Shown here piece after piece: positions 1-64,000 of a stretch of 64,000 nt of DNA (its first letter is position 1; every line of letters starts with the position of its first letter). The translations under genes and the position numbers were made by a program. The notes beneath the pieces were generated by a model, which saw nothing but the letters and a program-made list of their open reading frames with translations, had not been told where the DNA came from and searched no databases. This stretch comes from a phage. The stretch is from the sequence record OZ346212.1. One strand, given 5' to 3'.

Positions 1-351
1 ACATCTGACGGTCAAACTGAAAGAATTTATTACTCCAAGGCAAACACCTACCGCCTAGATGTAAGAATTACCTACTCCGGTGCTGCGCTTTCTACAACCG
101 AAAAAGATGCCATTATAGAGGCTCTTTTGCAGGTTGTTAACGGACTGGATGTTGCAGATACGTTGTATAATATCCAATTGGTAGGTGCTGCATCTGCTGC
201 TGTGTCAATAGGCAGATTTAATAGGCTGGTAATTCAAGTTAAATCCGTAGGAGCTTCTGATGAAGCTTACACTACAAACGATATTGTTGCGAACATGACC
301 GAGGTGTTTGACCTCGACGAAAGTAATATAACTTTCCAACAAACTATTTAA
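1..351 (+). CDS. structural (baseplate-region) protein, C-terminal fragment; 5' end lies outside window
   Basis: Frame 1 is open from nt 1 with no stop and is in frame with track ORF 127..351; sits directly upstream of baseplate/tail fiber genes. Confidence 0.5.
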   Translation, partial: TSDGQTERIYYSKANTYRLDVRITYSGAALSTTEKDAIIEALLQVVNGLDVADTLYNIQLVGAASAAVSIGRFNRLVIQVKSVGASDEAYTTNDIVANMTEVFDLDESNITFQQTI

Positions 352-362
352 GGCGGCGAGAT

Positions 363-1049
363 ATGGCAGAGATTAAGTCGGATGTTAACCACATCCACAC
401 TCTGCCAGATTTTGTTCAGGGAGGTCTTGACTACCTGCCTGGAGATTTTCTGGCTGAGAAGGTTAATTTAGTCACATTCTTAACCGTATACCTTAAAAGG
501 TTGGAGGATGTTGATAAGATGCTGGTAGGTTTGGCTGAAGGAAGATTGCTTAACAATGCCAGCGGAAGATACCTTGACGAAGTTGGTAATCAACTTGGTA
601 TTCTTAGGAATGGACTTTCAGATGCTGATTTTCGTGCCACACTAATTATTCAGCAGGCCGCAGCATCAAGGGGCGGGACTCGCGAAGATGTCATCTCCAC
701 CTTGCGACAATTGTTCGGAAGAGACAATTTCGATACGTGGAAAGGAGACAACTTCAGGTTTGACATAAATATTAGAAAAACTTGCTTTGACATATTGCAG
801 TCTATCGATCAGATCTTAGATATGCTACCATTGCCTTGTCATTTGCGTCTTACAGAATCGCAAGGGCAAGCTTTTGGTTTTGAAGGGGACTCTACAGCTC
901 TTGGCTTCGGATCAGTATGGGAAGAAAACCAGTTTGGAGTTGGTGGACTGGCTACTTTGCTGTATGTTCCTGACGTAAGACCTGATTGGGACACCACAAC
1001 CATTTATTGTGAAAGTATTACAGTAAACGCAACTAGACAGGAGGGTTAA
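363..1049 (+). CDS. putative baseplate/tail structural protein (228 aa)
   Basis: ORF in structural operon, start 11 nt after previous stop, stop overlaps next start (TAATG). Confidence 0.6.
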   Translation: MAEIKSDVNHIHTLPDFVQGGLDYLPGDFLAEKVNLVTFLTVYLKRLEDVDKMLVGLAEGRLLNNASGRYLDEVGNQLGILRNGLSDADFRATLIIQQAAASRGGTREDVISTLRQLFGRDNFDTWKGDNFRFDINIRKTCFDILQSIDQILDMLPLPCHLRLTESQGQAFGFEGDSTALGFGSVWEENQFGVGGLATLLYVPDVRPDWDTTTIYCESITVNATRQEG

Positions 1050-2767
1050 TGGCAACAGCTGTTTTTAAACCTTACCGTGATTACTCTACAATGGCTGCAC
1101 GGTTTCATTACCGAACAGTTCAGGATACTGCCGTTCCTGGTAGGGATTATGATCATGTTGAGGGCGATGTAACTATCCCAGTTGGGGCAACCAGTATTGA
1201 GATCCCCGTGGAAATTGTTGACAAATTACCCAACAGGTTGCCAAGAAGCTTCTTTATGGAGTTTTCATCAAAATCTCAAGGGGTGATGATTGGAACACAA
1301 AGGGCGAAATGTACAATAGTTTCAGATGAGAATCTTGACAGGATATCTTGGGATACTGTTGAGGAGAGAATGTTTCACCCAAGATATTGGGTTACAACCA
1401 CTCAGCAGACTGAAAGTACCTGTATTGTTGCAGATAACAACTGTTGTATTAACCGTTTAGTGTCAAGAACATATGGAGGTATGGCTGGGTGCATTTGGGA
1501 AACAGTTGACAAGTATGACCATTTCGGTATTGGGTTTGATGATCACTATGAGATGAGAAACACCAAGCTTTGGTTCAGAATGTCAATAACCAACGCCAGC
1601 AACTTCTCCACTCCTGAAAAGATGATTATGACTGTAGACCTTGTTGATGGCACAATCATCTATGTTCCTTTAGCTCAATATGCTGTCAGCATCTCAGAGG
1701 ATAAGAATGTTGCAGAAATTCATATTGATTTTGAGGACTGCGTCGGGATGGACCAGAACAACAACATGATGGGTGTTGATCCTCGGCAGGTGAGAAGGAT
1801 TTTAATACCGCTTATGCCTAAAGACTGGGTAAGTAATAGCACAGACCCGAGAACGGAAAATGTAAAGTGTGAGTTGCGCCTAGATCTGCTTCAGCCAGAC
1901 ACAGGCTGGAAAATGATGCAACTTAACAATATCCAGGTGAGAGAGCACGATGTTGGGATCTGCACCGCATATGACGATATGTGGAACGTGTCTCCTTTAA
2001 GGGTGTTGAACAATATCAAGCGTCTGGGCTATACCGGAACCATAAACCATTATGTTGGTATGAGTCATTATTATGACTACACATGGTCAGGAACCCAATG
2101 GTCTATAAACAGAACAGGAGCGCTAAACGCTGCAGCTTATAAATGGCATGATGATTTTATGTACAATGCCAAACGACATAACTTCGACGTTATGCAATCT
2201 GTAAGTTTTGAGCTTTTCAGCGATGCCTGCCCGTTGGAATGGACCCAAAGAGACTGGAACGATAACTACGCTAAAACAGGGTATACACCTTGTAGCTACC
2301 TCCTGTCTCCAACCATTGAAGAGGGTATGAATTTCCTTACTGCAGTATTTAAGAATTTTGCATCAGCCGCTATGAGAAACAACCTGCCAGTGATTATGCA
2401 GGTTGGTGAACCGTGGTGGTGGTACAATACCGATACTCGTAGACCTTGTATTTATGATTACCCTACAAAACAGGCGTTTTATGATGAGACAGGCGAGTAT
2501 GCATTAGATATTGGGACTATTGACGATCCTAAAACTGGCGGTGTTTACGATAAGTATGTAGCATTTTGTCGTGGTAAGCTTGGCGCTCGTATTGCGGCTA
2601 TTTCAAAGGCAATAAAGGCACACGCTGCATCAGCTCAGATGACAGCTCTGCTGTTTTCCCAACCATTATGGAAACCGAGCTTACGCAAAAGCTTAACCTT
2701 GCTGACCAATATAAAAAGGAAGCAGGTGCTCTTGATTTCTTCTGCACCGAGTGCTACGATTGGGTGA
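1049..2767 (+). CDS. putative tail fiber / baseplate-attached protein (572 aa)
   Basis: Large ORF translationally coupled to upstream gene; N-terminal stretch DYDHVEGDVTIPVGATSIEIPVEIVD resembles a Calx-beta-like beta-sandwich motif; position equivalent to fiber gene after baseplate genes. Confidence 0.65.
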   Translation: MATAVFKPYRDYSTMAARFHYRTVQDTAVPGRDYDHVEGDVTIPVGATSIEIPVEIVDKLPNRLPRSFFMEFSSKSQGVMIGTQRAKCTIVSDENLDRISWDTVEERMFHPRYWVTTTQQTESTCIVADNNCCINRLVSRTYGGMAGCIWETVDKYDHFGIGFDDHYEMRNTKLWFRMSITNASNFSTPEKMIMTVDLVDGTIIYVPLAQYAVSISEDKNVAEIHIDFEDCVGMDQNNNMMGVDPRQVRRILIPLMPKDWVSNSTDPRTENVKCELRLDLLQPDTGWKMMQLNNIQVREHDVGICTAYDDMWNVSPLRVLNNIKRLGYTGTINHYVGMSHYYDYTWSGTQWSINRTGALNAAAYKWHDDFMYNAKRHNFDVMQSVSFELFSDACPLEWTQRDWNDNYAKTGYTPCSYLLSPTIEEGMNFLTAVFKNFASAAMRNNLPVIMQVGEPWWWYNTDTRRPCIYDYPTKQAFYDETGEYALDIGTIDDPKTGGVYDKYVAFCRGKLGARIAAISKAIKAHAASAQMTALLFSQPLWKPSLRKSLTLLTNIKRKQVLLISSAPSATIG

Positions 2768-3120
2768 TGCAGGGAGGTATTGAAAAGGCAAAAGAGTCTG
2801 TAAACATACCTATCGTTAAGTTAGGTTGGCAACCGTCTGAAATACAATACCTTGCAGGGTTCGTTCCTAGTAAAGAGCTTGCTCCGGTATATGGCTACGA
2901 CCCAACCAGGAATTACCAAGAATTTTTATGGAGATGTATCTGCGGAAACATGGCAACCATAGAGTATAGATACCCTGAGGTAAAACAGTATGTGTGGGCA
3001 TACCCGCAAGTAATGTCTGACAGCATCACTGTTACAGCCAGAGATTCTACCGTGCTTCATATGGGGCAGGTTGCTCTGAAAGGGTATGTAGAAGATGTTG
3101 TCCCTCCAGACTTCTCATAA
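2767..3120 (+). CDS. hypothetical structural-module protein (118 aa; alternative start 2668 gives 150 aa)
   Basis: ATG at 2767 overlaps the TGA of upstream gene (TGATG); track ORF 2668..3120 would overlap upstream gene by 100 nt. Confidence 0.5.
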   Translation: MQGGIEKAKESVNIPIVKLGWQPSEIQYLAGFVPSKELAPVYGYDPTRNYQEFLWRCICGNMATIEYRYPEVKQYVWAYPQVMSDSITVTARDSTVLHMGQVALKGYVEDVVPPDFS

Positions 3121-3132
3121 TCAGGAGATAAA

Positions 3133-4173
3133 ATGTCAAAACCTAGTTTTCCATTAGAGATTTGGGCAGAGGAGGATCAGGTTCTGCCTAACACCCACAG
3201 ACAGAACAGGCTACGCCCGATCGATGATTTGTGGAGAAAAGGTTGGGATCTTGGTCAAAAGCCATCCTGTGAAGAACTTAACTATATTTTCAATATGCTC
3301 GGAACTTGGGCAAAATACATTGCTGACGAGCAGATCCCCGCTCAAGAAGGCCGTTATCTGGTACGTGATAATAACTTGAGCGATCTTTTGAACATCCCTG
3401 TTGCCCGTAGAAACCTTGGGATTATCACTAAGGAAGAGGCAGACGCCAGGTATGTAAAAGTTACAGGTGATACAATGACAGGCCCCTTGGGGTTGCAACG
3501 TATCAACTTTAAAGCTGCCGAGACAGATAAGGCTTGGATAGAGACAACTATTGGCCCAGATAAGACAACTCTCGACTTTGGGTTAAGTGATAATACCGGG
3601 TCGTTTGATGATGGTGGTACATCTACAGTGGATGCGTTTCGTTGGAGATTCCAGCCAACTCAGCCGGATATTAATCCAGAGTTCACTTTGATGTACCTTA
3701 ACGCGATCACGGCTAATCGTGCGCTGTTGAAAGTGGTAGGCAATGTTGAAGTTGTCGATAACATGAGGTGCAATAACCTTACTATCAGCAATACAGCAAC
3801 ATTCACCAACTGTAATGTGGCTAGTCAGTTGACGGCTGGGTCAGTATATGTTAATGGTGGTGCAAGTTGTGACAGTATGGTTGTAAGAAGCCAGCACTGT
3901 GTTGTCGGTAACAGAAATGTGGTGCGCTCCGTGAATGGAGTGACGGCTAACGGTAACGGTGATGTAACGATCACTATCCCGCAGACAGGTGTGCAAGACA
4001 TCAGAATCGGTGCAAGACTTGTGGACGGCGTTTCTGAATCTCCAATCCGCAACGGCTACGTTGTCACAGGCTGGCATTTCGGTGACAAAAAAGAGATGCG
4101 TGGTTCAACCTACTGGGCAGGACCCTTACAAAAACTTGTAAATGGTCAATGGATCACTGTTAATTATGCATAG
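3133..4173 (+). CDS. tail fiber / receptor-binding protein, paralog A (346 aa)
   Basis: SD AGGAGA upstream; N-terminus PLEIWAEEDQVL and C-terminus YWAGPLQKLVNGQWITVNYA shared with ORF 5186..6229, central region divergent; GDTMTGPL fiber-like motif. Confidence 0.8.
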   Translation: MSKPSFPLEIWAEEDQVLPNTHRQNRLRPIDDLWRKGWDLGQKPSCEELNYIFNMLGTWAKYIADEQIPAQEGRYLVRDNNLSDLLNIPVARRNLGIITKEEADARYVKVTGDTMTGPLGLQRINFKAAETDKAWIETTIGPDKTTLDFGLSDNTGSFDDGGTSTVDAFRWRFQPTQPDINPEFTLMYLNAITANRALLKVVGNVEVVDNMRCNNLTISNTATFTNCNVASQLTAGSVYVNGGASCDSMVVRSQHCVVGNRNVVRSVNGVTANGNGDVTITIPQTGVQDIRIGARLVDGVSESPIRNGYVVTGWHFGDKKEMRGSTYWAGPLQKLVNGQWITVNYA

Positions 4174-4187
4174 ATCGGAGGGCTAGC

Positions 4188-4772
4188 ATGAAAATACTTC
4201 AAGAGTTTAAACTTTACCAACCAGGATCTGGCGAATACCACTCCAACAAGGAAACCAAGGAGCTGACCCCTCAAGAGGTAGAGGATTACACCGCATACAC
4301 TGGGTATTTTTTACGTAATGATGATGGTGATTGGTATGTGCAGTCACGAACATTACGACAAGAAAATCCAGGGTGTATCTTCCTACTTGTTGACGAGAAG
4401 GGAATTCTTAAGACATCTACAGAAGAACCTGATGCCTTATGGCCTGCTCCAGGTCTTCGTGTGGTTATCGCCAAAAAAGAAGAGGTACCAGAAAACATTA
4501 TGCTTCACCACGACGCTTTGCGTTTAGTTGGTGATGAATTTGTCACAGACAATGAATTCTTTGTTCAACAGGCAGAGGGTGTCATAGAGACAGAACTTGC
4601 TTGGGCTACTGCTAGAATTGGTGCCTATCAAGACATGATTGACCTTGAATATGATCTTACTGATGACCAGAAACGTAACATCAGAGATTTGAAAATGTAC
4701 AGGGTAAAACTTCTTGAAATAGATACATCTAAAGCCCCTGACATTTTCTTCCCAGAGCGACCTACCCTCTAA
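4188..4772 (+). CDS. tail fiber assembly chaperone (Tfa-like, 194 aa)
   Basis: C-terminal segment ...DLTDDQKRNIRDLKMYRVKLLEIDTSKAPDIFFPERP matches the conserved C-terminus of caudoviral tail fiber assembly proteins; lies immediately downstream of a fiber gene. Confidence 0.75.
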   Translation: MKILQEFKLYQPGSGEYHSNKETKELTPQEVEDYTAYTGYFLRNDDGDWYVQSRTLRQENPGCIFLLVDEKGILKTSTEEPDALWPAPGLRVVIAKKEEVPENIMLHHDALRLVGDEFVTDNEFFVQQAEGVIETELAWATARIGAYQDMIDLEYDLTDDQKRNIRDLKMYRVKLLEIDTSKAPDIFFPERPTL

Positions 4773-4783
4773 GAGGAGGTGTT

Positions 4784-5098
4784 GTGGAGTTGGATTTGGC
4801 GGCATTGTACGGTATCTGCATGGGTACCGTTGTCCCGATCTGTGTATGGGCTTTCAACCAGTGGCACACCAAATGGAAAGACATTTCCAAGAGGTTGGAT
4901 GAGCTGGAGAAAGACCTCATCTTAGTGAAAAACAGTATGGTTACAAAAGATAAACTTGATTCCGTTATAGAGACCCGGTTAAGCAAGCTAGAGGCCGATA
5001 TTAACGACCTTAAGCAGGATGTCAGGACAGATGTCTCCGGCATCAGAGCCGATGTACAAAAGATTTTGCACATGCTCGTAGAGCATAGTAAAAGGTAA
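4784..5098 (+). CDS. hypothetical protein with N-terminal hydrophobic segment and coiled-coil (104 aa, GTG start)
   Basis: ORF preceded by GAGGAGG; start codon uncertain (GTG 4784 or TTG 4790). Confidence 0.5.
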   Translation: MELDLAALYGICMGTVVPICVWAFNQWHTKWKDISKRLDELEKDLILVKNSMVTKDKLDSVIETRLSKLEADINDLKQDVRTDVSGIRADVQKILHMLVEHSKR

Positions 5099-5125
5099 AC
5101 AAAGGTCAGAACGGAAAGGACTCCT

Positions 5126-5154
5126 CTTGCATTTTGTTCCCTAAAGTGTTAAAA
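5126..5154 (+). promoter_or_regulatory. sigma70-like promoter (TTGCAT-N17-TAAAAT)
   Basis: -35 TTGCAT at 5126, 17-nt spacer, -10 TAAAAT at 5149, followed by SD and ATG 5186. Confidence 0.5.
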
Positions 5155-5185
5155 TAGTCCTAAGGAATTTTCTCAGGAGAACGTG

Positions 5186-6229
5186 ATGACTAAACCAGTT
5201 ATCCCTCTTGATATTTGGGCCAATCAGGATGTTGTGCTTGAAAATACGGGAGAGTTGAATAAGTCTCAACCAAAAAAAGAAGAGAGATTGAAAGGTTGGG
5301 ATATGACACAAAGAGTGGCATGTGAAGTTGTTAACTTTGAACTTCACATGCTTTCTGCGTGGTTAAAGCATTTAACAGAAGATGTTGTCCCAGGATGGGA
5401 TAATAGATTCTTAAGGGTCACTAATAATCTAGCAGACGTTCCAGACAAAGCTGCTGCACGTCAAGTTCTCAATGTATACTCGCCTGAAGAAATGGACGAT
5501 CTGTATGTTGACAAGTCTGGAGACATAATGACTCAGACTCAAACTTTAGGCCTTCAAAGAATCGAGTTTGCATCTGCGTCAACAGACAATGCGGCAATAT
5601 ATACCACCATAACTCCAGACAAGACGACGATGGACTTCTGGATTATGGACAACATCGGTGGTGCTGACGGCACAGACCTTGATGATCCTTCTCACCAAAT
5701 AGACGGGTTCCGTTGGAGATTTCAACCTTCTGGTGGGCAGCCTGTGTTTTCGGCTATGAAGCTCAATGCTATAACTGCCAACCGTGCAAGACTGGCTATC
5801 CAAGGAAATCTTGAATGCAACGATGCAAAAAGTTCCTCTGCAAATGCCAATGCGGTCACGATACCAAGAGCCACTGTTAACGGACAACAATCCTGCGGAA
5901 GCGCTCAAATAGGTGGAAGAGTTGATTGTAACGATGAAACCGTTAGAGGCCAATATGCAACCGTTGGTGGAAGAAACGTGGTCCGCAGGGTAAACGGTAA
6001 CAGCGCAGACGGTAGTGGTAACCTTACTGTCCCTATGCCCAGTAGAGGGGTTGACGATGTAAGGATAGCGAACCGTTTCAAAACCACCTACAGAGAGTCA
6101 AGGGTCTACCCTGGACATGTGATGTGCTCTGGTAACTACGCTTATAAACACCCTTATCAAGGTGATTACTGGACAGGTGCTATCCAAAAACTTGTAAACG
6201 GTCAATGGATCACTATATCTTATGCTTAA
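5186..6229 (+). CDS. tail fiber / receptor-binding protein, paralog B (347 aa)
   Basis: ATG 5186 preferred over GTG 5183 by alignment with paralog A (MTKPVIPLDIW vs MSKPSFPLEIW); conserved C-terminus YWTGAIQKLVNGQWITISYA. Confidence 0.8.
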   Translation: MTKPVIPLDIWANQDVVLENTGELNKSQPKKEERLKGWDMTQRVACEVVNFELHMLSAWLKHLTEDVVPGWDNRFLRVTNNLADVPDKAAARQVLNVYSPEEMDDLYVDKSGDIMTQTQTLGLQRIEFASASTDNAAIYTTITPDKTTMDFWIMDNIGGADGTDLDDPSHQIDGFRWRFQPSGGQPVFSAMKLNAITANRARLAIQGNLECNDAKSSSANANAVTIPRATVNGQQSCGSAQIGGRVDCNDETVRGQYATVGGRNVVRRVNGNSADGSGNLTVPMPSRGVDDVRIANRFKTTYRESRVYPGHVMCSGNYAYKHPYQGDYWTGAIQKLVNGQWITISYA

Positions 6230-6240
6230 AAAGAGGGTAA

Positions 6241-6507
6241 ATGAAACTAACTCAGTTTTTATGGGGACTGGTTGCGGAATCTGATGACCCTACGAAAGTA
6301 TCCCAATCTAAGCTATGGTCGAACATAGGCATGGTGGTGATGACTGGGGTGTTTATTCATATGGGGTATAATGATACGCTTCCTGAATGGTATGCGTGGA
6401 TATATGCACCTTCAGTAGCCTGCCCCCAGCTTATTAGCAAATTCATCTCGCTCCGGTGGGGTTGCCAGCACCCTGACCACGTTAAAAACGAAGAGCAAAA
6501 AGCTTAA
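6241..6507 (+). CDS. hypothetical small protein with hydrophobic segments (88 aa), accessory gene downstream of fiber paralog B
   Basis: ORF with SD AAGAGGG upstream, 11 nt after fiber gene stop. Confidence 0.55.
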   Translation: MKLTQFLWGLVAESDDPTKVSQSKLWSNIGMVVMTGVFIHMGYNDTLPEWYAWIYAPSVACPQLISKFISLRWGCQHPDHVKNEEQKA

Positions 6508-6516
6508 GGAGAAATC

Positions 6517-8262
6517 ATGGCGCAAGACATGACAAGCTTCGAGCAGGCGGTAGATCAAGTAATTGTTGATTCTGAACGTTTGCACTTGATTGTCAACGGT
6601 AACGCTGTGGATGAAGTTGTCGTAGAGGATGGGACCACTATCCCTACGGTACGAAAAGCCATGCTTGACACCCTTTATTTTAAAACGCCACCAATCCCTT
6701 GGGCGTATGGTGCATCCACAACAGTTTTTAACCAGTTGTATGAGTTTAAAGGGGATACAGGCACTCAGTGGTGGTACGCCCCAGCAGCATCAAAATCTAA
6801 CCCGGTTAGAATGCCAGCAGATCCTTCACAATCTCCAAACTGGAGATTATACACCGACTCTGCAGTAATGGCAAAATACTACGCAAAACTTAACAGCCCA
6901 AGGTTCGAAGGTGACCCGCGAGTACCTACACCTCCAATGGACGATAAGTCAGAGTCCATAGCAAACACAGAGTTTGTTGTTGACTATGTTGATAGCATAT
7001 TTAAAGCCATGGAGGGGATGAAAGTTACTGTAGGATCTTTGGTGGTAAAAGGTCTTACAGAACTCGCTAACACTATAGTTGGTGGCACCCTTACCTTACA
7101 TGGACCTGTTAATGGGGCAGATTCTACTGCACGCTTTAGGAATCTAATCCTCACGGCAAATACTTCTACACTTACTTTTGCGTGGAGCGATCCTAAGCAT
7201 GCAGACTGGAGAAGTACAGAGCTGCAACCTCATGAAGTGTCCACCCACAGGGTTATAGCTGACACTATAACTTCTGGGAAACCAGTGGCTAATAATAACG
7301 ATGTGCATTTTGATGGTCTGGGTAATAACTTTTTTGACTACGTGTACATTCGTGGTAATGCCATGAAGGCAGCAACCGAACCGACATTGCAGGTAGATGG
7401 GACCACCAGGGTTAAGAACCTTGAGGTGACAGGTACCGTTACAGGGATAACATACTCTGTCGATGGCACCATGATCTACCCTAGCTATATTGAAAGCACT
7501 GGTGATGCATTGATAAATGGCGATTTGGAGGTTGGCGGGTCTGTAGTTATTCGAGGTACGGCCTCTATCCAAAACATAGCTCTGAATACCTTAAGAGTCA
7601 ATGAGCGTGCAACTTTTGAAGGAGAAGGGCTTACAGCCAACAAAGGTGTAATTACCGAGCTGACAACAACCACTTTAACTGCAACAGCTGCAAACTCTGA
7701 AAACTGCAACGTTACCCGCAACTTGCAGGTAAATGGAGATGTCAGTTTAAACGCAGCAGGGCCTGGCACCACCTCTGTTCACAACCTTGAAATATCCGGC
7801 ACGGTGACTGGGTGGTTGCCTGACTTCTCTAATGTCACCTTTGTCTGTAATGGCATTAACTCCAGTGGCAAGATAACCACCTCTCAAGAAATTGAGGCGG
7901 GTAAAACCATTACTGCCCCTACTTTCCACGCAGGAAAGGTAGATTTTGATTTAGAGGAGGTTGACGCGTCCAGTGGGACATGGACACCTAACGGGCAGGC
8001 CAGTATGTATGTTGTTCACGCGAAAGGGGATTTTACAATAGGACAGTGGCCTGGGACATCAGCGGAAGATAAACCTTATCCATTCACTGCGGTTATCTAT
8101 GTAATTCAGGATGCTGTAGGTCACAACGTGACTTTGCACGATAAGTATGCTATCCTGTCGGCAACACCTGTTATTAACAACAAGGCTAACAGTGTTACCT
8201 TGCTGCAATTAACGTATTGTGGTGTTGGTGATATCGTAGACGTAGTAATTGCACAACGTTAA
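6517..8262 (+). CDS. putative tail fiber protein (581 aa)
   Basis: SD AAGGAGA upstream; large ORF in structural operon, Thr/Gly/Asn/Val-rich composition typical of fiber shafts. Confidence 0.7.
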   Translation: MAQDMTSFEQAVDQVIVDSERLHLIVNGNAVDEVVVEDGTTIPTVRKAMLDTLYFKTPPIPWAYGASTTVFNQLYEFKGDTGTQWWYAPAASKSNPVRMPADPSQSPNWRLYTDSAVMAKYYAKLNSPRFEGDPRVPTPPMDDKSESIANTEFVVDYVDSIFKAMEGMKVTVGSLVVKGLTELANTIVGGTLTLHGPVNGADSTARFRNLILTANTSTLTFAWSDPKHADWRSTELQPHEVSTHRVIADTITSGKPVANNNDVHFDGLGNNFFDYVYIRGNAMKAATEPTLQVDGTTRVKNLEVTGTVTGITYSVDGTMIYPSYIESTGDALINGDLEVGGSVVIRGTASIQNIALNTLRVNERATFEGEGLTANKGVITELTTTTLTATAANSENCNVTRNLQVNGDVSLNAAGPGTTSVHNLEISGTVTGWLPDFSNVTFVCNGINSSGKITTSQEIEAGKTITAPTFHAGKVDFDLEEVDASSGTWTPNGQASMYVVHAKGDFTIGQWPGTSAEDKPYPFTAVIYVIQDAVGHNVTLHDKYAILSATPVINNKANSVTLLQLTYCGVGDIVDVVIAQR

Positions 8263-8271
8263 TATATCTAA

Positions 8272-8298
8272 CCGCTCCTGACGGGGCGGTTTTCTTAT
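8272..8298 (+). terminator. rho-independent terminator
   Basis: Hairpin CCGCTCC-tgac-GGGGCGG followed by TTTTCTTAT. Confidence 0.6.
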
Positions 8299-8310
8299 CT
8301 GGAGAACACA

Positions 8311-11300
8311 ATGCTTCCAATCCCTTTGCTAAAACTTGGTCGTCATTTCCTCGATAAGAGGGGTGGAATTAAGGAACTTGCTGTTCTGTCATACCCAATA
8401 GACAACAGTGATGGTACAAGCAACACAGTATCCTATGTAAATAGCTTAGCTATACTTTTTGATGATGGTCAGCTTAATATTACTGGCTATAACAAGTTCG
8501 GAGAGTGCCGCACTGGGGATCGTAGCCCTATAAACTATCCGAGCGAAACAGCCTGGAATGTTGATCATGTGTGGAGAGCAGACCGCGCGTTTGTGATCCG
8601 GACTTTTGATAACCAGTTTTTCTACATCGGCTGCACTGCAGGTCTTATCGGATCCACTGCGGCAGGCGGTAATGATGTTTGCGTAAACGAGTGGACACCA
8701 CTCCCAGAGCAGATTGTTAAAGGATTGCACCTTGACACCCACCCAGAACGCCTTATTGAGGTGATGGGCGGTATTAACAACACTGTCTGGGTTATTGCAG
8801 AGGCAGAAGGTACTGGCATACTTAACCTGTATGGATCTGGTAACAACACCTACGGATCTTTGCATGTAGATAAAAATCAGCATGCAACCCCTGTAAAGAT
8901 TGGTGAGACATCGGAAAATCCTGAAACAGGCCCTTGGAAAAACCCAAGCATCAACTGTGAGGTGCATGACAACTCTGTTATTTTCGGTGGTCCTAGGGGT
9001 TTCTGGATTGCTGGATACGACTTTCTGAGAAATAACAGTAGAAACGACCTTGTTTGGCCTCCTGTGCAGATTACTCGTAACGATTTGAGGGGCATTCCTG
9101 CAGATGAGGAGTGGAAAGGGTTTATGTGTGGTCCTAACGGGGCAGTAATTGCTACACAGAGGATGCATAGACCCGATGACCAGCAGCTTGTTAACGTATT
9201 TTATGGTCAAAACATTTGGGGAGATGATACATGGCGGGAACTGAATATCACCTACACCCATGAGGTAATGATGGCTCGTGGGTACGGCACAAGTGGCATT
9301 TTCTTCAATAATGGCACTAAGCAGTATCGTGGGTTCTCTCGCAACTTATGTAATGATATTGGTGCACAATCTGCAAACAATAGTCCTAGGGCCGATTTTA
9401 TCCACTATCAAGCTCTTGCTACAGCTAAATATGTTGAGCAACGCCTGCCAGTCAGCTGGACAGAGAGTGTTTATTTCCAAGGCATCCACAGAGAAGGTTT
9501 CTTAGGGACCTTTACTGTTGTTAATGGTAAACTTTGGTGGTCAGGTATCCCAAGGGGAAGTTTTACAGGCTCTAATAACCTGTTTGGCGGCAGACTTAAT
9601 AGTCAGGGGTTCACAGAGGTTCCTGAGAATTGGTATAAAAATGTCCCAGTAGACAGTTGGGGCGTTGATGATATTTTCGACGTTAATGGTGTTAGCAGTG
9701 TTAGCAATATCTACATTGGTGACACGGTCAAGATGAAATTGAAGCCTCAGCCAGAGGGAGCTACGTTCATCATTGACAAGATTGAACTGGTGAATGCTGC
9801 AGGTACGGTTGTTACAGATGCAAATTACCAATTCTCCACCAACTGGAACCACGGCGGGGCCAACGAAGTTGTTGTTACCCAGTATAACAGAAATGTTAAC
9901 AGACGTGGCCTGTACTCTGTAAAAATAACCTATCATGACAAGCATGGCACAGGCAGAACTCACACGACAAGGACTTTGAACTGGAACACCATAGTTCCTG
10001 CGTATCCGTCCAACGGCAAGTGGCATACCGTTGGTAGAAACAAGCAGTTCCATGTTAACGATACTGTATACTTTGGGCTGAATGGGACCCAGCCTGCAGT
10101 AGAAGGGGATACATCGTATATGGTCAGACTCCACAGAATGGATGCTGGATCAGTCACTTATGATGTGACCCAAGAGATCTACGATCAAAGACGCGCCACG
10201 TATGACAATATTGTGAAAACACAAGCCTTGTGGGAGTTCAATCCTAATGGCAAGGGTGGTAAAATGTTGCAGGTTAATGAGCAGAACGGAACGTCGTTGA
10301 CTGTTCACGAACACCCAGACCCTTGGCCTGATCCTGGAAAACCTCACCCGGGAGCTCGTACACTGAAAATTGTCAGCCATGATGCAGGATATTTCGGAAT
10401 ACGCTGGGAAGCTACAGTAAGATATGTCGACGGGACAACAAACAACATAGGGATTACACTTGGCGGCACTAGTGAAGATAGCTCGCTGAAAATTGCCTAC
10501 ACGCCCAGAGGTATCTCTATTGATAATATGGATGTTGTTCGCAATGGTTACGGCGATGTGAATGTCAAAGTTACTCTTGGCGAACATCTTGGTGGGGAAA
10601 GGATCATCATGTATGCCTTTGATCATGATCCACGCACCAATGGAACTTATGCAAATCAGGCATGGAGTTACCTGATAAATGCACCTGAGCCGAATACTAA
10701 AGAGTTCTACTATGGCATGAAGCGAGATGTGTGCAAGAAAACAGGAACACATGACTGGATTGCTATCTGCGTTAAAGATGAGCGCACAGCTTGGGATGAG
10801 CCTGTTAACAGATGGTTCATAGGTATTCCTACCAGAAGTGATAAGTATGTCGCAGAATATATTGTATGCATGGGCGGTACCAACCTAAACATGTGTTGGA
10901 ACGAAGATGTAAACAAATACTCTGATTATGACTATATGAGGGATTACTCTTGTAATTTGTGGTTTAACCAAACTACAGGTTACCCTCCAAGACAGGCGAG
11001 AGTAAACCCTGCAATCTTCACAGACACGCAGGTTTTCTTGACAAAACAGGCCAACGAGGTTCAGACCTTCAAGAATAAATACGATCCTAACAAGTGGTTC
11101 TACAACTGTTACGGCGCATTTTTCTGGGGACCTGGTGAGTTACCTGGTGGTGGATCTTGCTTGAATGAGGCAACTTACGCAAGTGACTACATCATGGGGC
11201 AGGTCAAGAAGTATAAGATAATCCCCGGTCCTGAGACTTTGGGCAATGCCGTTGACCCTTATATCATCATGACTGCACTGAGATCAAACATGGATGGGAC

Positions 11301-13947
11301 ATCCATGTCCATGCAAATTCCGGTAACAAACGGATACAAACGTGTTGTGATGATCATTAAGTGCGACCTGATAGGTAAACAAGTTCTTGCAGAAAACGGG
11401 ACATCCACACATCCTTTTGAGATCGCTCTGCACTATCAGTTTGCTGACTCACCTTTTGCAGGGGATAAGAGAATATCTGATACAGACGCACAGCGTTGTA
11501 AGAAAGTATTGTTGGGTGCAGGTTGGTGGTGGTATGAGTTTGATTTAACAGACAAATTCACCGACACGTCTAAAGTTGTAACAGGACTTCGTCTAGACCT
11601 TGGCGAGAACATGCACAAAGCTGTTTGTGATGGCACCTATGGTGACCCTACAATATACCTAAAATATGTTTCTTTTGAGCATCCGGAAGATGTTGTCTAC
11701 GGTCCAAAACTGAGATTGTTTGGCAGCTGGATTGCAAAAGATAGGGTAGGCATGGGTAAGAAGGTAAGAGGGTTCTTGGTTGATGCAGGAACAGAAGACA
11801 TGCTGGTTAATGCAGTATGGCCTGAATTACCTGGGACTCAGTGGGACAACTCAGCCAAATCTATAAACTGGTTTAACATTCATAGGGCCATGTGGACCAC
11901 TAACTGCTACTTGTGGAGAGAGCTTAACGATCAGGCCTTTGGATTCAGCGAGGGTAGAAGGATGGCGATCATTTGCTGGACAACACTGCAAAGATGTTAT
12001 GACCATGACTATGAGATTGGAGGCAGGGCATGGAAAAATATCAGGGATAGAATCATAACCAATTTTGCAGACGACAACGGTGGTGGAGCACATAACTTTG
12101 GCACAAGCCGACTCATCCATTTGAACGGATCCTCAGCCTACAAGAAAGAAGGTTACTCTGGGTCTATGATCGAGCGGGGTCTGGTGAAAGATGCTCGCGT
12201 ATTGATGGGCCAGCAACTTGCTGCCGCAGTAGGTCCCAGCGCAGTGCAGTCGGTTAAACCAGCGTGGTTCGATATTCCATTGTGGTCACCCGGAACACCG
12301 GGAACTGCTGCAATCAACCCTACCACTGGGGATCTGGAAATCTCCTGGGAAGACCTGAAGCAGGTCGGTGGTTGGGACAAAACAGGGTATCAGGTTCAAT
12401 GGTGGAGGGCTGACGGATCTTTAGCCGCTGATGAGTTTGTTAAGGACAATTTCTACACTATGTCCTCTGCAAAAGCACAGCAATTATTTGGTCAGGCAAC
12501 TCCGTCAACGATCACCATGTCTATGTGCTGTAAAGACAACAGGACTGGAGCTTTGGGGCCAAGGGTTGCTAAAGTTTTCTCAGGTATTAAATGGAATCTA
12601 CCTGTCCAAAGTATTTCATGGAAGCAAATAGGTGATAACAAGCTGCTGGTTACCCCTGCCTGTCAGTTCAACGCAACTCTTAACGTTGATCCTGCTGTTG
12701 CGGCAAACTCAGCTAAAGCTTCTGACTTCTCTGTGTCTAACACTGCTATGGCAGATGTGAGGAAGATTGACACGCTGAACGCCAGAATTACCTGTAAAAA
12801 CACTTATGGCACATTCCAAATCATCAACAACTTCACAGATGCTGATTCTAAGGTAGTGAGGACAGCAAGCCAGACTCTGAGTTTAGGAACTCTGGCCTAT
12901 GCGGCCCTGATCACCGAACAGTCGGCAACACTCCAAGGAGGTGGTGTAGGCAAGTCCATTACAACACCTGTGTGGAAGCCAAATGAGTGGGTTGTGTTTG
13001 ATTTGACTGTGGACTTCTCCAGCGATAATAACTGGACATGGGTAAGGAATTGTTTGTCACAGTTGATGGGCGGTCCAAGCTCCGTTAGTGATAGTCACGA
13101 CTCTACTGACCCGAGTGTGTTCCAGGTAGGTAAAACTCACCCAGAGACTGGAGAAACGTTGCCTGACAGGAAGTATGCTTTGGTTTGCATCTCTTACGGG
13201 AAGGCAGATGTCGCCTTCTCAGGGACACACACTTATAACGGAACCTACAACTTCTCAAGGAAGTATAGTCTCAAAGCAGGGAACATTATAGACGAGGTTG
13301 GTGCGCTGTATAATCCGGGCAACGGCATAGGGATTGTTGGTGGTAAACTGCAGATGCAGGAACCTTCTATTACCCCTTCCAACGTATCCGGGATTAGAAA
13401 GACTTGGGAAAGTAGTAATACCAACATTGCAACAGTGGATGCCACCACAGGACTGGTAACATTTAAAGCTACTGGGAATGTCACCATAAAGTTTGTAGTT
13501 ACTGATGATGTAGGGCGCAAAACGTCTTCAACATCTTTTACTGTCAAACAGATGGCACCACAGTGGAGAATGTGGATAGGTACAGCAACAAACGGGGCAT
13601 ACCCTAATCCGTCAGGTACTTCTGGTATGAAGACTTTCTCTACAAGCAAACCGATGGAGTACGGCAGCGGTCCTAAGGTAGGGCAGATGGTGTACTTTGG
13701 TGCGTATATTCCTGAAATTATAGGGCTTCCTAGAAGTCAGCTTCAGTTGCTGTTTGGGGCTGGTGTTGACGATCTTGCCACTTTCGGGTATAGCGACAAC
13801 ATCGAGGCTGCAAGGAGTTCAGGATGGGTAGGGTTCAGAATGGAGTCTGGAAAGGAAGGCAGGATTCTAGGGACAGCCTCTATAGGTGTTATGTTCCCTG
13901 GTGACCAGCAGTATCGTCTAGAAGCCTACGCAACCTTTTCTCGTTAA
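8311..13947 (+). CDS. giant multi-domain structural protein (1878 aa), putative tail fiber/adhesin with RCC1-like, FN3-like and Big_2-like segments
   Basis: Single uninterrupted ORF; N-terminal repeats (GYNKFGECRTGD, YGSGNNTYGSLHVD) resemble RCC1 propeller blades; near C-terminus ...IRKTWESSNTNIATVDATTGLVTFKATGNVTIKFVVTD matches the bacterial Ig-like group 2 pattern. Confidence 0.8.
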   Translation: MLPIPLLKLGRHFLDKRGGIKELAVLSYPIDNSDGTSNTVSYVNSLAILFDDGQLNITGYNKFGECRTGDRSPINYPSETAWNVDHVWRADRAFVIRTFDNQFFYIGCTAGLIGSTAAGGNDVCVNEWTPLPEQIVKGLHLDTHPERLIEVMGGINNTVWVIAEAEGTGILNLYGSGNNTYGSLHVDKNQHATPVKIGETSENPETGPWKNPSINCEVHDNSVIFGGPRGFWIAGYDFLRNNSRNDLVWPPVQITRNDLRGIPADEEWKGFMCGPNGAVIATQRMHRPDDQQLVNVFYGQNIWGDDTWRELNITYTHEVMMARGYGTSGIFFNNGTKQYRGFSRNLCNDIGAQSANNSPRADFIHYQALATAKYVEQRLPVSWTESVYFQGIHREGFLGTFTVVNGKLWWSGIPRGSFTGSNNLFGGRLNSQGFTEVPENWYKNVPVDSWGVDDIFDVNGVSSVSNIYIGDTVKMKLKPQPEGATFIIDKIELVNAAGTVVTDANYQFSTNWNHGGANEVVVTQYNRNVNRRGLYSVKITYHDKHGTGRTHTTRTLNWNTIVPAYPSNGKWHTVGRNKQFHVNDTVYFGLNGTQPAVEGDTSYMVRLHRMDAGSVTYDVTQEIYDQRRATYDNIVKTQALWEFNPNGKGGKMLQVNEQNGTSLTVHEHPDPWPDPGKPHPGARTLKIVSHDAGYFGIRWEATVRYVDGTTNNIGITLGGTSEDSSLKIAYTPRGISIDNMDVVRNGYGDVNVKVTLGEHLGGERIIMYAFDHDPRTNGTYANQAWSYLINAPEPNTKEFYYGMKRDVCKKTGTHDWIAICVKDERTAWDEPVNRWFIGIPTRSDKYVAEYIVCMGGTNLNMCWNEDVNKYSDYDYMRDYSCNLWFNQTTGYPPRQARVNPAIFTDTQVFLTKQANEVQTFKNKYDPNKWFYNCYGAFFWGPGELPGGGSCLNEATYASDYIMGQVKKYKIIPGPETLGNAVDPYIIMTALRSNMDGTSMSMQIPVTNGYKRVVMIIKCDLIGKQVLAENGTSTHPFEIALHYQFADSPFAGDKRISDTDAQRCKKVLLGAGWWWYEFDLTDKFTDTSKVVTGLRLDLGENMHKAVCDGTYGDPTIYLKYVSFEHPEDVVYGPKLRLFGSWIAKDRVGMGKKVRGFLVDAGTEDMLVNAVWPELPGTQWDNSAKSINWFNIHRAMWTTNCYLWRELNDQAFGFSEGRRMAIICWTTLQRCYDHDYEIGGRAWKNIRDRIITNFADDNGGGAHNFGTSRLIHLNGSSAYKKEGYSGSMIERGLVKDARVLMGQQLAAAVGPSAVQSVKPAWFDIPLWSPGTPGTAAINPTTGDLEISWEDLKQVGGWDKTGYQVQWWRADGSLAADEFVKDNFYTMSSAKAQQLFGQATPSTITMSMCCKDNRTGALGPRVAKVFSGIKWNLPVQSISWKQIGDNKLLVTPACQFNATLNVDPAVAANSAKASDFSVSNTAMADVRKIDTLNARITCKNTYGTFQIINNFTDADSKVVRTASQTLSLGTLAYAALITEQSATLQGGGVGKSITTPVWKPNEWVVFDLTVDFSSDNNWTWVRNCLSQLMGGPSSVSDSHDSTDPSVFQVGKTHPETGETLPDRKYALVCISYGKADVAFSGTHTYNGTYNFSRKYSLKAGNIIDEVGALYNPGNGIGIVGGKLQMQEPSITPSNVSGIRKTWESSNTNIATVDATTGLVTFKATGNVTIKFVVTDDVGRKTSSTSFTVKQMAPQWRMWIGTATNGAYPNPSGTSGMKTFSTSKPMEYGSGPKVGQMVYFGAYIPEIIGLPRSQLQLLFGAGVDDLATFGYSDNIEAARSSGWVGFRMESGKEGRILGTASIGVMFPGDQQYRLEAYATFSR

Positions 13948-13960
13948 CAAGGGGATAAAT

Positions 13961-13990
13961 AAAAAGGGGCCAAACGGCCCCTTTCTTTTT
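13961..13990. terminator. bidirectional rho-independent terminator between convergent operons
   Basis: AAAAA-GGGGCC-aaac-GGCCCC-TTTCTTTTT; A-tract upstream and T-tract downstream. Confidence 0.75.
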
Positions 13991-13994
13991 ATAG

Positions 13995-14195
13995 TTAGTA
14001 ATACTCCCAACATGCCCCATCTTCAGACGGCTTGACGCGCTTACCTTTATGGTCAACATAGGTATAGCCACAACCTTCACAAATAACAGGTGCTGCATAG
14101 CCTTCCTTCCACTGATCCTCAGTGATCAGACCTTCCAAATCTTTGCAGTCAAAGCCAAACAACTCTTCAGAGCAATCTTTACAAAAATCAGCCAT
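13995..14195 (-). CDS. small Cys-rich zinc-ribbon-like protein (66 aa)
   Basis: ORF with two CxxC pairs (CKDC...CEGC), SD GAGGA upstream. Confidence 0.55.
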   Translation of the reverse strand: MADFCKDCSEELFGFDCKDLEGLITEDQWKEGYAAPVICEGCGYTYVDHKGKRVKPSEDGACWEYY

Positions 14196-14198
14196 TTC

Positions 14199-14606
14199 TC
14201 AGTCCTCGCATTTAACAAATTTTTCTATAGATCCACCAAGCACAGCTTGTTGTTTGATGGCACTTTCTTCATCATAGTGGATAGACTTATGTTCCGTACC
14301 TCCAAACTTACCTGTGTGGAAGGTGTGCACCCAAATCTCTTTAGGAAGGGATTTATTCTCTTCCTCCACCAACTCCCACATACCCCACAAGTGATCTGTG
14401 ATATCTCTGATGAAATATCCCTCGCCGAGGTTTGTATTCACACTGTAAGCTGATTCGTGATCTCCGCAAATATAACGGAAGGCAGTGTACTCTTTACCTG
14501 GTGTGAAGTGAGTATCCATTAGTATGGCTGTTAAAGAATAAGGGTCTCGAAAGCCCAAGAACTTTAGTTTAACAATTTCGACATTTACATCTGCAAGATT
14601 ATCCAT
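14199..14606 (-). CDS. hypothetical protein (135 aa)
   Basis: Start moved to ATG 14606 (MDNLADV...) because SD GAGGAG and a - strand promoter lie inside the longer track ORF 14199..14663. Confidence 0.6.
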   Translation of the reverse strand: MDNLADVNVEIVKLKFLGFRDPYSLTAILMDTHFTPGKEYTAFRYICGDHESAYSVNTNLGEGYFIRDITDHLWGMWELVEEENKSLPKEIWVHTFHTGKFGGTEHKSIHYDEESAIKQQAVLGGSIEKFVKCED

Positions 14607-14634
14607 GACGATCTCCTCTGTTTGGTTGGTGAGA

Positions 14635-14664
14635 ATTATATATAGATCTGGTGGTGGCGTCAAG
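14635..14664 (-). promoter_or_regulatory. sigma70-like promoter on - strand (TTGACG-N18-TATAAT)
   Basis: Reverse complement of 14659..14664 is TTGACG and of 14635..14640 is TATAAT. Confidence 0.55.
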
Positions 14665-14767
14665 CTTAATTTTAAGAGATCTGAGAGGGTATTTTATTCA
14701 GGAAGGCAATCGCACAGGGTGGAGAAATTTATGAAGGCACAGGCCTCGTTTGAGGCCTTAAATTCTA

Positions 14768-15148
14768 TTATGACACTTTGACATAGCGCTCTGACAAAGC
14801 TGGGAAGCCAAAAGTAGTGCCTATACTACCATAGGCTATCCACCATTGGAGTTCATCGTGACACCATTTTCCGATCAGGAAGGTGCTGGGATAGCGGGTC
14901 AGTATTTTGGCATAAGCTTTAGGATCTGCATCTTCTGGGATAATGATGCTTGGAATATCTTTGTTATGACCACAGCAGCAGTTTAGCGTTTTCAAACCTG
15001 CTGCCCACAAACTCATGATAGGCTTAGCCATACACTTATCAAGGCACACACGTTTTTTGCCGTCACGAAGATTTTTAGGCACATCAACGATAACATTTGG
15101 ATGCTTGGCACCTTTTACTTTCCAATTATAGGATTTACACTTGCACAT
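14768..15148 (-). CDS. hypothetical Cys-rich protein (126 aa)
   Basis: ORF with SD GGAGAC upstream; multiple Cys clusters (CKCK, CLDKC, CCCGH) suggest metal binding. Confidence 0.6.
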   Translation of the reverse strand: MCKCKSYNWKVKGAKHPNVIVDVPKNLRDGKKRVCLDKCMAKPIMSLWAAGLKTLNCCCGHNKDIPSIIIPEDADPKAYAKILTRYPSTFLIGKWCHDELQWWIAYGSIGTTFGFPALSERYVKVS

Positions 15149-15198
15149 TTAATCAGTCTCCGTCTAGAAAGCCGCACTATACGTTTTTGAGGTATACT

Positions 15199-15369
15199 TT
15201 ACTTAAAGTCTTTATCACCTGCCACGATTGCATGAATCCACTCATTGTGATGCTCAATAGCGGTGAGATGTAACATGATGTAGTGATCGTCATTGCCAAA
15301 CATGATATGATAGGCTTTGGCAGCATTTTGATATAACTTCCACATCAGGTAATGATATCTTCGCCTCAT
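15199..15369 (-). CDS. hypothetical small protein (56 aa), not in ORF track
   Basis: ATG preceded by GGAGTAAGAG; fills the gap between flanking - strand genes. Confidence 0.4.
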   Translation of the reverse strand: MRRRYHYLMWKLYQNAAKAYHIMFGNDDHYIMLHLTAIEHHNEWIHAIVAGDKDFK

Positions 15370-15374
15370 GGCTC

Positions 15375-15845
15375 TTACTCCGGTTCAGGATCTGGGTAAT
15401 CTTCAATAATAAAGGGCCATCCGTTCCGCTTAGCCTCAGACTTATACTCAATCTCCTTCATTGCAAACTCTAACTGATTCTTAGCCGGAATACATGCCGG
15501 AGAATCATCAATCCAGATATCTGGGTAGATATCAAACTGCGCCAGGTAGGCTGCCTTCTGAACACCACCTGTGTAGAACACACCAACATCGAGCTCCTTG
15601 CGCCAATACTCAATGTCTACATTGTCTTGAGTAATGAATCGGAAAGTCACAAGGTAGACTGTCCACCCCTCCTTCTTCAGATCCCTGATCAGGCGGGAGA
15701 AGATGAAAGGGCTCGCATTAAACGTTCCATCAAAGTCGATGGCAATGATGTGCGTGCCGTGGCGAGTCTCATATGGATTGCTCGTGGTAAGATTGCTGTA
15801 ATTAAAAGGGACTTCTTCCCCGCAGTAGCTGTAGTCCATATTCAC
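15375..15845 (-). CDS. HAD-superfamily hydrolase, putative nucleotidase/phosphatase (156 aa)
   Basis: Motif I IIAIDFDGT (DxDxT) of HAD-like phosphatases; SD AAGGTG upstream. Confidence 0.65.
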   Translation of the reverse strand: MNMDYSYCGEEVPFNYSNLTTSNPYETRHGTHIIAIDFDGTFNASPFIFSRLIRDLKKEGWTVYLVTFRFITQDNVDIEYWRKELDVGVFYTGGVQKAAYLAQFDIYPDIWIDDSPACIPAKNQLEFAMKEIEYKSEAKRNGWPFIIEDYPDPEPE

Positions 15846-16117
15846 ACCTTCTCGTTGATAAATTTACGGGCGGTTTGGTGAGTTGTTTCTGCTGTCTTCA
15901 GAATGATATTAATTTTATCGTCAAGATCATTCATCTCGGCAGTTAATTCAGGAATCTCTCCGGCATGCATGGTGAAATCATACATAGACATGCCCAAGAT
16001 CTCATTGATGCGGCGGTTGCATTCTGCAGCACGCTGGTTCATTTTCCAAGCTAACACCAAAGCCTCCTGCGTAGCCTCTAGTGCAAAATCTAATACGTCG
16101 GCCTCTTCTTTCGTCAT
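15842..16117 (-). CDS. hypothetical protein (91 aa)
   Basis: ORF with SD GGAGAG, start overlaps downstream gene. Confidence 0.6.
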   Translation of the reverse strand: MTKEEADVLDFALEATQEALVLAWKMNQRAAECNRRINEILGMSMYDFTMHAGEIPELTAEMNDLDDKINIILKTAETTHQTARKFINEKV

Positions 16118-16174
16118 CTTAGTCTCTCCTGTTGTATTGTTGGTAGGTGTATGAATACCTTATAACTCACCTTT

Positions 16175-16741
16175 TTATTCAAACTGCAATAGTAAGTCCA
16201 CCACCGCGCTAGGTCTGTCAACAAATTCCCCAGGTCCACATGCCCACAGAGGGTATCCGTCTACATACCGCCAAATCCAACCTGCAGTGTGGAGTTCGAG
16301 CAGGGCAGTACCGTCCTTACTGTCAACCACTCTTTCCCACAGTGTCGGGCAGCGAAGCTTGAGGATCGGATCCCCTCCCTTATACCCATCCATGTAGATA
16401 CCCATTGCAAAGTTCAGCATCATCTTTTTGTGCACTGATCTTTTACTGAGGGTACTCATCACTTCCTCTTTGTGAATGTTTGTAAGCTTCTCCTTGGCTA
16501 CCCGCAGATCGTTGCAACCATTGTTCAGCAGATCTTCCAGACACTTGATCCGAAGGTCGTGAATGTCTTTGTCGTGTACCGTTGGCACAGGGTCGTAGCG
16601 GTATAGCACTGTTGATACAAGGTTGCTCGGGTGTGGGTCTGACAGCAACCCATAACCCCAATACTCTTCTGTATCTGAAAGGACAAGACACCCAATGTCT
16701 CTGTCAAGCTTTCCTGTGTTGTAAGCCACATTGACCGCCAT
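16175..16741 (-). CDS. hypothetical protein (188 aa)
   Basis: ORF in - strand operon with SD-like GGAGC upstream. Confidence 0.6.
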   Translation of the reverse strand: MAVNVAYNTGKLDRDIGCLVLSDTEEYWGYGLLSDPHPSNLVSTVLYRYDPVPTVHDKDIHDLRIKCLEDLLNNGCNDLRVAKEKLTNIHKEEVMSTLSKRSVHKKMMLNFAMGIYMDGYKGGDPILKLRCPTLWERVVDSKDGTALLELHTAGWIWRYVDGYPLWACGPGEFVDRPSAVVDLLLQFE

Positions 16742-16743
16742 GA

Positions 16744-16989
16744 CTATAGCTCCACTAGCAAAGTGCTTTCAAAGTGACGTTCATGCAGACCGTTGTAAGG
16801 GACCACTTCCACAACGCCATCACGGACATATGGGGCCATCATGGTGGTATAATCTCCAAACGGGTTGGTATTGTCACTAACCACAACCACCTTCTGCCCT
16901 TCCTTGGCAGAGTGCCAAATAGATCTGCACTTCATCAGGTGTTCGAGAGCCCCAGGTAAAATTTTGTTACGTTCTTTACGGGTCTTCAT
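16744..16989 (-). CDS. hypothetical protein (81 aa)
   Basis: ORF with SD AAGGAG upstream. Confidence 0.6.
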   Translation of the reverse strand: MKTRKERNKILPGALEHLMKCRSIWHSAKEGQKVVVVSDNTNPFGDYTTMMAPYVRDGVVEVVPYNGLHERHFESTLLVEL

Positions 16990-17435
16990 AACAGGTATAG
17001 CTCCTTATGAAAGTGATCTTTTAATTTCTCACTGAGAAACTTCTTGATACCTTCCTCTAAAGTGTTTTCGATGTAGTCCAGCTTAACTGCTTCGATGGAC
17101 ATATCATAGATCGCCAGCTCTAAGCTGTCAAGTCCCATCATAGCATGAACCATAAGATTTTCATCTTCAGATACATTCAGGGGACTTCCTATAACATCTG
17201 GAGGCAGAATAGTTTCCCAATTATTCTGGGTGGTAGTTCTCCCTCCCTCTACTTTACGGCGCAGTTCGAATGTGTTCTTAGTGTAGAACACTTCATAAGA
17301 AACGATACGACTGTCGCTCTCGTAATAAACGAAGTTCAGGTAGGAGCCTAGCCGCAGTCGGCAAACTTCTACCCCAAACCATTGTTTCTTATAAGAATTC
17401 AGGCTAATGCTGTCGCATTCACGTTTGCTCAACAC
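16986..17435 (-). CDS. hypothetical protein (149 aa; start GTG 17435 or TTG 17432)
   Basis: ORF preceded by AAGGAGAGAG; non-ATG start. Confidence 0.55.
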   Translation of the reverse strand: MLSKRECDSISLNSYKKQWFGVEVCRLRLGSYLNFVYYESDSRIVSYEVFYTKNTFELRRKVEGGRTTTQNNWETILPPDVIGSPLNVSEDENLMVHAMMGLDSLELAIYDMSIEAVKLDYIENTLEEGIKKFLSEKLKDHFHKELYLL

Positions 17436-17451
17436 GGCTCTCTCCTTTTTG

Positions 17452-17688
17452 TTAATCTTCGTAAATCAGGATTTCTGCTTTAGGTTTTCGTGCTTTCATG
17501 TCCAGCTCTATCCAGTGCACCATAGCTGTTTCAAGAAAAACAGCCTGGATGCATCCGTCCTCAGCAGCGTGTCCTAGCAGCATAACAAGATCTTCTCCTT
17601 CGTCATCTGCACCACGAACATACAGAATCTCCCCGGGTTCAAAATCTTTAACAACCTGATTGTTGGATAATTTACGAATTTTCGCCAT
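17452..17688 (-). CDS. small protein, member 4 of tandem paralog array (78 aa)
   Basis: Shares the PGE..V....DDEG...V..L...WIELDMK pattern with the three upstream 87-aa genes. Confidence 0.6.
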   Translation of the reverse strand: MAKIRKLSNNQVVKDFEPGEILYVRGADDEGEDLVMLLGHAAEDGCIQAVFLETAMVHWIELDMKARKPKAEILIYED

Positions 17689-17689
17689 A

Positions 17690-17953
17690 TTAGAAACCCT
17701 CTAAAAAGCTCTTGTAGAAAATAATTTCAGTATCTACACCAGTCACGATCTTATCGTTCCTGATTTCATCTGTAAGGTAGGTGTCAAAACGCAGAACCTG
17801 TGTGGTGTTGTCACACATCCACTCAGCTGTGACCATTGCGAAAATCTTAGCATCTTCATTATCTGGTGTGAATGTTACCACCTCACCGCACTTAAACTTT
17901 TCGATAGGCTGAGTGTTAGCTTTCGGTTCTGCGATAGTGATTTTTGTGGTCAT
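17690..17953 (-). CDS. small protein, member 3 of tandem paralog array (87 aa)
   Basis: SD GGAGGAG; motif F.CGEVV...IVTGVDTEIIFY parallels the neighbours. Confidence 0.65.
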   Translation of the reverse strand: MTTKITIAEPKANTQPIEKFKCGEVVTFTPDNEDAKIFAMVTAEWMCDNTTQVLRFDTYLTDEIRNDKIVTGVDTEIIFYKSFLEGF

Positions 17954-18216
17954 TATTCTCCTCCTTCTTTTGAATAGCTTGTCTCTCCAAGGATGGTAAT
18001 TTTGGTGTCAAGCTCTGTAACTTTCATGTTTGGCGGCAGATCGTACAACTCATTATTTTCTAAATCGAACCCCCACACACAATGTTCTCCTGTTTTGACA
18101 ATCATAACTATGTTTTGAATGCCGTCTCCGTCGCAACTTACCACAGTCCCACACGGAAAGCTGTCTGCACGCTTTTTGTTCTTCACCTTAGAATTGAATA
18201 CAATGCTGGTAGCCAT
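17953..18216 (-). CDS. small protein, member 2 of tandem paralog array (87 aa)
   Basis: SD GGAGGA; CGTVVSCDGDG...VTELDTKITILGE aligns with 18216..18479 product. Confidence 0.65.
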   Translation of the reverse strand: MATSIVFNSKVKNKKRADSFPCGTVVSCDGDGIQNIVMIVKTGEHCVWGFDLENNELYDLPPNMKVTELDTKITILGETSYSKEGGE

Positions 18217-18479
18217 TATTGTTCCTCCACCATAACTTCGCCAATAATTTCTATGCAGGCATCCATTTCTGTAACAACCAAACTGTGAGGTAGTTCTACA
18301 AACACCTTTCTGAACAGGTCAAATACCCCAACATATATGTTTGCAGGATGTGATTTTACAACAAGTGCTGTATTCACATCCCCAAGTTCATCAACAAACA
18401 TCACCACAGTGCCTGGAGCTACTGAGGACAGATACTTCTTAGTTTTACGGTTTGATGCAAATTTTAACTCTGTTGCCAT
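18216..18479 (-). CDS. small protein, member 1 of tandem paralog array (87 aa)
   Basis: SD GAGGAGG; PGTVVMFVDELGD...VTEMDACIEIIGE. Confidence 0.65.
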   Translation of the reverse strand: MATELKFASNRKTKKYLSSVAPGTVVMFVDELGDVNTALVVKSHPANIYVGVFDLFRKVFVELPHSLVVTEMDACIEIIGEVMVEEQ

Positions 18480-18494
18480 AAATAACCTCCTCTC

Positions 18495-19955
18495 TTACTT
18501 AGCGTACTCGATTAATTCCACAGTTTTACCAAAGCTCGGGATATAATTTTTATTATACCCCTCAGTGAGGACCCATAGAGTATCGTACTTTTTCCACTTG
18601 TTGTCAACAACCTTTTGTTCAAAGTTATGCTCAAAGTATAGGTCGGTCAGGACGATGACATCTTTTGCATTAGGTATGTTGGCATCCAGATACTCGAACA
18701 CGCAAGCAGCTGTTGTGCCCCATGTTGAGTGGACCTCATAGTTGATCATCTCGTCTATGTTGCCGCGAGTGTATACTTTAACCTCTCCAACCTCAGTTGA
18801 CCAACAGAACATTGTAACCTTAAACTCTTTATACAGATTGCACAATCCGGTGATTTCATTGAACATTTTCTTTAAAGTTCTTTGAGAGATCGAGCCAGAA
18901 ACGTCTAAAGCCACCACAATATCTATAGTGTTTTCCGGATTACGACCAGGAACAATAACGTGCTGGTTCTTGTTTATAGCCCCAACTTTTCGCATTGTGC
19001 TGGTCAAAGACCCAGATCGGCGACCAGGTTTTCTGTAGGTCAGTTCGGCCTTTCTTTTAGACAACATACGTTGCTTAATGATGTCTATATAGTTGATTAC
19101 AGGCTTACCTCTGTTCTTGACAAACTCACGCACCGCCTCAGGGCAACGGCCTCCGGACGCTTGCATTGCTGCCTCCAGCATATCACCAGAGTCCTGCATG
19201 GCCTGATCTTTATCAGATTGGCTGATTACAGGTTGTGGCTGATCATACCCCATAGCCTTTCCAAGATTATCACTGGTGCCACCGTTCCCACTCATGTGAT
19301 CATCGGTTTGTCGCTTATCACTTTGAGAGTTCTCACCTTTACCGTTCTTACTTTTACCGTTATTCTGATCTCTTTGCTTATCAAGAACTGCATAAACGTT
19401 CTCAGCAATCCATCCATGAAACTTCATGTCGCAGTAGCAGCTGGCTAAGAAGCCAAAAGGCTTACCTTTCATGAACGTAGTGCTTTTCCCCTTCGGGAAG
19501 AAAACACAAGGGGGTTTGCTAAAGTCAACCACAAGGCCTGTGTTGATAACGTGATCACAAGCAATATTGAACAGTTCCGGCTCAAAGCTTTTACCACGGA
19601 CTAGGTGATCACAGATAATATGCCCCACCTCATGTGACAGAAGGAAGGCCACCTCTTTCACAGATTTTGGGGAATAGAAAACTTCAGCCATCTCAAACTG
19701 CTCGTCAGTTAGAGAAGCCTTAAGAATAGCCTTGCGCTCATCAGCCAATCCCATAATGAACTCAGGACTGTAATAGATGCGTTTATGGTCGGTTGCCATG
19801 GTGGAGCACCATGTGTGGTTTTCTACGAACTGCAACCCTGACAGTAGTGTGCCATAAAACGGCAGCTTTTCAAGGAGATACATACGTGCAGCCTGCAACA
19901 TTCTCAGGGCATCATCTTTCTGCGAGGCAATGATTTCTGAACTTCTGCTATCCAT
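18495..19955 (-). CDS. metallopeptidase-like / von Willebrand factor A domain protein (about 486 aa)
   Basis: HExxH zinc-metallopeptidase-like motif (HEVGHIICDH) in N-terminal half; MIDAS-type VWA motif (VVALDVSGS) in C-terminal half; start set to ATG 19955 (SD GGAG) because ATG 19976 lies in the loop of a hairpin. Confidence 0.7.
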   Translation of the reverse strand: MDSRSSEIIASQKDDALRMLQAARMYLLEKLPFYGTLLSGLQFVENHTWCSTMATDHKRIYYSPEFIMGLADERKAILKASLTDEQFEMAEVFYSPKSVKEVAFLLSHEVGHIICDHLVRGKSFEPELFNIACDHVINTGLVVDFSKPPCVFFPKGKSTTFMKGKPFGFLASCYCDMKFHGWIAENVYAVLDKQRDQNNGKSKNGKGENSQSDKRQTDDHMSGNGGTSDNLGKAMGYDQPQPVISQSDKDQAMQDSGDMLEAAMQASGGRCPEAVREFVKNRGKPVINYIDIIKQRMLSKRKAELTYRKPGRRSGSLTSTMRKVGAINKNQHVIVPGRNPENTIDIVVALDVSGSISQRTLKKMFNEITGLCNLYKEFKVTMFCWSTEVGEVKVYTRGNIDEMINYEVHSTWGTTAACVFEYLDANIPNAKDVIVLTDLYFEHNFEQKVVDNKWKKYDTLWVLTEGYNKNYIPSFGKTVELIEYAK

Positions 19956-19968
19956 TAAAACTCCAGAA

Positions 19969-19983
19969 GGGGCCATCGGCCCC
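19969..19983 (-). terminator. hairpin between - strand genes, possible terminator/attenuator
   Basis: GGGGCC-atc-GGCCCC, followed on the - strand by U-rich ttctggagtttta. Confidence 0.35.
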
Positions 19984-19988
19984 TGTCA

Positions 19989-21029
19989 TTATTTAACGTG
20001 TTTGAAAATACCTGCCAACTCGGTCATTGTCATGCGGGTGGTCTTCATAAGATCTGTCATAGCTTTCTCCATAATTGGAGATACTACCATAAAGTTTCCT
20101 TTAGTGAAACCTTTATTCCAGTCGGTCACCAACAGGGGTTTAAGTCCAGCTCCAAGACGTTCACCAGTTAAAGCACAGCATTTGCGAATATACGAACTCT
20201 TAAATTGGCTGAACGACAGATCAACTTTCATACCTACATCGTAGAACGTTTGACAATAGAAAGTGTAAGCTTTGGCAATCTCAACATCATCAGGTAGTGC
20301 AGGAACCTCTTCTGTAAGCTCCTCTTCGACCTCCTGAGTCTCTTTTTCCTCTTCATGCACCTGTTGCGTCATTTCTTCAATCTCTTCTGTGATAGGCTCG
20401 TTTACAATGTCGGAAATGTGCTTCTTGGGTGCACGATAAGTAACTTTAGACATCGGTAGCATATCTTCCTCCTCTTCTTCGTCAAAGAGTGCTAGTTTAT
20501 CCTCTTCCGTTCCATATTGCAAGATGAAATCTTCAAAAGTATAATCACCTTTCAATTTCTCCATACGCTCTTCGCTCAGGTGGAGCATCATCTGCTGGAC
20601 AATTTTTCGATCAGTTTCGTCTTTAATCAAGACTGCAGTCTTTTTATCTACCAGACAGTCCTTTAGAGAGTTGCATCTCAATCCCACCACACAACAGTTA
20701 TCAACCGCATAAGGACCTTCATCATCTATCCGCTCCAGAGATGGGTAGAAAGGATTCCCCAGCCCGTTTTCATCTGTGTGCATGTCAAAAGGTATAAGGG
20801 TATAGTCGCATACTCCATCTCCTAAAAGTTTTTTACCAAATAGGAGGTATTCTTCCCATGACAGGTCGAACTCTATATCTCGTTTCCGTGCGTTATTCTG
20901 TTTGCGTCTATATTTTTTGAGCAAGCGCTCTAACTCTTCTGGTGTATAATATTTTTCAAGATTCATGAGTCGTCTCTCGTGCTCTGTAAGTGAAGAAATC
21001 GTATCAATTGTCTCAACAGATGTCAACAT
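19989..21029 (-). CDS. hypothetical protein with two related Cys-containing domains and an acidic linker (346 aa)
   Basis: ATG 21029 preferred over TTG 21032; internal duplication (...PSLERIDDEGPYAVDNCCVVGLRCN... and ...CCALTGERL...NFMVVSP...); internal ATG sits in a 29-bp repeat shared with 22292..22320. Confidence 0.6.
   Translation of the reverse strand: MLTSVETIDTISSLTEHERRLMNLEKYYTPEELERLLKKYRRKQNNARKRDIEFDLSWEEYLLFGKKLLGDGVCDYTLIPFDMHTDENGLGNPFYPSLERIDDEGPYAVDNCCVVGLRCNSLKDCLVDKKTAVLIKDETDRKIVQQMMLHLSEERMEKLKGDYTFEDFILQYGTEEDKLALFDEEEEEDMLPMSKVTYRAPKKHISDIVNEPITEEIEEMTQQVHEEEKETQEVEEELTEEVPALPDDVEIAKAYTFYCQTFYDVGMKVDLSFSQFKSSYIRKCCALTGERLGAGLKPLLVTDWNKGFTKGNFMVVSPIMEKAMTDLMKTTRMTMTELAGIFKHVK
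20431..20459. repeat. 29-bp sequence identical (inverted) to 22292..22320, includes an ATG
   Basis: Reverse complement of 20431..20459 = TACCGATGTCTAAAGTTACTTATCGTGCA = 22292..22320. Confidence 0.8.
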
Positions 21030-21039
21030 CAAAAACGTG

Positions 21040-21068
21040 TTGACTTTACTCTAACTCCACAATATAGT
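21040..21068 (+). promoter_or_regulatory. sigma70-like promoter (TTGACT-N17-TATAGT)
   Basis: Hexamers at 21040 and 21063 in the divergent intergenic region upstream of 21109. Confidence 0.55.
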
Positions 21069-21108
21069 GCACCCATTCGAAAGAAAACTAACATAGGAGC
21101 ACTTACTT

Positions 21109-22008
21109 ATGGCAAATCTTAACAGTTTTAGTACGCGGTGGAAACAGGACATAACAACCAATCTTTCAGCTGGGGACATCCTTTCTGCAATTTACGAGGC
21201 TTTAGATGATAAAGCTACTTCAAAAGCGGTTTGTACCAACCCATTAATTCCTATAGTGATGAAGGTTATTGAGCGTAGATTGGTATCTGGGTCTGATAAG
21301 TGGACATATTTAGATAATGAAGGACACACCTATTCCAATGGGTATGTCGATATAAAAGTAGAATACGCGGTATCATACCGCCGGAGCGGTTCTGTAACTT
21401 TCAACTTCTCTGGAGGTTTTCGATCTCTGGCTACCTCACCTTTTGTTTCCTCAGAGGAGAAGTATGAGCTGCCATTTCTTTGGATGATGGCTAACGCGAC
21501 AGGAAAAACCCCCGTTAGCATCCGAGTAAAATACAACTACAACGGATCTAGTAAGATCTATGCCGAAAGTGTCTCAGCAAGTTTTTATTTTGTGATGGGG
21601 GATGGAATCCTCAAACATATAAAGATGTGCGATATGCATGATGTTATAAATGAAGTGACTGATAAGAATGTTCTAGTGAAAGACCTCAACAATTTTTATA
21701 CACCTGGAGACTATTACGTCAGCCGTCCACTGTGCATCTTTAATGCCGCACACCCTCTAGGTGAGTATTTGATCGCCAATAGCGATATTGCCAATAACCG
21801 CTTCGAGGTAGCAAGAGTTCAGAATGAGGTATTGACATCTTGCAAGAGCGGTGATAAGTTTACCGAAGAAGAGATGGGTGTTTTAGAAATGATGGGATAT
21901 AAGTGTAGCCTTTGGGTAGATGAGGTGTTTAATGATTGCATCTATGGACAGGATATTTACCCATTAAAGAAGTATACTGATACAAGTTTAATTTATGCGA
22001 GGGTTTGA
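21109..22008 (+). CDS. hypothetical protein (299 aa)
   Basis: ORF with SD AGGAG 9 nt upstream. Confidence 0.65.
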   Translation: MANLNSFSTRWKQDITTNLSAGDILSAIYEALDDKATSKAVCTNPLIPIVMKVIERRLVSGSDKWTYLDNEGHTYSNGYVDIKVEYAVSYRRSGSVTFNFSGGFRSLATSPFVSSEEKYELPFLWMMANATGKTPVSIRVKYNYNGSSKIYAESVSASFYFVMGDGILKHIKMCDMHDVINEVTDKNVLVKDLNNFYTPGDYYVSRPLCIFNAAHPLGEYLIANSDIANNRFEVARVQNEVLTSCKSGDKFTEEEMGVLEMMGYKCSLWVDEVFNDCIYGQDIYPLKKYTDTSLIYARV

Positions 22009-22283
22009 CTATGATGAAGGCATGTGGTAATGTATATTACGTCGGTGAACATGTTCAGGCAGACAGTGTGTGGAAATCTATTAAGTCCACCACTGACGAT
22101 GCCCTTCTGAGTGGACTATGTTTCCCCAATCCGGGAGACATCCTCCCTCATCCTGGAGATTTTGTTGTCAACAAGATGGACGGTTATACCGTGTGCCTGA
22201 TGGTTGAAAAAATCTTTTTAGACACTAGACACAATCACCGTCTTGTGTTAAAATTTCAAGAATGTAAAATGACAATTGCCTAA
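22005..22283 (+). CDS. hypothetical protein (92 aa)
   Basis: ORF overlapping upstream stop (ATGA), SD GAGGG. Confidence 0.6.
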   Translation: MTMMKACGNVYYVGEHVQADSVWKSIKSTTDDALLSGLCFPNPGDILPHPGDFVVNKMDGYTVCLMVEKIFLDTRHNHRLVLKFQECKMTIA

Positions 22284-22291
22284 GGAGACCT

Positions 22292-22320
22292 TACCGATGT
22301 CTAAAGTTACTTATCGTGCA
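22292..22320. repeat. 29-bp repeat copy spanning the start codon of gene 22297..22653
   Basis: Identical to the reverse complement of 20431..20459. Confidence 0.8.
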
Positions 22321-22653
22321 GCTATTTACTGCAATGAACACCCAATCAATAATGATGGTCACTGCCTTTTTAAAGAAAATCAATTGGGCTGTATTGTCCT
22401 CCCTGATGAAGGGGAAGGTTATCTGATTGCATTGACAGGGTTTGAACCTGAGGCTCTGGAAGCCAATCTGGACTACCTGGTAGAAGAGGGTGCTGCAGAC
22501 CTGGTTGCCAATGGCCTCTCCATAAGCCTTGACGAAGTAGAGCGCTTCATGGGCAATTACCGTGTAGTGCGTGAGTTTACTATCGAGGTGGAAACTCCCG
22601 AGTGGAGTAGCCATGAAACTAATGCCGAAGAAAAAGAAGAGGAGGTAGAATAA
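22297..22653 (+). CDS. hypothetical acidic protein (118 aa)
   Basis: ATG 22297 with SD AAGGAG at 22282 preferred over track start 22276; N-terminus MSKVTYRA. Confidence 0.6.
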   Translation: MSKVTYRAAIYCNEHPINNDGHCLFKENQLGCIVLPDEGEGYLIALTGFEPEALEANLDYLVEEGAADLVANGLSISLDEVERFMGNYRVVREFTIEVETPEWSSHETNAEEKEEEVE

Positions 22654-22910
22654 TGAAAGTGCAGATCTTGACTAATGCCGAGAAGATGTTTATTGAAGAT
22701 ACACCTTTTGAAGCTGGTGAGCTACAGTTCGTTTATTTTGTTGACTTAGATAAGGTGTTTCCTGCACTGAATCTAGGTTTGGATGAAGTTCCTCATAAGG
22801 TTTTGTGCCAAGTTGTTCGTGCCTTAGCGGCAGAGGGGGAGTTCCACACCCTTCAAGATGTCCAGACCTACGGGTATCTTGAACTACAACGAGAAGAAGA
22901 GGTGGACTGA
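22653..22910 (+). CDS. hypothetical protein (85 aa)
   Basis: SD GAGGAGG upstream, start overlaps previous stop. Confidence 0.6.
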   Translation: MKVQILTNAEKMFIEDTPFEAGELQFVYFVDLDKVFPALNLGLDEVPHKVLCQVVRALAAEGEFHTLQDVQTYGYLELQREEEVD

Positions 22911-22912
22911 TA

Positions 22913-23293
22913 ATGGCTCAGTGGAAGACGACAGTTGACCTTCATGATCAGTGGTTAGGACGCATCACTGAAGACGGGAAGCTAGTGGAGTGGGACAATA
23001 AGCATGTTAGCGAGTTGGCAAGTATTGTGGCTGGCAAGTTACGCTCCAAGTTCCCTGAACAACTGGATCCTGATAGTTCAAAGTTCGATCCTGAGTTGGA
23101 GGATGTTGTATACTACTTCGATACCGTGGATGACTACGATGCGTGGTTTGCAGCACGGGAGCTTTACCCACAAGGCTCTGCTATGCGCCAGATGGAAGAA
23201 GATTATCCTCCGTGTGAGCAATTCAATAGTGCAATGACTTGCCTCTATGATTGGGCAGATAAGAACCTTGTCTGGATTCGGACTGCATTTTAG
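22913..23293 (+). CDS. hypothetical protein (126 aa)
   Basis: ORF with SD GAGGTGG upstream. Confidence 0.6.
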   Translation: MAQWKTTVDLHDQWLGRITEDGKLVEWDNKHVSELASIVAGKLRSKFPEQLDPDSSKFDPELEDVVYYFDTVDDYDAWFAARELYPQGSAMRQMEEDYPPCEQFNSAMTCLYDWADKNLVWIRTAF

Positions 23294-23337
23294 TGGGCAG
23301 GAATGGCGGCAAGGATGCCGCTTAAGGAGTAGTAGAG

Positions 23338-23607
23338 ATGTTATACCAGCAATATGAACTTCGTGCAGAAAAAGAGTTAAATTTTGACAAAGATATTCAC
23401 AGATATTATTATGGGAAAGTTAGAGGGCAAGCAAGAAAGTGTACTCCAACACTCTTTTATGCCAGCAGACGACTAGCGCCAGAAGAGGCAACAGCAGAAA
23501 GGGTTGCGTACAACTGGAGAGTCACGTATGATATTGACAGATTCGATGTGATATCTGTTTTGGAAAACTTTGAAAACACTTACACACAAGTAGAGGACTT
23601 TTACTAA
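23338..23607 (+). CDS. hypothetical protein (89 aa)
   Basis: ORF with SD AAGGAG upstream. Confidence 0.6.
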   Translation: MLYQQYELRAEKELNFDKDIHRYYYGKVRGQARKCTPTLFYASRRLAPEEATAERVAYNWRVTYDIDRFDVISVLENFENTYTQVEDFY

Positions 23608-24791
23608 TGTCAAGAAACGTATTCGAAAGTGGTCAAATCACTGTCCGTGAGTTGCCAGCTATTATTCAGTTTGCCCAACGTCATAGCCGATCTGTCCTAA
23701 TTTTGGGACCAATGGGTGTGGGTAAAAGCCAGGTGATGAAGCAGATCGCTGATAATATGTTCGGTGAGCGAGATGACAACCTTGTTGACGTGCGACTGTC
23801 AGATAAAGATCCTGCCGACTTATCTGGGCTACCTATCCCTGTAGAAGCGGATGGAACTACACGTACAGTGTTTGCAATTCCAGAATTTTGGCCTGCGGAT
23901 CCTGACTGGAGCGGAATTATCTTTCTGGATGAGCTCACTCATGCAGATAACTACCTGCAAAAGGTTGCAATGCAAATTATGCTTGACCACAAGTGCGGCA
24001 CCTATGCATTCCCTAAGGGTTCTGTTTTTGTGGCTGCGGGTAACCGTTCTACAGATGGTGCGGTTCTTTCGGCGCTCGAAGCCCCTCTGGCTAACCGTTT
24101 TATCATTGTAGAGGTTACAAGCAATGCAGAGGTGTTTATTGAGGACTACGCATTCCTCAACGGGGTTCACTCCTCTGTAATTGGGTATCTGAAAAGAGTT
24201 CCATCAGCTATTGATAATTATGAGGCTATGGCTGAGATTAATTGTCCATCTTTTGCCACACCACGATCTTGGGTTGCTGCATCTGACATCTTGCACGATT
24301 TTGACAGCGGTATTATTTCTGACGCTATGGCCCGTGTTCTTCTGCAAGGTGCTATTGGTCACACTGCAGCGGTAGAGATCTGGACATACCACACCAAGAA
24401 ACGCAATTTACCGGAAATCGGTCGGATTATGGCAGGTGGCTGCAAAGAATACGTAGGCCCTAAGCAGCCAGACATTTTGTGGATTCTTGGATCTGAAGGT
24501 TGTATCGCTATTCGTAATATGATGGAAAATGCAAGTATCTCAGACGAAGATCTTGTCAGCTGTGTGGCAAACTTCCTCGATTTCCTTTGGGAAAACTTCA
24601 AGGACGAGAACCGAGATTTTGTATTCTCAGTCTTTATGGCGATGATGAAACCTAATGCCTTAGGAAATGCCTTGCTTATCGGTAAAGGGCGTGACAAGAT
24701 TGTTGCTCAGCTGATCAAAGCATACCCAAACCTGATGAAGATTGTAAAAGAGTTTGGTGAAGAGTTTAGCGCCATTTTGGCTAAAGCTTAA
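23607..24791 (+). CDS. MoxR-like AAA+ ATPase (394 aa)
   Basis: Walker A GPMGVGKS and Walker B IIFLDELTHA; size and layout typical of MoxR/AAA_5 ATPases. Confidence 0.75.
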   Translation: MSRNVFESGQITVRELPAIIQFAQRHSRSVLILGPMGVGKSQVMKQIADNMFGERDDNLVDVRLSDKDPADLSGLPIPVEADGTTRTVFAIPEFWPADPDWSGIIFLDELTHADNYLQKVAMQIMLDHKCGTYAFPKGSVFVAAGNRSTDGAVLSALEAPLANRFIIVEVTSNAEVFIEDYAFLNGVHSSVIGYLKRVPSAIDNYEAMAEINCPSFATPRSWVAASDILHDFDSGIISDAMARVLLQGAIGHTAAVEIWTYHTKKRNLPEIGRIMAGGCKEYVGPKQPDILWILGSEGCIAIRNMMENASISDEDLVSCVANFLDFLWENFKDENRDFVFSVFMAMMKPNALGNALLIGKGRDKIVAQLIKAYPNLMKIVKEFGEEFSAILAKA

Positions 24792-24801
24792 GGGGGGTTG
24801 T

Positions 24802-25182
24802 ATGGCTAAAGTAGGTAAGCGGGGAAACTACCTGGTGGTATTGACCGAGGAGCCGGAGAAGGAGTACGAATGCAGCTCCACTTGCGTGATCGATATCCGA
24901 GAAAAAGATGTAGATGAAATCTGGTTTAAAATATTGGACGCTTGCGATAGCAGTGATTATTTCTTCATTTATGTCAACGATAAGGCTGGATTCTTCCATG
25001 ACGACGGAGAGTTGCCGTATGAAATCTATGAACTTGTAGAGGCTTGCCATCGTGGAGATGCGGAGTTGTTTGGCCTACGGCTGAAAAGCGGTAAATTCTT
25101 CTATCAAGATGAGTGCATGAATCTTCATAACTTTGTAGAGGGAACTTGCAACGATGGAGAGATTTTGGCACACTACGATTAA
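24802..25182 (+). CDS. hypothetical protein (126 aa)
   Basis: ATG 24802 with SD GGGGGG preferred over track start 24754, which overlaps the upstream gene. Confidence 0.6.
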   Translation: MAKVGKRGNYLVVLTEEPEKEYECSSTCVIDIREKDVDEIWFKILDACDSSDYFFIYVNDKAGFFHDDGELPYEIYELVEACHRGDAELFGLRLKSGKFFYQDECMNLHNFVEGTCNDGEILAHYD

Positions 25183-25194
25183 TTTCTAAGACCT

Positions 25195-25222
25195 CCCCCG
25201 CTTCGGCGGGGATTTTCTATTT
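25195..25222 (+). terminator. rho-independent terminator
   Basis: CCCCGC-ttcg-GCGGGG followed by ATTTTCTATTT. Confidence 0.65.
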
Positions 25223-25231
25223 GGAGTCATT

Positions 25232-25732
25232 GTGAAAATTAAGATCTTTGCTATTATTTTGAGCGCACTTTTATCGCTGCCTGTTGTTGCAGCACCAAAA
25301 CAAAAAGTATATCATACTTGCAAGCCCTCAGATACTAAGGAAAACATTCTGGCATGCAATATCTACAGGGAGGCTAGAGGGGATGGCACGATGGGTATGC
25401 TGGCATCAGGGTTTGCCACACTAAACAGGAAATCTCACCCCAAATACCCAGACACTATAAGAAAGATTGTCTACCAACCTAACCAGTTTTCGTGGACAAA
25501 CCACGGCAAAACTTTTAAGGTGACAGAAAAAGATTCATGGGATCACGCTAAAAGTCTTGCAAAGATGCTTCTAAAGGTCTATAATAACAACCATGTTGCA
25601 TACATGGCTATGGACATAACAGGTGGAGCAACACACTACCATACAACCAAAGTACGACCGAAATGGGCAAAAAAGATGCAGAGGACAGCTCAATTCGGGA
25701 GTCATATCTACTACAAGGAGCGCAATAAATGA
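25232..25732 (+). CDS. secreted SleB-like cell wall hydrolase (166 aa, GTG start)
   Basis: N-terminal signal-peptide-like segment (KIFAIILSALLSLPVVAAP); core NIYREARGDG...LNR...YPDTIRKIVYQPNQFSW matches the SleB-type lytic hydrolase pattern. Confidence 0.7.
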   Translation: MKIKIFAIILSALLSLPVVAAPKQKVYHTCKPSDTKENILACNIYREARGDGTMGMLASGFATLNRKSHPKYPDTIRKIVYQPNQFSWTNHGKTFKVTEKDSWDHAKSLAKMLLKVYNNNHVAYMAMDITGGATHYHTTKVRPKWAKKMQRTAQFGSHIYYKERNK

Positions 25733-26274
25733 TTGTAAACAGTAATGAAACTAAAGCAGTACTAACCGGAAATATGGAGGTCACCAGGGGCTCAATTTCT
25801 CTGAACAAAGAGACTTTTGGGCTAATCATTAAAGGGATTTACGAAGATAAGGTGCTGGCAAGCTGCCGTGAACCAATCTTCAATGCTGTGGACTCCCATG
25901 TTGAGTCTGGACGGGGTGATGTACCGATCATCATTCACTCTCCTACAGACCTTGAACCATACTTCTTTGTGCAGGACGTTGGATTGGGCATGTCGGAAGA
26001 GATGGTCCGCAACACTTTCATGAACCTCGGGGAGTCAACCAAGCGCAACAGCAACGCTCTGGTAGGTAATAAAGGTGTAGGTTCAAAGGCCCCGTTCAGC
26101 ATGGTGGACACTTTCGATGTGATCAGTGTGCCATACCAACACAACAGTGCTAAGTGCCGTGCATGCCGCTACGAAATAGTAGCAGCACCGGAATCACGCA
26201 AAGATGGCGATCCGATTGAATACGTAGTTGACCGTGATGGTAACATCATCGACATTATCTACGAGGAGGCGTAA
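25729..26274 (+). CDS. small GHKL-fold (HATPase_c-like) ATP-binding protein (181 aa)
   Basis: Bergerat-fold motifs in canonical order: N-box EPIFNAVDSH, G1 VQDVGLGM, G2 GNKGVGSKA; SD AAGGAG. Confidence 0.55.
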   Translation: MIVNSNETKAVLTGNMEVTRGSISLNKETFGLIIKGIYEDKVLASCREPIFNAVDSHVESGRGDVPIIIHSPTDLEPYFFVQDVGLGMSEEMVRNTFMNLGESTKRNSNALVGNKGVGSKAPFSMVDTFDVISVPYQHNSAKCRACRYEIVAAPESRKDGDPIEYVVDRDGNIIDIIYEEA

Positions 26275-27644
26275 TGGAAAAAGGGCAGTATGACGTAGGC
26301 ACAGATGCTGCCCTCATTGCAATCATGAGTGGTGAGAATGTCTTCGTTTCAGGACCTGCAGGTTGTGGGAAGACGTATCTCATCAACATGATCCAGTCAA
26401 TGTATGGAGACTCTTGCATAACGGTTGCCCCGACAGGGGTAGCCGCTTTAAACGTTAATGGAGCAACAGCACACCGAACATTCGATCTTGCAGCAGGTGT
26501 GAGCATGGAGTCGGACTGGACCGCAATAAGGGCAAAAACAGCAAAGCCTTTGAAAAGCAAGGCATTTACCATCCTAATTATCGATGAAATCTCTATGATC
26601 CGTGCTGATAAGTTTATAGAGATGGATAGGAAACTCCGCTTCCTTCGAAAAAATGACAAACCTTTCGGAGGCATACAGGTCATATTGTTTGGCGATTTTT
26701 ACCAGGCACCTCCTGTTGTCTCTTCTATGGAGAAGGAAGCCTACTTCAACTTCTACCATACGGACCTGTGTTGCTACACCGAATCTTGGAAAGAGCTTGA
26801 CCTCCACAACATAGCCCTAATAGATCAGTTCCGACAGGAGTCTATTCGATTTGCCACAATGCTTAACTGTGTTCGTGAGGGTCGTCGCATAAAAGAGGTT
26901 GTAGCAGAACTTAATGCTCGCTGTTACAAAGGTGGTGTACCAACAGATGCTCTCACAATTTGCGCCACCAACAAACAAGCAGAGGAAGTAAACAGAAGGT
27001 TCTATGATGCCATCAACGCCCCAGAGAAGGTATACACTGGTGAAATGAAGGGTAAGTTTCCCTCCACCCTGCCAGTTGAGCAGGAGATGAAGTTGAAAAT
27101 TGGCATGAAAGTTATGATAACCGCCAACGATGTTGACCCGACGCACAAAGTACCTTATTATGTTAACGGAACACGTGCCACAATTGTTAAATTTAAGAAC
27201 AAGGCGGTGGTGGTAGAGCTTGAAGATGGAACACAGGTTGACATAGAGCAGAGGTTGTGGGAGAATAACGAGTATAAGCCCTCTCAGAGATACAACATTG
27301 CAGAAAGGAAGATGGAGAAGTTTATAGAGAGGGTAGTGATTGGGTCATACAAGCAACTTCCTCTGAAATCTGGGTACGCCGTAACATCTCATAAAAGTCA
27401 AGGACTTACGCTAGATTGTTACAACCTAGACCTTGGAAAGAACGGAGCTTTCTCTCCTGGGATGACGTATGTCGCTTTGAGTAGAGTTAAGACAATACAA
27501 GGAATAAACTTGTTGCGTCCCCTAAGAGAAGTTGACATTATTGTTGACCCGCGAGTAGTAGAGTTTTACAATACAACATTCCCTGACTTAGACAAAATTG
27601 TCAGGAAAGATTTTGAAACCAGAGCAGAAGAGGGGGACGTATGA
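26274..27644 (+). CDS. Dda/Pif1/RecD-like SF1 DNA helicase (456 aa)
   Basis: Walker A GPAGCGKT, motif II IIDEISM, ...ILFGDFYQAPPV..., C-terminal ...SHKSQGLT... Confidence 0.85.
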   Translation: MEKGQYDVGTDAALIAIMSGENVFVSGPAGCGKTYLINMIQSMYGDSCITVAPTGVAALNVNGATAHRTFDLAAGVSMESDWTAIRAKTAKPLKSKAFTILIIDEISMIRADKFIEMDRKLRFLRKNDKPFGGIQVILFGDFYQAPPVVSSMEKEAYFNFYHTDLCCYTESWKELDLHNIALIDQFRQESIRFATMLNCVREGRRIKEVVAELNARCYKGGVPTDALTICATNKQAEEVNRRFYDAINAPEKVYTGEMKGKFPSTLPVEQEMKLKIGMKVMITANDVDPTHKVPYYVNGTRATIVKFKNKAVVVELEDGTQVDIEQRLWENNEYKPSQRYNIAERKMEKFIERVVIGSYKQLPLKSGYAVTSHKSQGLTLDCYNLDLGKNGAFSPGMTYVALSRVKTIQGINLLRPLREVDIIVDPRVVEFYNTTFPDLDKIVRKDFETRAEEGDV

Positions 27645-27982
27645 GTTTGTGGAGAAATATCGTTAACTACGTGTGTGGCAATCCGACTCCTGAAGAGAAG
27701 GATGTTGTGATTCACGATTTTACTAAAAGATCTCGTGAAAAAGATCTACTGCTAACAAAGGTGACTGATAAAGATCCTGCAGTAGGGGACTGGGCAGGTT
27801 TTGCGTTTACATCGGACAAATACACCTTTAACAAAGGTGACTACCTTGTTGTGGATTTTAACGAAGACATTGAGGGTGCTGAACCTTACTATCAAACCCT
27901 TATTGTTGCAGGGTGTGTTAATCTCTCTGCAGGTATGCACAGTTTGATTCTTTTTGAGCTTGACTCTGAAGACCTTGAGTAG
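27641..27982 (+). CDS. hypothetical protein (113 aa)
   Basis: ORF overlapping upstream stop, SD GAGGGGG. Confidence 0.6.
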   Translation: MSLWRNIVNYVCGNPTPEEKDVVIHDFTKRSREKDLLLTKVTDKDPAVGDWAGFAFTSDKYTFNKGDYLVVDFNEDIEGAEPYYQTLIVAGCVNLSAGMHSLILFELDSEDLE

Positions 27983-28043
27983 TAAGATGTGAGTATAAAG
28001 GGGAGGCACTCCTCCCCACAAAAACTAAGGAGAGCACCAAACG

Positions 28044-29369
28044 ATGAGTAAAACCAAATTAGAACTAACCTGGATAGGTAAAAACGAGCGCAAAAAGTTA
28101 GAGCCGCACATTTTGTTAGAAGATTCTAGCAAGTCTTACCACAGCCAGAAAGTGACCGAAAACGATATTTTTGATAATAAACTGATTTTTGGAGATAACT
28201 TATTAGCATTGAAGGCGCTAGAGCAAGAGTATGCAGGCAAAGTGAAGTGTGTTTACATAGACCCGCCATTCAATACCGGGAGGGCTTTTGAGCACTACGA
28301 TGATAGCCTGGAGCATTCCATTTGGCTGGGCTTAATGAGGGATAGGTTAGAAATAATTCGTAATCTTCTAAGTGATGATGGGGTAATATTCGTTCACTTA
28401 GATGATTGCGAAATGGCGTATTTAAAAGTTTTGATGGACGAGATTTTTGGTCGTGCAAATCAGTTAAATACCATATCGATGACCACAAATTCCCCTTCGG
28501 GATTTAAGGCAACAGGAGCCACAGTTTTCTCCACAGCAAACTTTTTGCTTGTATATGCAAAAGATCGCACCCAGAAACCGCTTAATAAAATCTATATACC
28601 TAAAGGGTACGATACAGGATATAACAAATACCTATTAAACCCGGATGACCATTATAAAAATTGGACGTGGTGCAGTATTGCCGATGCGTTTGCAAAGGCC
28701 AATGGCTATAAGGATGCAAAAGAAGCCAAGAAAAAACTGCCTGACACATTCGATGATGAATTAGCACAATTCGCAATTGATAATGCAGAACGTGTATTTC
28801 AATCTGTTGCAATTGGTGGTGGTGCTAAAATAAAGAGAAAAGAAACTATCGAGAAGTCAAAGAAAGATAGGGATAAGGTTTATGTACATCCAAATGAGGA
28901 TGTTGAAGGATTTTATATCGCAAATGGTAGGCAAATGGTCTTTTACTCCAATAGGCTTTTGGAAATTGACGGTGAGATGCAACCTGCGGAACTAATAACT
29001 GATGTTTGGACAGACATTAGTTGGAATGGAATAGCAAATGAAGGCGGCGTTAGTTTCAAAAATGGGAAAAAACCAGAAGCGCTTTTGAAGCGGATTTTCG
29101 AAATGTGTACGCGAGAAGGCGATTTGGTATTGGATTCATTCGGTGGTTCGGGAACTACTGCTGCTGTAGCTCACAAGATGAAAAGACGTTGGATCTCAAT
29201 CGAGCTAGGTGATCATTGTCATACCCATATTATTCCGCGCTTAGAAAAAGTGATCGATGGCGAAGATCAAGGTGGTATTTCTAAGTCTGTAAGCTGGCAA
29301 GGTGGTGGTGGCTTCCGTTATTACAAACTCACCCCGGCCTTAGTTGCGAAAGATAAGTCTGATCAATAA
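28044..29369 (+). CDS. DNA methyltransferase, N6-adenine/N4-cytosine class, beta-type motif order (441 aa)
   Basis: Catalytic motif IV IDPPFNTG precedes AdoMet motif I LDSFGGSGTT; SD AAGGAGAG. Confidence 0.8.
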   Translation: MSKTKLELTWIGKNERKKLEPHILLEDSSKSYHSQKVTENDIFDNKLIFGDNLLALKALEQEYAGKVKCVYIDPPFNTGRAFEHYDDSLEHSIWLGLMRDRLEIIRNLLSDDGVIFVHLDDCEMAYLKVLMDEIFGRANQLNTISMTTNSPSGFKATGATVFSTANFLLVYAKDRTQKPLNKIYIPKGYDTGYNKYLLNPDDHYKNWTWCSIADAFAKANGYKDAKEAKKKLPDTFDDELAQFAIDNAERVFQSVAIGGGAKIKRKETIEKSKKDRDKVYVHPNEDVEGFYIANGRQMVFYSNRLLEIDGEMQPAELITDVWTDISWNGIANEGGVSFKNGKKPEALLKRIFEMCTREGDLVLDSFGGSGTTAAVAHKMKRRWISIELGDHCHTHIIPRLEKVIDGEDQGGISKSVSWQGGGGFRYYKLTPALVAKDKSDQ

Positions 29370-29382
29370 AGAGTACAATCAA

Positions 29383-29688
29383 ATGATGAAACGTTATAAA
29401 CCATACACTTTTGAAATCGATTTCGAACTTGACGATATGTTCACTGTGGAAGCTCAGGCAGTTGTCCAGTTGCCAGACCCAGAGTGTCGTGATTCTGATG
29501 TTGACTATTATGGATTTAGACAGATCACTGATGTGCATGTTTACCACAACGGTGAAGAGGTGGACTTCCACCAATTGCCAAACGATATGCGCCACTCAAT
29601 TTACAAACGTGCAGCCCGTGAACTAGAGTCCTATCTGGATGCAGCGACGACAGCAGCTGCATTTGCTGAAGAAGTGGGAGGTTTCTGA
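29383..29688 (+). CDS. hypothetical protein (101 aa; track start 29344 is TTG overlapping MTase gene)
   Basis: First in-frame ATG after the MTase stop. Confidence 0.5.
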   Translation: MMKRYKPYTFEIDFELDDMFTVEAQAVVQLPDPECRDSDVDYYGFRQITDVHVYHNGEEVDFHQLPNDMRHSIYKRAARELESYLDAATTAAAFAEEVGGF

Positions 29689-30083
29689 TGATTACAGGTG
29701 TGAAGATTATCCAATACCACTTAACCAAATTGGAAGATGCTGAAAAAGAGCTTGCAGAAGTTCTAAATAGTGGATATACTTTGCTATCATGCGCCTGCTC
29801 AGACACCTACGCTGTGTGGACACTTATCCGGAAGGAGGAGCCTGCAGGGATCTTGGTGCCAAACCCTAAGATTATCAGTGAAGTGGATGACTGCTCTCAG
29901 GACGGCCTGTCAGAAGACTGGGAAGCATGGGAAGGTGGTGAAAACCCTGCACCAGGTAAGTGGGTAAAATACAAACTACGTAGCGGTGCACAGCACGCTG
30001 GATACTCTGATAACCTGGACTGGAGTCATTCTTCACCGGAATCATTGGTAAGTGCATATGATATCGTTGCTTTTCAGGAATAA
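29688..30083 (+). CDS. hypothetical protein (131 aa)
   Basis: SD GGGAGG, start overlaps upstream stop. Confidence 0.6.
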   Translation: MITGVKIIQYHLTKLEDAEKELAEVLNSGYTLLSCACSDTYAVWTLIRKEEPAGILVPNPKIISEVDDCSQDGLSEDWEAWEGGENPAPGKWVKYKLRSGAQHAGYSDNLDWSHSSPESLVSAYDIVAFQE

Positions 30084-30095
30084 GGAGAGAGTGTT

Positions 30096-30578
30096 ATGTC
30101 AGATTTTATGTGGAAAGTAGGTTATGCCTCTCCTGAAATGTGCGAGGCTTGCTTTGTAAAAATAGGCCGCGAGGATATTGACAAAGTGATCTTTAAGTTT
30201 CGTGATGTATCTGTGATCGGCAACCGAGTGCTTAAGCACTTAAAGAATCTGAAGCTCACCAAAAAGAAGTTCTTCGGACTTTTCGAAGAGAAAGTTGATG
30301 CTTGGACCCATTGCATTCAGGAAGCTAAATCTCACTACAGTGCTATCGTTACCCCAGAACGGGTAGCCAAGATGGAAGGATTCATCAACAGCACAGAGTT
30401 TGAGTGCCTAAAGGCTGCCCTTAATAGTTATCCAAAGTGCCTCAAACACCTTGACAAGTATGTAGAAAAGGATGGGGAAATGTATCTCACCCTGGACGCA
30501 TATTATGAGATGCAAGAAATTTTAAATTTAGATTTGACATTGGTATCCACCGAGTATACAATAGGTATCCGGGTTTAA
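30096..30578 (+). CDS. hypothetical protein (160 aa)
   Basis: SD AAGGAGAGAG upstream. Confidence 0.65.
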   Translation: MSDFMWKVGYASPEMCEACFVKIGREDIDKVIFKFRDVSVIGNRVLKHLKNLKLTKKKFFGLFEEKVDAWTHCIQEAKSHYSAIVTPERVAKMEGFINSTEFECLKAALNSYPKCLKHLDKYVEKDGEMYLTLDAYYEMQEILNLDLTLVSTEYTIGIRV

Positions 30579-30584
30579 CACTAG

Positions 30585-30611
30585 GCCCTGCCCGAAAGGG
30601 TGGGGCTTTTT
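30585..30611 (+). terminator. rho-independent terminator with GAAA tetraloop
   Basis: GCCCTGCCC-gaaa-GGGTGGGGC followed by TTTTT; near-identical hairpin recurs at 41573. Confidence 0.7.
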
Positions 30612-30629
30612 GCATTAGGAGACAGCAAA

Positions 30630-31394
30630 TTGAAATTTATCTACAAAGAACACTACCACAAAGGTGTTGTGTGGAGTCTATTTGACGGGTCTGGTGGTGC
30701 AGTCATTGACTGGGCAAAAGCTGGGTACCTGTGCCTGTGCTTTAATGCAGAAGGCGCTGATCACGGCAGTTATGCAGAGGTTATAACCGATCATCCCAAC
30801 ATTCACTATGTGGATTATTGGATTGACCCATGGTTCCCTCAGGAAACTTTTTGCATGTACCCAGCTCCAGACTTTATTCTTGCATTTCCTCCGTGCACGC
30901 ATTTAGCGGTATCAGGTGCTGCACATTTTAAGAAAAAGCTGGCTAAGGACCCTCTGATCCAAATTAATGCCGTAAAGGATGCTCGGGTTGCGGAAGAGCT
31001 GGGAGAGATTTACGATTGCCCGTGGCATGTAGAGAATCCTGTGGGTGTTATGTCCACACTGTGGCGCAAACCTGATTACCGTTTTCATCCTTCTGACTAT
31101 GGTGGGTATTTACCGGAGGATGATGTAAACCCTTGGTTTCCTGAATTTATAGCTCCACGTGATGCCTATCCAAAAATAACTTGCGGCTGGATAGGTAATG
31201 GATTTATAATCCCGCCCACAAAACCTGTCCCGCAAATAGTTGACGCGGTTAGCGGGTATTCTATGCAACACGCCAAGCTGGGTGGAAAGAGTGCAAGAAC
31301 GAAGATGATTCGAAGTCTCACACCACGTGGCTGGGCAAAAGCCGTATTCTTAGCAAACGAGCCTGTAGTAAGGAGCAGAATTAATGGGAAGTAA
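30630..31394 (+). CDS. DNA (cytosine-5)-methyltransferase-like protein (254 aa, TTG start)
   Basis: Motif I LFDGSGG, motif IV FPPCTH (PC dipeptide, Q replaced by T), motif VI VENPVG; TTG start at 30630 with SD AGGAGA because track ATG 30600 lies in the terminator hairpin. Confidence 0.5.
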   Translation: MKFIYKEHYHKGVVWSLFDGSGGAVIDWAKAGYLCLCFNAEGADHGSYAEVITDHPNIHYVDYWIDPWFPQETFCMYPAPDFILAFPPCTHLAVSGAAHFKKKLAKDPLIQINAVKDARVAEELGEIYDCPWHVENPVGVMSTLWRKPDYRFHPSDYGGYLPEDDVNPWFPEFIAPRDAYPKITCGWIGNGFIIPPTKPVPQIVDAVSGYSMQHAKLGGKSARTKMIRSLTPRGWAKAVFLANEPVVRSRINGK

Positions 31395-33462
31395 ATTTAT
31401 GGCATCTGCATACAACCGTTTCGGTGAGCCAAACCCGAAAGCAACTAAGTATAAAAGTGGGGGGAGTGTGAAACGAGACTATCGTGATGAAAAAGAAGTT
31501 GAAACTGTAGAGACTGTTTTAGAAAATACTAAAATTGTCCCTGTCCCACAACAAAATATCGGTCTGATGGCTGCACAATATTTTGGTGTGCGATCAGCAT
31601 TGTCCCAAGAAGACGGTGTGACAGTCACTGCAACATATTTCCCATATTACGACCGCTACGGAAATCTGTCTGGTTTCAAAAAGCGTGACTGGACTATTCC
31701 TAAAGAGCAAAGGGGCCATTTCTCCGTTGTTGGCATCGTAAAGGCCAACTCCCAGATGTTTGGTCAAAAGCTGTGTGCATCTTCCAACAACCGTAAGCAG
31801 ATTAATGTTTGTGAGGGAGAAGGTGATGTTATTGCAGCATGGCAGGCTGCATATCAAATACAAGTAAAAGGGATTCTCACCAACGCTAAAGCCCCGGCAA
31901 AGGTGAAACAGTGGGCTAAAGAGGTCCAGGACGGGATCGATGCAGTTATCAACGGGGGTGATTTGGCAGGAAAACCCTGCCTGCCTTTTGTTGGAATTAA
32001 CTGTGGATGTGCAAACGCAGTAGATACTTTTGCAAACAATGAGAAATTTATCCGTAGCTACGGAACAGTGGTCCTTGCAATGGACAACGATGCGGCTAAC
32101 GAGGTAGAGAAGCAAAAACACGTTATCAAAGGTGTTGAAGCCACACATAATATTGCAGCATTTTTGATGGCTGACAACGTTTACCACGTGGAATATCCTG
32201 GCGAGGTAAACGACCCTGATGGTGTAAAAGATATCCGTGACATGCTGAAGGCTAAAAAGCTGGAAGATATTGTAAACATGTTCCGGCATCCTGTTAAGTA
32301 TGTGCCTGATGCTGTGTCGGATTTAGAAGACTTCTCTATCGAATCTTTGCGGAAAAAGACTTCCAACGGGGTAGATATCAGCGCAGAGTTTCCAAAACTG
32401 CAAAAAATGCTAAAAGGCTTGCACAAAGGGACACTCGTAATGCTTACAGGTCCATCAGGAGGTGGTAAAACAACTGTAGCCAAAAAACTGGAACACTGTA
32501 TTGCAAGATACCTAATGGACCCGACATGTCCAAAGGCCGATGACTACGAAGAGGATGATCGTCTATGCATGATTCATCTTGAGGAGGACCCAGAGGAAGC
32601 AATTAACTCCTTGTATGCAAACCAGTTAGGGTTTGATGTTAAAGAGTTTGTTGAAGATCCTAGCCAGTTTTTAACTGATCAAGAACATGCAGAGATTCAC
32701 CAATCATGGGCAAAAGCTGGAAAAATCAAAGTGTTCAAACATTTCGGGTCTATTCCAGTGGACGAGTTGATTACCAAGCTTAAGCAAATGGTCTGCCTGT
32801 ACCATTGTCGCTATATTGTGCTGGATCACCTGTCTATGGTAATTTCAGGGCTTAATGTTAAAGATGAGCGAAAAGAACTGGACATGGCTATGACTCAGCT
32901 GGCTGCGTTTTGTAAGCAGTTTAACGTGTTTATCTTGGTGATCGCTCACCTCAAACGTACAGAGATTGTGCCTCCTAAGGACAAGGATGGTAACCCATTA
33001 CCTTTCTGGTATCCTGTGCGAAAAGAGAATTTGCGAGGATCGGCTGGGCTTGAACAGTTGAGTTGGGTAGTCATAGGTGTCGAGGCCGAAGAAATGGTGG
33101 ATCGTTCTCGTGGGCGTGTCCGTCTGGTAGGTCTTAAAAACCGTCCAGCAAAAACTTTAGGTATTGCTGACACTTTAGTTATGGACCCACATACAGGTAA
33201 GTTCCATGATGCCAGTAATTGGTACTGGGACAAAGAAATGCAGATGTTTACAGACGGAGAAGGTGGGGAGGTTGTTTGGAGACCTCAGGCCATGTTTGAG
33301 GACCAAGAGCATGCAGTTGTAGAAACACCTATGGGCAAGGTTGTAGCCGATAAGGTTGTAACTCCTACTATTAAGCCTGTTGACACGCAGGAAGACCTTC
33401 AGTACGATGATCCATCCTCTGATCCGGTCCCCGGTTTTGAGGATGATGAAACACCTTTTTAA
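31384..33462 (+). CDS. T7 gp4-type primase-helicase (692 aa)
   Basis: N-terminal TOPRIM-like acidic motifs (CEGEGD, AMDNDAAN); C-terminal DnaB-like helicase Walker A GPSGGGKT and Walker B IVLDHL. Confidence 0.8.
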   Translation: MGSKFMASAYNRFGEPNPKATKYKSGGSVKRDYRDEKEVETVETVLENTKIVPVPQQNIGLMAAQYFGVRSALSQEDGVTVTATYFPYYDRYGNLSGFKKRDWTIPKEQRGHFSVVGIVKANSQMFGQKLCASSNNRKQINVCEGEGDVIAAWQAAYQIQVKGILTNAKAPAKVKQWAKEVQDGIDAVINGGDLAGKPCLPFVGINCGCANAVDTFANNEKFIRSYGTVVLAMDNDAANEVEKQKHVIKGVEATHNIAAFLMADNVYHVEYPGEVNDPDGVKDIRDMLKAKKLEDIVNMFRHPVKYVPDAVSDLEDFSIESLRKKTSNGVDISAEFPKLQKMLKGLHKGTLVMLTGPSGGGKTTVAKKLEHCIARYLMDPTCPKADDYEEDDRLCMIHLEEDPEEAINSLYANQLGFDVKEFVEDPSQFLTDQEHAEIHQSWAKAGKIKVFKHFGSIPVDELITKLKQMVCLYHCRYIVLDHLSMVISGLNVKDERKELDMAMTQLAAFCKQFNVFILVIAHLKRTEIVPPKDKDGNPLPFWYPVRKENLRGSAGLEQLSWVVIGVEAEEMVDRSRGRVRLVGLKNRPAKTLGIADTLVMDPHTGKFHDASNWYWDKEMQMFTDGEGGEVVWRPQAMFEDQEHAVVETPMGKVVADKVVTPTIKPVDTQEDLQYDDPSSDPVPGFEDDETPF

Positions 33463-33520
33463 TGTTTAACAAAGAGTGGGAGGGGTAGTACAACCGCCTC
33501 CCCTTTAAGGAGAACTGTAT

Positions 33521-35944
33521 ATGAGCATGTGGTCGTTCGACTTTGAGTCATCCGGTTTGCTGGAAGACCCAGATCTTTATTATCACTGCGGCCTGTTTAA
33601 AGAGCTGAATAAGAACCGTTTTATGCTGTTCCTTCCTCTAAATGACCGCACACACTACTCCGAGGAGGATATAGAAAAGGCTAAGAACTTCATTCTGGCA
33701 AAGAAAACTCTTTATAAAGATTTTGAAGTTCGCATAGCAGATTTTTCAGAGTTGGAAGGTTGGCTTACAGGAAATTCTGACTGGTCACCAACAGCTTTGA
33801 ACTGCCATAACTGCTACAGTTATGACTTTATGCTGATGGAAAGATTATCTGGTATTCATTTTGATATGTTCCGTGATCCTAAGTGTATGGGGACTATCAA
33901 CGATCACCAGGTTAACCTGTTTGATACGTTGGCGATGAGCCGAATCTTGTGGCCTGATCGCCCTTTACCAAAAGGTTGTCCGGACTCTGTATTCAACCCG
34001 GTTACTAAGAAAATGCAGCCTGTTGGTCCTCACGGCCTTATGGCATGGGGCTACGCCCTTGGTAACCAGAAAGTTCAAATTGATGACTGGCGCGATCTTC
34101 CGTTATGGAAGTATGTGGATCGTGTATTTGAGGACGTTATCATCCAGGAGCTGCTCTGGAAAGAGCTGGTAGCGGAATCAAAAGGTGTATTCTACGGCAA
34201 ATCTGACATGCAGAACTTTATGTACGATCCTGCCAAAGAGAAGCCGAAAGGGTTCAAGAAGATCACCTGGAAGAACGCATTACGTCGAGGCATGTTGCAG
34301 CACTTCCTGATGGAGCTGCAGGCCCGTCAGGGTGTATACTTCGACATAGATGGGGCTATTGCTTTACGTGACCGCTGCGATGCGTGGATGAAAGAGATCG
34401 CTGATCGTGTTGAACCACAACTGCCTTTAAAAGAGCTGTCAATGTCTCAGCGGCCCAAGTTCCCTGAAAAGCCGTTTAACCAAGATGGGACAATCTCTAA
34501 TAATGGTTGGAAATGGTTAAAAGATAAGCTTGGCTATCCTGTGGACATGAGTGCTTTAGAGTTCAAAGCCCCACCTAAGCGAGCATTTACCTCTACAGGA
34601 GATGTCAGTAAGATGGGGATAAAATGGTGTGAAGAGATGGGCTGCAAAGACCACGATAAGATGGCTGATTTCTTGAGAGGTTATATTAAGGGCACCTCCA
34701 CACCACAACCTTTACCTAAAGAGCTGATGGATCAGGCAATAAGCGATCTGCAACAGAAGCGAATGCCTGACTGCAAGATACCTATGAAAATCAGCAATCA
34801 GGACGACATTAAGCGATACCTGATCAGTGCTGGTTGGCTTCCGACAATGTGGAGAACTAAGGATGTAACTAAGGACAGCAAGAAGAAAGCTCTACCTGAT
34901 GCAGATGTTGATGCACGAGTATATGCATACATGGACGAGCTTTTAGAGTCAGAGTATTGTGACCTAATTATCAACTTCTGGAACAAAACTGATGCTAAGT
35001 TTCAGACAACAGTGCACAAGTTCCGAAGCTTTCCTAACTCCGAAAGGATTAAAAAGGAAGTGTTCGGGAAAATACGCAGAAAAGCCAGGGCACTTATTAC
35101 TTCTCCGCAACTGAAAGATACGTTTGGACACCTATGTCCGAATCTTGAAAAATTGAACGGAGAGATGGCTAAAGATATCGTCTTGTGGTTATCATTGCGA
35201 AACCGCAGATCGGTCCTTGATCCAATCAAGGAGGATAAGGTTGATACTGGTCTTCTTAATCACCCACGTTTGAAGATTGACCATAAGCTTCCTGCTAAAA
35301 GCTCTGGATTAACAAACACTTCCCGACAGAAACACAGTATTTGTGCAAACATGCCTAAACCATCTCCTAAAGTGGTTATGGGTAAAGAGATGCGTAGCTT
35401 GTGGGGTGTTCCTCCTGGATACTTTGAGATCGGTATTGACGGGTCCAACTTAGAGCAGCTTATCGGGGCTTGGGGTGCCTTTGAGTTCGACAACGGCTTG
35501 TACTATGATGTTGTAAGTAACGGGGACGCACACCAAAACAATGCTGAGGCATATACAAAAGTAGCAGGCAGAGAGGTGTCTCGTAACGACGGTAAACCTA
35601 TCACGTATGGGGTTATGTACGGGGCACAAAAAGATAAAGTTGCAGATATGCTGGATATCTCCCCAGAGTTGGGGCAAAGGGTGATCGATGCACTTTGGGA
35701 TGCCAACCCAGGTCTTAAGGGGCGCAAAGAGGATCTGGAGAAATTCTGGGAAGCAACAGGTAAGAAGTTTATCTACTCTTTTGATGGTCATGCTATCTGG
35801 ACCCGATCTAAACACTCTTTACTTAATGCATACCAACAAAATGGCGGCGCATCGTTGTGTGACTTAGTTGGGATACTCATGCACCATCAAATGGTGAAGC
35901 GTGGGTGGTACGATGAAGGTGTTCGTCGTATTATCTATTACCAT
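33521..35944 (+). CDS. DNA polymerase, family A, exon 1 (exo domain through motif B)
   Basis: Exo I SFDFES; motif A ...EIGIDGSNLEQL...; motif B ...RNDGKPITYGVMYGA...; the ORF reaches a stop 2 codons after the proposed 5' splice site and lacks motif C. Confidence 0.8.
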
Positions 35945-36786
35945 AAATAACATTGTGGCTTCGTGCAGTGATGCACGTCGAAAACCTCTTTAATTGACGG
36001 GAAGGCTAAGTTGACTTTTACACCTAAACATGGTAAAAGCTCAATATGCTAATCCGCAGCGAAGACTAAAGGGGTGTAGTTAAAATGGCTAGATCAGTTG
36101 AGTATCACGGATATACCGTGTTTGATGATGGAACAATACCTTTATCGAAACGTGATCATACAACAATGTTTTGTTTTGATAATGGTCGAGGTTACCTTTG
36201 CGTAACCATGTTCATCGAGGGGAAGCAGTGCACAAAAGGTGTCCACCACTTGGTTGCTGAATGCTTTGTATCAAACCCTGATCCTGAAAGGCTCACATGG
36301 GTGAACCATAAGGACGGAAACAAATACAACAATGCATACTGGAACCTTGAATGGACCACCCCTGGTGGAAATATCAAACACGCTTATGATAATGACCTCA
36401 GAGTAAGGCCAGTCGGTGAGTATAATGCCAACGCTGTACTGACCGAGGATGAGGTAACGGAGATTTGCGAACTGTTACAAAGTGGTTTACGACAATGCGA
36501 GATTAGGGATCTTGGGTATCCTTATGAGACGGTCAGAGCCATAAAGCAAAGAAGACAGTGGAAACATATCTCTAAAAACTACACCTGGTAGTAACGTTCA
36601 GAGACTATCGAAAGCATAGCGCCAACATAAATTGGTGCGAAGAAGCGAGTAGAGTAGACCAGCAAGTGCGGTCGAAATGGGAGGTGCCTTGGTAACAAGG
36701 TAGTGAGATAGTCCGATCCATACAGGAAACTGTATGGCTGTGCACGTAATGGTGCGGGGTAGCTTAACGACCTACCTGAACTATTG
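35945..36786 (+). ncRNA. group I self-splicing intron (842 nt) interrupting the DNA polymerase gene
   Basis: Core elements P aattgacgggaagg (35992), Q aatccgcagcgaag (36051), R gttcagagactatcg (36596), S gagatagtccgatcc (36705); exon ends in U pairing with intron GUGG; intron ends in G; removal restores RIIYYH-DEYQLQV (motif C). Confidence 0.75.
36085..36591 (+). CDS. HNH homing endonuclease encoded within the intron (168 aa)
   Basis: HNH_3-like motif VHHLVAECF...VNHKDGNKYNNAYWNLEWTT; lies between Q and R elements (P6-loop position). Confidence 0.8.
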   Translation: MARSVEYHGYTVFDDGTIPLSKRDHTTMFCFDNGRGYLCVTMFIEGKQCTKGVHHLVAECFVSNPDPERLTWVNHKDGNKYNNAYWNLEWTTPGGNIKHAYDNDLRVRPVGEYNANAVLTEDEVTEICELLQSGLRQCEIRDLGYPYETVRAIKQRRQWKHISKNYTW

Positions 36787-37140
36787 GATGAGTACCAACT
36801 TCAAGTCCCTGACACACCGAAGTATAAGACTGTGTACACCTTCGACACAATCGAAGAACTGGAAGCATTTAAGGCAGAGCAGGAGGCCAAACTTCATGTG
36901 TTCGACGGTCATAAGTACAAAAAGGCACGCAAGGATGAGGACGGAAACGAAGTGGTTGACAGAGACGGAAACACGGTGTACGATCCTATCCTGAACGATG
37001 ACGGAAAGCTTGAACTTATCTGGAGCCCTGTGGGTGAAATGGTGGTGCATTGCTTCTGGCAAGCTTCTAAAATGATGGGCGTCCCGTTCCAGATCACGGG
37101 TGAATACCTGTGTGGTCGTAATTGGGGTGATTGTCACTAA
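36787..37140 (+). CDS. DNA polymerase, family A, exon 2 (motif C to C-terminus)
   Basis: Begins DEYQLQV in frame with exon 1; no plausible independent start or RBS. Confidence 0.7.
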   Translation, partial: DEYQLQVPDTPKYKTVYTFDTIEELEAFKAEQEAKLHVFDGHKYKKARKDEDGNEVVDRDGNTVYDPILNDDGKLELIWSPVGEMVVHCFWQASKMMGVPFQITGEYLCGRNWGDCH

Positions 37141-37189
37141 TGTAAACTATCAACACATGGAAGTGTTGTTGAGCAAAGAGGAGACTTTT

Positions 37190-37474
37190 ATGGTAGTAGA
37201 ACCAACAAAAACATTTACATCCATGACTATCCCTGTTATTATGCAGGTGGAGTGTGTTCAGGTATCTCAAGTGTGGCCTGGCACCAAAATCCCGACAGGG
37301 CCTGATTTCTTTCAGGTTGGCAAAGTGTACAATGTCTGGAAGGCACCAGATTGTTACCCTTTCATCAAAGATGACCGTGGGATGCTGTGGTATCTTGGAA
37401 ATGATTTGACACTGCACCTTGGGAATGCTATTATTGCAGTATTCAGACTTAACAAGAAGGAGACTGATCAATGA
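37190..37474 (+). CDS. small protein of the KDDxGxxW family (94 aa)
   Basis: ATG 37190 with SD AAAGAGGAGA; motif FIKDDRGMLWYL shared with the next two genes. Confidence 0.55.
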   Translation: MVVEPTKTFTSMTIPVIMQVECVQVSQVWPGTKIPTGPDFFQVGKVYNVWKAPDCYPFIKDDRGMLWYLGNDLTLHLGNAIIAVFRLNKKETDQ

Positions 37475-37698
37475 CGACTTTGGTTAAAGCTACCTTTGTA
37501 GAAGAAAAGATGACAGACCTGTCATTCTTTAAAGAAGGAAAGACCTACGAGGTTTATTACGATAAAGCTCGTGCAAATAAAATGATTAAAGACGAGGAAG
37601 GGGTTGCCTGGTTTATCTCCCATCTGGCAAACGGTGAGTATCATATCTACGGAACCACCCTGCTTGCCAAGTTTGTAGCTGTTGAAGAGGACCTATGA
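37471..37698 (+). CDS. small protein of the KDDxGxxW family (75 aa)
   Basis: SD AAGGAGA; motif MIKDEEGVAWFI. Confidence 0.6.
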   Translation: MTTLVKATFVEEKMTDLSFFKEGKTYEVYYDKARANKMIKDEEGVAWFISHLANGEYHIYGTTLLAKFVAVEEDL

Positions 37699-37889
37699 AA
37701 GTAAAGTATCTGGCTGAGGGTATGAGTAGGTATTTCACCCTTGGTGAAGAATATTGGCCATTTACAAGCAACGGCGATGTCTACGTGAAAGATAATTTCG
37801 GCACGCCATGGTTTTTGCACCCTAACGGGTTAGGGTATTCTATTTATCGCAGTGCAATGAGCGACACAACCCTTGCAGAGTTTGTATAG
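37695..37889 (+). CDS. small protein of the KDDxGxxW family (64 aa)
   Basis: SD-like GAAGAGG; motif YVKDNFGTPWFL. Confidence 0.6.
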   Translation: MKVKYLAEGMSRYFTLGEEYWPFTSNGDVYVKDNFGTPWFLHPNGLGYSIYRSAMSDTTLAEFV

Positions 37890-37899
37890 AGGAGGTAGA

Positions 37900-38271
37900 A
37901 TGTTAGTAAAAGGTACTCACACAGTCAAACAACGTATCGAAGTTGAGATCGATGACTGCGAGCTGAAGCATATTTTACGGTCATGTTCCAACGTTTTGCT
38001 CCTTAGTATTCTCCAGGAGCGAGCGGAGAACGAGTTCTTAAATGCACTGGCAGGCCGCCCTGGTGATTTCTGTGTGCGTAAGCGTGGTGACAACAAGTCA
38101 TGGCTGTGGGAGATAGACGCAGAATGGGATTACCATAAAAATGAGGGTATAGATGAACCTATTCGTGAATTGACGGACAACGAGGTTCAGATGTACAATG
38201 AAGTTTGTCAGTGGGCAAAAAGTCAACAAACTTATCTTGATCCTTGGTGGATGATCGAAAATAGTCGTTGA
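37900..38271 (+). CDS. hypothetical protein (123 aa)
   Basis: ATG 37900 with SD GAGGAGG preferred over upstream track start 37873. Confidence 0.6.
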   Translation: MLVKGTHTVKQRIEVEIDDCELKHILRSCSNVLLLSILQERAENEFLNALAGRPGDFCVRKRGDNKSWLWEIDAEWDYHKNEGIDEPIRELTDNEVQMYNEVCQWAKSQQTYLDPWWMIENSR

Positions 38272-38347
38272 CAGGAAGTAAGATTAGATATAAGATGCTT
38301 CACACAAACAGAGCGTTGATTGTTTAACACTTAAGGAGACCGCTAAG

Positions 38348-38602
38348 ATGAAAATTACTCTGAAGCCAGAATGCGTTGAAAATGACCGAGCTTTTAAAGA
38401 TTGCACAATCGGTGCAATTTATGAAGCAGAGTTTTGTGAGAACCCTTTGGTAAAAGCCCTTCTGGAAGAAGGAGCTCCTCTATCACAGGAAGAGCTTGAT
38501 GAGTTGGAAAACTCAGCACAGTGCCTTACCTTTAAAGATGATGAAGGAGACTCTGTCTGGTGCACTGTTAATGAAGTAGTTTTTGTAAAACCTGAACATT
38601 AA
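38348..38602 (+). CDS. small protein, paralog pair member (84 aa)
   Basis: SD AAGGAGA; KPECVENDRAFKDCT...TFKDDEGDSVWCT aligns with 38666..38938. Confidence 0.6.
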   Translation: MKITLKPECVENDRAFKDCTIGAIYEAEFCENPLVKALLEEGAPLSQEELDELENSAQCLTFKDDEGDSVWCTVNEVVFVKPEH

Positions 38603-38605
38603 TGC

Positions 38606-38634
38606 TTGACAACAGTCATAGGGCCTACTATAAT
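38606..38634 (+). promoter_or_regulatory. consensus sigma70 promoter (TTGACA-N17-TATAAT) with inverted repeat AGGGCC/GGCCCT flanking the -10
   Basis: Perfect hexamers at 38606 and 38629. Confidence 0.7.
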
Positions 38635-38665
38635 GGCCCTATCAAAACGAAAGGGGACCACAGCA

Positions 38666-38938
38666 ATGACCAAACAATATCAACGAATTAAAGCCAAGGT
38701 TAAGCCAGACTATCTGGAGAAGGACTCTGCTTTTCGGGACTGCACAGCTGACAAAGTTTACACAGGGGCCGTCCTGTTGAACGATGAACTTGAAGTAGAT
38801 ATTCTGGGTAAAGAGGCCACTATTAAGGACGACCAAGGCGATTATGTTTGCTGCACCACACGTGAGCTAGAAATCTTAGAATACTTCGGTGAAATCTTCA
38901 CCTCTCTTGATGATTACTTAGATGATGAGGAAGCGTGA
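38666..38938 (+). CDS. small protein, paralog pair member (90 aa)
   Basis: Start moved to ATG 38666 because track start 38606 lies inside the promoter; KPDYLEKDSAFRDCT...TIKDDQGDYVCCT. Confidence 0.6.
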   Translation: MTKQYQRIKAKVKPDYLEKDSAFRDCTADKVYTGAVLLNDELEVDILGKEATIKDDQGDYVCCTTRELEILEYFGEIFTSLDDYLDDEEA

Positions 38939-39327
38939 TGAAAAATATTTGGGATATCGATATCTTTGAAGCCTCTAAGCTTGATGGTGCTGATGGAGTG
39001 ATTATGGTGTCTGATGGCAAAGCAACACTAACTTCCGGAGATATCATCTATGCCTTGGACGAGCTGGCGCTTCTGAAATCTACCGGTAACACTTTAGAGG
39101 AGCGTCTTCAAGGCTTCGCCTTCAAAGAAGGCACAAATACCGCCATGATGTGCACCACACGGACAGTTCAAGTTGGTAACGGTGTCTATATGATCATTGC
39201 TGTGTGTCCTAAATTCAGCAACGTCAACAAAGATGATGCTGACGCTGTCAACGATGTGGTTGTTCTCTTCGTGGGTGACGCTATGGCAGATCTGATGAAT
39301 GCAGGAGAAGCAGCAAATGAAGACTGA
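38935..39327 (+). CDS. hypothetical protein (130 aa)
   Basis: SD GAGGAAG, start overlaps upstream stop. Confidence 0.6.
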   Translation: MMKNIWDIDIFEASKLDGADGVIMVSDGKATLTSGDIIYALDELALLKSTGNTLEERLQGFAFKEGTNTAMMCTTRTVQVGNGVYMIIAVCPKFSNVNKDDADAVNDVVVLFVGDAMADLMNAGEAANED

Positions 39328-39619
39328 AAACATCACCCCCGCAGGGTTCTTAAAAGTATACCGTGAACTGCTATATACTACAGAGGACAGTGTTCTAGAG
39401 TATCCAGAATATCTTTTGCTGTATAAGTATCTGCAGGAGGCTGGTGAAAATCTGCCAGTTAGTGCAGAAGGTGGTCCGAACTGGATATACAGCGCATGGA
39501 GAAAGGTTGACATTCTCCCAGATCCGGGTAAAGATATGGTAGTTTGGCAGCTTATCAACAACATCGGGATTCCAATCTTTGATGAAGCTGTTAAAATCTA
39601 TTTTGAACTTGACGATTAA
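39317..39619 (+). CDS. hypothetical protein (100 aa)
   Basis: ATG 39317 with SD AGGAGAAG; overlaps end of upstream gene. Confidence 0.5.
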   Translation: MKTENITPAGFLKVYRELLYTTEDSVLEYPEYLLLYKYLQEAGENLPVSAEGGPNWIYSAWRKVDILPDPGKDMVVWQLINNIGIPIFDEAVKIYFELDD

Positions 39620-39636
39620 TATCAGGAGACCTTAAG

Positions 39637-39882
39637 ATGGCTGAAGTAGTTGCTCGCGCAGGACAGAAAGTACGTTGTGTGGAAGTAGGTTTTGGTGGCA
39701 AAGGGTGTCAAAACTTGACTCAAGGTAAGGAATACGCTGTTATTTCTGGTGGTGGCGACGAGAGTATTGTGTTCGAGGGCCACATCCTGGATGCTGAAAA
39801 CTTTGAAATCTTTGACGACGATGGAGATCCGATCACCTGCCTGCTGGACGGGAATTGGGGAACTTTCGAAGTGATTGGCTAA
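39637..39882 (+). CDS. hypothetical Gly-rich small protein (81 aa)
   Basis: SD AGGAGAC upstream. Confidence 0.6.
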   Translation: MAEVVARAGQKVRCVEVGFGGKGCQNLTQGKEYAVISGGGDESIVFEGHILDAENFEIFDDDGDPITCLLDGNWGTFEVIG

Positions 39883-39965
39883 CAAATACCTATTGTAATT
39901 TACAGAAGGGGATGCTAAAATAGTGTCTCCTTCTATGTTGTTCAAATAAAATCGGAGATTCCATA

Positions 39966-40331
39966 ATGGAACAAATGAACGATCAAGCGTCGGTTGCGAT
40001 GAACGAGCAAGAACAACCTCAAGAATTTTTCTTAGGGTTAAGTAAAGATCAAGTGTCTCTTCTGCTAGTGCTTTCTTCTTTCATGGGAAGACTTCAGGAG
40101 CTCACACAACAGCCAGAGGCTGAACAATTATTCCAAGCTTTGCGTGAAGAAGAAAAATATCGTCGTTTGGACTATGCCTTAGGTTGGGTAGCTCAACAAC
40201 GAGATATGCTGATGGCCCTCTCTGGGACCACAAGTTTTGCAATGGGGCTGTTGGCTCAAGTTCAGGACAAATTAATTCAAGCAGGGTTTGCACACACGGC
40301 AAACACTAACGAAGAACAAGGAGACAAATAA
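39966..40331 (+). CDS. hypothetical protein (121 aa)
   Basis: SD GGAGA upstream; start of next gene overlaps stop. Confidence 0.6.
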   Translation: MEQMNDQASVAMNEQEQPQEFFLGLSKDQVSLLLVLSSFMGRLQELTQQPEAEQLFQALREEEKYRRLDYALGWVAQQRDMLMALSGTTSFAMGLLAQVQDKLIQAGFAHTANTNEEQGDK

Positions 40332-41557
40332 TGAGCGTTATTCAACAATTCGCTAACCCGATGAATCCGCGTGAAACTGTTTTACTGGCTCACGGCATGA
40401 TTAAACGTGTCAGCATCAAGCCTATCAAAGGTGCTGATCCTACAACAGGTATTAAAACCACTGTGTGGCAAGGTAAGAAAATTGAATCCAGCCACACCAT
40501 CTCTTTACTGATTTCTGAACTGGATTCCTCTGATAACCTGCTTCAAGGTGGTGAAGAAGTTTGGATCAGCATGGGTGATAAGCTGCTTAAACCTGGTCAT
40601 CAAGACTCTGTCTCTGTTAAAATTGATGACAAGTGGGAAACCGTAACGCCGGGATGGATCGTAAATATTCCTTTGAAGGCAAACGAGCATAACGGTAAGA
40701 CCTATTACAAAGGCTCACTGGCTAAGATGGTCAAGCTGGGTGCAGGAGAGGCTCCAGCAGCGACTCAGCAGCAAAAACAGCAACAAGGTGCACAATCACA
40801 AGGCCAGAAGCAGAAACCTCAGCAGAATGCCAATCAGGACGTTTTACGCATCTATGGTGATGTGACTCAGATTGTTGGCAACGTGGTTACTGTTAATGAC
40901 CACAAGATTGGCGAAGGTGCTATGGTTGTAACTGATGAGCAGCTTAAAGACCTGGTGGTAGGTGGTCGTGTTGCAGCCATTGTTGACAAAGACACCGGAA
41001 ACATTATCAGTGGTTTCAAGGCCTATCCTCCTAAGGCAGAGAACGGCACTCAAGGCTCTGGTGGCAAGCGTAAATCCTCTTACGACCCTATCGGTGTGGA
41101 AACGGGGCATAGCATCAATGCGTTGCAGATCATCCTGGATCGCGGGTTTAAGGTAGACGACCCACTGGGCGTGGCTAAAACACTGCACGTAGTCACCATT
41201 GAGCTTAAGAAAGAGTATGCTCAAGCCACCAACCGAGCTGAAGATGAAGTAGGTGCCAGTGTCGGTAATGCGGTGTTGAACGCTTGTCGCCGTATTGACA
41301 AGAAAACGAAAGTTGATGATTTTGCAGTGGCAATTACTGCAGAAGCAAAAGATGTCTTGACTAATCTAGCTGAGCCGTTGTACGATTGGATCAAGAACGG
41401 TGCTGAGTCCACTGACCATCAAGAACCTCAGGCTGCCAAACAGGAAGCAGCTCCACAGCAAAACACTGTAGACGCTCCTCCTGTAAATGATGCGGAAGAT
41501 GACCCAATGGATCAGAATCCAGCACAGTACGTCTTTGATGATGACATCCCATTTTAA
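40331..41557 (+). CDS. ssb: single-stranded DNA-binding protein with host-like acidic C-terminal tip (408 aa)
   Basis: C-terminus ...VFDDDIPF ends in the hexapeptide DDDIPF of E. coli SSB; Gln/Gly-rich linker precedes it; located in replication module. Confidence 0.65.
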   Translation: MSVIQQFANPMNPRETVLLAHGMIKRVSIKPIKGADPTTGIKTTVWQGKKIESSHTISLLISELDSSDNLLQGGEEVWISMGDKLLKPGHQDSVSVKIDDKWETVTPGWIVNIPLKANEHNGKTYYKGSLAKMVKLGAGEAPAATQQQKQQQGAQSQGQKQKPQQNANQDVLRIYGDVTQIVGNVVTVNDHKIGEGAMVVTDEQLKDLVVGGRVAAIVDKDTGNIISGFKAYPPKAENGTQGSGGKRKSSYDPIGVETGHSINALQIILDRGFKVDDPLGVAKTLHVVTIELKKEYAQATNRAEDEVGASVGNAVLNACRRIDKKTKVDDFAVAITAEAKDVLTNLAEPLYDWIKNGAESTDHQEPQAAKQEAAPQQNTVDAPPVNDAEDDPMDQNPAQYVFDDDIPF

Positions 41558-41572
41558 CATTTAGTTAACATA

Positions 41573-41600
41573 GCCCTGCCAGAAAGGGTGGGGTATTTTT
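41573..41600 (+). terminator. rho-independent terminator
   Basis: GCCCTGCC-agaaa-GGGTGGGG followed by TATTTTTGT. Confidence 0.65.
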
Positions 41601-41619
41601 GTATAAGGAGATCTAAAAA

Positions 41620-42036
41620 ATGACATTAGAAGATATCATTGTTAAACCTGAGAACTATGACCAATACAACCTGTCAACTCAATCTGTAGACCTTGGATGC
41701 GCCACGGTCAGTGCGTGGCTGGTTAACGGAAAAGAGCTGGATAAATGCTTAGAAGCTCACATGTCTATTAACAAGTTTCTGGATGAAAATACTCACTGGC
41801 TTGAGGGTGCAGGAGTATATGCTTCATGGTTGGAAAGTATGGGATTCGACTACCAATCTGAAGAAGGGTGGTGGAGCTATTTAGCTATCTGCCCAGAGAC
41901 GCTGCAATGCTTCATGAAATATTCTGAAGATTTGGAGTACCGGGCGGTGGTTGATAGTGCTATTGCCCGTTATAGCCGTAAACCTTTTTCCCACGACATT
42001 AAAACTGTGGAAGAGTTTGTTGAAGTTTTCTGTTGA
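41620..42036 (+). CDS. hypothetical protein (138 aa)
   Basis: SD AAGGAGA upstream. Confidence 0.6.
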   Translation: MTLEDIIVKPENYDQYNLSTQSVDLGCATVSAWLVNGKELDKCLEAHMSINKFLDENTHWLEGAGVYASWLESMGFDYQSEEGWWSYLAICPETLQCFMKYSEDLEYRAVVDSAIARYSRKPFSHDIKTVEEFVEVFC

Positions 42037-42132
42037 CACAGGTGGAAAGGTGTGCAATTATAACTTCATAGAACGGGAGGACGTGATGAACGAAGAAAAC
42101 TGGGATGTATAACTAACAGGAGGCCACTGCCC

Positions 42133-42330
42133 ATGATTTATCGAATCCGTGTAAGAGAAGATGCACCAGGCTGTTACTTTGACTGGCGTGGGTGGTGGTT
42201 TCTCCACCCAATGGATGGACTCACAGATAGAATGCTGGATGCTGCCCTTTATACAGATACCGACATAGAATATAATCTCTATCTGAAGGACGGTATAGAT
42301 AACGGCCTGTTTGAAGCAATTCCTGTGTAA
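42133..42330 (+). CDS. hypothetical small protein (65 aa)
   Basis: SD AGGAGG upstream. Confidence 0.55.
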   Translation: MIYRIRVREDAPGCYFDWRGWWFLHPMDGLTDRMLDAALYTDTDIEYNLYLKDGIDNGLFEAIPV

Positions 42331-42398
42331 GAGACTGTAATAGCTATGTTTTATGATCTTCCTGTAGCACCACCACCTGTTGAACCCGGAGAACTAAG

Positions 42399-42824
42399 AT
42401 GATCTATGAAATGCCAAAACTGATTCGTGACGATGCCCAAAACGCCCACACCTTTATCATGGGCAAGCGCATGGATATTATTTGTCATAAAGATTTCTGG
42501 GAAGGTAGTTACTTCACAGAATATTTTGGTAAACTGGATAATGGTCTGCTGATCCAGTTCTACACCGATGCGGAAAACAATATCTGCTGGGAGTTCGAAA
42601 CTGAAGATATCCATAAACTTTTCACCTTCCTAGGTATTAAGGTTGAGGCCAAGTTTGAAGAAGGCGAGTGCGACGATTGTGGATTCTACGAGGTAACAGA
42701 TTTCTATCTCCCAAGTGGTGAGAACCTTTACTATGAAAGCCACTTCGGCAACTCAAATATGCCACAAGGTTGGGATGAGTTTTTTGAAATTGCGGAAGAG
42801 GAGCTGACATACCGTGATTATTGA
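42399..42824 (+). CDS. hypothetical protein (141 aa)
   Basis: SD GGAGAA upstream. Confidence 0.6.
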   Translation: MIYEMPKLIRDDAQNAHTFIMGKRMDIICHKDFWEGSYFTEYFGKLDNGLLIQFYTDAENNICWEFETEDIHKLFTFLGIKVEAKFEEGECDDCGFYEVTDFYLPSGENLYYESHFGNSNMPQGWDEFFEIAEEELTYRDY

Positions 42825-43272
42825 TACTGTAGCGGGAGATTTAATCTCCCTTTTTAAGAGCGGTGCTGGTCACCTGATCCACGGTTGTAACTGCTTTCAT
42901 ACAATGGGTGCAGGCATAGCGAAAGATATTGCCCGTGAGTTCCCTCAAGCACTGGCAGCCGACAAAGAGACTGCCTATGGTAATCTGGACAAGCTGGGTA
43001 TGTTTTCTTGTTGGGAGCATTTTGCCAAGAACAGGGTCGTATATGGAATCAACCTGTATACCCAGTTCTACCCAGGGCCCAATGCTGAATACTTCTCAAT
43101 AATGAAAGGTTTTGAGCGAGTCAACGAGGTATTCAAAGGTGTGTCATTGCCGTTCTACATTCCTAAAATTGGATGCGGTATTGGCGGTCTAAAGTGGGAA
43201 CATGTAGAAGATGTAATTAATCTTGCAACCACAGATATTGATGTGGTTGTAGTAGAGTACAAAAAGTGTTGA
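42814..43272 (+). CDS. macro-domain (ADP-ribose-binding/processing) protein (152 aa, GTG start)
   Basis: Macro-domain pattern: ...GDLISLF...AGHLIHGCNCFHTMGAGIAKDI (matches VNAAN...GGGV..AI region) and ...LPFYIPKIGCGIGGL (matches the FP.I.TG..G region). Confidence 0.65.
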   Translation: MIIDTVAGDLISLFKSGAGHLIHGCNCFHTMGAGIAKDIAREFPQALAADKETAYGNLDKLGMFSCWEHFAKNRVVYGINLYTQFYPGPNAEYFSIMKGFERVNEVFKGVSLPFYIPKIGCGIGGLKWEHVEDVINLATTDIDVVVVEYKKC

Positions 43273-43297
43273 CGACCATCTTCTGAGGTGATATAGT
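43269..43297 (+). promoter_or_regulatory. sigma70-like promoter (TTGACG-N17-TATAGT)
   Basis: Hexamers at 43269 and 43292. Confidence 0.6.
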
Positions 43298-43523
43298 TTC
43301 CACAACAACTAAGAGAGGAGAGCACTGTGGAGACTAAAATCTTAATTCTTGCTGTGGTAGATACAACCGAAGGAGCTATATTCGAATCTGCAGGGGGGTA
43401 TTTCTACCTACCATACGGAAAAAGAACTTCCGAGCCAAGTAAAGATTCAATCCTCAAGGTGTTCCCGTGTGCTTTCTGGCTGGAGATTTTGGTATAAGAT
43501 TGCAGAGGATTTGGGAGAGAATT

Positions 43524-43718
43524 ATGAGAAACAAGAAAGAGCTTTACTCTGGTGAGTGGATCAACGATCAACAGGTGGGAGAGGTAACCTGCTTCCGATG
43601 TTTTACCAGGTACAATCTTAAAACTGCACCAAAAAGTGTTCCAAAGACTGACGGTTATTACATAAAAGAACCTCATTGCCCAAAATGTAAATGCCGATTA
43701 TACTGGAGTAACCTGTAA
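43524..43718 (+). CDS. small zinc-ribbon protein (64 aa)
   Basis: ATG 43524 with SD GGGAGAGA; CFRCF...CPKCKC cysteine pairs. Confidence 0.55.
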   Translation: MRNKKELYSGEWINDQQVGEVTCFRCFTRYNLKTAPKSVPKTDGYYIKEPHCPKCKCRLYWSNL

Positions 43719-43722
43719 AAGA

Positions 43723-43750
43723 TTGACATCTGAAAACTGCAGTGTATAAT
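43723..43750 (+). promoter_or_regulatory. consensus sigma70 promoter (TTGACA-N16-TATAAT)
   Basis: Hexamers at 43723 and 43745. Confidence 0.7.
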
Positions 43751-43781
43751 ATATGCATAAACTAACAGAGAGTGATGTATT

Positions 43782-43973
43782 ATGGTAATTTTTAACCGGG
43801 ATGGTATCATAGTTAGACAGCACCCGTTCCTTGAATACTATCAAATTGAGCAATGGTGCTACGGGGATTGCAGTCACTCCTATGGGCAAAGTTGGGGATA
43901 TCGTACAGTTTTTGAATCCACAGACCTTGACAAAGTAAAACAGAAAGTTTTAGAACTTCTTAACAACAAGTGA
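43782..43973 (+). CDS. hypothetical small protein (63 aa)
   Basis: ORF downstream of promoter 43723. Confidence 0.55.
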   Translation: MVIFNRDGIIVRQHPFLEYYQIEQWCYGDCSHSYGQSWGYRTVFESTDLDKVKQKVLELLNNK

Positions 43974-43983
43974 GTATCGTGCC

Positions 43984-44316
43984 ATGGTAACATTGGAAAG
44001 ACGTAAAGCTATTGCCGCCACACTGGCAGACATCTTTTGGGATTGTAATTTAAAATCTACCCGAAATTGTGGTGCATCTGTAGATGTATTATTCCCACGG
44101 CCTACTATTGTTGCAATGGGCAACCTGCTCGATGTGGTATATGGAGCATGGGACAAGGAAGGTGGATTCTATATCTGGCAACCTGACTACGGGACTTGGA
44201 AAGAGGTTAGTGGTTCTTCGGACTTCACTCCTGCAGTGGCTAAAATGGATGGCTGGAAAATCTATGTCGGTAACGACATGGAACTGAAAGGCGAAATTGT
44301 TTACTGGTTACCTTAA
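43984..44316 (+). CDS. hypothetical protein (110 aa)
   Basis: ORF in + strand early operon. Confidence 0.55.
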   Translation: MVTLERRKAIAATLADIFWDCNLKSTRNCGASVDVLFPRPTIVAMGNLLDVVYGAWDKEGGFYIWQPDYGTWKEVSGSSDFTPAVAKMDGWKIYVGNDMELKGEIVYWLP

Positions 44317-44337
44317 GAAAGTCCAGGAGATAAAGTT

Positions 44338-44583
44338 ATGAACAAAGGGTGGACATTTGTAGACGGCGTTAAAAACATGCCTCTAGGAAAGTATATTGTA
44401 GCCATGGCAGATGAGAATGGCAAGGTTGATTTCGGAGTTTGCGAGGTTGTTCTTGCAGGATCTGGTGACTATGCTCACAAAACTGGGATAATTAACGGTC
44501 ATTTCTACTTTGATTACAACCCTGTTGTGGCGTATATGGCTATGCCAGAGTTCGAGCTCCCAAAGGAAGGTGCAGATGTTTAA
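44338..44583 (+). CDS. hypothetical protein (81 aa)
   Basis: SD AGGAGA upstream. Confidence 0.6.
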   Translation: MNKGWTFVDGVKNMPLGKYIVAMADENGKVDFGVCEVVLAGSGDYAHKTGIINGHFYFDYNPVVAYMAMPEFELPKEGADV

Positions 44584-44773
44584 GCTTAAATCTGCATGGA
44601 ACATCGCTGTGGGGGACGAGATCCGTATCCCAGGTGGAAAGACCATTATGAAAATATCTCGTATCGAGTACGAAGGTGATCGTGTATTTCATATCTTTGC
44701 AGAAGATGGTCGAGAGATTTATATACAGGTAGGATCTCACATCTATATTCGTAAGAAAGGGGAGGACAAATGA
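44576..44773 (+). CDS. hypothetical small protein (65 aa)
   Basis: ATG 44576 with SD AAGGAAGG; track start 44510 lies deep inside upstream gene. Confidence 0.5.
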   Translation: MFKLKSAWNIAVGDEIRIPGGKTIMKISRIEYEGDRVFHIFAEDGREIYIQVGSHIYIRKKGEDK

Positions 44774-45099
44774 CAGAGATCATCATTTCAACTGCAGGGT
44801 ATGTATTCCTGACAATCATTGCACTGGCTATTTTGGTGACAGTGTATGGGTTTGTTATCCTTCCTATCCTTGAGACATTTAGTTTGTGTCGGTGTTGGAG
44901 AAAAGCTTACGGTCCACAACCATGGAAGGACTGGCCCCACCTGGTGCGCTTAGCGTTCTCTTATGCTTACGATCACTCCAGTAGTGCATGCATAACCGGA
45001 TACCACGCCCACAACTGGAGCTGGGAAGGGTTGAGGAAATGGAATGTTACAAAGACCATACCTCTGCGCATGTACAAACCTAAAAACAAAGACAACTGA
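44770..45099 (+). CDS. hypothetical membrane protein (109 aa)
   Basis: SD GGGGAGG; N-terminal hydrophobic helix IISTAGYVFLTIIALAILVTVYGFVILPIL. Confidence 0.6.
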   Translation: MTEIIISTAGYVFLTIIALAILVTVYGFVILPILETFSLCRCWRKAYGPQPWKDWPHLVRLAFSYAYDHSSSACITGYHAHNWSWEGLRKWNVTKTIPLRMYKPKNKDN

Positions 45100-45129
45100 T
45101 ACTTGAAAATTCCTGGCATATCAAGTATA

Positions 45130-45600
45130 AGGGGGATTTCTAAAATGGATTTCCTCCTTTTGATATTTCACCGGGCTGGATATTTTAAAATTCTTAGAAA
45201 ATCAGAAAATGGATCGAAAACTAAAATGGATTTTTCAGAGTAGGCGCGACAAGCTGAATAACTCATCCTATCGTTTGCACCATATTCCAGGCCACCATTA
45301 TAGATTTCCCACACATGCTAACCTCTCCCTACTAGAACTTCCTCCACTTACCCTTGACCTTCTATGGTAACAATCTAACCGCTATCTTGAAGTTGCGGTG
45401 CAGCTTTCCAGGTACTCGATCTACTTTTCATTTCAGGGCTTGGATTTTCTGAAAATTTTTCTCGATAAATTTCTCAGTACTCGATCTGTTTTTCGTTTTC
45501 TGAATCGGATTTTCTGGAAATCGTTCCGGCTCTCAACCTGAAATTTTTGGGGACGAAATCGATTTTTCGTTTTCAGAAATGGATTTTTAAAATTTCTATA
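45130..45600. repeat. AT-rich noncoding region with iteron-like short direct repeats
   Basis: AAATGGAT(T/C) x4, GTACTCGATCT x2, GGATTTTCTG x2, TTTCGTTTTC x2; no credible ORF. Confidence 0.6.
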
Positions 45601-45648
45601 TGGGAATATTTTAGTGGATACTGTTTTATAGGAAATTGTTACGGAGGG

Positions 45649-45666
45649 TAATTAGCATGCTAATTA
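45649..45666. promoter_or_regulatory. 18-bp perfect palindrome TAATTAGCATGCTAATTA (candidate protein-binding site)
   Basis: Perfectly self-complementary 18-mer in noncoding DNA. Confidence 0.5.
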
Positions 45667-45689
45667 AATTTATTAAATGCGAGGAGTTC

Positions 45690-45960
45690 TCATTTAGAAT
45701 TTTGAATGATAATCATTCTCGTTTGCAGAATAACGGGCAGGCCCGGTGATTGTCTCCCGGCCCCTGTTGCCCCGGCTTGTTATTATAGTATCACACAGGA
45801 CAAAGAAAGCAAGGACTTTTTGCATAAATTTTTAAATGATAATGATAACCGTTCTCATTTTATGCAGCGCCCATCCCCGGTGGTTGTCTCCCCCGTCACC
45901 GGTGCCTGCCGTCCTTTCGATATGTATATTGTGCCACCTGGCGGGGCCGCTGTCAACACT
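45690..45960. repeat. two tandem structured noncoding repeats with Fur-box-like head (ATGATAAT...) and conserved core CCCGGTG(A/G)TTGTCTCCC
   Basis: Copy 1 about 45692..45790, copy 2 about 45838..45960; track ORF 45706..46062 spans them but looks noncoding. Confidence 0.5.
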
Positions 45961-46120
45961 TTTCAAAAAATTTTTCTAACCTGGTGCGCTAACCGTTGCA
46001 ACCTGGCGGGGCCAGCCTGGCAGGACCTAACTGACCAGGTAGGGGAGAATGAAGGCTTGTAAACCTGGTGGGCCTATGCTACAGGATAGGTAACAATTGA
46101 AGAGGAGGTACAAAAATGAT

Positions 46121-46231
46121 ATGATCCCCCTGGAAAATGTAGCTATTAATGACTCTGAGGCTATCGCCCTGGTTGAAAAGGCTATGGCGGGAGCGTTGGA
46201 ACATAAAGAAGAGTACGAAAATGGTGGTTAA
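46121..46231 (+). CDS. hypothetical small protein (36 aa), not in ORF track
   Basis: ATG preceded by strong SD GAGGAGG at 46102; ends in TAA inside motif GGTTAACCTGGCGGGG. Confidence 0.4.
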   Translation: MIPLENVAINDSEAIALVEKAMAGALEHKEEYENGG

Positions 46232-46283
46232 CCTGGCGGGGGCGGCAGGTGGATTCTATCATAAAAATAATTTAAAATAGTAG

Positions 46284-46311
46284 TTGACAACAAGGTTAAT
46301 CATGGTATTAT
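46284..46311 (+). promoter_or_regulatory. sigma70-like promoter (TTGACA-N16-TATTAT)
   Basis: Hexamers at 46284 and 46306. Confidence 0.6.
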
Positions 46312-46361
46312 TACCCTACAAGGTGAACAACACCGCACTAACCAGTAAAGAGGATAAATTT

Positions 46362-46559
46362 ATGAACGCATACGGGATCAAAGTACGTCGCAACACTCGC
46401 CAGGTGGTCACCAATCAAGTGATTTGCCGGGTGGATGTAACCATCAACAACGGGCAAGGCCTTTATAAATTTCGTCGCGGTCATAGCTATACCCTGCAAC
46501 AGCTTAATCGTTGCGCCCTGACAAAAGGTCAGATCAACCACTGGTTTAATAAAAAATAA
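46362..46559 (+). CDS. hypothetical small basic protein (65 aa)
   Basis: ATG 46362 with SD AAAGAGGA; track start 46284 lies in the promoter. Confidence 0.55.
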   Translation: MNAYGIKVRRNTRQVVTNQVICRVDVTINNGQGLYKFRRGHSYTLQQLNRCALTKGQINHWFNKK

Positions 46560-46562
46560 GTA

Positions 46563-46591
46563 TTGACATACAGTCAGACACCAAATACACT
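46563..46591 (+). promoter_or_regulatory. sigma70-like promoter (TTGACA-N17-TACACT)
   Basis: Consensus -35 with weaker -10. Confidence 0.5.
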
Positions 46592-46623
46592 AAAAGCACA
46601 AAAGACACTAAGAGGATAAAATC

Positions 46624-46809
46624 ATGAAAACCACTACCTTTAATTTTGATAATGCAGACTTTTCTTTTTCTGATGTCAAGAACTGCCGCCGTGATCGTGG
46701 ATTTTACAAGGCTTATAATCTGGTGGGCCTGGACGATGACAATAATTTGCACGAAGTAGCTGAGATCCAGCTTGACAGATTGGACGGGAAAGTACTAAAA
46801 ACTTATTGA
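46624..46809 (+). CDS. hypothetical small protein (61 aa)
   Basis: SD AAGAGGA upstream. Confidence 0.6.
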   Translation: MKTTTFNFDNADFSFSDVKNCRRDRGFYKAYNLVGLDDDNNLHEVAEIQLDRLDGKVLKTY

Positions 46810-46810
46810 G

Positions 46811-46857
46811 TTTATTTTTAGATGGCCTTGACACCAGGGCCATCAATAAAGTAAACT
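46811..46857 (+). promoter_or_regulatory. promoter-stem-loop cassette, copy 1
   Basis: TTTATTTTTAG-ATGGCC-ttgacaccag-GGCCAT-CAATAAAGTAAAC; -35 TTGACA sits in the hairpin loop, -10-like TAAACT 18 nt downstream. Confidence 0.6.
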
Positions 46858-46889
46858 AACCACAGTTGAGCGGAAAAGGAGGCTTAAAG

Positions 46890-47009
46890 ATGAGCACTAC
46901 ACGCCAGCACACAAAGGTAACCATCATCGTTTGCATCATTGGGTACATCCTGGCGCAAATGTTGATGGGTAGCGCCAACGGTGTCGCAAAATTTTTCTTA
47001 AACTTTTAA
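46890..47009 (+). CDS. hypothetical small hydrophobic peptide (39 aa), not in ORF track
   Basis: ATG with SD AAAGGAGG directly downstream of cassette copy 1. Confidence 0.4.
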   Translation: MSTTRQHTKVTIIVCIIGYILAQMLMGSANGVAKFFLNF

Positions 47010-47037
47010 TTGACAAGCTAACTTAAATCGATATAAT
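47010..47037 (+). promoter_or_regulatory. consensus sigma70 promoter (TTGACA-N16-TATAAT)
   Basis: Hexamers at 47010 and 47032. Confidence 0.7.
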
Positions 47038-47088
47038 AAGCACATAAACGGGAAAACTTCCCAGAACACACAAAAGGAGAAAAACACC

Positions 47089-47430
47089 ATGACTACTATG
47101 ACCGCCTCAGAAAAAGCTATGCAGATCGCTGAACTGAAAAAACAGATCGCAGACCTTGAGAATAAGATCGATAACTTTGAAATCGACGAGGACAAGTACG
47201 ACGAAAACTATGATGAATGGTTAGACGAGATCTACGGCGAAATTATGATCGGAAACATTTCTTTTCTTCCGTCGCGTATCCTCAAGGAGCTAGATCCTAT
47301 CGCTTACCGCTGCGGATTTAGCGACTACATCGACAGCCTGGATATTGAGGACGATGAAGAATACCAGGAATTACAGACAGAGTTAGAAGAAGCAAAAGAA
47401 GAGCTTGCGGAGCTGGAAGAAAACGAGTAA
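47089..47430 (+). CDS. hypothetical acidic coiled-coil protein (113 aa)
   Basis: SD AAAGGAGA; leader hairpin GGGAA-aac-TTCCC at 47050. Confidence 0.65.
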   Translation: MTTMTASEKAMQIAELKKQIADLENKIDNFEIDEDKYDENYDEWLDEIYGEIMIGNISFLPSRILKELDPIAYRCGFSDYIDSLDIEDDEEYQELQTELEEAKEELAELEENE

Positions 47431-47433
47431 GCT

Positions 47434-47478
47434 TATTTTTAGATGGCCTTGACACCAGGGCCATCAATAAAGTAAACT
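47434..47478 (+). promoter_or_regulatory. promoter-stem-loop cassette, copy 2 (identical to copy 1 over 45 nt)
   Basis: TTATTTTTAGATGGCCTTGACACCAGGGCCATCAATAAAGTAAAC. Confidence 0.6.
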
Positions 47479-47519
47479 TTATACTGTTAACACTGAACTA
47501 ATGCATAGGAGTTAAAACC

Positions 47520-47765
47520 ATGGCAGCACTAATCACCAAATATTATGCCCCTACCAACACCAAAAGCGCCCGTATCATGGTAAAAGGCTTCGGACGTAAA
47601 AAGGTGTACACCTGGGATTATGCCTTAGACACGGAAGACAACTACACCAACGCAATGACCGATTTTATTAATGAACTAAATAAGCAGATCTTGACAAGTT
47701 ATAAAGTGACCGATATTGCTTATATAGGTGAAGGCGGGATCTGTTTTGTAGGCATTGTGAAATAG
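47520..47765 (+). CDS. hypothetical small protein (81 aa)
   Basis: RBS context ATAGGAGTTAAAACCATGGC shared with gene 51771. Confidence 0.6.
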   Translation: MAALITKYYAPTNTKSARIMVKGFGRKKVYTWDYALDTEDNYTNAMTDFINELNKQILTSYKVTDIAYIGEGGICFVGIVK

Positions 47766-47815
47766 TTATTTTTTCGGTGGTCCTGGTTGCAGGGCCATCT
47801 ATAAAGATAATTTAT
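47766..47815 (+). promoter_or_regulatory. degenerate copy of the promoter-stem-loop cassette
   Basis: TTATTTTTTCGGTGGTCCTGGTTGCAGGGCCATCTATAAAGATAA aligns with the cassette but -35 and stem are degraded. Confidence 0.35.
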
Positions 47816-47839
47816 TAACACCATGAAAGGAGAAAGTAC

Positions 47840-48193
47840 ATGATCAGCGGGGCAAGTTTTATTATTGGCGCTATTGCTACGGCTTTAATTGTAAATAAGA
47901 TCCAGGATAAAAAGGAAAGAGGAAGTACCGCCCTTGCAGAATATCCATTTTGGGCATTCAACGATAACGAAGATTATATTATAAAGTATAAAAATAAAGA
48001 AGGTGACCAAGTAACACCGCGACCGATCCCGGCTTACAAAATGCAGGAAACACTATACCGCCTGGAGGCGGGTGGCGCAAAAATTGTAGACTTTTGGGGA
48101 TACGACCACACAGATCAGGAAGTTATAAAGCGCCGTATCCGGGCTATTCAGGCCAATATTGAAGTTAGCAAGGGGGGAATATATGAAAATTAA
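47840..48193 (+). CDS. hypothetical protein with N-terminal transmembrane helix (117 aa)
   Basis: SD AAAGGAGA; N-terminus ISGASFIIGAIATALIV. Confidence 0.6.
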   Translation: MISGASFIIGAIATALIVNKIQDKKERGSTALAEYPFWAFNDNEDYIIKYKNKEGDQVTPRPIPAYKMQETLYRLEAGGAKIVDFWGYDHTDQEVIKRRIRAIQANIEVSKGGIYEN

Positions 48194-48380
48194 TTTCGAG
48201 AAAATTGTAAAGCGCCCTCATGATTCCGAAGAGCTGCCAGAACGCCGCCAGCGTAACAATAAACTGAATAAGCCAAAAAGGTTTGGGAAGATCTGGCGTA
48301 ATCATTATGATCGTAAATTGCCCGGCCTACTTTTGGAACGTGAACGACAGGCAGAACGATACCGCCATAAAGACAAATAA
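48183..48380 (+). CDS. hypothetical small basic protein (65 aa)
   Basis: ATG 48183 with SD AAGGGGGG; overlaps end of upstream gene. Confidence 0.5.
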   Translation: MKINFEKIVKRPHDSEELPERRQRNNKLNKPKRFGKIWRNHYDRKLPGLLLERERQAERYRHKDK

Positions 48381-48388
48381 CAACCAAC

Positions 48389-48417
48389 GCCCCGCCATTG
48401 TGCGGGGCTTTTTATTT
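48389..48417 (+). terminator. rho-independent terminator
   Basis: GCCCCGC-cattgt-GCGGGGC followed by TTTTTATTT. Confidence 0.75.
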
Positions 48418-48537
48418 CTATCCTACGAATAGCGCCCCTGGTTGGCCCTGTAAGCGCCAAAAAGGCCCCCACCTATGCAATCGCCCCTTTAACCTGAAAA
48501 CATCGCCCAGGGCCGTTTCATGGCGTTAAAAATATCA

Positions 48538-48565
48538 TTGACATCGTCAACAGGTTAGCTATACT
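48538..48565 (+). promoter_or_regulatory. sigma70-like promoter (TTGACA-N16-TATACT)
   Basis: Hexamers at 48538 and 48560. Confidence 0.6.
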
Positions 48566-48597
48566 AACCACATCAAAGAGAGAAAGGAGTAAACGCC

Positions 48598-48858
48598 ATG
48601 CGTAAATTAAAAAATTTTGATAAAGTTGATGTTATCCTGAATAATTTTTACTACTGCAACAACAAGGCTATTTGGTGGCGTGATAGTTCCACCGATAAAG
48701 TCAGGGCGCGCTTTCTTCAGGGGCACTGGCAAGGCCGCCCAGTGATTAAAATCATGGGGCAATCGGTAGCGTTTAAAAATTGCCGCCGTGTTGATGACGT
48801 TGAGGAGATTTTAAACATTTTGCGCCACAATAATTTAAAAAATAGTGTTGACAAGTAA
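48598..48858 (+). CDS. hypothetical basic protein (86 aa)
   Basis: SD AAAGGAG upstream. Confidence 0.6.
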   Translation: MRKLKNFDKVDVILNNFYYCNNKAIWWRDSSTDKVRARFLQGHWQGRPVIKIMGQSVAFKNCRRVDDVEEILNILRHNNLKNSVDK

Positions 48859-48875
48859 GCCTCAATAAGTATACT
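48848..48875 (+). promoter_or_regulatory. sigma70-like promoter (TTGACA-N16-TATACT) overlapping the 3' end of the upstream gene
   Basis: Hexamers at 48848 and 48870. Confidence 0.55.
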
Positions 48876-48932
48876 TAAACACACAGGCGGGAAAACTTCC
48901 CGCCACTAACAAAGAAAATAGGAGAAAATATC

Positions 48933-49556
48933 ATGACCACCGTTAACATTACCGCAGGTTACAATTTATCTTTCGACGTGCTGACCGACGAACAAAAAGA
49001 AAAAGCCGTTGAAATGGTCCGCGAAAGAGAAGAACACAGCGGGGATAACTTTTTTGCAGAAAGTGTAATTGAATACTATAAAGAATATGTTTTTCCAGAG
49101 TATGGCCTTGAAGATACCGAAGTACATTGGTCAGGCTTTTGGTGCCAGGGTGACGGCGCGTCAATCAGTGCTGAAAACGTGGATTTAGAAAAATTTTTAC
49201 GTAAAGTAAAGGCCCTGACCAAGTTCCGATCAATTCGTCACTTGTTCGGCACAATGCACGATGGCGAGTTATCAGCCAGTGTTGAACGCGACAAGTACAG
49301 CCATTACAGCCATGAAAACACTGTAAGCGGGTACATTGATACCACTTGGCTAGATCTGACCGCCAAACAAGAAAACAAAGTGGAAGACCTGGAAGAACTG
49401 ATCACCGAGACGGTACGGGAGCTATCCCGCAAGGTTTACGTAGACCTGGAGGAGGCCTATCTAGAACAGTTCACCGCAGAAAACCTGATCGGCCTTATCG
49501 AGGCCAATGATTGGCGGTTTGATGTCGATGAATATGGTGAGATGACTTTTTCATAA
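48933..49556 (+). CDS. hypothetical acidic protein (207 aa)
   Basis: SD AGGAGAA; leader hairpin GGCGGGAA-aac-TTCCCGCC at 48886. Confidence 0.65.
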   Translation: MTTVNITAGYNLSFDVLTDEQKEKAVEMVREREEHSGDNFFAESVIEYYKEYVFPEYGLEDTEVHWSGFWCQGDGASISAENVDLEKFLRKVKALTKFRSIRHLFGTMHDGELSASVERDKYSHYSHENTVSGYIDTTWLDLTAKQENKVEDLEELITETVRELSRKVYVDLEEAYLEQFTAENLIGLIEANDWRFDVDEYGEMTFS

Positions 49557-49564
49557 ATAAAGTG

Positions 49565-49592
49565 TTGCAATAACCTAAAAACCTGCTATATT
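49565..49592 (+). promoter_or_regulatory. sigma70-like promoter (TTGCAA-N16-TATATT)
   Basis: Hexamers at 49565 and 49587. Confidence 0.5.
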
Positions 49593-49646
49593 AAAACTCA
49601 AGGGGGCAAGACGTTTGCCCCAACACAAAACAAAGAGGATAACATC

Positions 49647-50027
49647 ATGAAAAACACTACCAAGGCTATTGACACCGTTATGTTTAACCTGGTTACATTC
49701 CGTGAAGATATGAAAGATCTTCCTCGTGAAACAGTGTGCGACCATATCGAAAACTATCGCAAACTAATCAAAGAGTTGCCTTTAAAACGTGATCAATATG
49801 CGGCTAACGCCATGCTTAATGCCATGATCAAAAAGATGATCCAGTGTGATTTAACCCTGGCCTATGATTATGCAGGCGGTCGTTTTGCAGTATACAATCA
49901 GCCCGTGCCCGGTATGAGCACCACCGAAGAATTGCACGCGCTCAATCTAAAACAAGACGTGTGGGATAGTATGCCTCGCGTGGTGGTATGGGTAGAAAGC
50001 GGAAAGATTTACGGCGATAATTTTTAA
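49647..50027 (+). CDS. hypothetical protein (126 aa)
   Basis: SD AAAGAGGA; leader hairpin GGGGCAA-gacgt-TTGCCCC at 49603. Confidence 0.6.
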   Translation: MKNTTKAIDTVMFNLVTFREDMKDLPRETVCDHIENYRKLIKELPLKRDQYAANAMLNAMIKKMIQCDLTLAYDYAGGRFAVYNQPVPGMSTTEELHALNLKQDVWDSMPRVVVWVESGKIYGDNF

Positions 50028-50036
50028 TCAGGTAGC

Positions 50037-50063
50037 AGGCGGCATATTTGCCGCCTTATTGTT
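50037..50063 (+). terminator. terminator-like hairpin with weak U-tract
   Basis: AGGCGGCA-tatt-TGCCGCCT followed by TATTGTT. Confidence 0.5.
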
Positions 50064-50091
50064 AATCAGAACTGTAAAAGAGGTACATAGA

Positions 50092-50463
50092 ATGGAATTT
50101 ATTATTTTGGCTGTATTGGTTGCCTTGTTTAACGCCTGGATCGCTGGCAAGATGGGAAGATCCGCCTTTTTATGGTTTATTATATCTATTTTCCTGGGGG
50201 TGGTTGCAACTATTGTATTGGTTATCCTTGCAATTGTTGACAAGGGGAATAATAGAAAGGGTAAAGTATTTTCAGACCTGTACGACGCTCAAACGTTTGT
50301 CAACGCCTATTATAGTGATCTTCCAGTCTCCCTACGTTGCAGCCTTGCACAACAGGTTTTCGATGAAGCTAAAACCAGAGATCACGCCCATGAGATTTGT
50401 TTAACTGAGGCGGATCGCCTATTTGAGAGGAATAGAAAATATGTGGACCAGCCGTTTAAATAA
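50092..50463 (+). CDS. hypothetical membrane protein (123 aa)
   Basis: ATG 50092 with SD AAAGAGG; two hydrophobic helices near N-terminus. Confidence 0.55.
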   Translation: MEFIILAVLVALFNAWIAGKMGRSAFLWFIISIFLGVVATIVLVILAIVDKGNNRKGKVFSDLYDAQTFVNAYYSDLPVSLRCSLAQQVFDEAKTRDHAHEICLTEADRLFERNRKYVDQPFK

Positions 50464-50573
50464 TGCCACGTTAATTAACCCCTTTAGTAAAGATTTGAAG
50501 CCAGCCGCCTGGCGGGATGGATTCAATAACGAACGCTTTATTTTCAGGCCTGATCTTGAGGAATTTTATAACA

Positions 50574-50699
50574 ATGGATCGAACAACAGCGGAGATAATT
50601 TTTCTTGTGGTGTGTGTCGTGATAGGACTCCTGGGGGCCATTGTAGATCGCGTCACTACTACCAGAAGGAAAGGGGGAGACGATGACAACCAAGGATAA
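50574..50699 (+). CDS. hypothetical small membrane peptide (41 aa)
   Basis: Internal ATG of track ORF 50517..50699; hydrophobic helix IIFLVVCVVIGLLGAIV; start uncertain. Confidence 0.35.
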   Translation: MDRTTAEIIFLVVCVVIGLLGAIVDRVTTTRRKGGDDDNQG

Positions 50700-50802
50700 G
50701 CCCCGCACCGATAAGGTGCGCCGTGTTATGGTATGGCTTGAGATCATCGCCCTTGAAATATTGTTAGGCGTAGGGATGTATTTTATCTCTGTAAGTAACT
50801 GA
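50683..50802 (+). CDS. hypothetical small membrane peptide (39 aa), not in ORF track
   Basis: ATG preceded by AAGGGGGAGA; hydrophobic helix; followed by terminator. Confidence 0.4.
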   Translation: MTTKDKPRTDKVRRVMVWLEIIALEILLGVGMYFISVSN

Positions 50803-50806
50803 TAAC

Positions 50807-50838
50807 GGCCCCCGATCCCTGGGGGGCCTAACTTTTTT
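50807..50838 (+). terminator. rho-independent terminator
   Basis: GGCCCCC-gatccct-GGGGGCC followed by TAACTTTTTT. Confidence 0.7.
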
Positions 50839-50861
50839 CAAAAAATTTTTCTTCCGGGGTG

Positions 50862-50890
50862 TTGCAATCCGGTCCTGAATATGGATAATA
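50862..50890 (+). promoter_or_regulatory. sigma70-like promoter (TTGCAA-N17-ATAATA)
   Basis: Shares AATATGGATAATA with promoter 51679. Confidence 0.5.
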
Positions 50891-50945
50891 ACAATCAACG
50901 GGGAAACATCCCCACCAACACAAAAACCAGAAAGGAGAAACAAAA

Positions 50946-51146
50946 ATGAGCAACAATATCCGCGTTATTAACTTCAAAAAAGAAGAAAAAATTGCCGTGC
51001 TGATTGACGGTCAAGAAATCTTCAAGGGCGACTATGAAGATCATCAAACGGCGATTAGTATCACTCGCGTGATTGGTTACCATAATTTTTACCCCCAAGG
51101 CGCTGAGGCGGCGGTTAAACGAATCAAAGAGATTGTAGGCCTGTAA
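50946..51146 (+). CDS. hypothetical small protein (66 aa)
   Basis: SD AAAGGAGA; leader hairpin GGGGA-aaca-TCCCC at 50900. Confidence 0.6.
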   Translation: MSNNIRVINFKKEEKIAVLIDGQEIFKGDYEDHQTAISITRVIGYHNFYPQGAEAAVKRIKEIVGL

Positions 51147-51148
51147 AA

Positions 51149-51194
51149 TTTATTTTTAGATGGCCTTGACTCTAGGGCCATCAATAAAGTAAAT
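51149..51194 (+). promoter_or_regulatory. promoter-stem-loop cassette, copy 3
   Basis: TTTATTTTTAGATGGCCTTGACTCTAGGGCCATCAATAAAGTAAAT; differs from copies 1-2 at 3 positions. Confidence 0.6.
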
Positions 51195-51239
51195 TTAAAC
51201 CCTGTTAAAATACCACGCAGTTAACAAGGAGTAATGATC

Positions 51240-51539
51240 ATGTTTATCCAGGCTAATAATCTTTATTTCTTTGATGGTCAGATCGTAGATGGTGTGGAAG
51301 TGGAGATCACTGGGTGCCCTGGTGGTCAGGCTATGACTTTTCGGAATAATGCCTTTGATGATTCTCATATCGTTATGAGAATGGAAGTTACAAAGCTGGA
51401 CGACAAGAAAACGCTCATTGACTATTCCGTGAAAGATCATCCAGACTACCACATGATCTATGGTGATTTGTGCATTGTTGACCGTGACAAGGTGGGCGGC
51501 ATTGTGATCGCTATTGTGAACGATGTTTTCTCTGTATAG
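51240..51539 (+). CDS. hypothetical protein (99 aa)
   Basis: ATG 51240 with SD AAGGAG. Confidence 0.55.
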   Translation: MFIQANNLYFFDGQIVDGVEVEITGCPGGQAMTFRNNAFDDSHIVMRMEVTKLDDKKTLIDYSVKDHPDYHMIYGDLCIVDRDKVGGIVIAIVNDVFSV

Positions 51540-51597
51540 TTCCGGCAAATGATGCAAAATAAGGCCCCTAGCAGGGCCTACAGCGATATAATCACAT

Positions 51598-51632
51598 AAA
51601 GGCCATGCAACCGCATGGCCTTTATTATTTTG
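51598..51632 (+). terminator. rho-independent terminator
   Basis: AAAGGCCATGC-aacc-GCATGGCCTTT followed by ATTATTTTGG. Confidence 0.8.
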
Positions 51633-51678
51633 GCGTTACAGCGGCCCCAAGGCGCTTAAAAATTTTTTAAAGAAGTAC

Positions 51679-51707
51679 TTGCATCAAGCCCTACAATATG
51701 GATAATA
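51679..51707 (+). promoter_or_regulatory. sigma70-like promoter (TTGCAT-N17-ATAATA)
   Basis: Hexamers at 51679 and 51702. Confidence 0.5.
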
Positions 51708-51717
51708 GGACGTGTCA

Positions 51718-51731
51718 GGGGGGGGGGGGGG
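51718..51731 (+). repeat. homopolymeric G14 tract between promoter and RBS of gene 51771
   Basis: 14 consecutive G, then a, gg, cccc. Confidence 0.9.
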
Positions 51732-51770
51732 AGGCCCCAATCATTAACCGGATAGATAGGAGTTAAAACC

Positions 51771-52055
51771 ATGGCTATTGTTACCGCTGGCGATGTAGTA
51801 GAAATGGAAGCAAAATACTTAAAAGCGGGTATGCATATCCTACGCAACGATCTTGAACTGGTCCTGACAATGGTTGACTATAACCCAGGGCAAGATTATC
51901 CAAGTGTTGACTACTTTTTTGAGTATGTTGATGAAGAGTTGAAAGAGGATGAGGCCTATTGCGGTGAGTTCTGCAACTTCTTTTGTCCTGATGAGGTTGT
52001 AAAGGTTATCTATCAACCTGGCGTAGCTTTCCCGCTGCACGCTATCAATAAATAA
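51771..52055 (+). CDS. hypothetical acidic protein (94 aa)
   Basis: RBS context ATAGGAGTTAAAACCATGGC. Confidence 0.6.
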   Translation: MAIVTAGDVVEMEAKYLKAGMHILRNDLELVLTMVDYNPGQDYPSVDYFFEYVDEELKEDEAYCGEFCNFFCPDEVVKVIYQPGVAFPLHAINK

Positions 52056-52060
52056 ACCTG

Positions 52061-52084
52061 GCGGGGCCGAAAAGGCCCCCGCCT
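52061..52084 (+). terminator. GC-rich hairpin (terminator-like, weak U-tract)
   Basis: GGCGGGGCC-gaaaa-GGCCCCCGCC directly after the stop codon. Confidence 0.45.
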
Positions 52085-52117
52085 GAAATTATGAAAAATA
52101 AAAAGAGGCAAACTATC

Positions 52118-52351
52118 ATGATGGAACAAATTAAACGCGCTGAGGCTATTAATGGCAATGTAATCTATTTTGTCAGCAAAAACGAAAAAGGCGTACCCTA
52201 TGCGGCGGTAATAGTACAGCCTGACGGCGATTATTGGTGCACTGTGTACGGCGCTTATTCTTTTGGGCGTCCAGTGCATGATAAAATTTTGAAAGTAGCG
52301 AACCCTACCGGGAAAAATATTACAGCAGAAAAATTTTTTGAAAAAAGTTGA
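52118..52351 (+). CDS. hypothetical small protein (77 aa)
   Basis: ATG 52118 with SD AAAGAGG. Confidence 0.55.
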   Translation: MMEQIKRAEAINGNVIYFVSKNEKGVPYAAVIVQPDGDYWCTVYGAYSFGRPVHDKILKVANPTGKNITAEKFFEKS

Positions 52352-52378
52352 CATGACCATATAAAACTGTAGTATATA
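52348..52378 (+). promoter_or_regulatory. sigma70-like promoter (TTGACA then AGTATA/TATATA)
   Basis: Consensus -35 at 52348; -10 register ambiguous (17 or 19 nt spacer). Confidence 0.45.
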
Positions 52379-52427
52379 AATCAAAGGGGGCAACAAGCCC
52401 CACCAACCACAAAGAGGATAAAAAATC

Positions 52428-52607
52428 ATGGCTATTATTGCAAAGACCGAGATCGTAGGCTTAGATTCTATTCTCCTCGCATATGAGGAAGCTATAGAAA
52501 TGTATGTGGTTTCCTATGGTGAGTATATCCGTGAATATGAATCTATTGATCTAGCTTTTGAATGTTATATTCGCCAGGTTAATAAAGCGTACGATGATTA
52601 TCGTTAA
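52428..52607 (+). CDS. hypothetical small protein (59 aa), not in ORF track
   Basis: ATG with SD AAAGAGGA downstream of leader hairpin GGGGC-aacaa-GCCCC at 52386. Confidence 0.5.
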   Translation: MAIIAKTEIVGLDSILLAYEEAIEMYVVSYGEYIREYESIDLAFECYIRQVNKAYDDYR

Positions 52608-52698
52608 AATAGTTTGACAACAAACAACCATCTAACAAAGCATAATACATAAGGTGGTAGAATGATCCGCCACCCGGAACAAAGAAGAGGTAAACACC

Positions 52699-52944
52699 AT
52701 GAAAAGCAATAAAGGTTATAACGGTTACAAAAACAAAACTCATTGGAATGTAAGCCTTTGGATTAATAACGATGAGTCATTGTACCGGTTGGCCCAAGGA
52801 TTTATTAACGCTAATGCTAATCGTAATGATGCGGCGCGGGATATGATGCTTTTTCTGGAGCTAACCGGACAAGATAAGACCCCGGACGGCTTCAAGTACA
52901 GCACTACGGCGATCCGTGCCGCGATGGTTGGAATGAAACACTAA
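52699..52944 (+). CDS. hypothetical small protein (81 aa)
   Basis: SD AAGAAGAGG upstream; last + strand gene before convergent intergenic region. Confidence 0.6.
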   Translation: MKSNKGYNGYKNKTHWNVSLWINNDESLYRLAQGFINANANRNDAARDMMLFLELTGQDKTPDGFKYSTTAIRAAMVGMKH

Positions 52945-53259
52945 AAGCACATAGCCGCCAGATCTCAGAATTTACGTACGCTCACCAGTCTATAGCCTGC
53001 TAAGTATTTATTCCAACCATAGAATAACGGAATAGTCAATACCTGCATAAAATAATTATTCGTGTAAACTGCATAACATAAATCGGCTAGGATGTCAACA
53101 TTTTTCGTAAACAGCTCGAAATTATAACGGTGAGTTATAATAAACAGAGAAATCTTTAGTCGTCTAATGTTTACTGTACATTACTATACTGACTGGAATC
53201 ATTAGATGACTAAGAGAAAGATAAGAAATCATTAACAATGCAATTGTTTTATTCGTAAC

Positions 53260-53560
53260 AATAAGGCAACTATGCAAACGGATGGCATGGCGCGACGGAG
53301 TCGCGACATAATATAAAAGCAGTAACCATCACCCCCGTGATAGTTTGTCTGCAAACTATTAATCAGATCATAGTTGCCTTGTATTTAGTTAATCATGACA
53401 TAACAAGCAAGGCAACTATAGATCTGCTAATAGTTGCCCTGCTTTTATATTATGTCATAGATTATTAGCCTGTTAATTGTTAGTCAGTCAAATCAACAAC
53501 GTTATCATTTCAGTCTTTATTGTTGTTGATCGTTATTGTTATCATGCAAACGAATGGCAT
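53260..53560. repeat. repeat cluster in convergent intergenic region
   Basis: AAGGCAACTAT in forward (53262, 53411) and inverted (53372, 53432) orientation; hairpin TAGTTTG-tctg-CAAACTA; direct repeat TGCAAACG(G/A)ATGGCATGGC at 53273 and 53541. Confidence 0.6.
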
Positions 53561-53936
53561 GGCTTATCATTTTTGAGTAAACAATCTATACGTGAACAGT
53601 GAGGCAAGTTAGCAGCCGATAGATTAGATATTAACCTGCAGACTTCTGACCGTCTAGACGTCTAAACGCCCACACAACAAGGATTATACATACAATACTG
53701 AATGTAAACAGGGCCGCAAAAATGCTACCATACCACAGATTGTAAATTTTTCATGCAGCACTTGACAAAGAGGAGAACTTAATTTTATCAGGATAGGCAA
53801 GAATGTCAAGGCATGACTGCTCACTAAACAAGCAAACAGTCATGTGTGGGAGGTAAGTGATTGTGGTGGTAGGAAATTTAGTTGAAAGATGTGTTATAGG
53901 TGCTTCCAGCACTTTAGCCGGGCAGCTAATTGTGTG

Positions 53937-54152
53937 TCAGTCCAGCGGTTCATCCTCTACTTCACTGAAATCAATGTTCATGGTCTCTTCCCAACCATCG
54001 ATCTCAGCACAAGAGTGGAGTTCTTTAGGGTTTACTCCTAAAGCCTCAGCAACAGAGTCTATATTTAACACCTCTGGCAGGTATGATTCATCAAATTCAA
54101 GGTAAATCAGGCCACGAGTGTTGTCAGCTCCACCAAATATTTCTATCTTCAT
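53937..54152 (-). CDS. hypothetical acidic small protein (71 aa)
   Basis: SD GAGGAG upstream on - strand. Confidence 0.6.
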   Translation of the reverse strand: MKIEIFGGADNTRGLIYLEFDESYLPEVLNIDSVAEALGVNPKELHSCAEIDGWEETMNIDFSEVEDEPLD

Positions 54153-54273
54153 AAAATCTCCTCTGGAAATGAGAGTGTGAACAGGGTTTTATACGTCCCA
54201 ATGCACAGGAATTATGCACGTTTTCCTCTTCAGGCCATGCTTTAGCATGAGGAACCTGTGTGGGCTCGGTGCT

Positions 54274-54486
54274 TCATAGTCTACCACCTCTGAACTCTTC
54301 GTGCTCAGGCATAATAGAGAACCAGATATCTACGATGTCCTCCCACGTCAGGTCATCAGCCTCAGGATCTGTCTGGGACGAAGATGAAGAGTCCTCAGAA
54401 TCTAAGTTTTCCTCTTTAACTGGCTCATCCAAGGGACATATGGTCACTCCTTCGGATGTCTCTTCAGATGCATGTGTGTTGATCAT
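54274..54486 (-). CDS. hypothetical highly acidic small protein (70 aa)
   Basis: ORF in - strand block; weak SD. Confidence 0.5.
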   Translation of the reverse strand: MINTHASEETSEGVTICPLDEPVKEENLDSEDSSSSSQTDPEADDLTWEDIVDIWFSIMPEHEEFRGGRL

Positions 54487-54791
54487 GTTCCACCCGTGAG
54501 TATTCCGGCAACAGCTGCTATGGACGTAATGATCATCAGGATCACCACTAAAACTTCGGACAATGTTCTCATTGTGTACTCCATATTCTACAAACTATGT
54601 GTGGATACTATCACTGGATCGGTAATGTGTCAACAGAAACGCCGCGAGGGTTTGGTTAAAATCCGAGCGTATGGTGATTTGGGTCAAAACGGACGTGCGT
54701 TCTCGCTACGCTCGAAAGAGAGATTTGTTTGTAGGAAGCTCTTAAACGCTCTGTAATGAGATTATCTGTCCAAGGTATGCAATCGTGCACC

Positions 54792-54821
54792 AGATAAAGA
54801 AAAGGACGCCACAGAGCGTCC
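54792..54821 (-). terminator. rho-independent terminator on - strand
   Basis: GGACGC-cacaga-GCGTCC with U-tract on the - strand side. Confidence 0.6.
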
Positions 54822-54846
54822 TAGGTGTCTTAAATTTGATATTTTG

Positions 54847-55146
54847 CTATACCCATGAGGGCTTATCAAGGTTGGAGTAGCTGAAAGGTGTCAAAAGGTG
54901 ACTGTCAAAATCTCTCAAACTATCTAAATCTTTTTCCTCGTCCTGACACCATCTGTGCCTACATTTATTGTTGTAGTGCATAGAATGCATAGCGTTCTGC
55001 AACTTAACAGGTACAAGTGATTCAGGAGTAGATAGTATTGTTGGGTATGCCAGAATCACCTCAAACAGTGGAAACACATCGAAACTAAAGTCTACCTCTG
55101 CAGAGGTTGATGGCATATAGGAGTATTTAGCCGCCTTTGTAGACAT
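54847..55146 (-). CDS. hypothetical protein (99 aa)
   Basis: ATG 55146 with SD GAGGTGG preferred over the first Met of the track ORF. Confidence 0.55.
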   Translation of the reverse strand: MSTKAAKYSYMPSTSAEVDFSFDVFPLFEVILAYPTILSTPESLVPVKLQNAMHSMHYNNKCRHRWCQDEEKDLDSLRDFDSHLLTPFSYSNLDKPSWV

Positions 55147-55154
55147 AATCCACC

Positions 55155-55481
55155 TCACACAGGTTTGATAATACCTTTACCGAATAATTCTTCGTATCTA
55201 ATCTTATCCGGATCCCACTCTTGGATAATTTCGAAGACAATATCCAACCCAGGGATAATCACTTCTCCAGTGTCAAGTTTGGCAAGAACAAAACCAGAAG
55301 GCTGAATGGTTTCCCAGTTGCGCCGATTGGAATAGAAGACCTCGAAAATATCGCCGACCTTTATCTGTTGATCAAGATGTTCAAGATTCTCTTTCATATA
55401 GACGCAGCGGATTTTTCGTGCAGGCCATAGACCACCTGCATCACGTTCATTTAGCTCTTTTACAGTAATCGGTATACCCAT
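55155..55481 (-). CDS. hypothetical protein (108 aa)
   Basis: SD AAGGAG upstream. Confidence 0.65.
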   Translation of the reverse strand: MGIPITVKELNERDAGGLWPARKIRCVYMKENLEHLDQQIKVGDIFEVFYSNRRNWETIQPSGFVLAKLDTGEVIIPGLDIVFEIIQEWDPDKIRYEELFGKGIIKPV

Positions 55482-55504
55482 CTCAAATCTCCTTCATAGA
55501 TAGT

Positions 55505-55530
55505 AAAGAGGGGCCCAAGCCCCCCTCTTT
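55505..55530 (-). terminator. GC-rich terminator hairpin after gene 55535..55840
   Basis: AGAGGGGC-ccaa-GCCCCCCTCT, U-rich on the - strand side. Confidence 0.55.
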
Positions 55531-55534
55531 GTCA

Positions 55535-55840
55535 TCATTCTACAGAGCGTTTGAACAGAATGTCTGCCTCAGACATGTGCTCAACCTCTTCTTCGATTTT
55601 AGCGCGACGTTTTTCAGCCTCATAGCGAATATCGAACTCGGTAGCCACCAGAGATTTGATGAATTTAGGAGAATACAGGTGATCCTGCTTCTCAACGAGA
55701 ATGATATCCTTAATGGCATCTTTCAGATCTTTAATCTGAAGTTGGAGTTCTACCAGTTCTTCGATTGTTTTGCGAAGGCGATCACGCTCTGCAGTGTCAG
55801 AAGGAAGAGAGGTGAACAGTTCAACTTTAGATTTAGCCAT
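55535..55840 (-). CDS. hypothetical coiled-coil protein (101 aa)
   Basis: SD AAGGAGAC upstream. Confidence 0.65.
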   Translation of the reverse strand: MAKSKVELFTSLPSDTAERDRLRKTIEELVELQLQIKDLKDAIKDIILVEKQDHLYSPKFIKSLVATEFDIRYEAEKRRAKIEEEVEHMSEADILFKRSVE

Positions 55841-55868
55841 AGTAAGAGTCTCCTTATGTTGTTTTAAA

Positions 55869-56120
55869 TTAACGTTCTACAAAAATACCGTTCAGTTCAA
55901 TAACCAGGAATTTCTGGTCTTCACTATCGTCTCGTGCCAGCACCTCACAGACGTATCGGTCATCCCCATCATCATCGCAGTCAAATACAAGACTGAGGAC
56001 TTTATCATGGTAAACCTTCGCCACTACCGCCTCGTAAGTATTGCCGATTGTGAATCCAAGATAATCTCCGATGCATTTGACAACAACATGGTCTCCAGCA
56101 TTTAAGTCAATCTTCGTCAT
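55869..56120 (-). CDS. hypothetical acidic small protein (83 aa)
   Basis: ATG 56120 with SD AAGGAG preferred over track start 56186. Confidence 0.55.
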   Translation of the reverse strand: MTKIDLNAGDHVVVKCIGDYLGFTIGNTYEAVVAKVYHDKVLSLVFDCDDDGDDRYVCEVLARDDSEDQKFLVIELNGIFVER

Positions 56121-56275
56121 TACTGCGCTCCTTGGGTAATAATACTGTATGTAAAACTTTAACCAGAGATGTGAATAACGCCCCAAAACACACCGATAGC
56201 GCTAAAACAGACAAGGCCATCATTAAAGCTTCAGTAAAATCAGTCATTCCTCACCTCTTGTTAGCCACTATACTA

Positions 56276-56539
56276 TCATTTATCCTTTTCGTCAAGAACT
56301 TTTTTAAATCTTTCAGGGATATCTCCCGTTCTTAGATAGTTCATGACCTCGCAAGGTTCCCACTTGAATTTCTTACAGAGCAGGGCGGCTGAGATTGTTT
56401 CATTGCGAAAAGAAAGGATATTAATATCCCACTCTGAGAACCCCAACTTCCGAAGGGTAGCTACAGAAATCCTCACCGCAACCCAGCAGCAAAAACATGC
56501 AACAAACGCCACTGCTACAACCCACATCAGGATGTTCAT
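56276..56539 (-). CDS. hypothetical membrane-anchored small protein (87 aa)
   Basis: SD AAGGTG; N-terminal hydrophobic helix ILMWVVAVAFVACFCCWVAV. Confidence 0.6.
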   Translation of the reverse strand: MNILMWVVAVAFVACFCCWVAVRISVATLRKLGFSEWDINILSFRNETISAALLCKKFKWEPCEVMNYLRTGDIPERFKKVLDEKDK

Positions 56540-56628
56540 ATAAGCACCTTACTGAAATACAAGACACAGTGTTAAGGTTACTGACCAGCAAATAATTAGC
56601 AGGACCATTGCAACCTTGGCAAGATTTA

Positions 56629-56916
56629 TCATAGTGCCTCTAAGATTTCATATCCTTCAGGTCGAAATACAAGCCACTCCGTGGCTCCGTTTGGTCGATA
56701 CGCTTTATACAGAACAACCTGATCTCGGCACATGCACATGGCTACATAGTTTTCATCCACACCTGCAGCCTGCATTGCATCTTCTTCTCCGGCAACTGCT
56801 TTGCTTACAACTTCCTTGGTAGGTAGGTGTGCGATCAGCTCGTCACCATCATTAATTCCAAAATGACTGAGTTCTCCATTGGTATCTTTAATCTTAATCT
56901 TAACCAGATCTTTCAT
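56629..56916 (-). CDS. hypothetical small protein (95 aa)
   Basis: SD GGAGAAAG; start overlaps the stop of gene 56916..57245. Confidence 0.6.
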   Translation of the reverse strand: MKDLVKIKIKDTNGELSHFGINDGDELIAHLPTKEVVSKAVAGEEDAMQAAGVDENYVAMCMCRDQVVLYKAYRPNGATEWLVFRPEGYEILEAL

Positions 56917-57245
56917 TAGTCTTTCTCCAGGTTCAAAGGTCCTAAGATTTCATATGCCAGATTAGAAGTTACCAGAGGGTCTTCTGCATCTTTAGTATTG
57001 TACCACCCGTGAATAACCAGAGTCCCACTTTGTTTCATATCCAACTGGAACTGTTCTGCAGTTTCCTCATCCAGCTCCAAGATTTCCATAAGGTATTTGA
57101 TGTTAGGAAGGTATGCAGCTGTTACAGTTCCCTCCACCAAACCTTCGGGCCAACCTACATCCGGATGACAAGTAGGAACCAGGTTGGTCAACTTAATGGT
57201 GTACGCTTTTTCTGCACGAGCCTTCAGTAACGGGTCAATCTTCAT
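56916..57245 (-). CDS. hypothetical protein (109 aa)
   Basis: SD GAGGAGG; translationally coupled. Confidence 0.6.
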   Translation of the reverse strand: MKIDPLLKARAEKAYTIKLTNLVPTCHPDVGWPEGLVEGTVTAAYLPNIKYLMEILELDEETAEQFQLDMKQSGTLVIHGWYNTKDAEDPLVTSNLAYEILGPLNLEKD

Positions 57246-57595
57246 TATTCGTCCTCCTCTTCGGTGCCTGCTTCCAGTAATAAGTTAAGAATATCTTCTG
57301 CACAAGGCTCATAGAACTCTTGGCCTTCATTATCGATGATTTTGTAGTCATCTCCACGAATAATCAGGGGATCACTCTCAAAATTATCGAGACCTTTAAC
57401 AACGACAACACGATCGATTGCCATCATTGTAAGAACTTTATCGACATCTTCCTCTGCTACACCATACTGCAGCAGAATGTCTTTGGTAGGAGGAACAGCA
57501 TCCACCACAACGCCGTTACCAAAACCTTCTGGAAGTTTAGCTAAAATATCTTCCGGAACCACATTCACATCAAAACCGGTAATTTCTACTTTCAT
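57245..57595 (-). CDS. small acidic protein, MK(I/V)K family A (116 aa)
   Basis: MKVEITGFDV...LPEGFGNGVV resembles products of 57596..57856 and 59020..59289. Confidence 0.6.
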   Translation of the reverse strand: MKVEITGFDVNVVPEDILAKLPEGFGNGVVVDAVPPTKDILLQYGVAEEDVDKVLTMMAIDRVVVVKGLDNFESDPLIIRGDDYKIIDNEGQEFYEPCAEDILNLLLEAGTEEEDE

Positions 57596-57856
57596 TTACA
57601 GCACCTCTTCGTCAACTACTTCATAAAAATGGCCTGGGATTGCAATAGCGTTCTCACCTTCACCTGCAAACACAGTTCCGTCAAGAATCAACATCATAAG
57701 AATTTCTGTAATATCCTCTTCCGGAACGTTGCCAAAACCTTTAATCAGCTCGTAGGTTGGAATATTTACATCTAAGATGTCACCATCTTTAGAACGGAAA
57801 TCAACACCGTCCTGAATCTCTGCCGTTTCAAGGTTTTTCAATTTAATCTTCATCAA
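57596..57856 (-). CDS. small acidic protein, family A paralog (86 aa)
   Basis: SD AGGAGAC; MMKIKLKNLE...IKGFGNVPEED. Confidence 0.6.
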   Translation of the reverse strand: MMKIKLKNLETAEIQDGVDFRSKDGDILDVNIPTYELIKGFGNVPEEDITEILMMLILDGTVFAGEGENAIAIPGHFYEVVDEEVL

Positions 57857-57932
57857 TCGGTCTCCTGTCTTGTTAAGATGAAGGTATTATTTCACACAGG
57901 GTTGGCGTTGTCAACACCTGTGTGCAAGAAAA

Positions 57933-58328
57933 TTACTGAAACAGTGCGGATAAATTACCTTCTGGTGGGAACTTATCTGCCAAAAACGGTGTTAGCACAG
58001 TAGCCTTCTGAAGATCTGGGGTCCACTCGTTGTTCAGAACATCCCAGTAGTACGCAATGTTGCTGTGTGGGTGCCGCATTACGAACTTTTTCCCTTCGTA
58101 GTCGTCTGAAACCTCTACAGAAGAAATAACAACAGAATCTTCAAGGGTTTCTTCATAGAAAGATCCCCCTTCAAATTTCCAACGAGATGCAAGAGCCCCT
58201 GCCTTGAACGCTGCAGATAACGGACTGTCGGCAAGAACATACATTTCTTGCACTCTGTCGCTGCGATCTTTGCTTCTTACGTTGTATACAGTATCTGAGC
58301 TATACTCAACACGGTATAGGCTTACCAT
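57933..58328 (-). CDS. small protein, family B paralog (131 aa)
   Basis: SD GAGGAGG; ...RHPHSNIAYYWDVLNNEWTP... aligns with ...HPDSRVKHYWNSRTKTWTP... of 60140..60538. Confidence 0.65.
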   Translation of the reverse strand: MVSLYRVEYSSDTVYNVRSKDRSDRVQEMYVLADSPLSAAFKAGALASRWKFEGGSFYEETLEDSVVISSVEVSDDYEGKKFVMRHPHSNIAYYWDVLNNEWTPDLQKATVLTPFLADKFPPEGNLSALFQ

Positions 58329-58660
58329 TACCGCACCTCCTCAATAACTTCCACATCTGAACCTACCACAAATGCAAAAGGACAGGTTTCATGAAAGACA
58401 TCTGGATCGCCGCCAAGCTTGCTAACAATCTCTCCACCACTAATAAACACAAGCTCACCGATATTCATCAGATTGCTGAAATAGTAACCATAATGATTAA
58501 AGAATGCAGCAGGGTCAGGTAGACTGGTAGCCTCAAGCACTACATCGGTTGAGGTTACTTTCTTATCATAACCTCTCGCCTTTTGAGATGCAAGATCTGC
58601 AGAATCCTCAGGAGACCGGAGATGCACAGGAATTGTTTCACCAATAAAGCGTACTTTCAT
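58328..58660 (-). CDS. small protein, family C-like (110 aa)
   Basis: ATG 58660 preferred; C-terminus ...VGSDVEVIEEVR resembles family C endings. Confidence 0.55.
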   Translation of the reverse strand: MKVRFIGETIPVHLRSPEDSADLASQKARGYDKKVTSTDVVLEATSLPDPAAFFNHYGYYFSNLMNIGELVFISGGEIVSKLGGDPDVFHETCPFAFVVGSDVEVIEEVR

Positions 58661-58664
58661 ATTA

Positions 58665-58928
58665 TCACCCAACAACCATAGCTTCAAAAGGAGTCATGAA
58701 CGAATAAACGGCATCATCATCTGCTTCAGGGAATGCTCCCAAAGACTTCATATCTGAACCCTTGACAAATACAAGGTTTTGATCAAAGGCTTCTTGGGGG
58801 TCAATCCGATACATATTTCGTAGAATATCGCTTACCTCCTCATCAAGAGGTGAGTATGCTGTGCACGTTTTTCCGATCAAGCTTTGAGAATCAGGGTATC
58901 CACCTGAAGTTTTAAAATAAACAATCAT
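58665..58928 (-). CDS. hypothetical small protein (87 aa)
   Basis: SD GAGGTGA upstream. Confidence 0.6.
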   Translation of the reverse strand: MIVYFKTSGGYPDSQSLIGKTCTAYSPLDEEVSDILRNMYRIDPQEAFDQNLVFVKGSDMKSLGAFPEADDDAVYSFMTPFEAMVVG

Positions 58929-59019
58929 ATAGTATCACCTCTGGTAAGAGATTGGGATTCCTTTCCCACAAATAATTACAAATCTTCCTTATCGAGGAAG
59001 TATGCTAATCCAAGCAGGA

Positions 59020-59289
59020 TTATTCCTCTACAATCTCATACACATCAGGAGTTACAATCAACTCTTCTCCGTTACCCGGTGCAACAAACACCACCAAACC
59101 TTCAGGTGTGTGCTTTTTAGCCATCTCGATAACATCTTCTCGCAGAGCTGGCTCCATCAGATCAAAACCTTCACCCAGGGCATCACGAACCACCTTCATA
59201 TAGTCAACTGGTTGTGCTTCAACAATCATGCCTTCAACCAGTCCACAGTTTTTGTCTGCCAGCTCAGTTTTGAATAATTTAATTTTCAT
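59020..59289 (-). CDS. small acidic protein, family A paralog (89 aa)
   Basis: SD GAGGAGAC; MKIKLFKTELA...ALGEGFDL. Confidence 0.6.
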   Translation of the reverse strand: MKIKLFKTELADKNCGLVEGMIVEAQPVDYMKVVRDALGEGFDLMEPALREDVIEMAKKHTPEGLVVFVAPGNGEELIVTPDVYEIVEE

Positions 59290-59426
59290 TTAGAGGTCTC
59301 CTCAATTATTTGATATTAATAGCCGTAACCTAACACATTAACTACAACTGCGATTGCAAACATAATTTCAAAGCATGCAATCTCTACATTTGGGACTAAT
59401 TTCTTAATCACACCCATTGTAGCACC

Positions 59427-59747
59427 TCATTCTCCAAAGTCAATCTTTACTTTGCCTTTCCCCTTACCTTTCTTTCCACCGCATTTAGCCAGCTGACGTG
59501 CTGCAACATCTACCATACGGTCAGTTGCCTCGTAAGCATCACTGCCTTTAGCCTTGGCAATAACTTCTTTTCCAGAATTGTCAAAAATGAACGCCATAAC
59601 TTCCTGGTGATCATTTTCAACTTTTACACTTACACGTGCATAGTTAACAGAGGGATGTAAACGCTCCAGCTTGGACATTTTGCGGGAAATAAAAGATACC
59701 ATACCTTCTGTGATTTCTACATTGTTGCCAGTGATTTCAATTTGCAT
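59427..59747 (-). CDS. ribosome hibernation promoting factor / RaiA (S30AE family) homolog (106 aa)
   Basis: MQIEITGNNVEITEGMVSFISRKMSKLERL...VKVEND...GSDAYEATDRMVDVAARQLAK parallels bacterial HPF/YfiA along the whole length; Lys/Gly-rich C-terminal tail. Confidence 0.75.
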   Translation of the reverse strand: MQIEITGNNVEITEGMVSFISRKMSKLERLHPSVNYARVSVKVENDHQEVMAFIFDNSGKEVIAKAKGSDAYEATDRMVDVAARQLAKCGGKKGKGKGKVKIDFGE

Positions 59748-59830
59748 AACGTGTTCCTTTTAAGGAAGAGGGAATAACTATCTCTCTTTGAAAACAATGA
59801 TACTAAATCTGAAGCGTTGTGTCAACAGTT

Positions 59831-60122
59831 TTTACAGCTTGTTGTCGATAGTTTTTAAAATATCCACAGCAAGATCTGCCATTTTTCGAACATACTCTGC
59901 AAACTCAACAGGATCCTTGATCAAAGAATTCACAGGGTCGTACCCTAGAGCGTTTAAAATGGCTGCAGCATCTACAACCTTCTCATCATTTGCGAAGATC
60001 TCTCCGTCAAACTTGTAGGTCTATTTTGAGTCAACCTTAGCAGAGCAGGGTTTGTCCATGCTTGTTACACCATCGTCTTTAAACTCTCCTGCGTTATCAA
60101 TATTTAGAATTAAATCCATCAT
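59831..60122 (-). pseudogene. disrupted small gene: in-frame TAG then a second stop and a frame change
   Basis: ATGATG at 60122 with SD GTGAGGTG; 33 codons to TAG (60021..60023); 26 more codons to TAA; protein-like sequence continues in the +1 frame to the stop at 59831. Confidence 0.4.
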
Positions 60123-60139
60123 GGTGACACCTCACTGTT

Positions 60140-60538
60140 TCAGTTTAGCTTTTCTTCAACAACCCCATAACTTGGGGCAGAGTCAAGAGCTTTCTGGTTT
60201 AAAAGTGGCGTAGCAGAATCTGCAAACGGTGTCCAAGTTTTTGTTCTGGAATTCCAGTAATGCTTCACTCTGGAATCTGGATGCACTATAACAAAAACTT
60301 TTTCACTTGTCAACACATTAATTTCTTCTACACCCTTGCTGATAATTTCTCCGTCATAGCCCCCAGTCTGGTATCCTTCGTACCAGGTTCTTGCATAGGC
60401 ATAGCCAGCCTGCCAGCATGCAGCCTCCTCCGAGGTGGAGACTACGTAGAAGTCTTTCTCAAATTCCGGAATACGCCCTTGCTTTACGCTCCAAGCTCCG
60501 CGAATTTTCATTGTTACTTTGAAAAGCTTGTTCTTCAT
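60140..60538 (-). CDS. small protein, family B paralog (132 aa)
   Basis: Coupled to upstream gene; aligns with 57933..58328 product. Confidence 0.65.
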   Translation of the reverse strand: MKNKLFKVTMKIRGAWSVKQGRIPEFEKDFYVVSTSEEAACWQAGYAYARTWYEGYQTGGYDGEIISKGVEEINVLTSEKVFVIVHPDSRVKHYWNSRTKTWTPFADSATPLLNQKALDSAPSYGVVEEKLN

Positions 60539-60539
60539 A

Positions 60540-60794
60540 CTACCGCTCTACAATCTCTACGTCTGTTCCTACACCGAAGGCATAGTAATGTTCTTCCCCA
60601 AAGTAATACTTGGGGACACCCGCTTTGATCAGATCTAACCCGCGAATAAATACCACACCGTGTGATACAGTGGAATGCTTCTGACGCACAGGATCGTTGT
60701 CAGGCAACCATTCAAAGTACACCGCAGGTACAACCTTTCCCTTCAGGAAGGATTGTCCCAAGTAGACGTTAGAATCAAGAATTTTAACCTTCAT
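60540..60794 (-). CDS. small protein, family C paralog (84 aa)
   Basis: SD GGAGGAC; MKVKILDSNVYLGQSFLKGKVV aligns with MMKVKVLDSSFYIGQEPLVGKVF of 60784..61011. Confidence 0.65.
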   Translation of the reverse strand: MKVKILDSNVYLGQSFLKGKVVPAVYFEWLPDNDPVRQKHSTVSHGVVFIRGLDLIKAGVPKYYFGEEHYYAFGVGTDVEIVER

Positions 60795-61011
60795 TCTCGT
60801 CCTCCACTATCTCTGCATCCTCACCAAGGGCAAAGTTGTAGGTCCACTGGCTGTCAAAGCAGTCCTGAGATGCACCAGCGGCAATAAGATCTGCACCTTT
60901 TATTTTTAAAAGGTCAGGATAATCTTCGTTAGGGATAGCGGTAAACACTTTCCCCACTAAGGGCTCCTGACCAATATAGAAGCTTGAATCTAAAACTTTA
61001 ACTTTCATCAA
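60784..61011 (-). CDS. small protein, family C paralog (75 aa)
   Basis: SD GAGGGAG; overlaps downstream gene start by 11 nt. Confidence 0.65.
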   Translation of the reverse strand: MMKVKVLDSSFYIGQEPLVGKVFTAIPNEDYPDLLKIKGADLIAAGASQDCFDSQWTYNFALGEDAEIVEDENEG

Positions 61012-61295
61012 CGGTCTCCCTCAGGCGGTTGTGGGACGTAAACACTGTTACGAATATCGTCAGCAGTGTAGTAATAAGTGGTTCCAACCCTATCTCGGGC
61101 TGCAATGTACTCTGCTATACCAACAAGTGCCATTGATTTGGTGGCGTATCTTCCCCACTCGTTAGCTCCCCAGTAGAATTTAGACCAGTAGGGAATAAGA
61201 CCGAACAAATATACCTTTTGACGAACTTCCCAGTAAGTGCCTTTTCCGACAAGTTTAAACTCTACTTCACTACTGTTAATCTTTTTCATTATCAA
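61008..61295 (-). CDS. hypothetical Trp/Tyr-rich small protein (95 aa)
   Basis: SD GAGGGAG; start overlaps stop of upstream gene. Confidence 0.6.
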   Translation of the reverse strand: MIMKKINSSEVEFKLVGKGTYWEVRQKVYLFGLIPYWSKFYWGANEWGRYATKSMALVGIAEYIAARDRVGTTYYYTADDIRNSVYVPQPPEGDR

Positions 61296-61588
61296 TCTCC
61301 CTCTACCGTGGTCGGATTGTCAGTAAGAAATTGAGCATTGGCTGGAGGCACGCCTGACATTTTCCACACAACCATAAGTTTATAACCAGGCACTCTATTA
61401 AGTGCAGATCGAGTAGAGTTTGTGCACGTATACTTTCGCTTTCCAAACCCGTTCTCCATCATAATCCAGTACCCAGTATCTTTGTCACCAGGTATCGGTA
61501 GACCACCTTCATCAACCCACTGAATTGACCACGGCACGATGGCTACAGCTTTATATTTAAACTTTTTAAACCACTCAAAAAGTTTCAT
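61292..61588 (-). CDS. hypothetical small protein (98 aa)
   Basis: ORF coupled to downstream gene. Confidence 0.6.
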   Translation of the reverse strand: MKLFEWFKKFKYKAVAIVPWSIQWVDEGGLPIPGDKDTGYWIMMENGFGKRKYTCTNSTRSALNRVPGYKLMVVWKMSGVPPANAQFLTDNPTTVEGD

Positions 61589-61888
61589 AATTCAGCCCCG
61601 CATAGACATAATCACTATAAATAGGCAAACAATGAATCCGAATGCCACGCCACCCATAAACGTTAATATTGATGCAATCATAGTCAATCAGCCTCGCCTG
61701 GCAACTCTTCTACCTTAACATGCCGAAAAGTGTTACCGTAATGGTTGATCCATGACATCAGCTCACTTTCTTGCTCTTCCTCTGGGATGAACTCTCGAAT
61801 ACTGACAAGTTTTAAGAAAACCTAATCACAATCTGCACCCATTCTACCAGACAGACAATAGTGCTTCATAAAAACCCTCCCGCCCGGT

Positions 61889-62083
61889 TTAGAATATTGC
61901 TTCTTCCATTGCGCCTGAGAGCAACAAAGAGGTGATCTGGCTAACATTCATCTCAGACTCTACTTCCTCCCCTTTGAAAGGTTCGCGGCAGAATAGGACT
62001 GTTTCAGGACTTTTACTTCGAACAATATAATACAAATCATTCAATGTGTTGTAGTAATAAGTGTTAAAACGTAAGTTTTTCAT
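61889..62083 (-). CDS. hypothetical small protein (64 aa)
   Basis: SD AAGAGGA; followed by a weak hairpin and about 200 nt with no credible ORF. Confidence 0.55.
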   Translation of the reverse strand: MKNLRFNTYYYNTLNDLYYIVRSKSPETVLFCREPFKGEEVESEMNVSQITSLLLSGAMEEAIF

Positions 62084-62367
62084 TTTCTAGTCCTCTTCTT
62101 AGATTTTTGGGGAGAAACGCTTTCTGCAATACGAGACAGACGTTCTTCTGAAGCCTTACCTACTCCAGGTTTTTTGAGTGGATTATCTTTATGACCACAA
62201 TCCAACTGGATATTGGATACCTCTCCAACTTTGTAAGTCAATTCTAGCAAAAGGTTGTCGTCCTTGTCAAATGTTTTTACGATAAATTTTTTATCGTTCT
62301 CCTGAACTTCATATCTGGTACCTGCAGTATACAGCATGGTGCCATCAGCATAGGATATCCAGATCAT
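62080..62367 (-). CDS. hypothetical basic small protein (95 aa)
   Basis: SD AAGGAGG; coupled. Confidence 0.6.
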   Translation of the reverse strand: MIWISYADGTMLYTAGTRYEVQENDKKFIVKTFDKDDNLLLELTYKVGEVSNIQLDCGHKDNPLKKPGVGKASEERLSRIAESVSPQKSKKRTRK

Positions 62368-62711
62368 TGAGCCTCCTTTTGCTGCAACAGCATTAACTCT
62401 TTGTTAGAGATCTTTACTGCTGTTTTTATTGTTCCATCTTCACGAAACCACGACCAGAACTCTACAGTGTCACCACTATCAAGTAAAGCATGCCCATGGT
62501 AAAAATCTTTGTCCTTAGACAGTTTCTCATCTATATCTGCATCAACACATTCGTGATCCAGAGCATTTTGCCTGAACGCATCGGTTATGCCAATGCACGC
62601 CTTGCTCTCAAGACTGGTATATCCGATATCTTTTAATTCAGTTTCCCAAGTCCAGTACCCTATAAAAGCTAAAACAGCTACCCACAGTAATAACGTTTTA
62701 ATCTTTGGCAT
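62364..62711 (-). CDS. hypothetical exported/membrane-anchored protein (115 aa)
   Basis: SD AAGAGG; N-terminal hydrophobic segment TLLLWVAVLAFIGYWTW. Confidence 0.6.
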   Translation of the reverse strand: MPKIKTLLLWVAVLAFIGYWTWETELKDIGYTSLESKACIGITDAFRQNALDHECVDADIDEKLSKDKDFYHGHALLDSGDTVEFWSWFREDGTIKTAVKISNKELMLLQQKEAQ

Positions 62712-62773
62712 TCTCTCTACCTCTTTCTTAGTTTATTTCACTATGGCACATCCTTTGTGCCATATCTCAACTA

Positions 62774-63238
62774 CTACTTAAATAGTAGTTCAAAATAGTG
62801 CAAAATTAACAGAAGTTGAACTACACCTAGTGCAACGGCGAGTATGTTAATCTTAGAATCGAAAAACTTCTTAACTTTTACTCTAAAAGGTTCCTTAATG
62901 TCCTTTACGATCCTATCTATAGATGACCTCATATCTCTGATTACCATCCTGAACATTAAAGACGGATGCTCCCCCATCTCCGTAACGGAATCGAAAACAT
63001 ACTCTCTTCGGTCATAAGGGCCGCCAGCTCTGCGTATTAACCTCTCCACAGAGACCTCGAACGTCACACCTGTAACGTAATCATCTATAACAAGTCGTGA
63101 CGGGTCTTTACCTTTACTATCAAGAGGTATCAAAGTTATCTTTCCAGATTTTGTTAAAATTTCCCCTTTTTCAAGCAAGGTGTACCAATGCTCTCTGCCA
63201 AGACTGTTGAGGCACGTTTTTACATATTTAACAAACAT
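62774..63238 (-). CDS. hypothetical protein with C-terminal transmembrane helix (154 aa)
   Basis: ATG 63238 with SD GAGGGGTGA preferred over GTG 63244; C-terminus ILAVALGVVQLLLILHYF. Confidence 0.55.
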   Translation of the reverse strand: MFVKYVKTCLNSLGREHWYTLLEKGEILTKSGKITLIPLDSKGKDPSRLVIDDYVTGVTFEVSVERLIRRAGGPYDRREYVFDSVTEMGEHPSLMFRMVIRDMRSSIDRIVKDIKEPFRVKVKKFFDSKINILAVALGVVQLLLILHYFELLFK

Positions 63239-63240
63239 CG

Positions 63241-63426
63241 TCACCCCTCATCGCACGTCTGATATAACCACTCTATAAAATCTTGATACCATTCGCCCTC
63301 TGAGCGCTCCGTAGGCCAATAATCTTCACCCTCTCGTGCATTAAAATCTGAGTATTCAACTTTCCACTCCTTTACCAGCTCGTGGAGAAGGTTTTCAGCC
63401 TGCTCTAAAGATTTATTTTTTACCAT
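63241..63426 (-). CDS. hypothetical acidic small protein (61 aa)
   Basis: ATG 63426 with SD AAGGAG preferred over TTG 63444. Confidence 0.55.
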   Translation of the reverse strand: MVKNKSLEQAENLLHELVKEWKVEYSDFNAREGEDYWPTERSEGEWYQDFIEWLYQTCDEG

Positions 63427-63509
63427 TGCTGTCTCCTTTTTCAAGATAGTTATACATCAGAACTGCACCACCTAAGATGGCTACCAGTAACAATATCCCA
63501 GATAGCATC

Positions 63510-63662
63510 TCAATAAACATGGCTTGAAACACTGGAAGGTCTCCCTAAATTAACGCACCATTTTAAATACATGCTCTTTTCCCATAAAGGTGCCTGGCTA
63601 AGATCTGCGTAGAACGCAATCTCTTTAAGAACAGTATAGATAGTTTTAGGTGCGGTCTCCAT
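63510..63662 (-). CDS. hypothetical small protein (50 aa; start uncertain)
   Basis: Internal ATG of track ORF 63510..63698 with SD AAGGAG; a competing 35-aa hydrophobic ORF overlaps in another frame. Confidence 0.35.
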   Translation of the reverse strand: METAPKTIYTVLKEIAFYADLSQAPLWEKSMYLKWCVNLGRPSSVSSHVY

Positions 63663-63873
63663 CCCTACTCTCCTTCCTGATATTCTTGTAGTAATCAACT
63701 AGGCACATTATTACGATGAAGATAACAACAGGCCAAAAAGGTGCAGCAGTGATGATGGTGATAAAATCATCAAACTTCACCCTTCGTCTGGACACGATGC
63801 ATACACCTGTCAAGAATACCGCTGTTATAACGGACATTACCAGGTAACCTATTAGCACAACATTTATACTCAT
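63646..63873 (-). CDS. hypothetical small membrane protein with two transmembrane helices (75 aa)
   Basis: SD GGGAGG; hydrophobic helices VVLIGYLVMSVITAVFLTGVCIV and PVVIFIVIMCLV. Confidence 0.6.
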   Translation of the reverse strand: MSINVVLIGYLVMSVITAVFLTGVCIVSRRRVKFDDFITIITAAPFWPVVIFIVIMCLVDYYKNIRKESRDGDRT

Positions 63874-63903
63874 TGGTCCTCCCTTTGTAGGTTAAATTGT
63901 ATA

Positions 63904-64000
63904 CTACAAATGGTCGCTGAGGGTGTCAAGAAAATTATCCCGTTCTTTCTCAGAGTTTTCATGTGTGTAGCTGAAAAACATATCGAGAATAACCTTATTG
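63904..64000 (-). CDS. 3' end of a - strand gene whose start lies beyond the window end
   Basis: Frame open from the window edge to TAG at 63904..63906; no RBS before the internal ATG at 63981. Confidence 0.3.
   Translation of the reverse strand, partial: NKVILDMFFSYTHENSEKERDNFLDTLSDHL

Follow-up and report, generated by a model that had tools for sequence, protein, structure and literature searches.

The stretch of DNA analysed here (the window; 64,000 nt of sequence record OZ346212.1) comes from an rV5-like E. coli myophage (Vequintavirus). The region around the gene of interest matches 118 phage records at 87-99.7% identity, nearly all of them Vequintavirus, and the nearest relative overall is phage naswa (MN850595), with 99.85% identity over positions 1-26131 of the window. 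The gene, of 96 codons, belongs to an extended run of small early genes on the minus strand, which has sigma-70-like promoters. A Shine-Dalgarno (SD) sequence (GTGAGGTG, 60135..60128) precedes an ATGATG at 60122, as an earlier note on this DNA had seen, and a sigma-70-like promoter lies directly past the stop codon of the gene; rV5 and Gotham have a promoter annotated under the aligned stretch. The next gene downstream, which encodes a ribosome hibernation factor, has its own SD in addition to this promoter-like site (59825..59797). A further near-consensus sigma-70 promoter-like site (TTGACA, 17-nt spacer, TATAGT, TG extension; 60285..60313, minus strand) is located within the coding sequence of the 132-aa gene upstream of the 96-codon gene. 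The features are listed in Table 1.

Table 1. Features of the window discussed in the text, with positions counted from the first letter of the window
Feature	Position	Strand	Basis or remark
96-codon gene, ortholog of Murica gp131 / naswa_175, PHROG 12029	59832..60122	-	Single-frame translation, PHROG match, annotated orthologs
Shine-Dalgarno-like GTGAGGTG	60128..60135	-	5 nt upstream of ATG 60122; same in relatives
Amber codon replacing Trp34	60021..60023	-	Changed base 60022: G>A on minus strand, C>T on plus strand
Sigma-70-like promoter, TTGACA + 17-nt spacer + TATCAT	59797..59825	-	Consensus scan, 11/12 positions
Ribosome hibernation / S30AE-family gene, Pfam PF02482 (E = 4e-15)	59427..59747	-	Immediately downstream of 96-codon gene; already annotated in relatives
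61-codon early gene, PHROG 2381 (E = 3e-21), naswa_181 / Murica gp125	61684..61869	-	Private TGG>TAG at codon 16
rIIA–rIIB fusion ORF	25729..26274	+	Junction about 26101..26131, about 31 nt matching both sides
T5>T4 homopolymer difference at 2654	ORFs 1049..2767 and 2668..3120	+	Splits 690-aa baseplate/tail-fibre gene
843-bp insertion with HNH homing endonuclease	35944..36787, ORF 36085..36591	+	Splits DNA polymerase gene near codon 808

Translation of 60122..59829 in a single frame gives 33 codons, a TAG, 62 sense codons (TYKFDGEIFANDEKVVDAAAILNALGYDPVNSLIKDPVEFAEYVRKMADLAVDILKTIDNKL), and a TAA at 59834..59832. The protein-like N-terminal reading MMDLILNIDNAGEFKDDGVTSMDKPCSAKVDSK, reported in the earlier note to run into a TAG at 60023..60021, is confirmed by this translation. 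The remainder of that description does not hold: the TAA placed 26 codons after the TAG is absent in frame, being an out-of-frame triplet inside ATT TTA AAC (Ile-Leu-Asn); the segment read in the +1 frame as 'NDPVNSLIK' is YDPVNSLIK in the original frame, which runs on to the TAA; and the end is at 59832, not at 59831. A programmed frameshift would involve two overlapping frames at a slippery site, whereas a single frame is present here from ATG to TAA; frameshifting, one of the options offered in the earlier note, is thereby excluded.

The protein with Trp restored at the TAG matches PHROG 12029 (annotated function unknown) over residues 1-96 of 96, with E = 7e-63, and is 77-97% identical to full-length homologs; a Pfam search with the same 96-aa protein gave no match. 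An intact 291-nt coding sequence is annotated at the same place in rV5_ev146, naswa, Murica, magaca, A6-1 and nomo, and in these six relatives the gene order is kept, with the 96-aa gene flanked by the 132-aa gene and the gene for the S30AE/HPF-type ribosome hibernation factor. Because the Trp-restored frame fits PHROG 12029 end to end and the relatives have an intact coding sequence, the coding signal before and after the TAG is, as judged from these comparisons, not due to chance.

A search of 5.8 billion proteins found only 36 clusters of the 96-aa protein, whose named sources are Escherichia phages or E. coli assemblies, the long contigs being about 135-140 kb, which is as large as a vequintavirus genome. 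Across the 28 full-length protein clusters, the N-terminal ~33 residues are variable and residues 35-96 are almost invariant. An AlphaFold2 model, computed for a 97% identical homolog (cluster P0001) in place of the Trp-restored sequence, has a mean pLDDT of 58, with residues 1-49 below 50 and two helices, residues 52-58 and 71-95, at pLDDT 74-86. A Foldseek comparison with viral models returned nothing outside the PHROG 12029 family itself.

Inside the 291-nt gene, the sole base that differs from naswa is 60022, which changes TGG to TAG. Codon 34 is TGG in all six relatives upon alignment, and Trp34 is present in 27 of the 28 full-length protein clusters (the remaining one having Gly) and in both IMG/VR loci. 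The TAG allele is private to the window: the 71 nt around the TAG recur unchanged in not one of 117 phage records, neither IMG/VR nor the JGI metagenome contigs contain the exact 29-mer with the TAG, and a search of E. coli genomes and plasmids gave no closer copy. More generally, no other TAG-bearing sequence was found in phage records, IMG/VR, JGI metagenomes, E. coli genomes, plasmids or a gene-position index, and a literature search on amber mutants of rV5 and other Vequintavirus phages and on rV5_ev genomes yielded nothing relevant. The intact orthologs (Murica gp131, AKU44223; naswa_175, QHR68989; rV5_ev146, VVG93920) have the position, SD, start and stop of the window gene; unlike them, the window copy has TAG in place of the Trp34 codon and has coding capacity for only the first 33 residues. 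The window gene thus has the sequence match and the conserved position of a PHROG 12029 member, with an ORF interrupted at codon 34. The comparison with intact homologs in related phages, which the earlier note had proposed as a check, shows one ORF broken by one base. Of the 'decaying paralog' suggested there, the decaying gene survives and the paralog does not; the locus is rather a nonsense allele of a single-copy conserved ortholog.

The 96-aa gene is damaged in other genomes as well. In 135-kb JGI and ENA contigs, a -1 frameshift in an A-run at codon ~17 leaves a 75-aa call starting at Met22, and three of the protein clusters (P0033, P0034 and P0036) are deletion fusions without the N-terminal part that keep only the C-terminal 38-50 residues. 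Two ENA contigs, MUNK22-1 scaffold_129813 and NODE_157254 (L003 619..622 and L016 600..603), carry AAATGACC at codon 34. This allele is 1 nt shorter than the TGG or the TAG allele, and could arise by one deletion from either; in it, a 33-aa ORF meets a 63-aa ORF, which covers the conserved domain, in an ATGA stop/start overlap. Like the window, the split allele is damaged at codon 34 and specifies the same 33-aa N-terminal product; in contrast to the window TAG allele, which is without such a restart, it could allow re-initiation, which would yield the conserved C-terminal 62 residues within a 63-aa protein. The two contigs are short, 99.7% identical to each other, and of very low coverage (cov 0.39 in the contig name). 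We treat their codon-34 event as independent of that in the window because none of the other private SNPs of the window, looked for in both contigs, is shared. To judge by the lesions in other genomes, the 96-aa gene is dispensable or prone to damage.

A second amber is located 1.8 kb upstream, on the same strand, in a 61-aa early gene. Specifically, the Trp16 codon of this gene is TAG (61824..61822, changed base 61823) in the window and TGG in the loci of seven relatives, as determined by tblastn, translation and DNA alignment; this second private TGG>TAG is, by these comparisons, new here. When every ORF of Murica and naswa was compared with the window by tblastn, premature stops appeared in only these two annotated genes. 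Seven further 'nonsense' differences (36787 to 53500), called by a 'longest-frame' classifier among 722 SNPs between the window and naswa, were not counted; the ones checked against the naswa annotation lie in antisense frames, off-frame ORFs or intergenic sequence, 52580 being called antisense by strand alone, and 50662, outside the checked set, is a stop in naswa and sense in the window.

Over the 7.2 kb from 56400 to 63600, the window has 17 bases that none of five relatives shares: 9 are synonymous, 6 are missense, and 2 are nonsense. On the minus strand, these private SNPs comprise 7 G>A (including 61622), 4 T>C, 3 G>T, 2 C>T and 1 C>G. A signature of hypermutation or deamination was considered and rejected, since the changes are mixed and the G>A sites have no common sequence context. 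Escape from restriction through loss of a GGWCC site (TGGACC>TAGACC) was likewise rejected, 59 GGWCC sites remaining in the window.

The window genome has other lesions and differences. A deletion of 2.6 kb relative to naswa leaves the N-terminal ~134 residues of rIIA joined to the C-terminal end of rIIB; of 119 related phage records, not one spans the junction, and there is no record of the fusion protein. The homopolymer difference at 2654 disrupts a 690-aa gene that is intact in naswa and rV5_ev146 (there annotated 'EPS depolymerase activity'), and could be either a real truncation or a homopolymer sequencing error. The DNA polymerase gene is interrupted by a mobile element that is known to be polymorphic: naswa and Murica lack the insertion, 31 related records have it, and the copy in phage AlexBoehm is 100% identical. 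At 10594, within ORF 8311..13947 (plus strand), the G4 of the window corresponds to G3 in naswa; a single 1878-aa ORF is kept in the window, where naswa has two annotated coding sequences (naswa_69 and naswa_70), and the frameshift appears to be on the side of naswa. The two ambers, the rIIA–rIIB deletion and the tail-fibre frameshift suggest that the isolate carries several loss-of-function lesions.

We conclude that the TAG at codon 34 is quite probably a nonsense (amber) point mutation, W34*, in an early accessory gene that Vequintavirus phages conserve but can do without. The findings that point to loss of function are the intact ortholog in close relatives, the single disabling change, and the expected absence of a downstream restart. 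In the mechanism we propose, a single G>A transition at 60022 (minus strand) would have turned the TGG of Trp34 into TAG; ribosomes would initiate normally at the SD and ATG and would be stopped by release factor 1 at codon 34; the product would be a 33-residue peptide from the N-terminal, variable part of the protein, which is predicted with low confidence; and the nearly invariant, helical C-terminal two-thirds (residues 35-96) would not be made. Past the TAG, there is no in-frame ATG, GTG or TTG for 30 codons, and the first is a GTG at codon 64 (the start of an ORF at 59933), which has no SD; because the first in-frame start lies at this codon, translation of the conserved domain is not expected to resume. 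The truncated product is presumably non-functional, and the net result would be a null allele. The hibernation-factor gene downstream should be unaffected, and little polar effect of the nonsense codon is expected because that gene has its own promoter-like site and SD.

Amber (UAG) nonsense mutants are classical in coliphages such as T4 and lambda. As in those mutants, one transition makes a sense codon UAG, and translation stops short in any host without a suppressor tRNA. Unlike those mutants, the window allele bears no sign of selection as a conditional lethal or of a suppressor host, and the gene affected would be a non-essential accessory gene.

Three points count against the reading as a loss-of-function allele, one of them, the make-up of the five private changes from 61823 to 60022, being taken up below with adaptive inactivation. 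First, the two hits on codon 34, in the window and in the ENA contigs, are a coincidence without an explanation. Second, a real mutation and a consensus error are told apart only by reads, and the option of a sequencing error, raised in the earlier note, survives to that extent. In this alternative, the true genome would have TGG at both 60022 and 61823, and the TAGs would be consensus miscalls. Both TAG changes are private to the window, as expected for miscalls, and the break in the 690-aa gene is a 1-nt undercall-like difference in a T5 run, typical of homopolymer error. Against this, substitution errors seldom persist in a consensus, and the two TAG sites, whose contexts were inspected, share no known methylation motif. 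The sequence also looks well assembled overall: the 26 kb that are 99.85% identical to naswa contain only three indel sites, so the assembly is not error-rich, and one of the three is a frameshift of naswa itself and one is intergenic. In the 9.8-kb replication block, furthermore, 112 synonymous differences from naswa stand against 6 missense ones, which also argues against error. For the change at 60022, real mutation is the likeliest origin and a base-call error the less likely one, and error at the two sites as a full account of the ambers is, in our estimate, unlikely.

A special case of real mutation is adaptive inactivation, in which the 96-aa and 61-aa early proteins would be sensed or harmful in some host, for example as a trigger of abortive infection, and null alleles would be selected. 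The five private changes from 61823 to 60022 include no synonymous change and both TGG>TAG changes, a pattern that favours such selection, as do the independent damage to the 96-aa gene in other contigs, twice at codon 34, and the loss of rIIA/rIIB in the same genome. Two nonsense changes among five unselected changes have a p of roughly 0.02-0.03, by a post hoc and rough estimate, and the nonsense pair among these five nearest changes may point to more than neutral accumulation, for instance to inactivation having been selected or to growth in a suppressor host. The numbers are nevertheless small and the test is post hoc, and two nonsense changes among all 17 private SNPs over the 7.2 kb are unremarkable (P about 0.2, a rough estimate). 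In addition, PHROG 12029 and PHROG 2381 have no known function or link to defence, and the ENA contigs are of very low coverage. We regard adaptive inactivation as distinctly improbable.

Growth in an amber-suppressor host, for example an E. coli K-12 laboratory strain with supE44/glnV44, would allow the ambers to be tolerated or partly read, giving a reduced level of full-length protein, with position 34 occupied by Gln or Tyr. Consistent with this, there are two independent TGG>TAG changes and zero TGA or TAA nonsense changes in annotated genes, and E. coli DH5alpha is the host named in the record of at least one related phage. DH5alpha carries supE44. Nevertheless, few single-step changes produce a stop codon as often as TGG>TAG, a G>A transition, and a pair of ambers therefore calls for no special cause; moreover, the two genes are small and accessory, and are lost in other genomes anyway. 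There is only a slight chance, in our judgement, that a suppressor host accounts for the ambers. An equally slender prospect is that the paired Trp-to-amber changes and the codon-34 damage elsewhere would reflect a selected switching-off or splitting of early proteins sensed by host defences, or conditional expression through a suppressor tRNA encoded elsewhere in the phage or by the host. For suppressor-host growth and for selection for inactivation, the positive evidence is the pair of ambers alone.

Programmed recoding, in which the TAG would be decoded by readthrough or under a reassigned code, or a programmed frameshift would be in use, has in its favour the bare fact of a protein-like frame flanking the stop and can be set aside as practically excluded, since there is no frame change, every relative has TGG so that nothing is conserved at the site, about 12 of the 113 non-overlapping ORFs of the window end in TAG (including an 84-aa gene at 60794..60540, two places upstream), only 2 of about 110 genes are affected, and a suppressor tRNA is absent from the window and from naswa. 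Specifically, no tRNA genes were found in the 64-kb window, the tRNA region of this phage falling outside it, and the seven tRNA genes of naswa (Arg, Tyr, Ser, an odd unassigned one, Thr, Met and Pro) include none with a CUA anticodon. In the naswa record (L012), ARAGORN calls a 99-nt tRNA-like gene at 15038..15136, within the tRNA cluster of that phage, with a four-base anticodon (atcc), which is entered in GenBank as 'tRNA-OTHER' and is not a CUA suppressor. Stop-codon-recoded phages read TAG as an amino acid, with phage suppressor tRNAs. The window gene resembles the genes of such phages in having an in-frame TAG inside a conserved coding frame; it differs in that TAG is a normal terminator in the window, which shows no avoidance of this stop. 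Readthrough, the other recoding option of the earlier note, is on the same evidence very unlikely.

The preferred reading, a loss-of-function amber allele, has consequences for annotation and for the biology of the phage. The locus should be annotated as one disrupted gene, rather than as two or three short ORFs or as a recoding event. As a private allele in an uncharacterised accessory gene, the nonsense change would be of little weight in itself. The presence of several lesions in one genome would be relevant if the phage serves in therapy or biocontrol or as a reference genome. Finally, the two ambers would imply that two small early genes of this phage, encoding the 96-aa and the 61-aa proteins, are dispensable under at least one growth condition.
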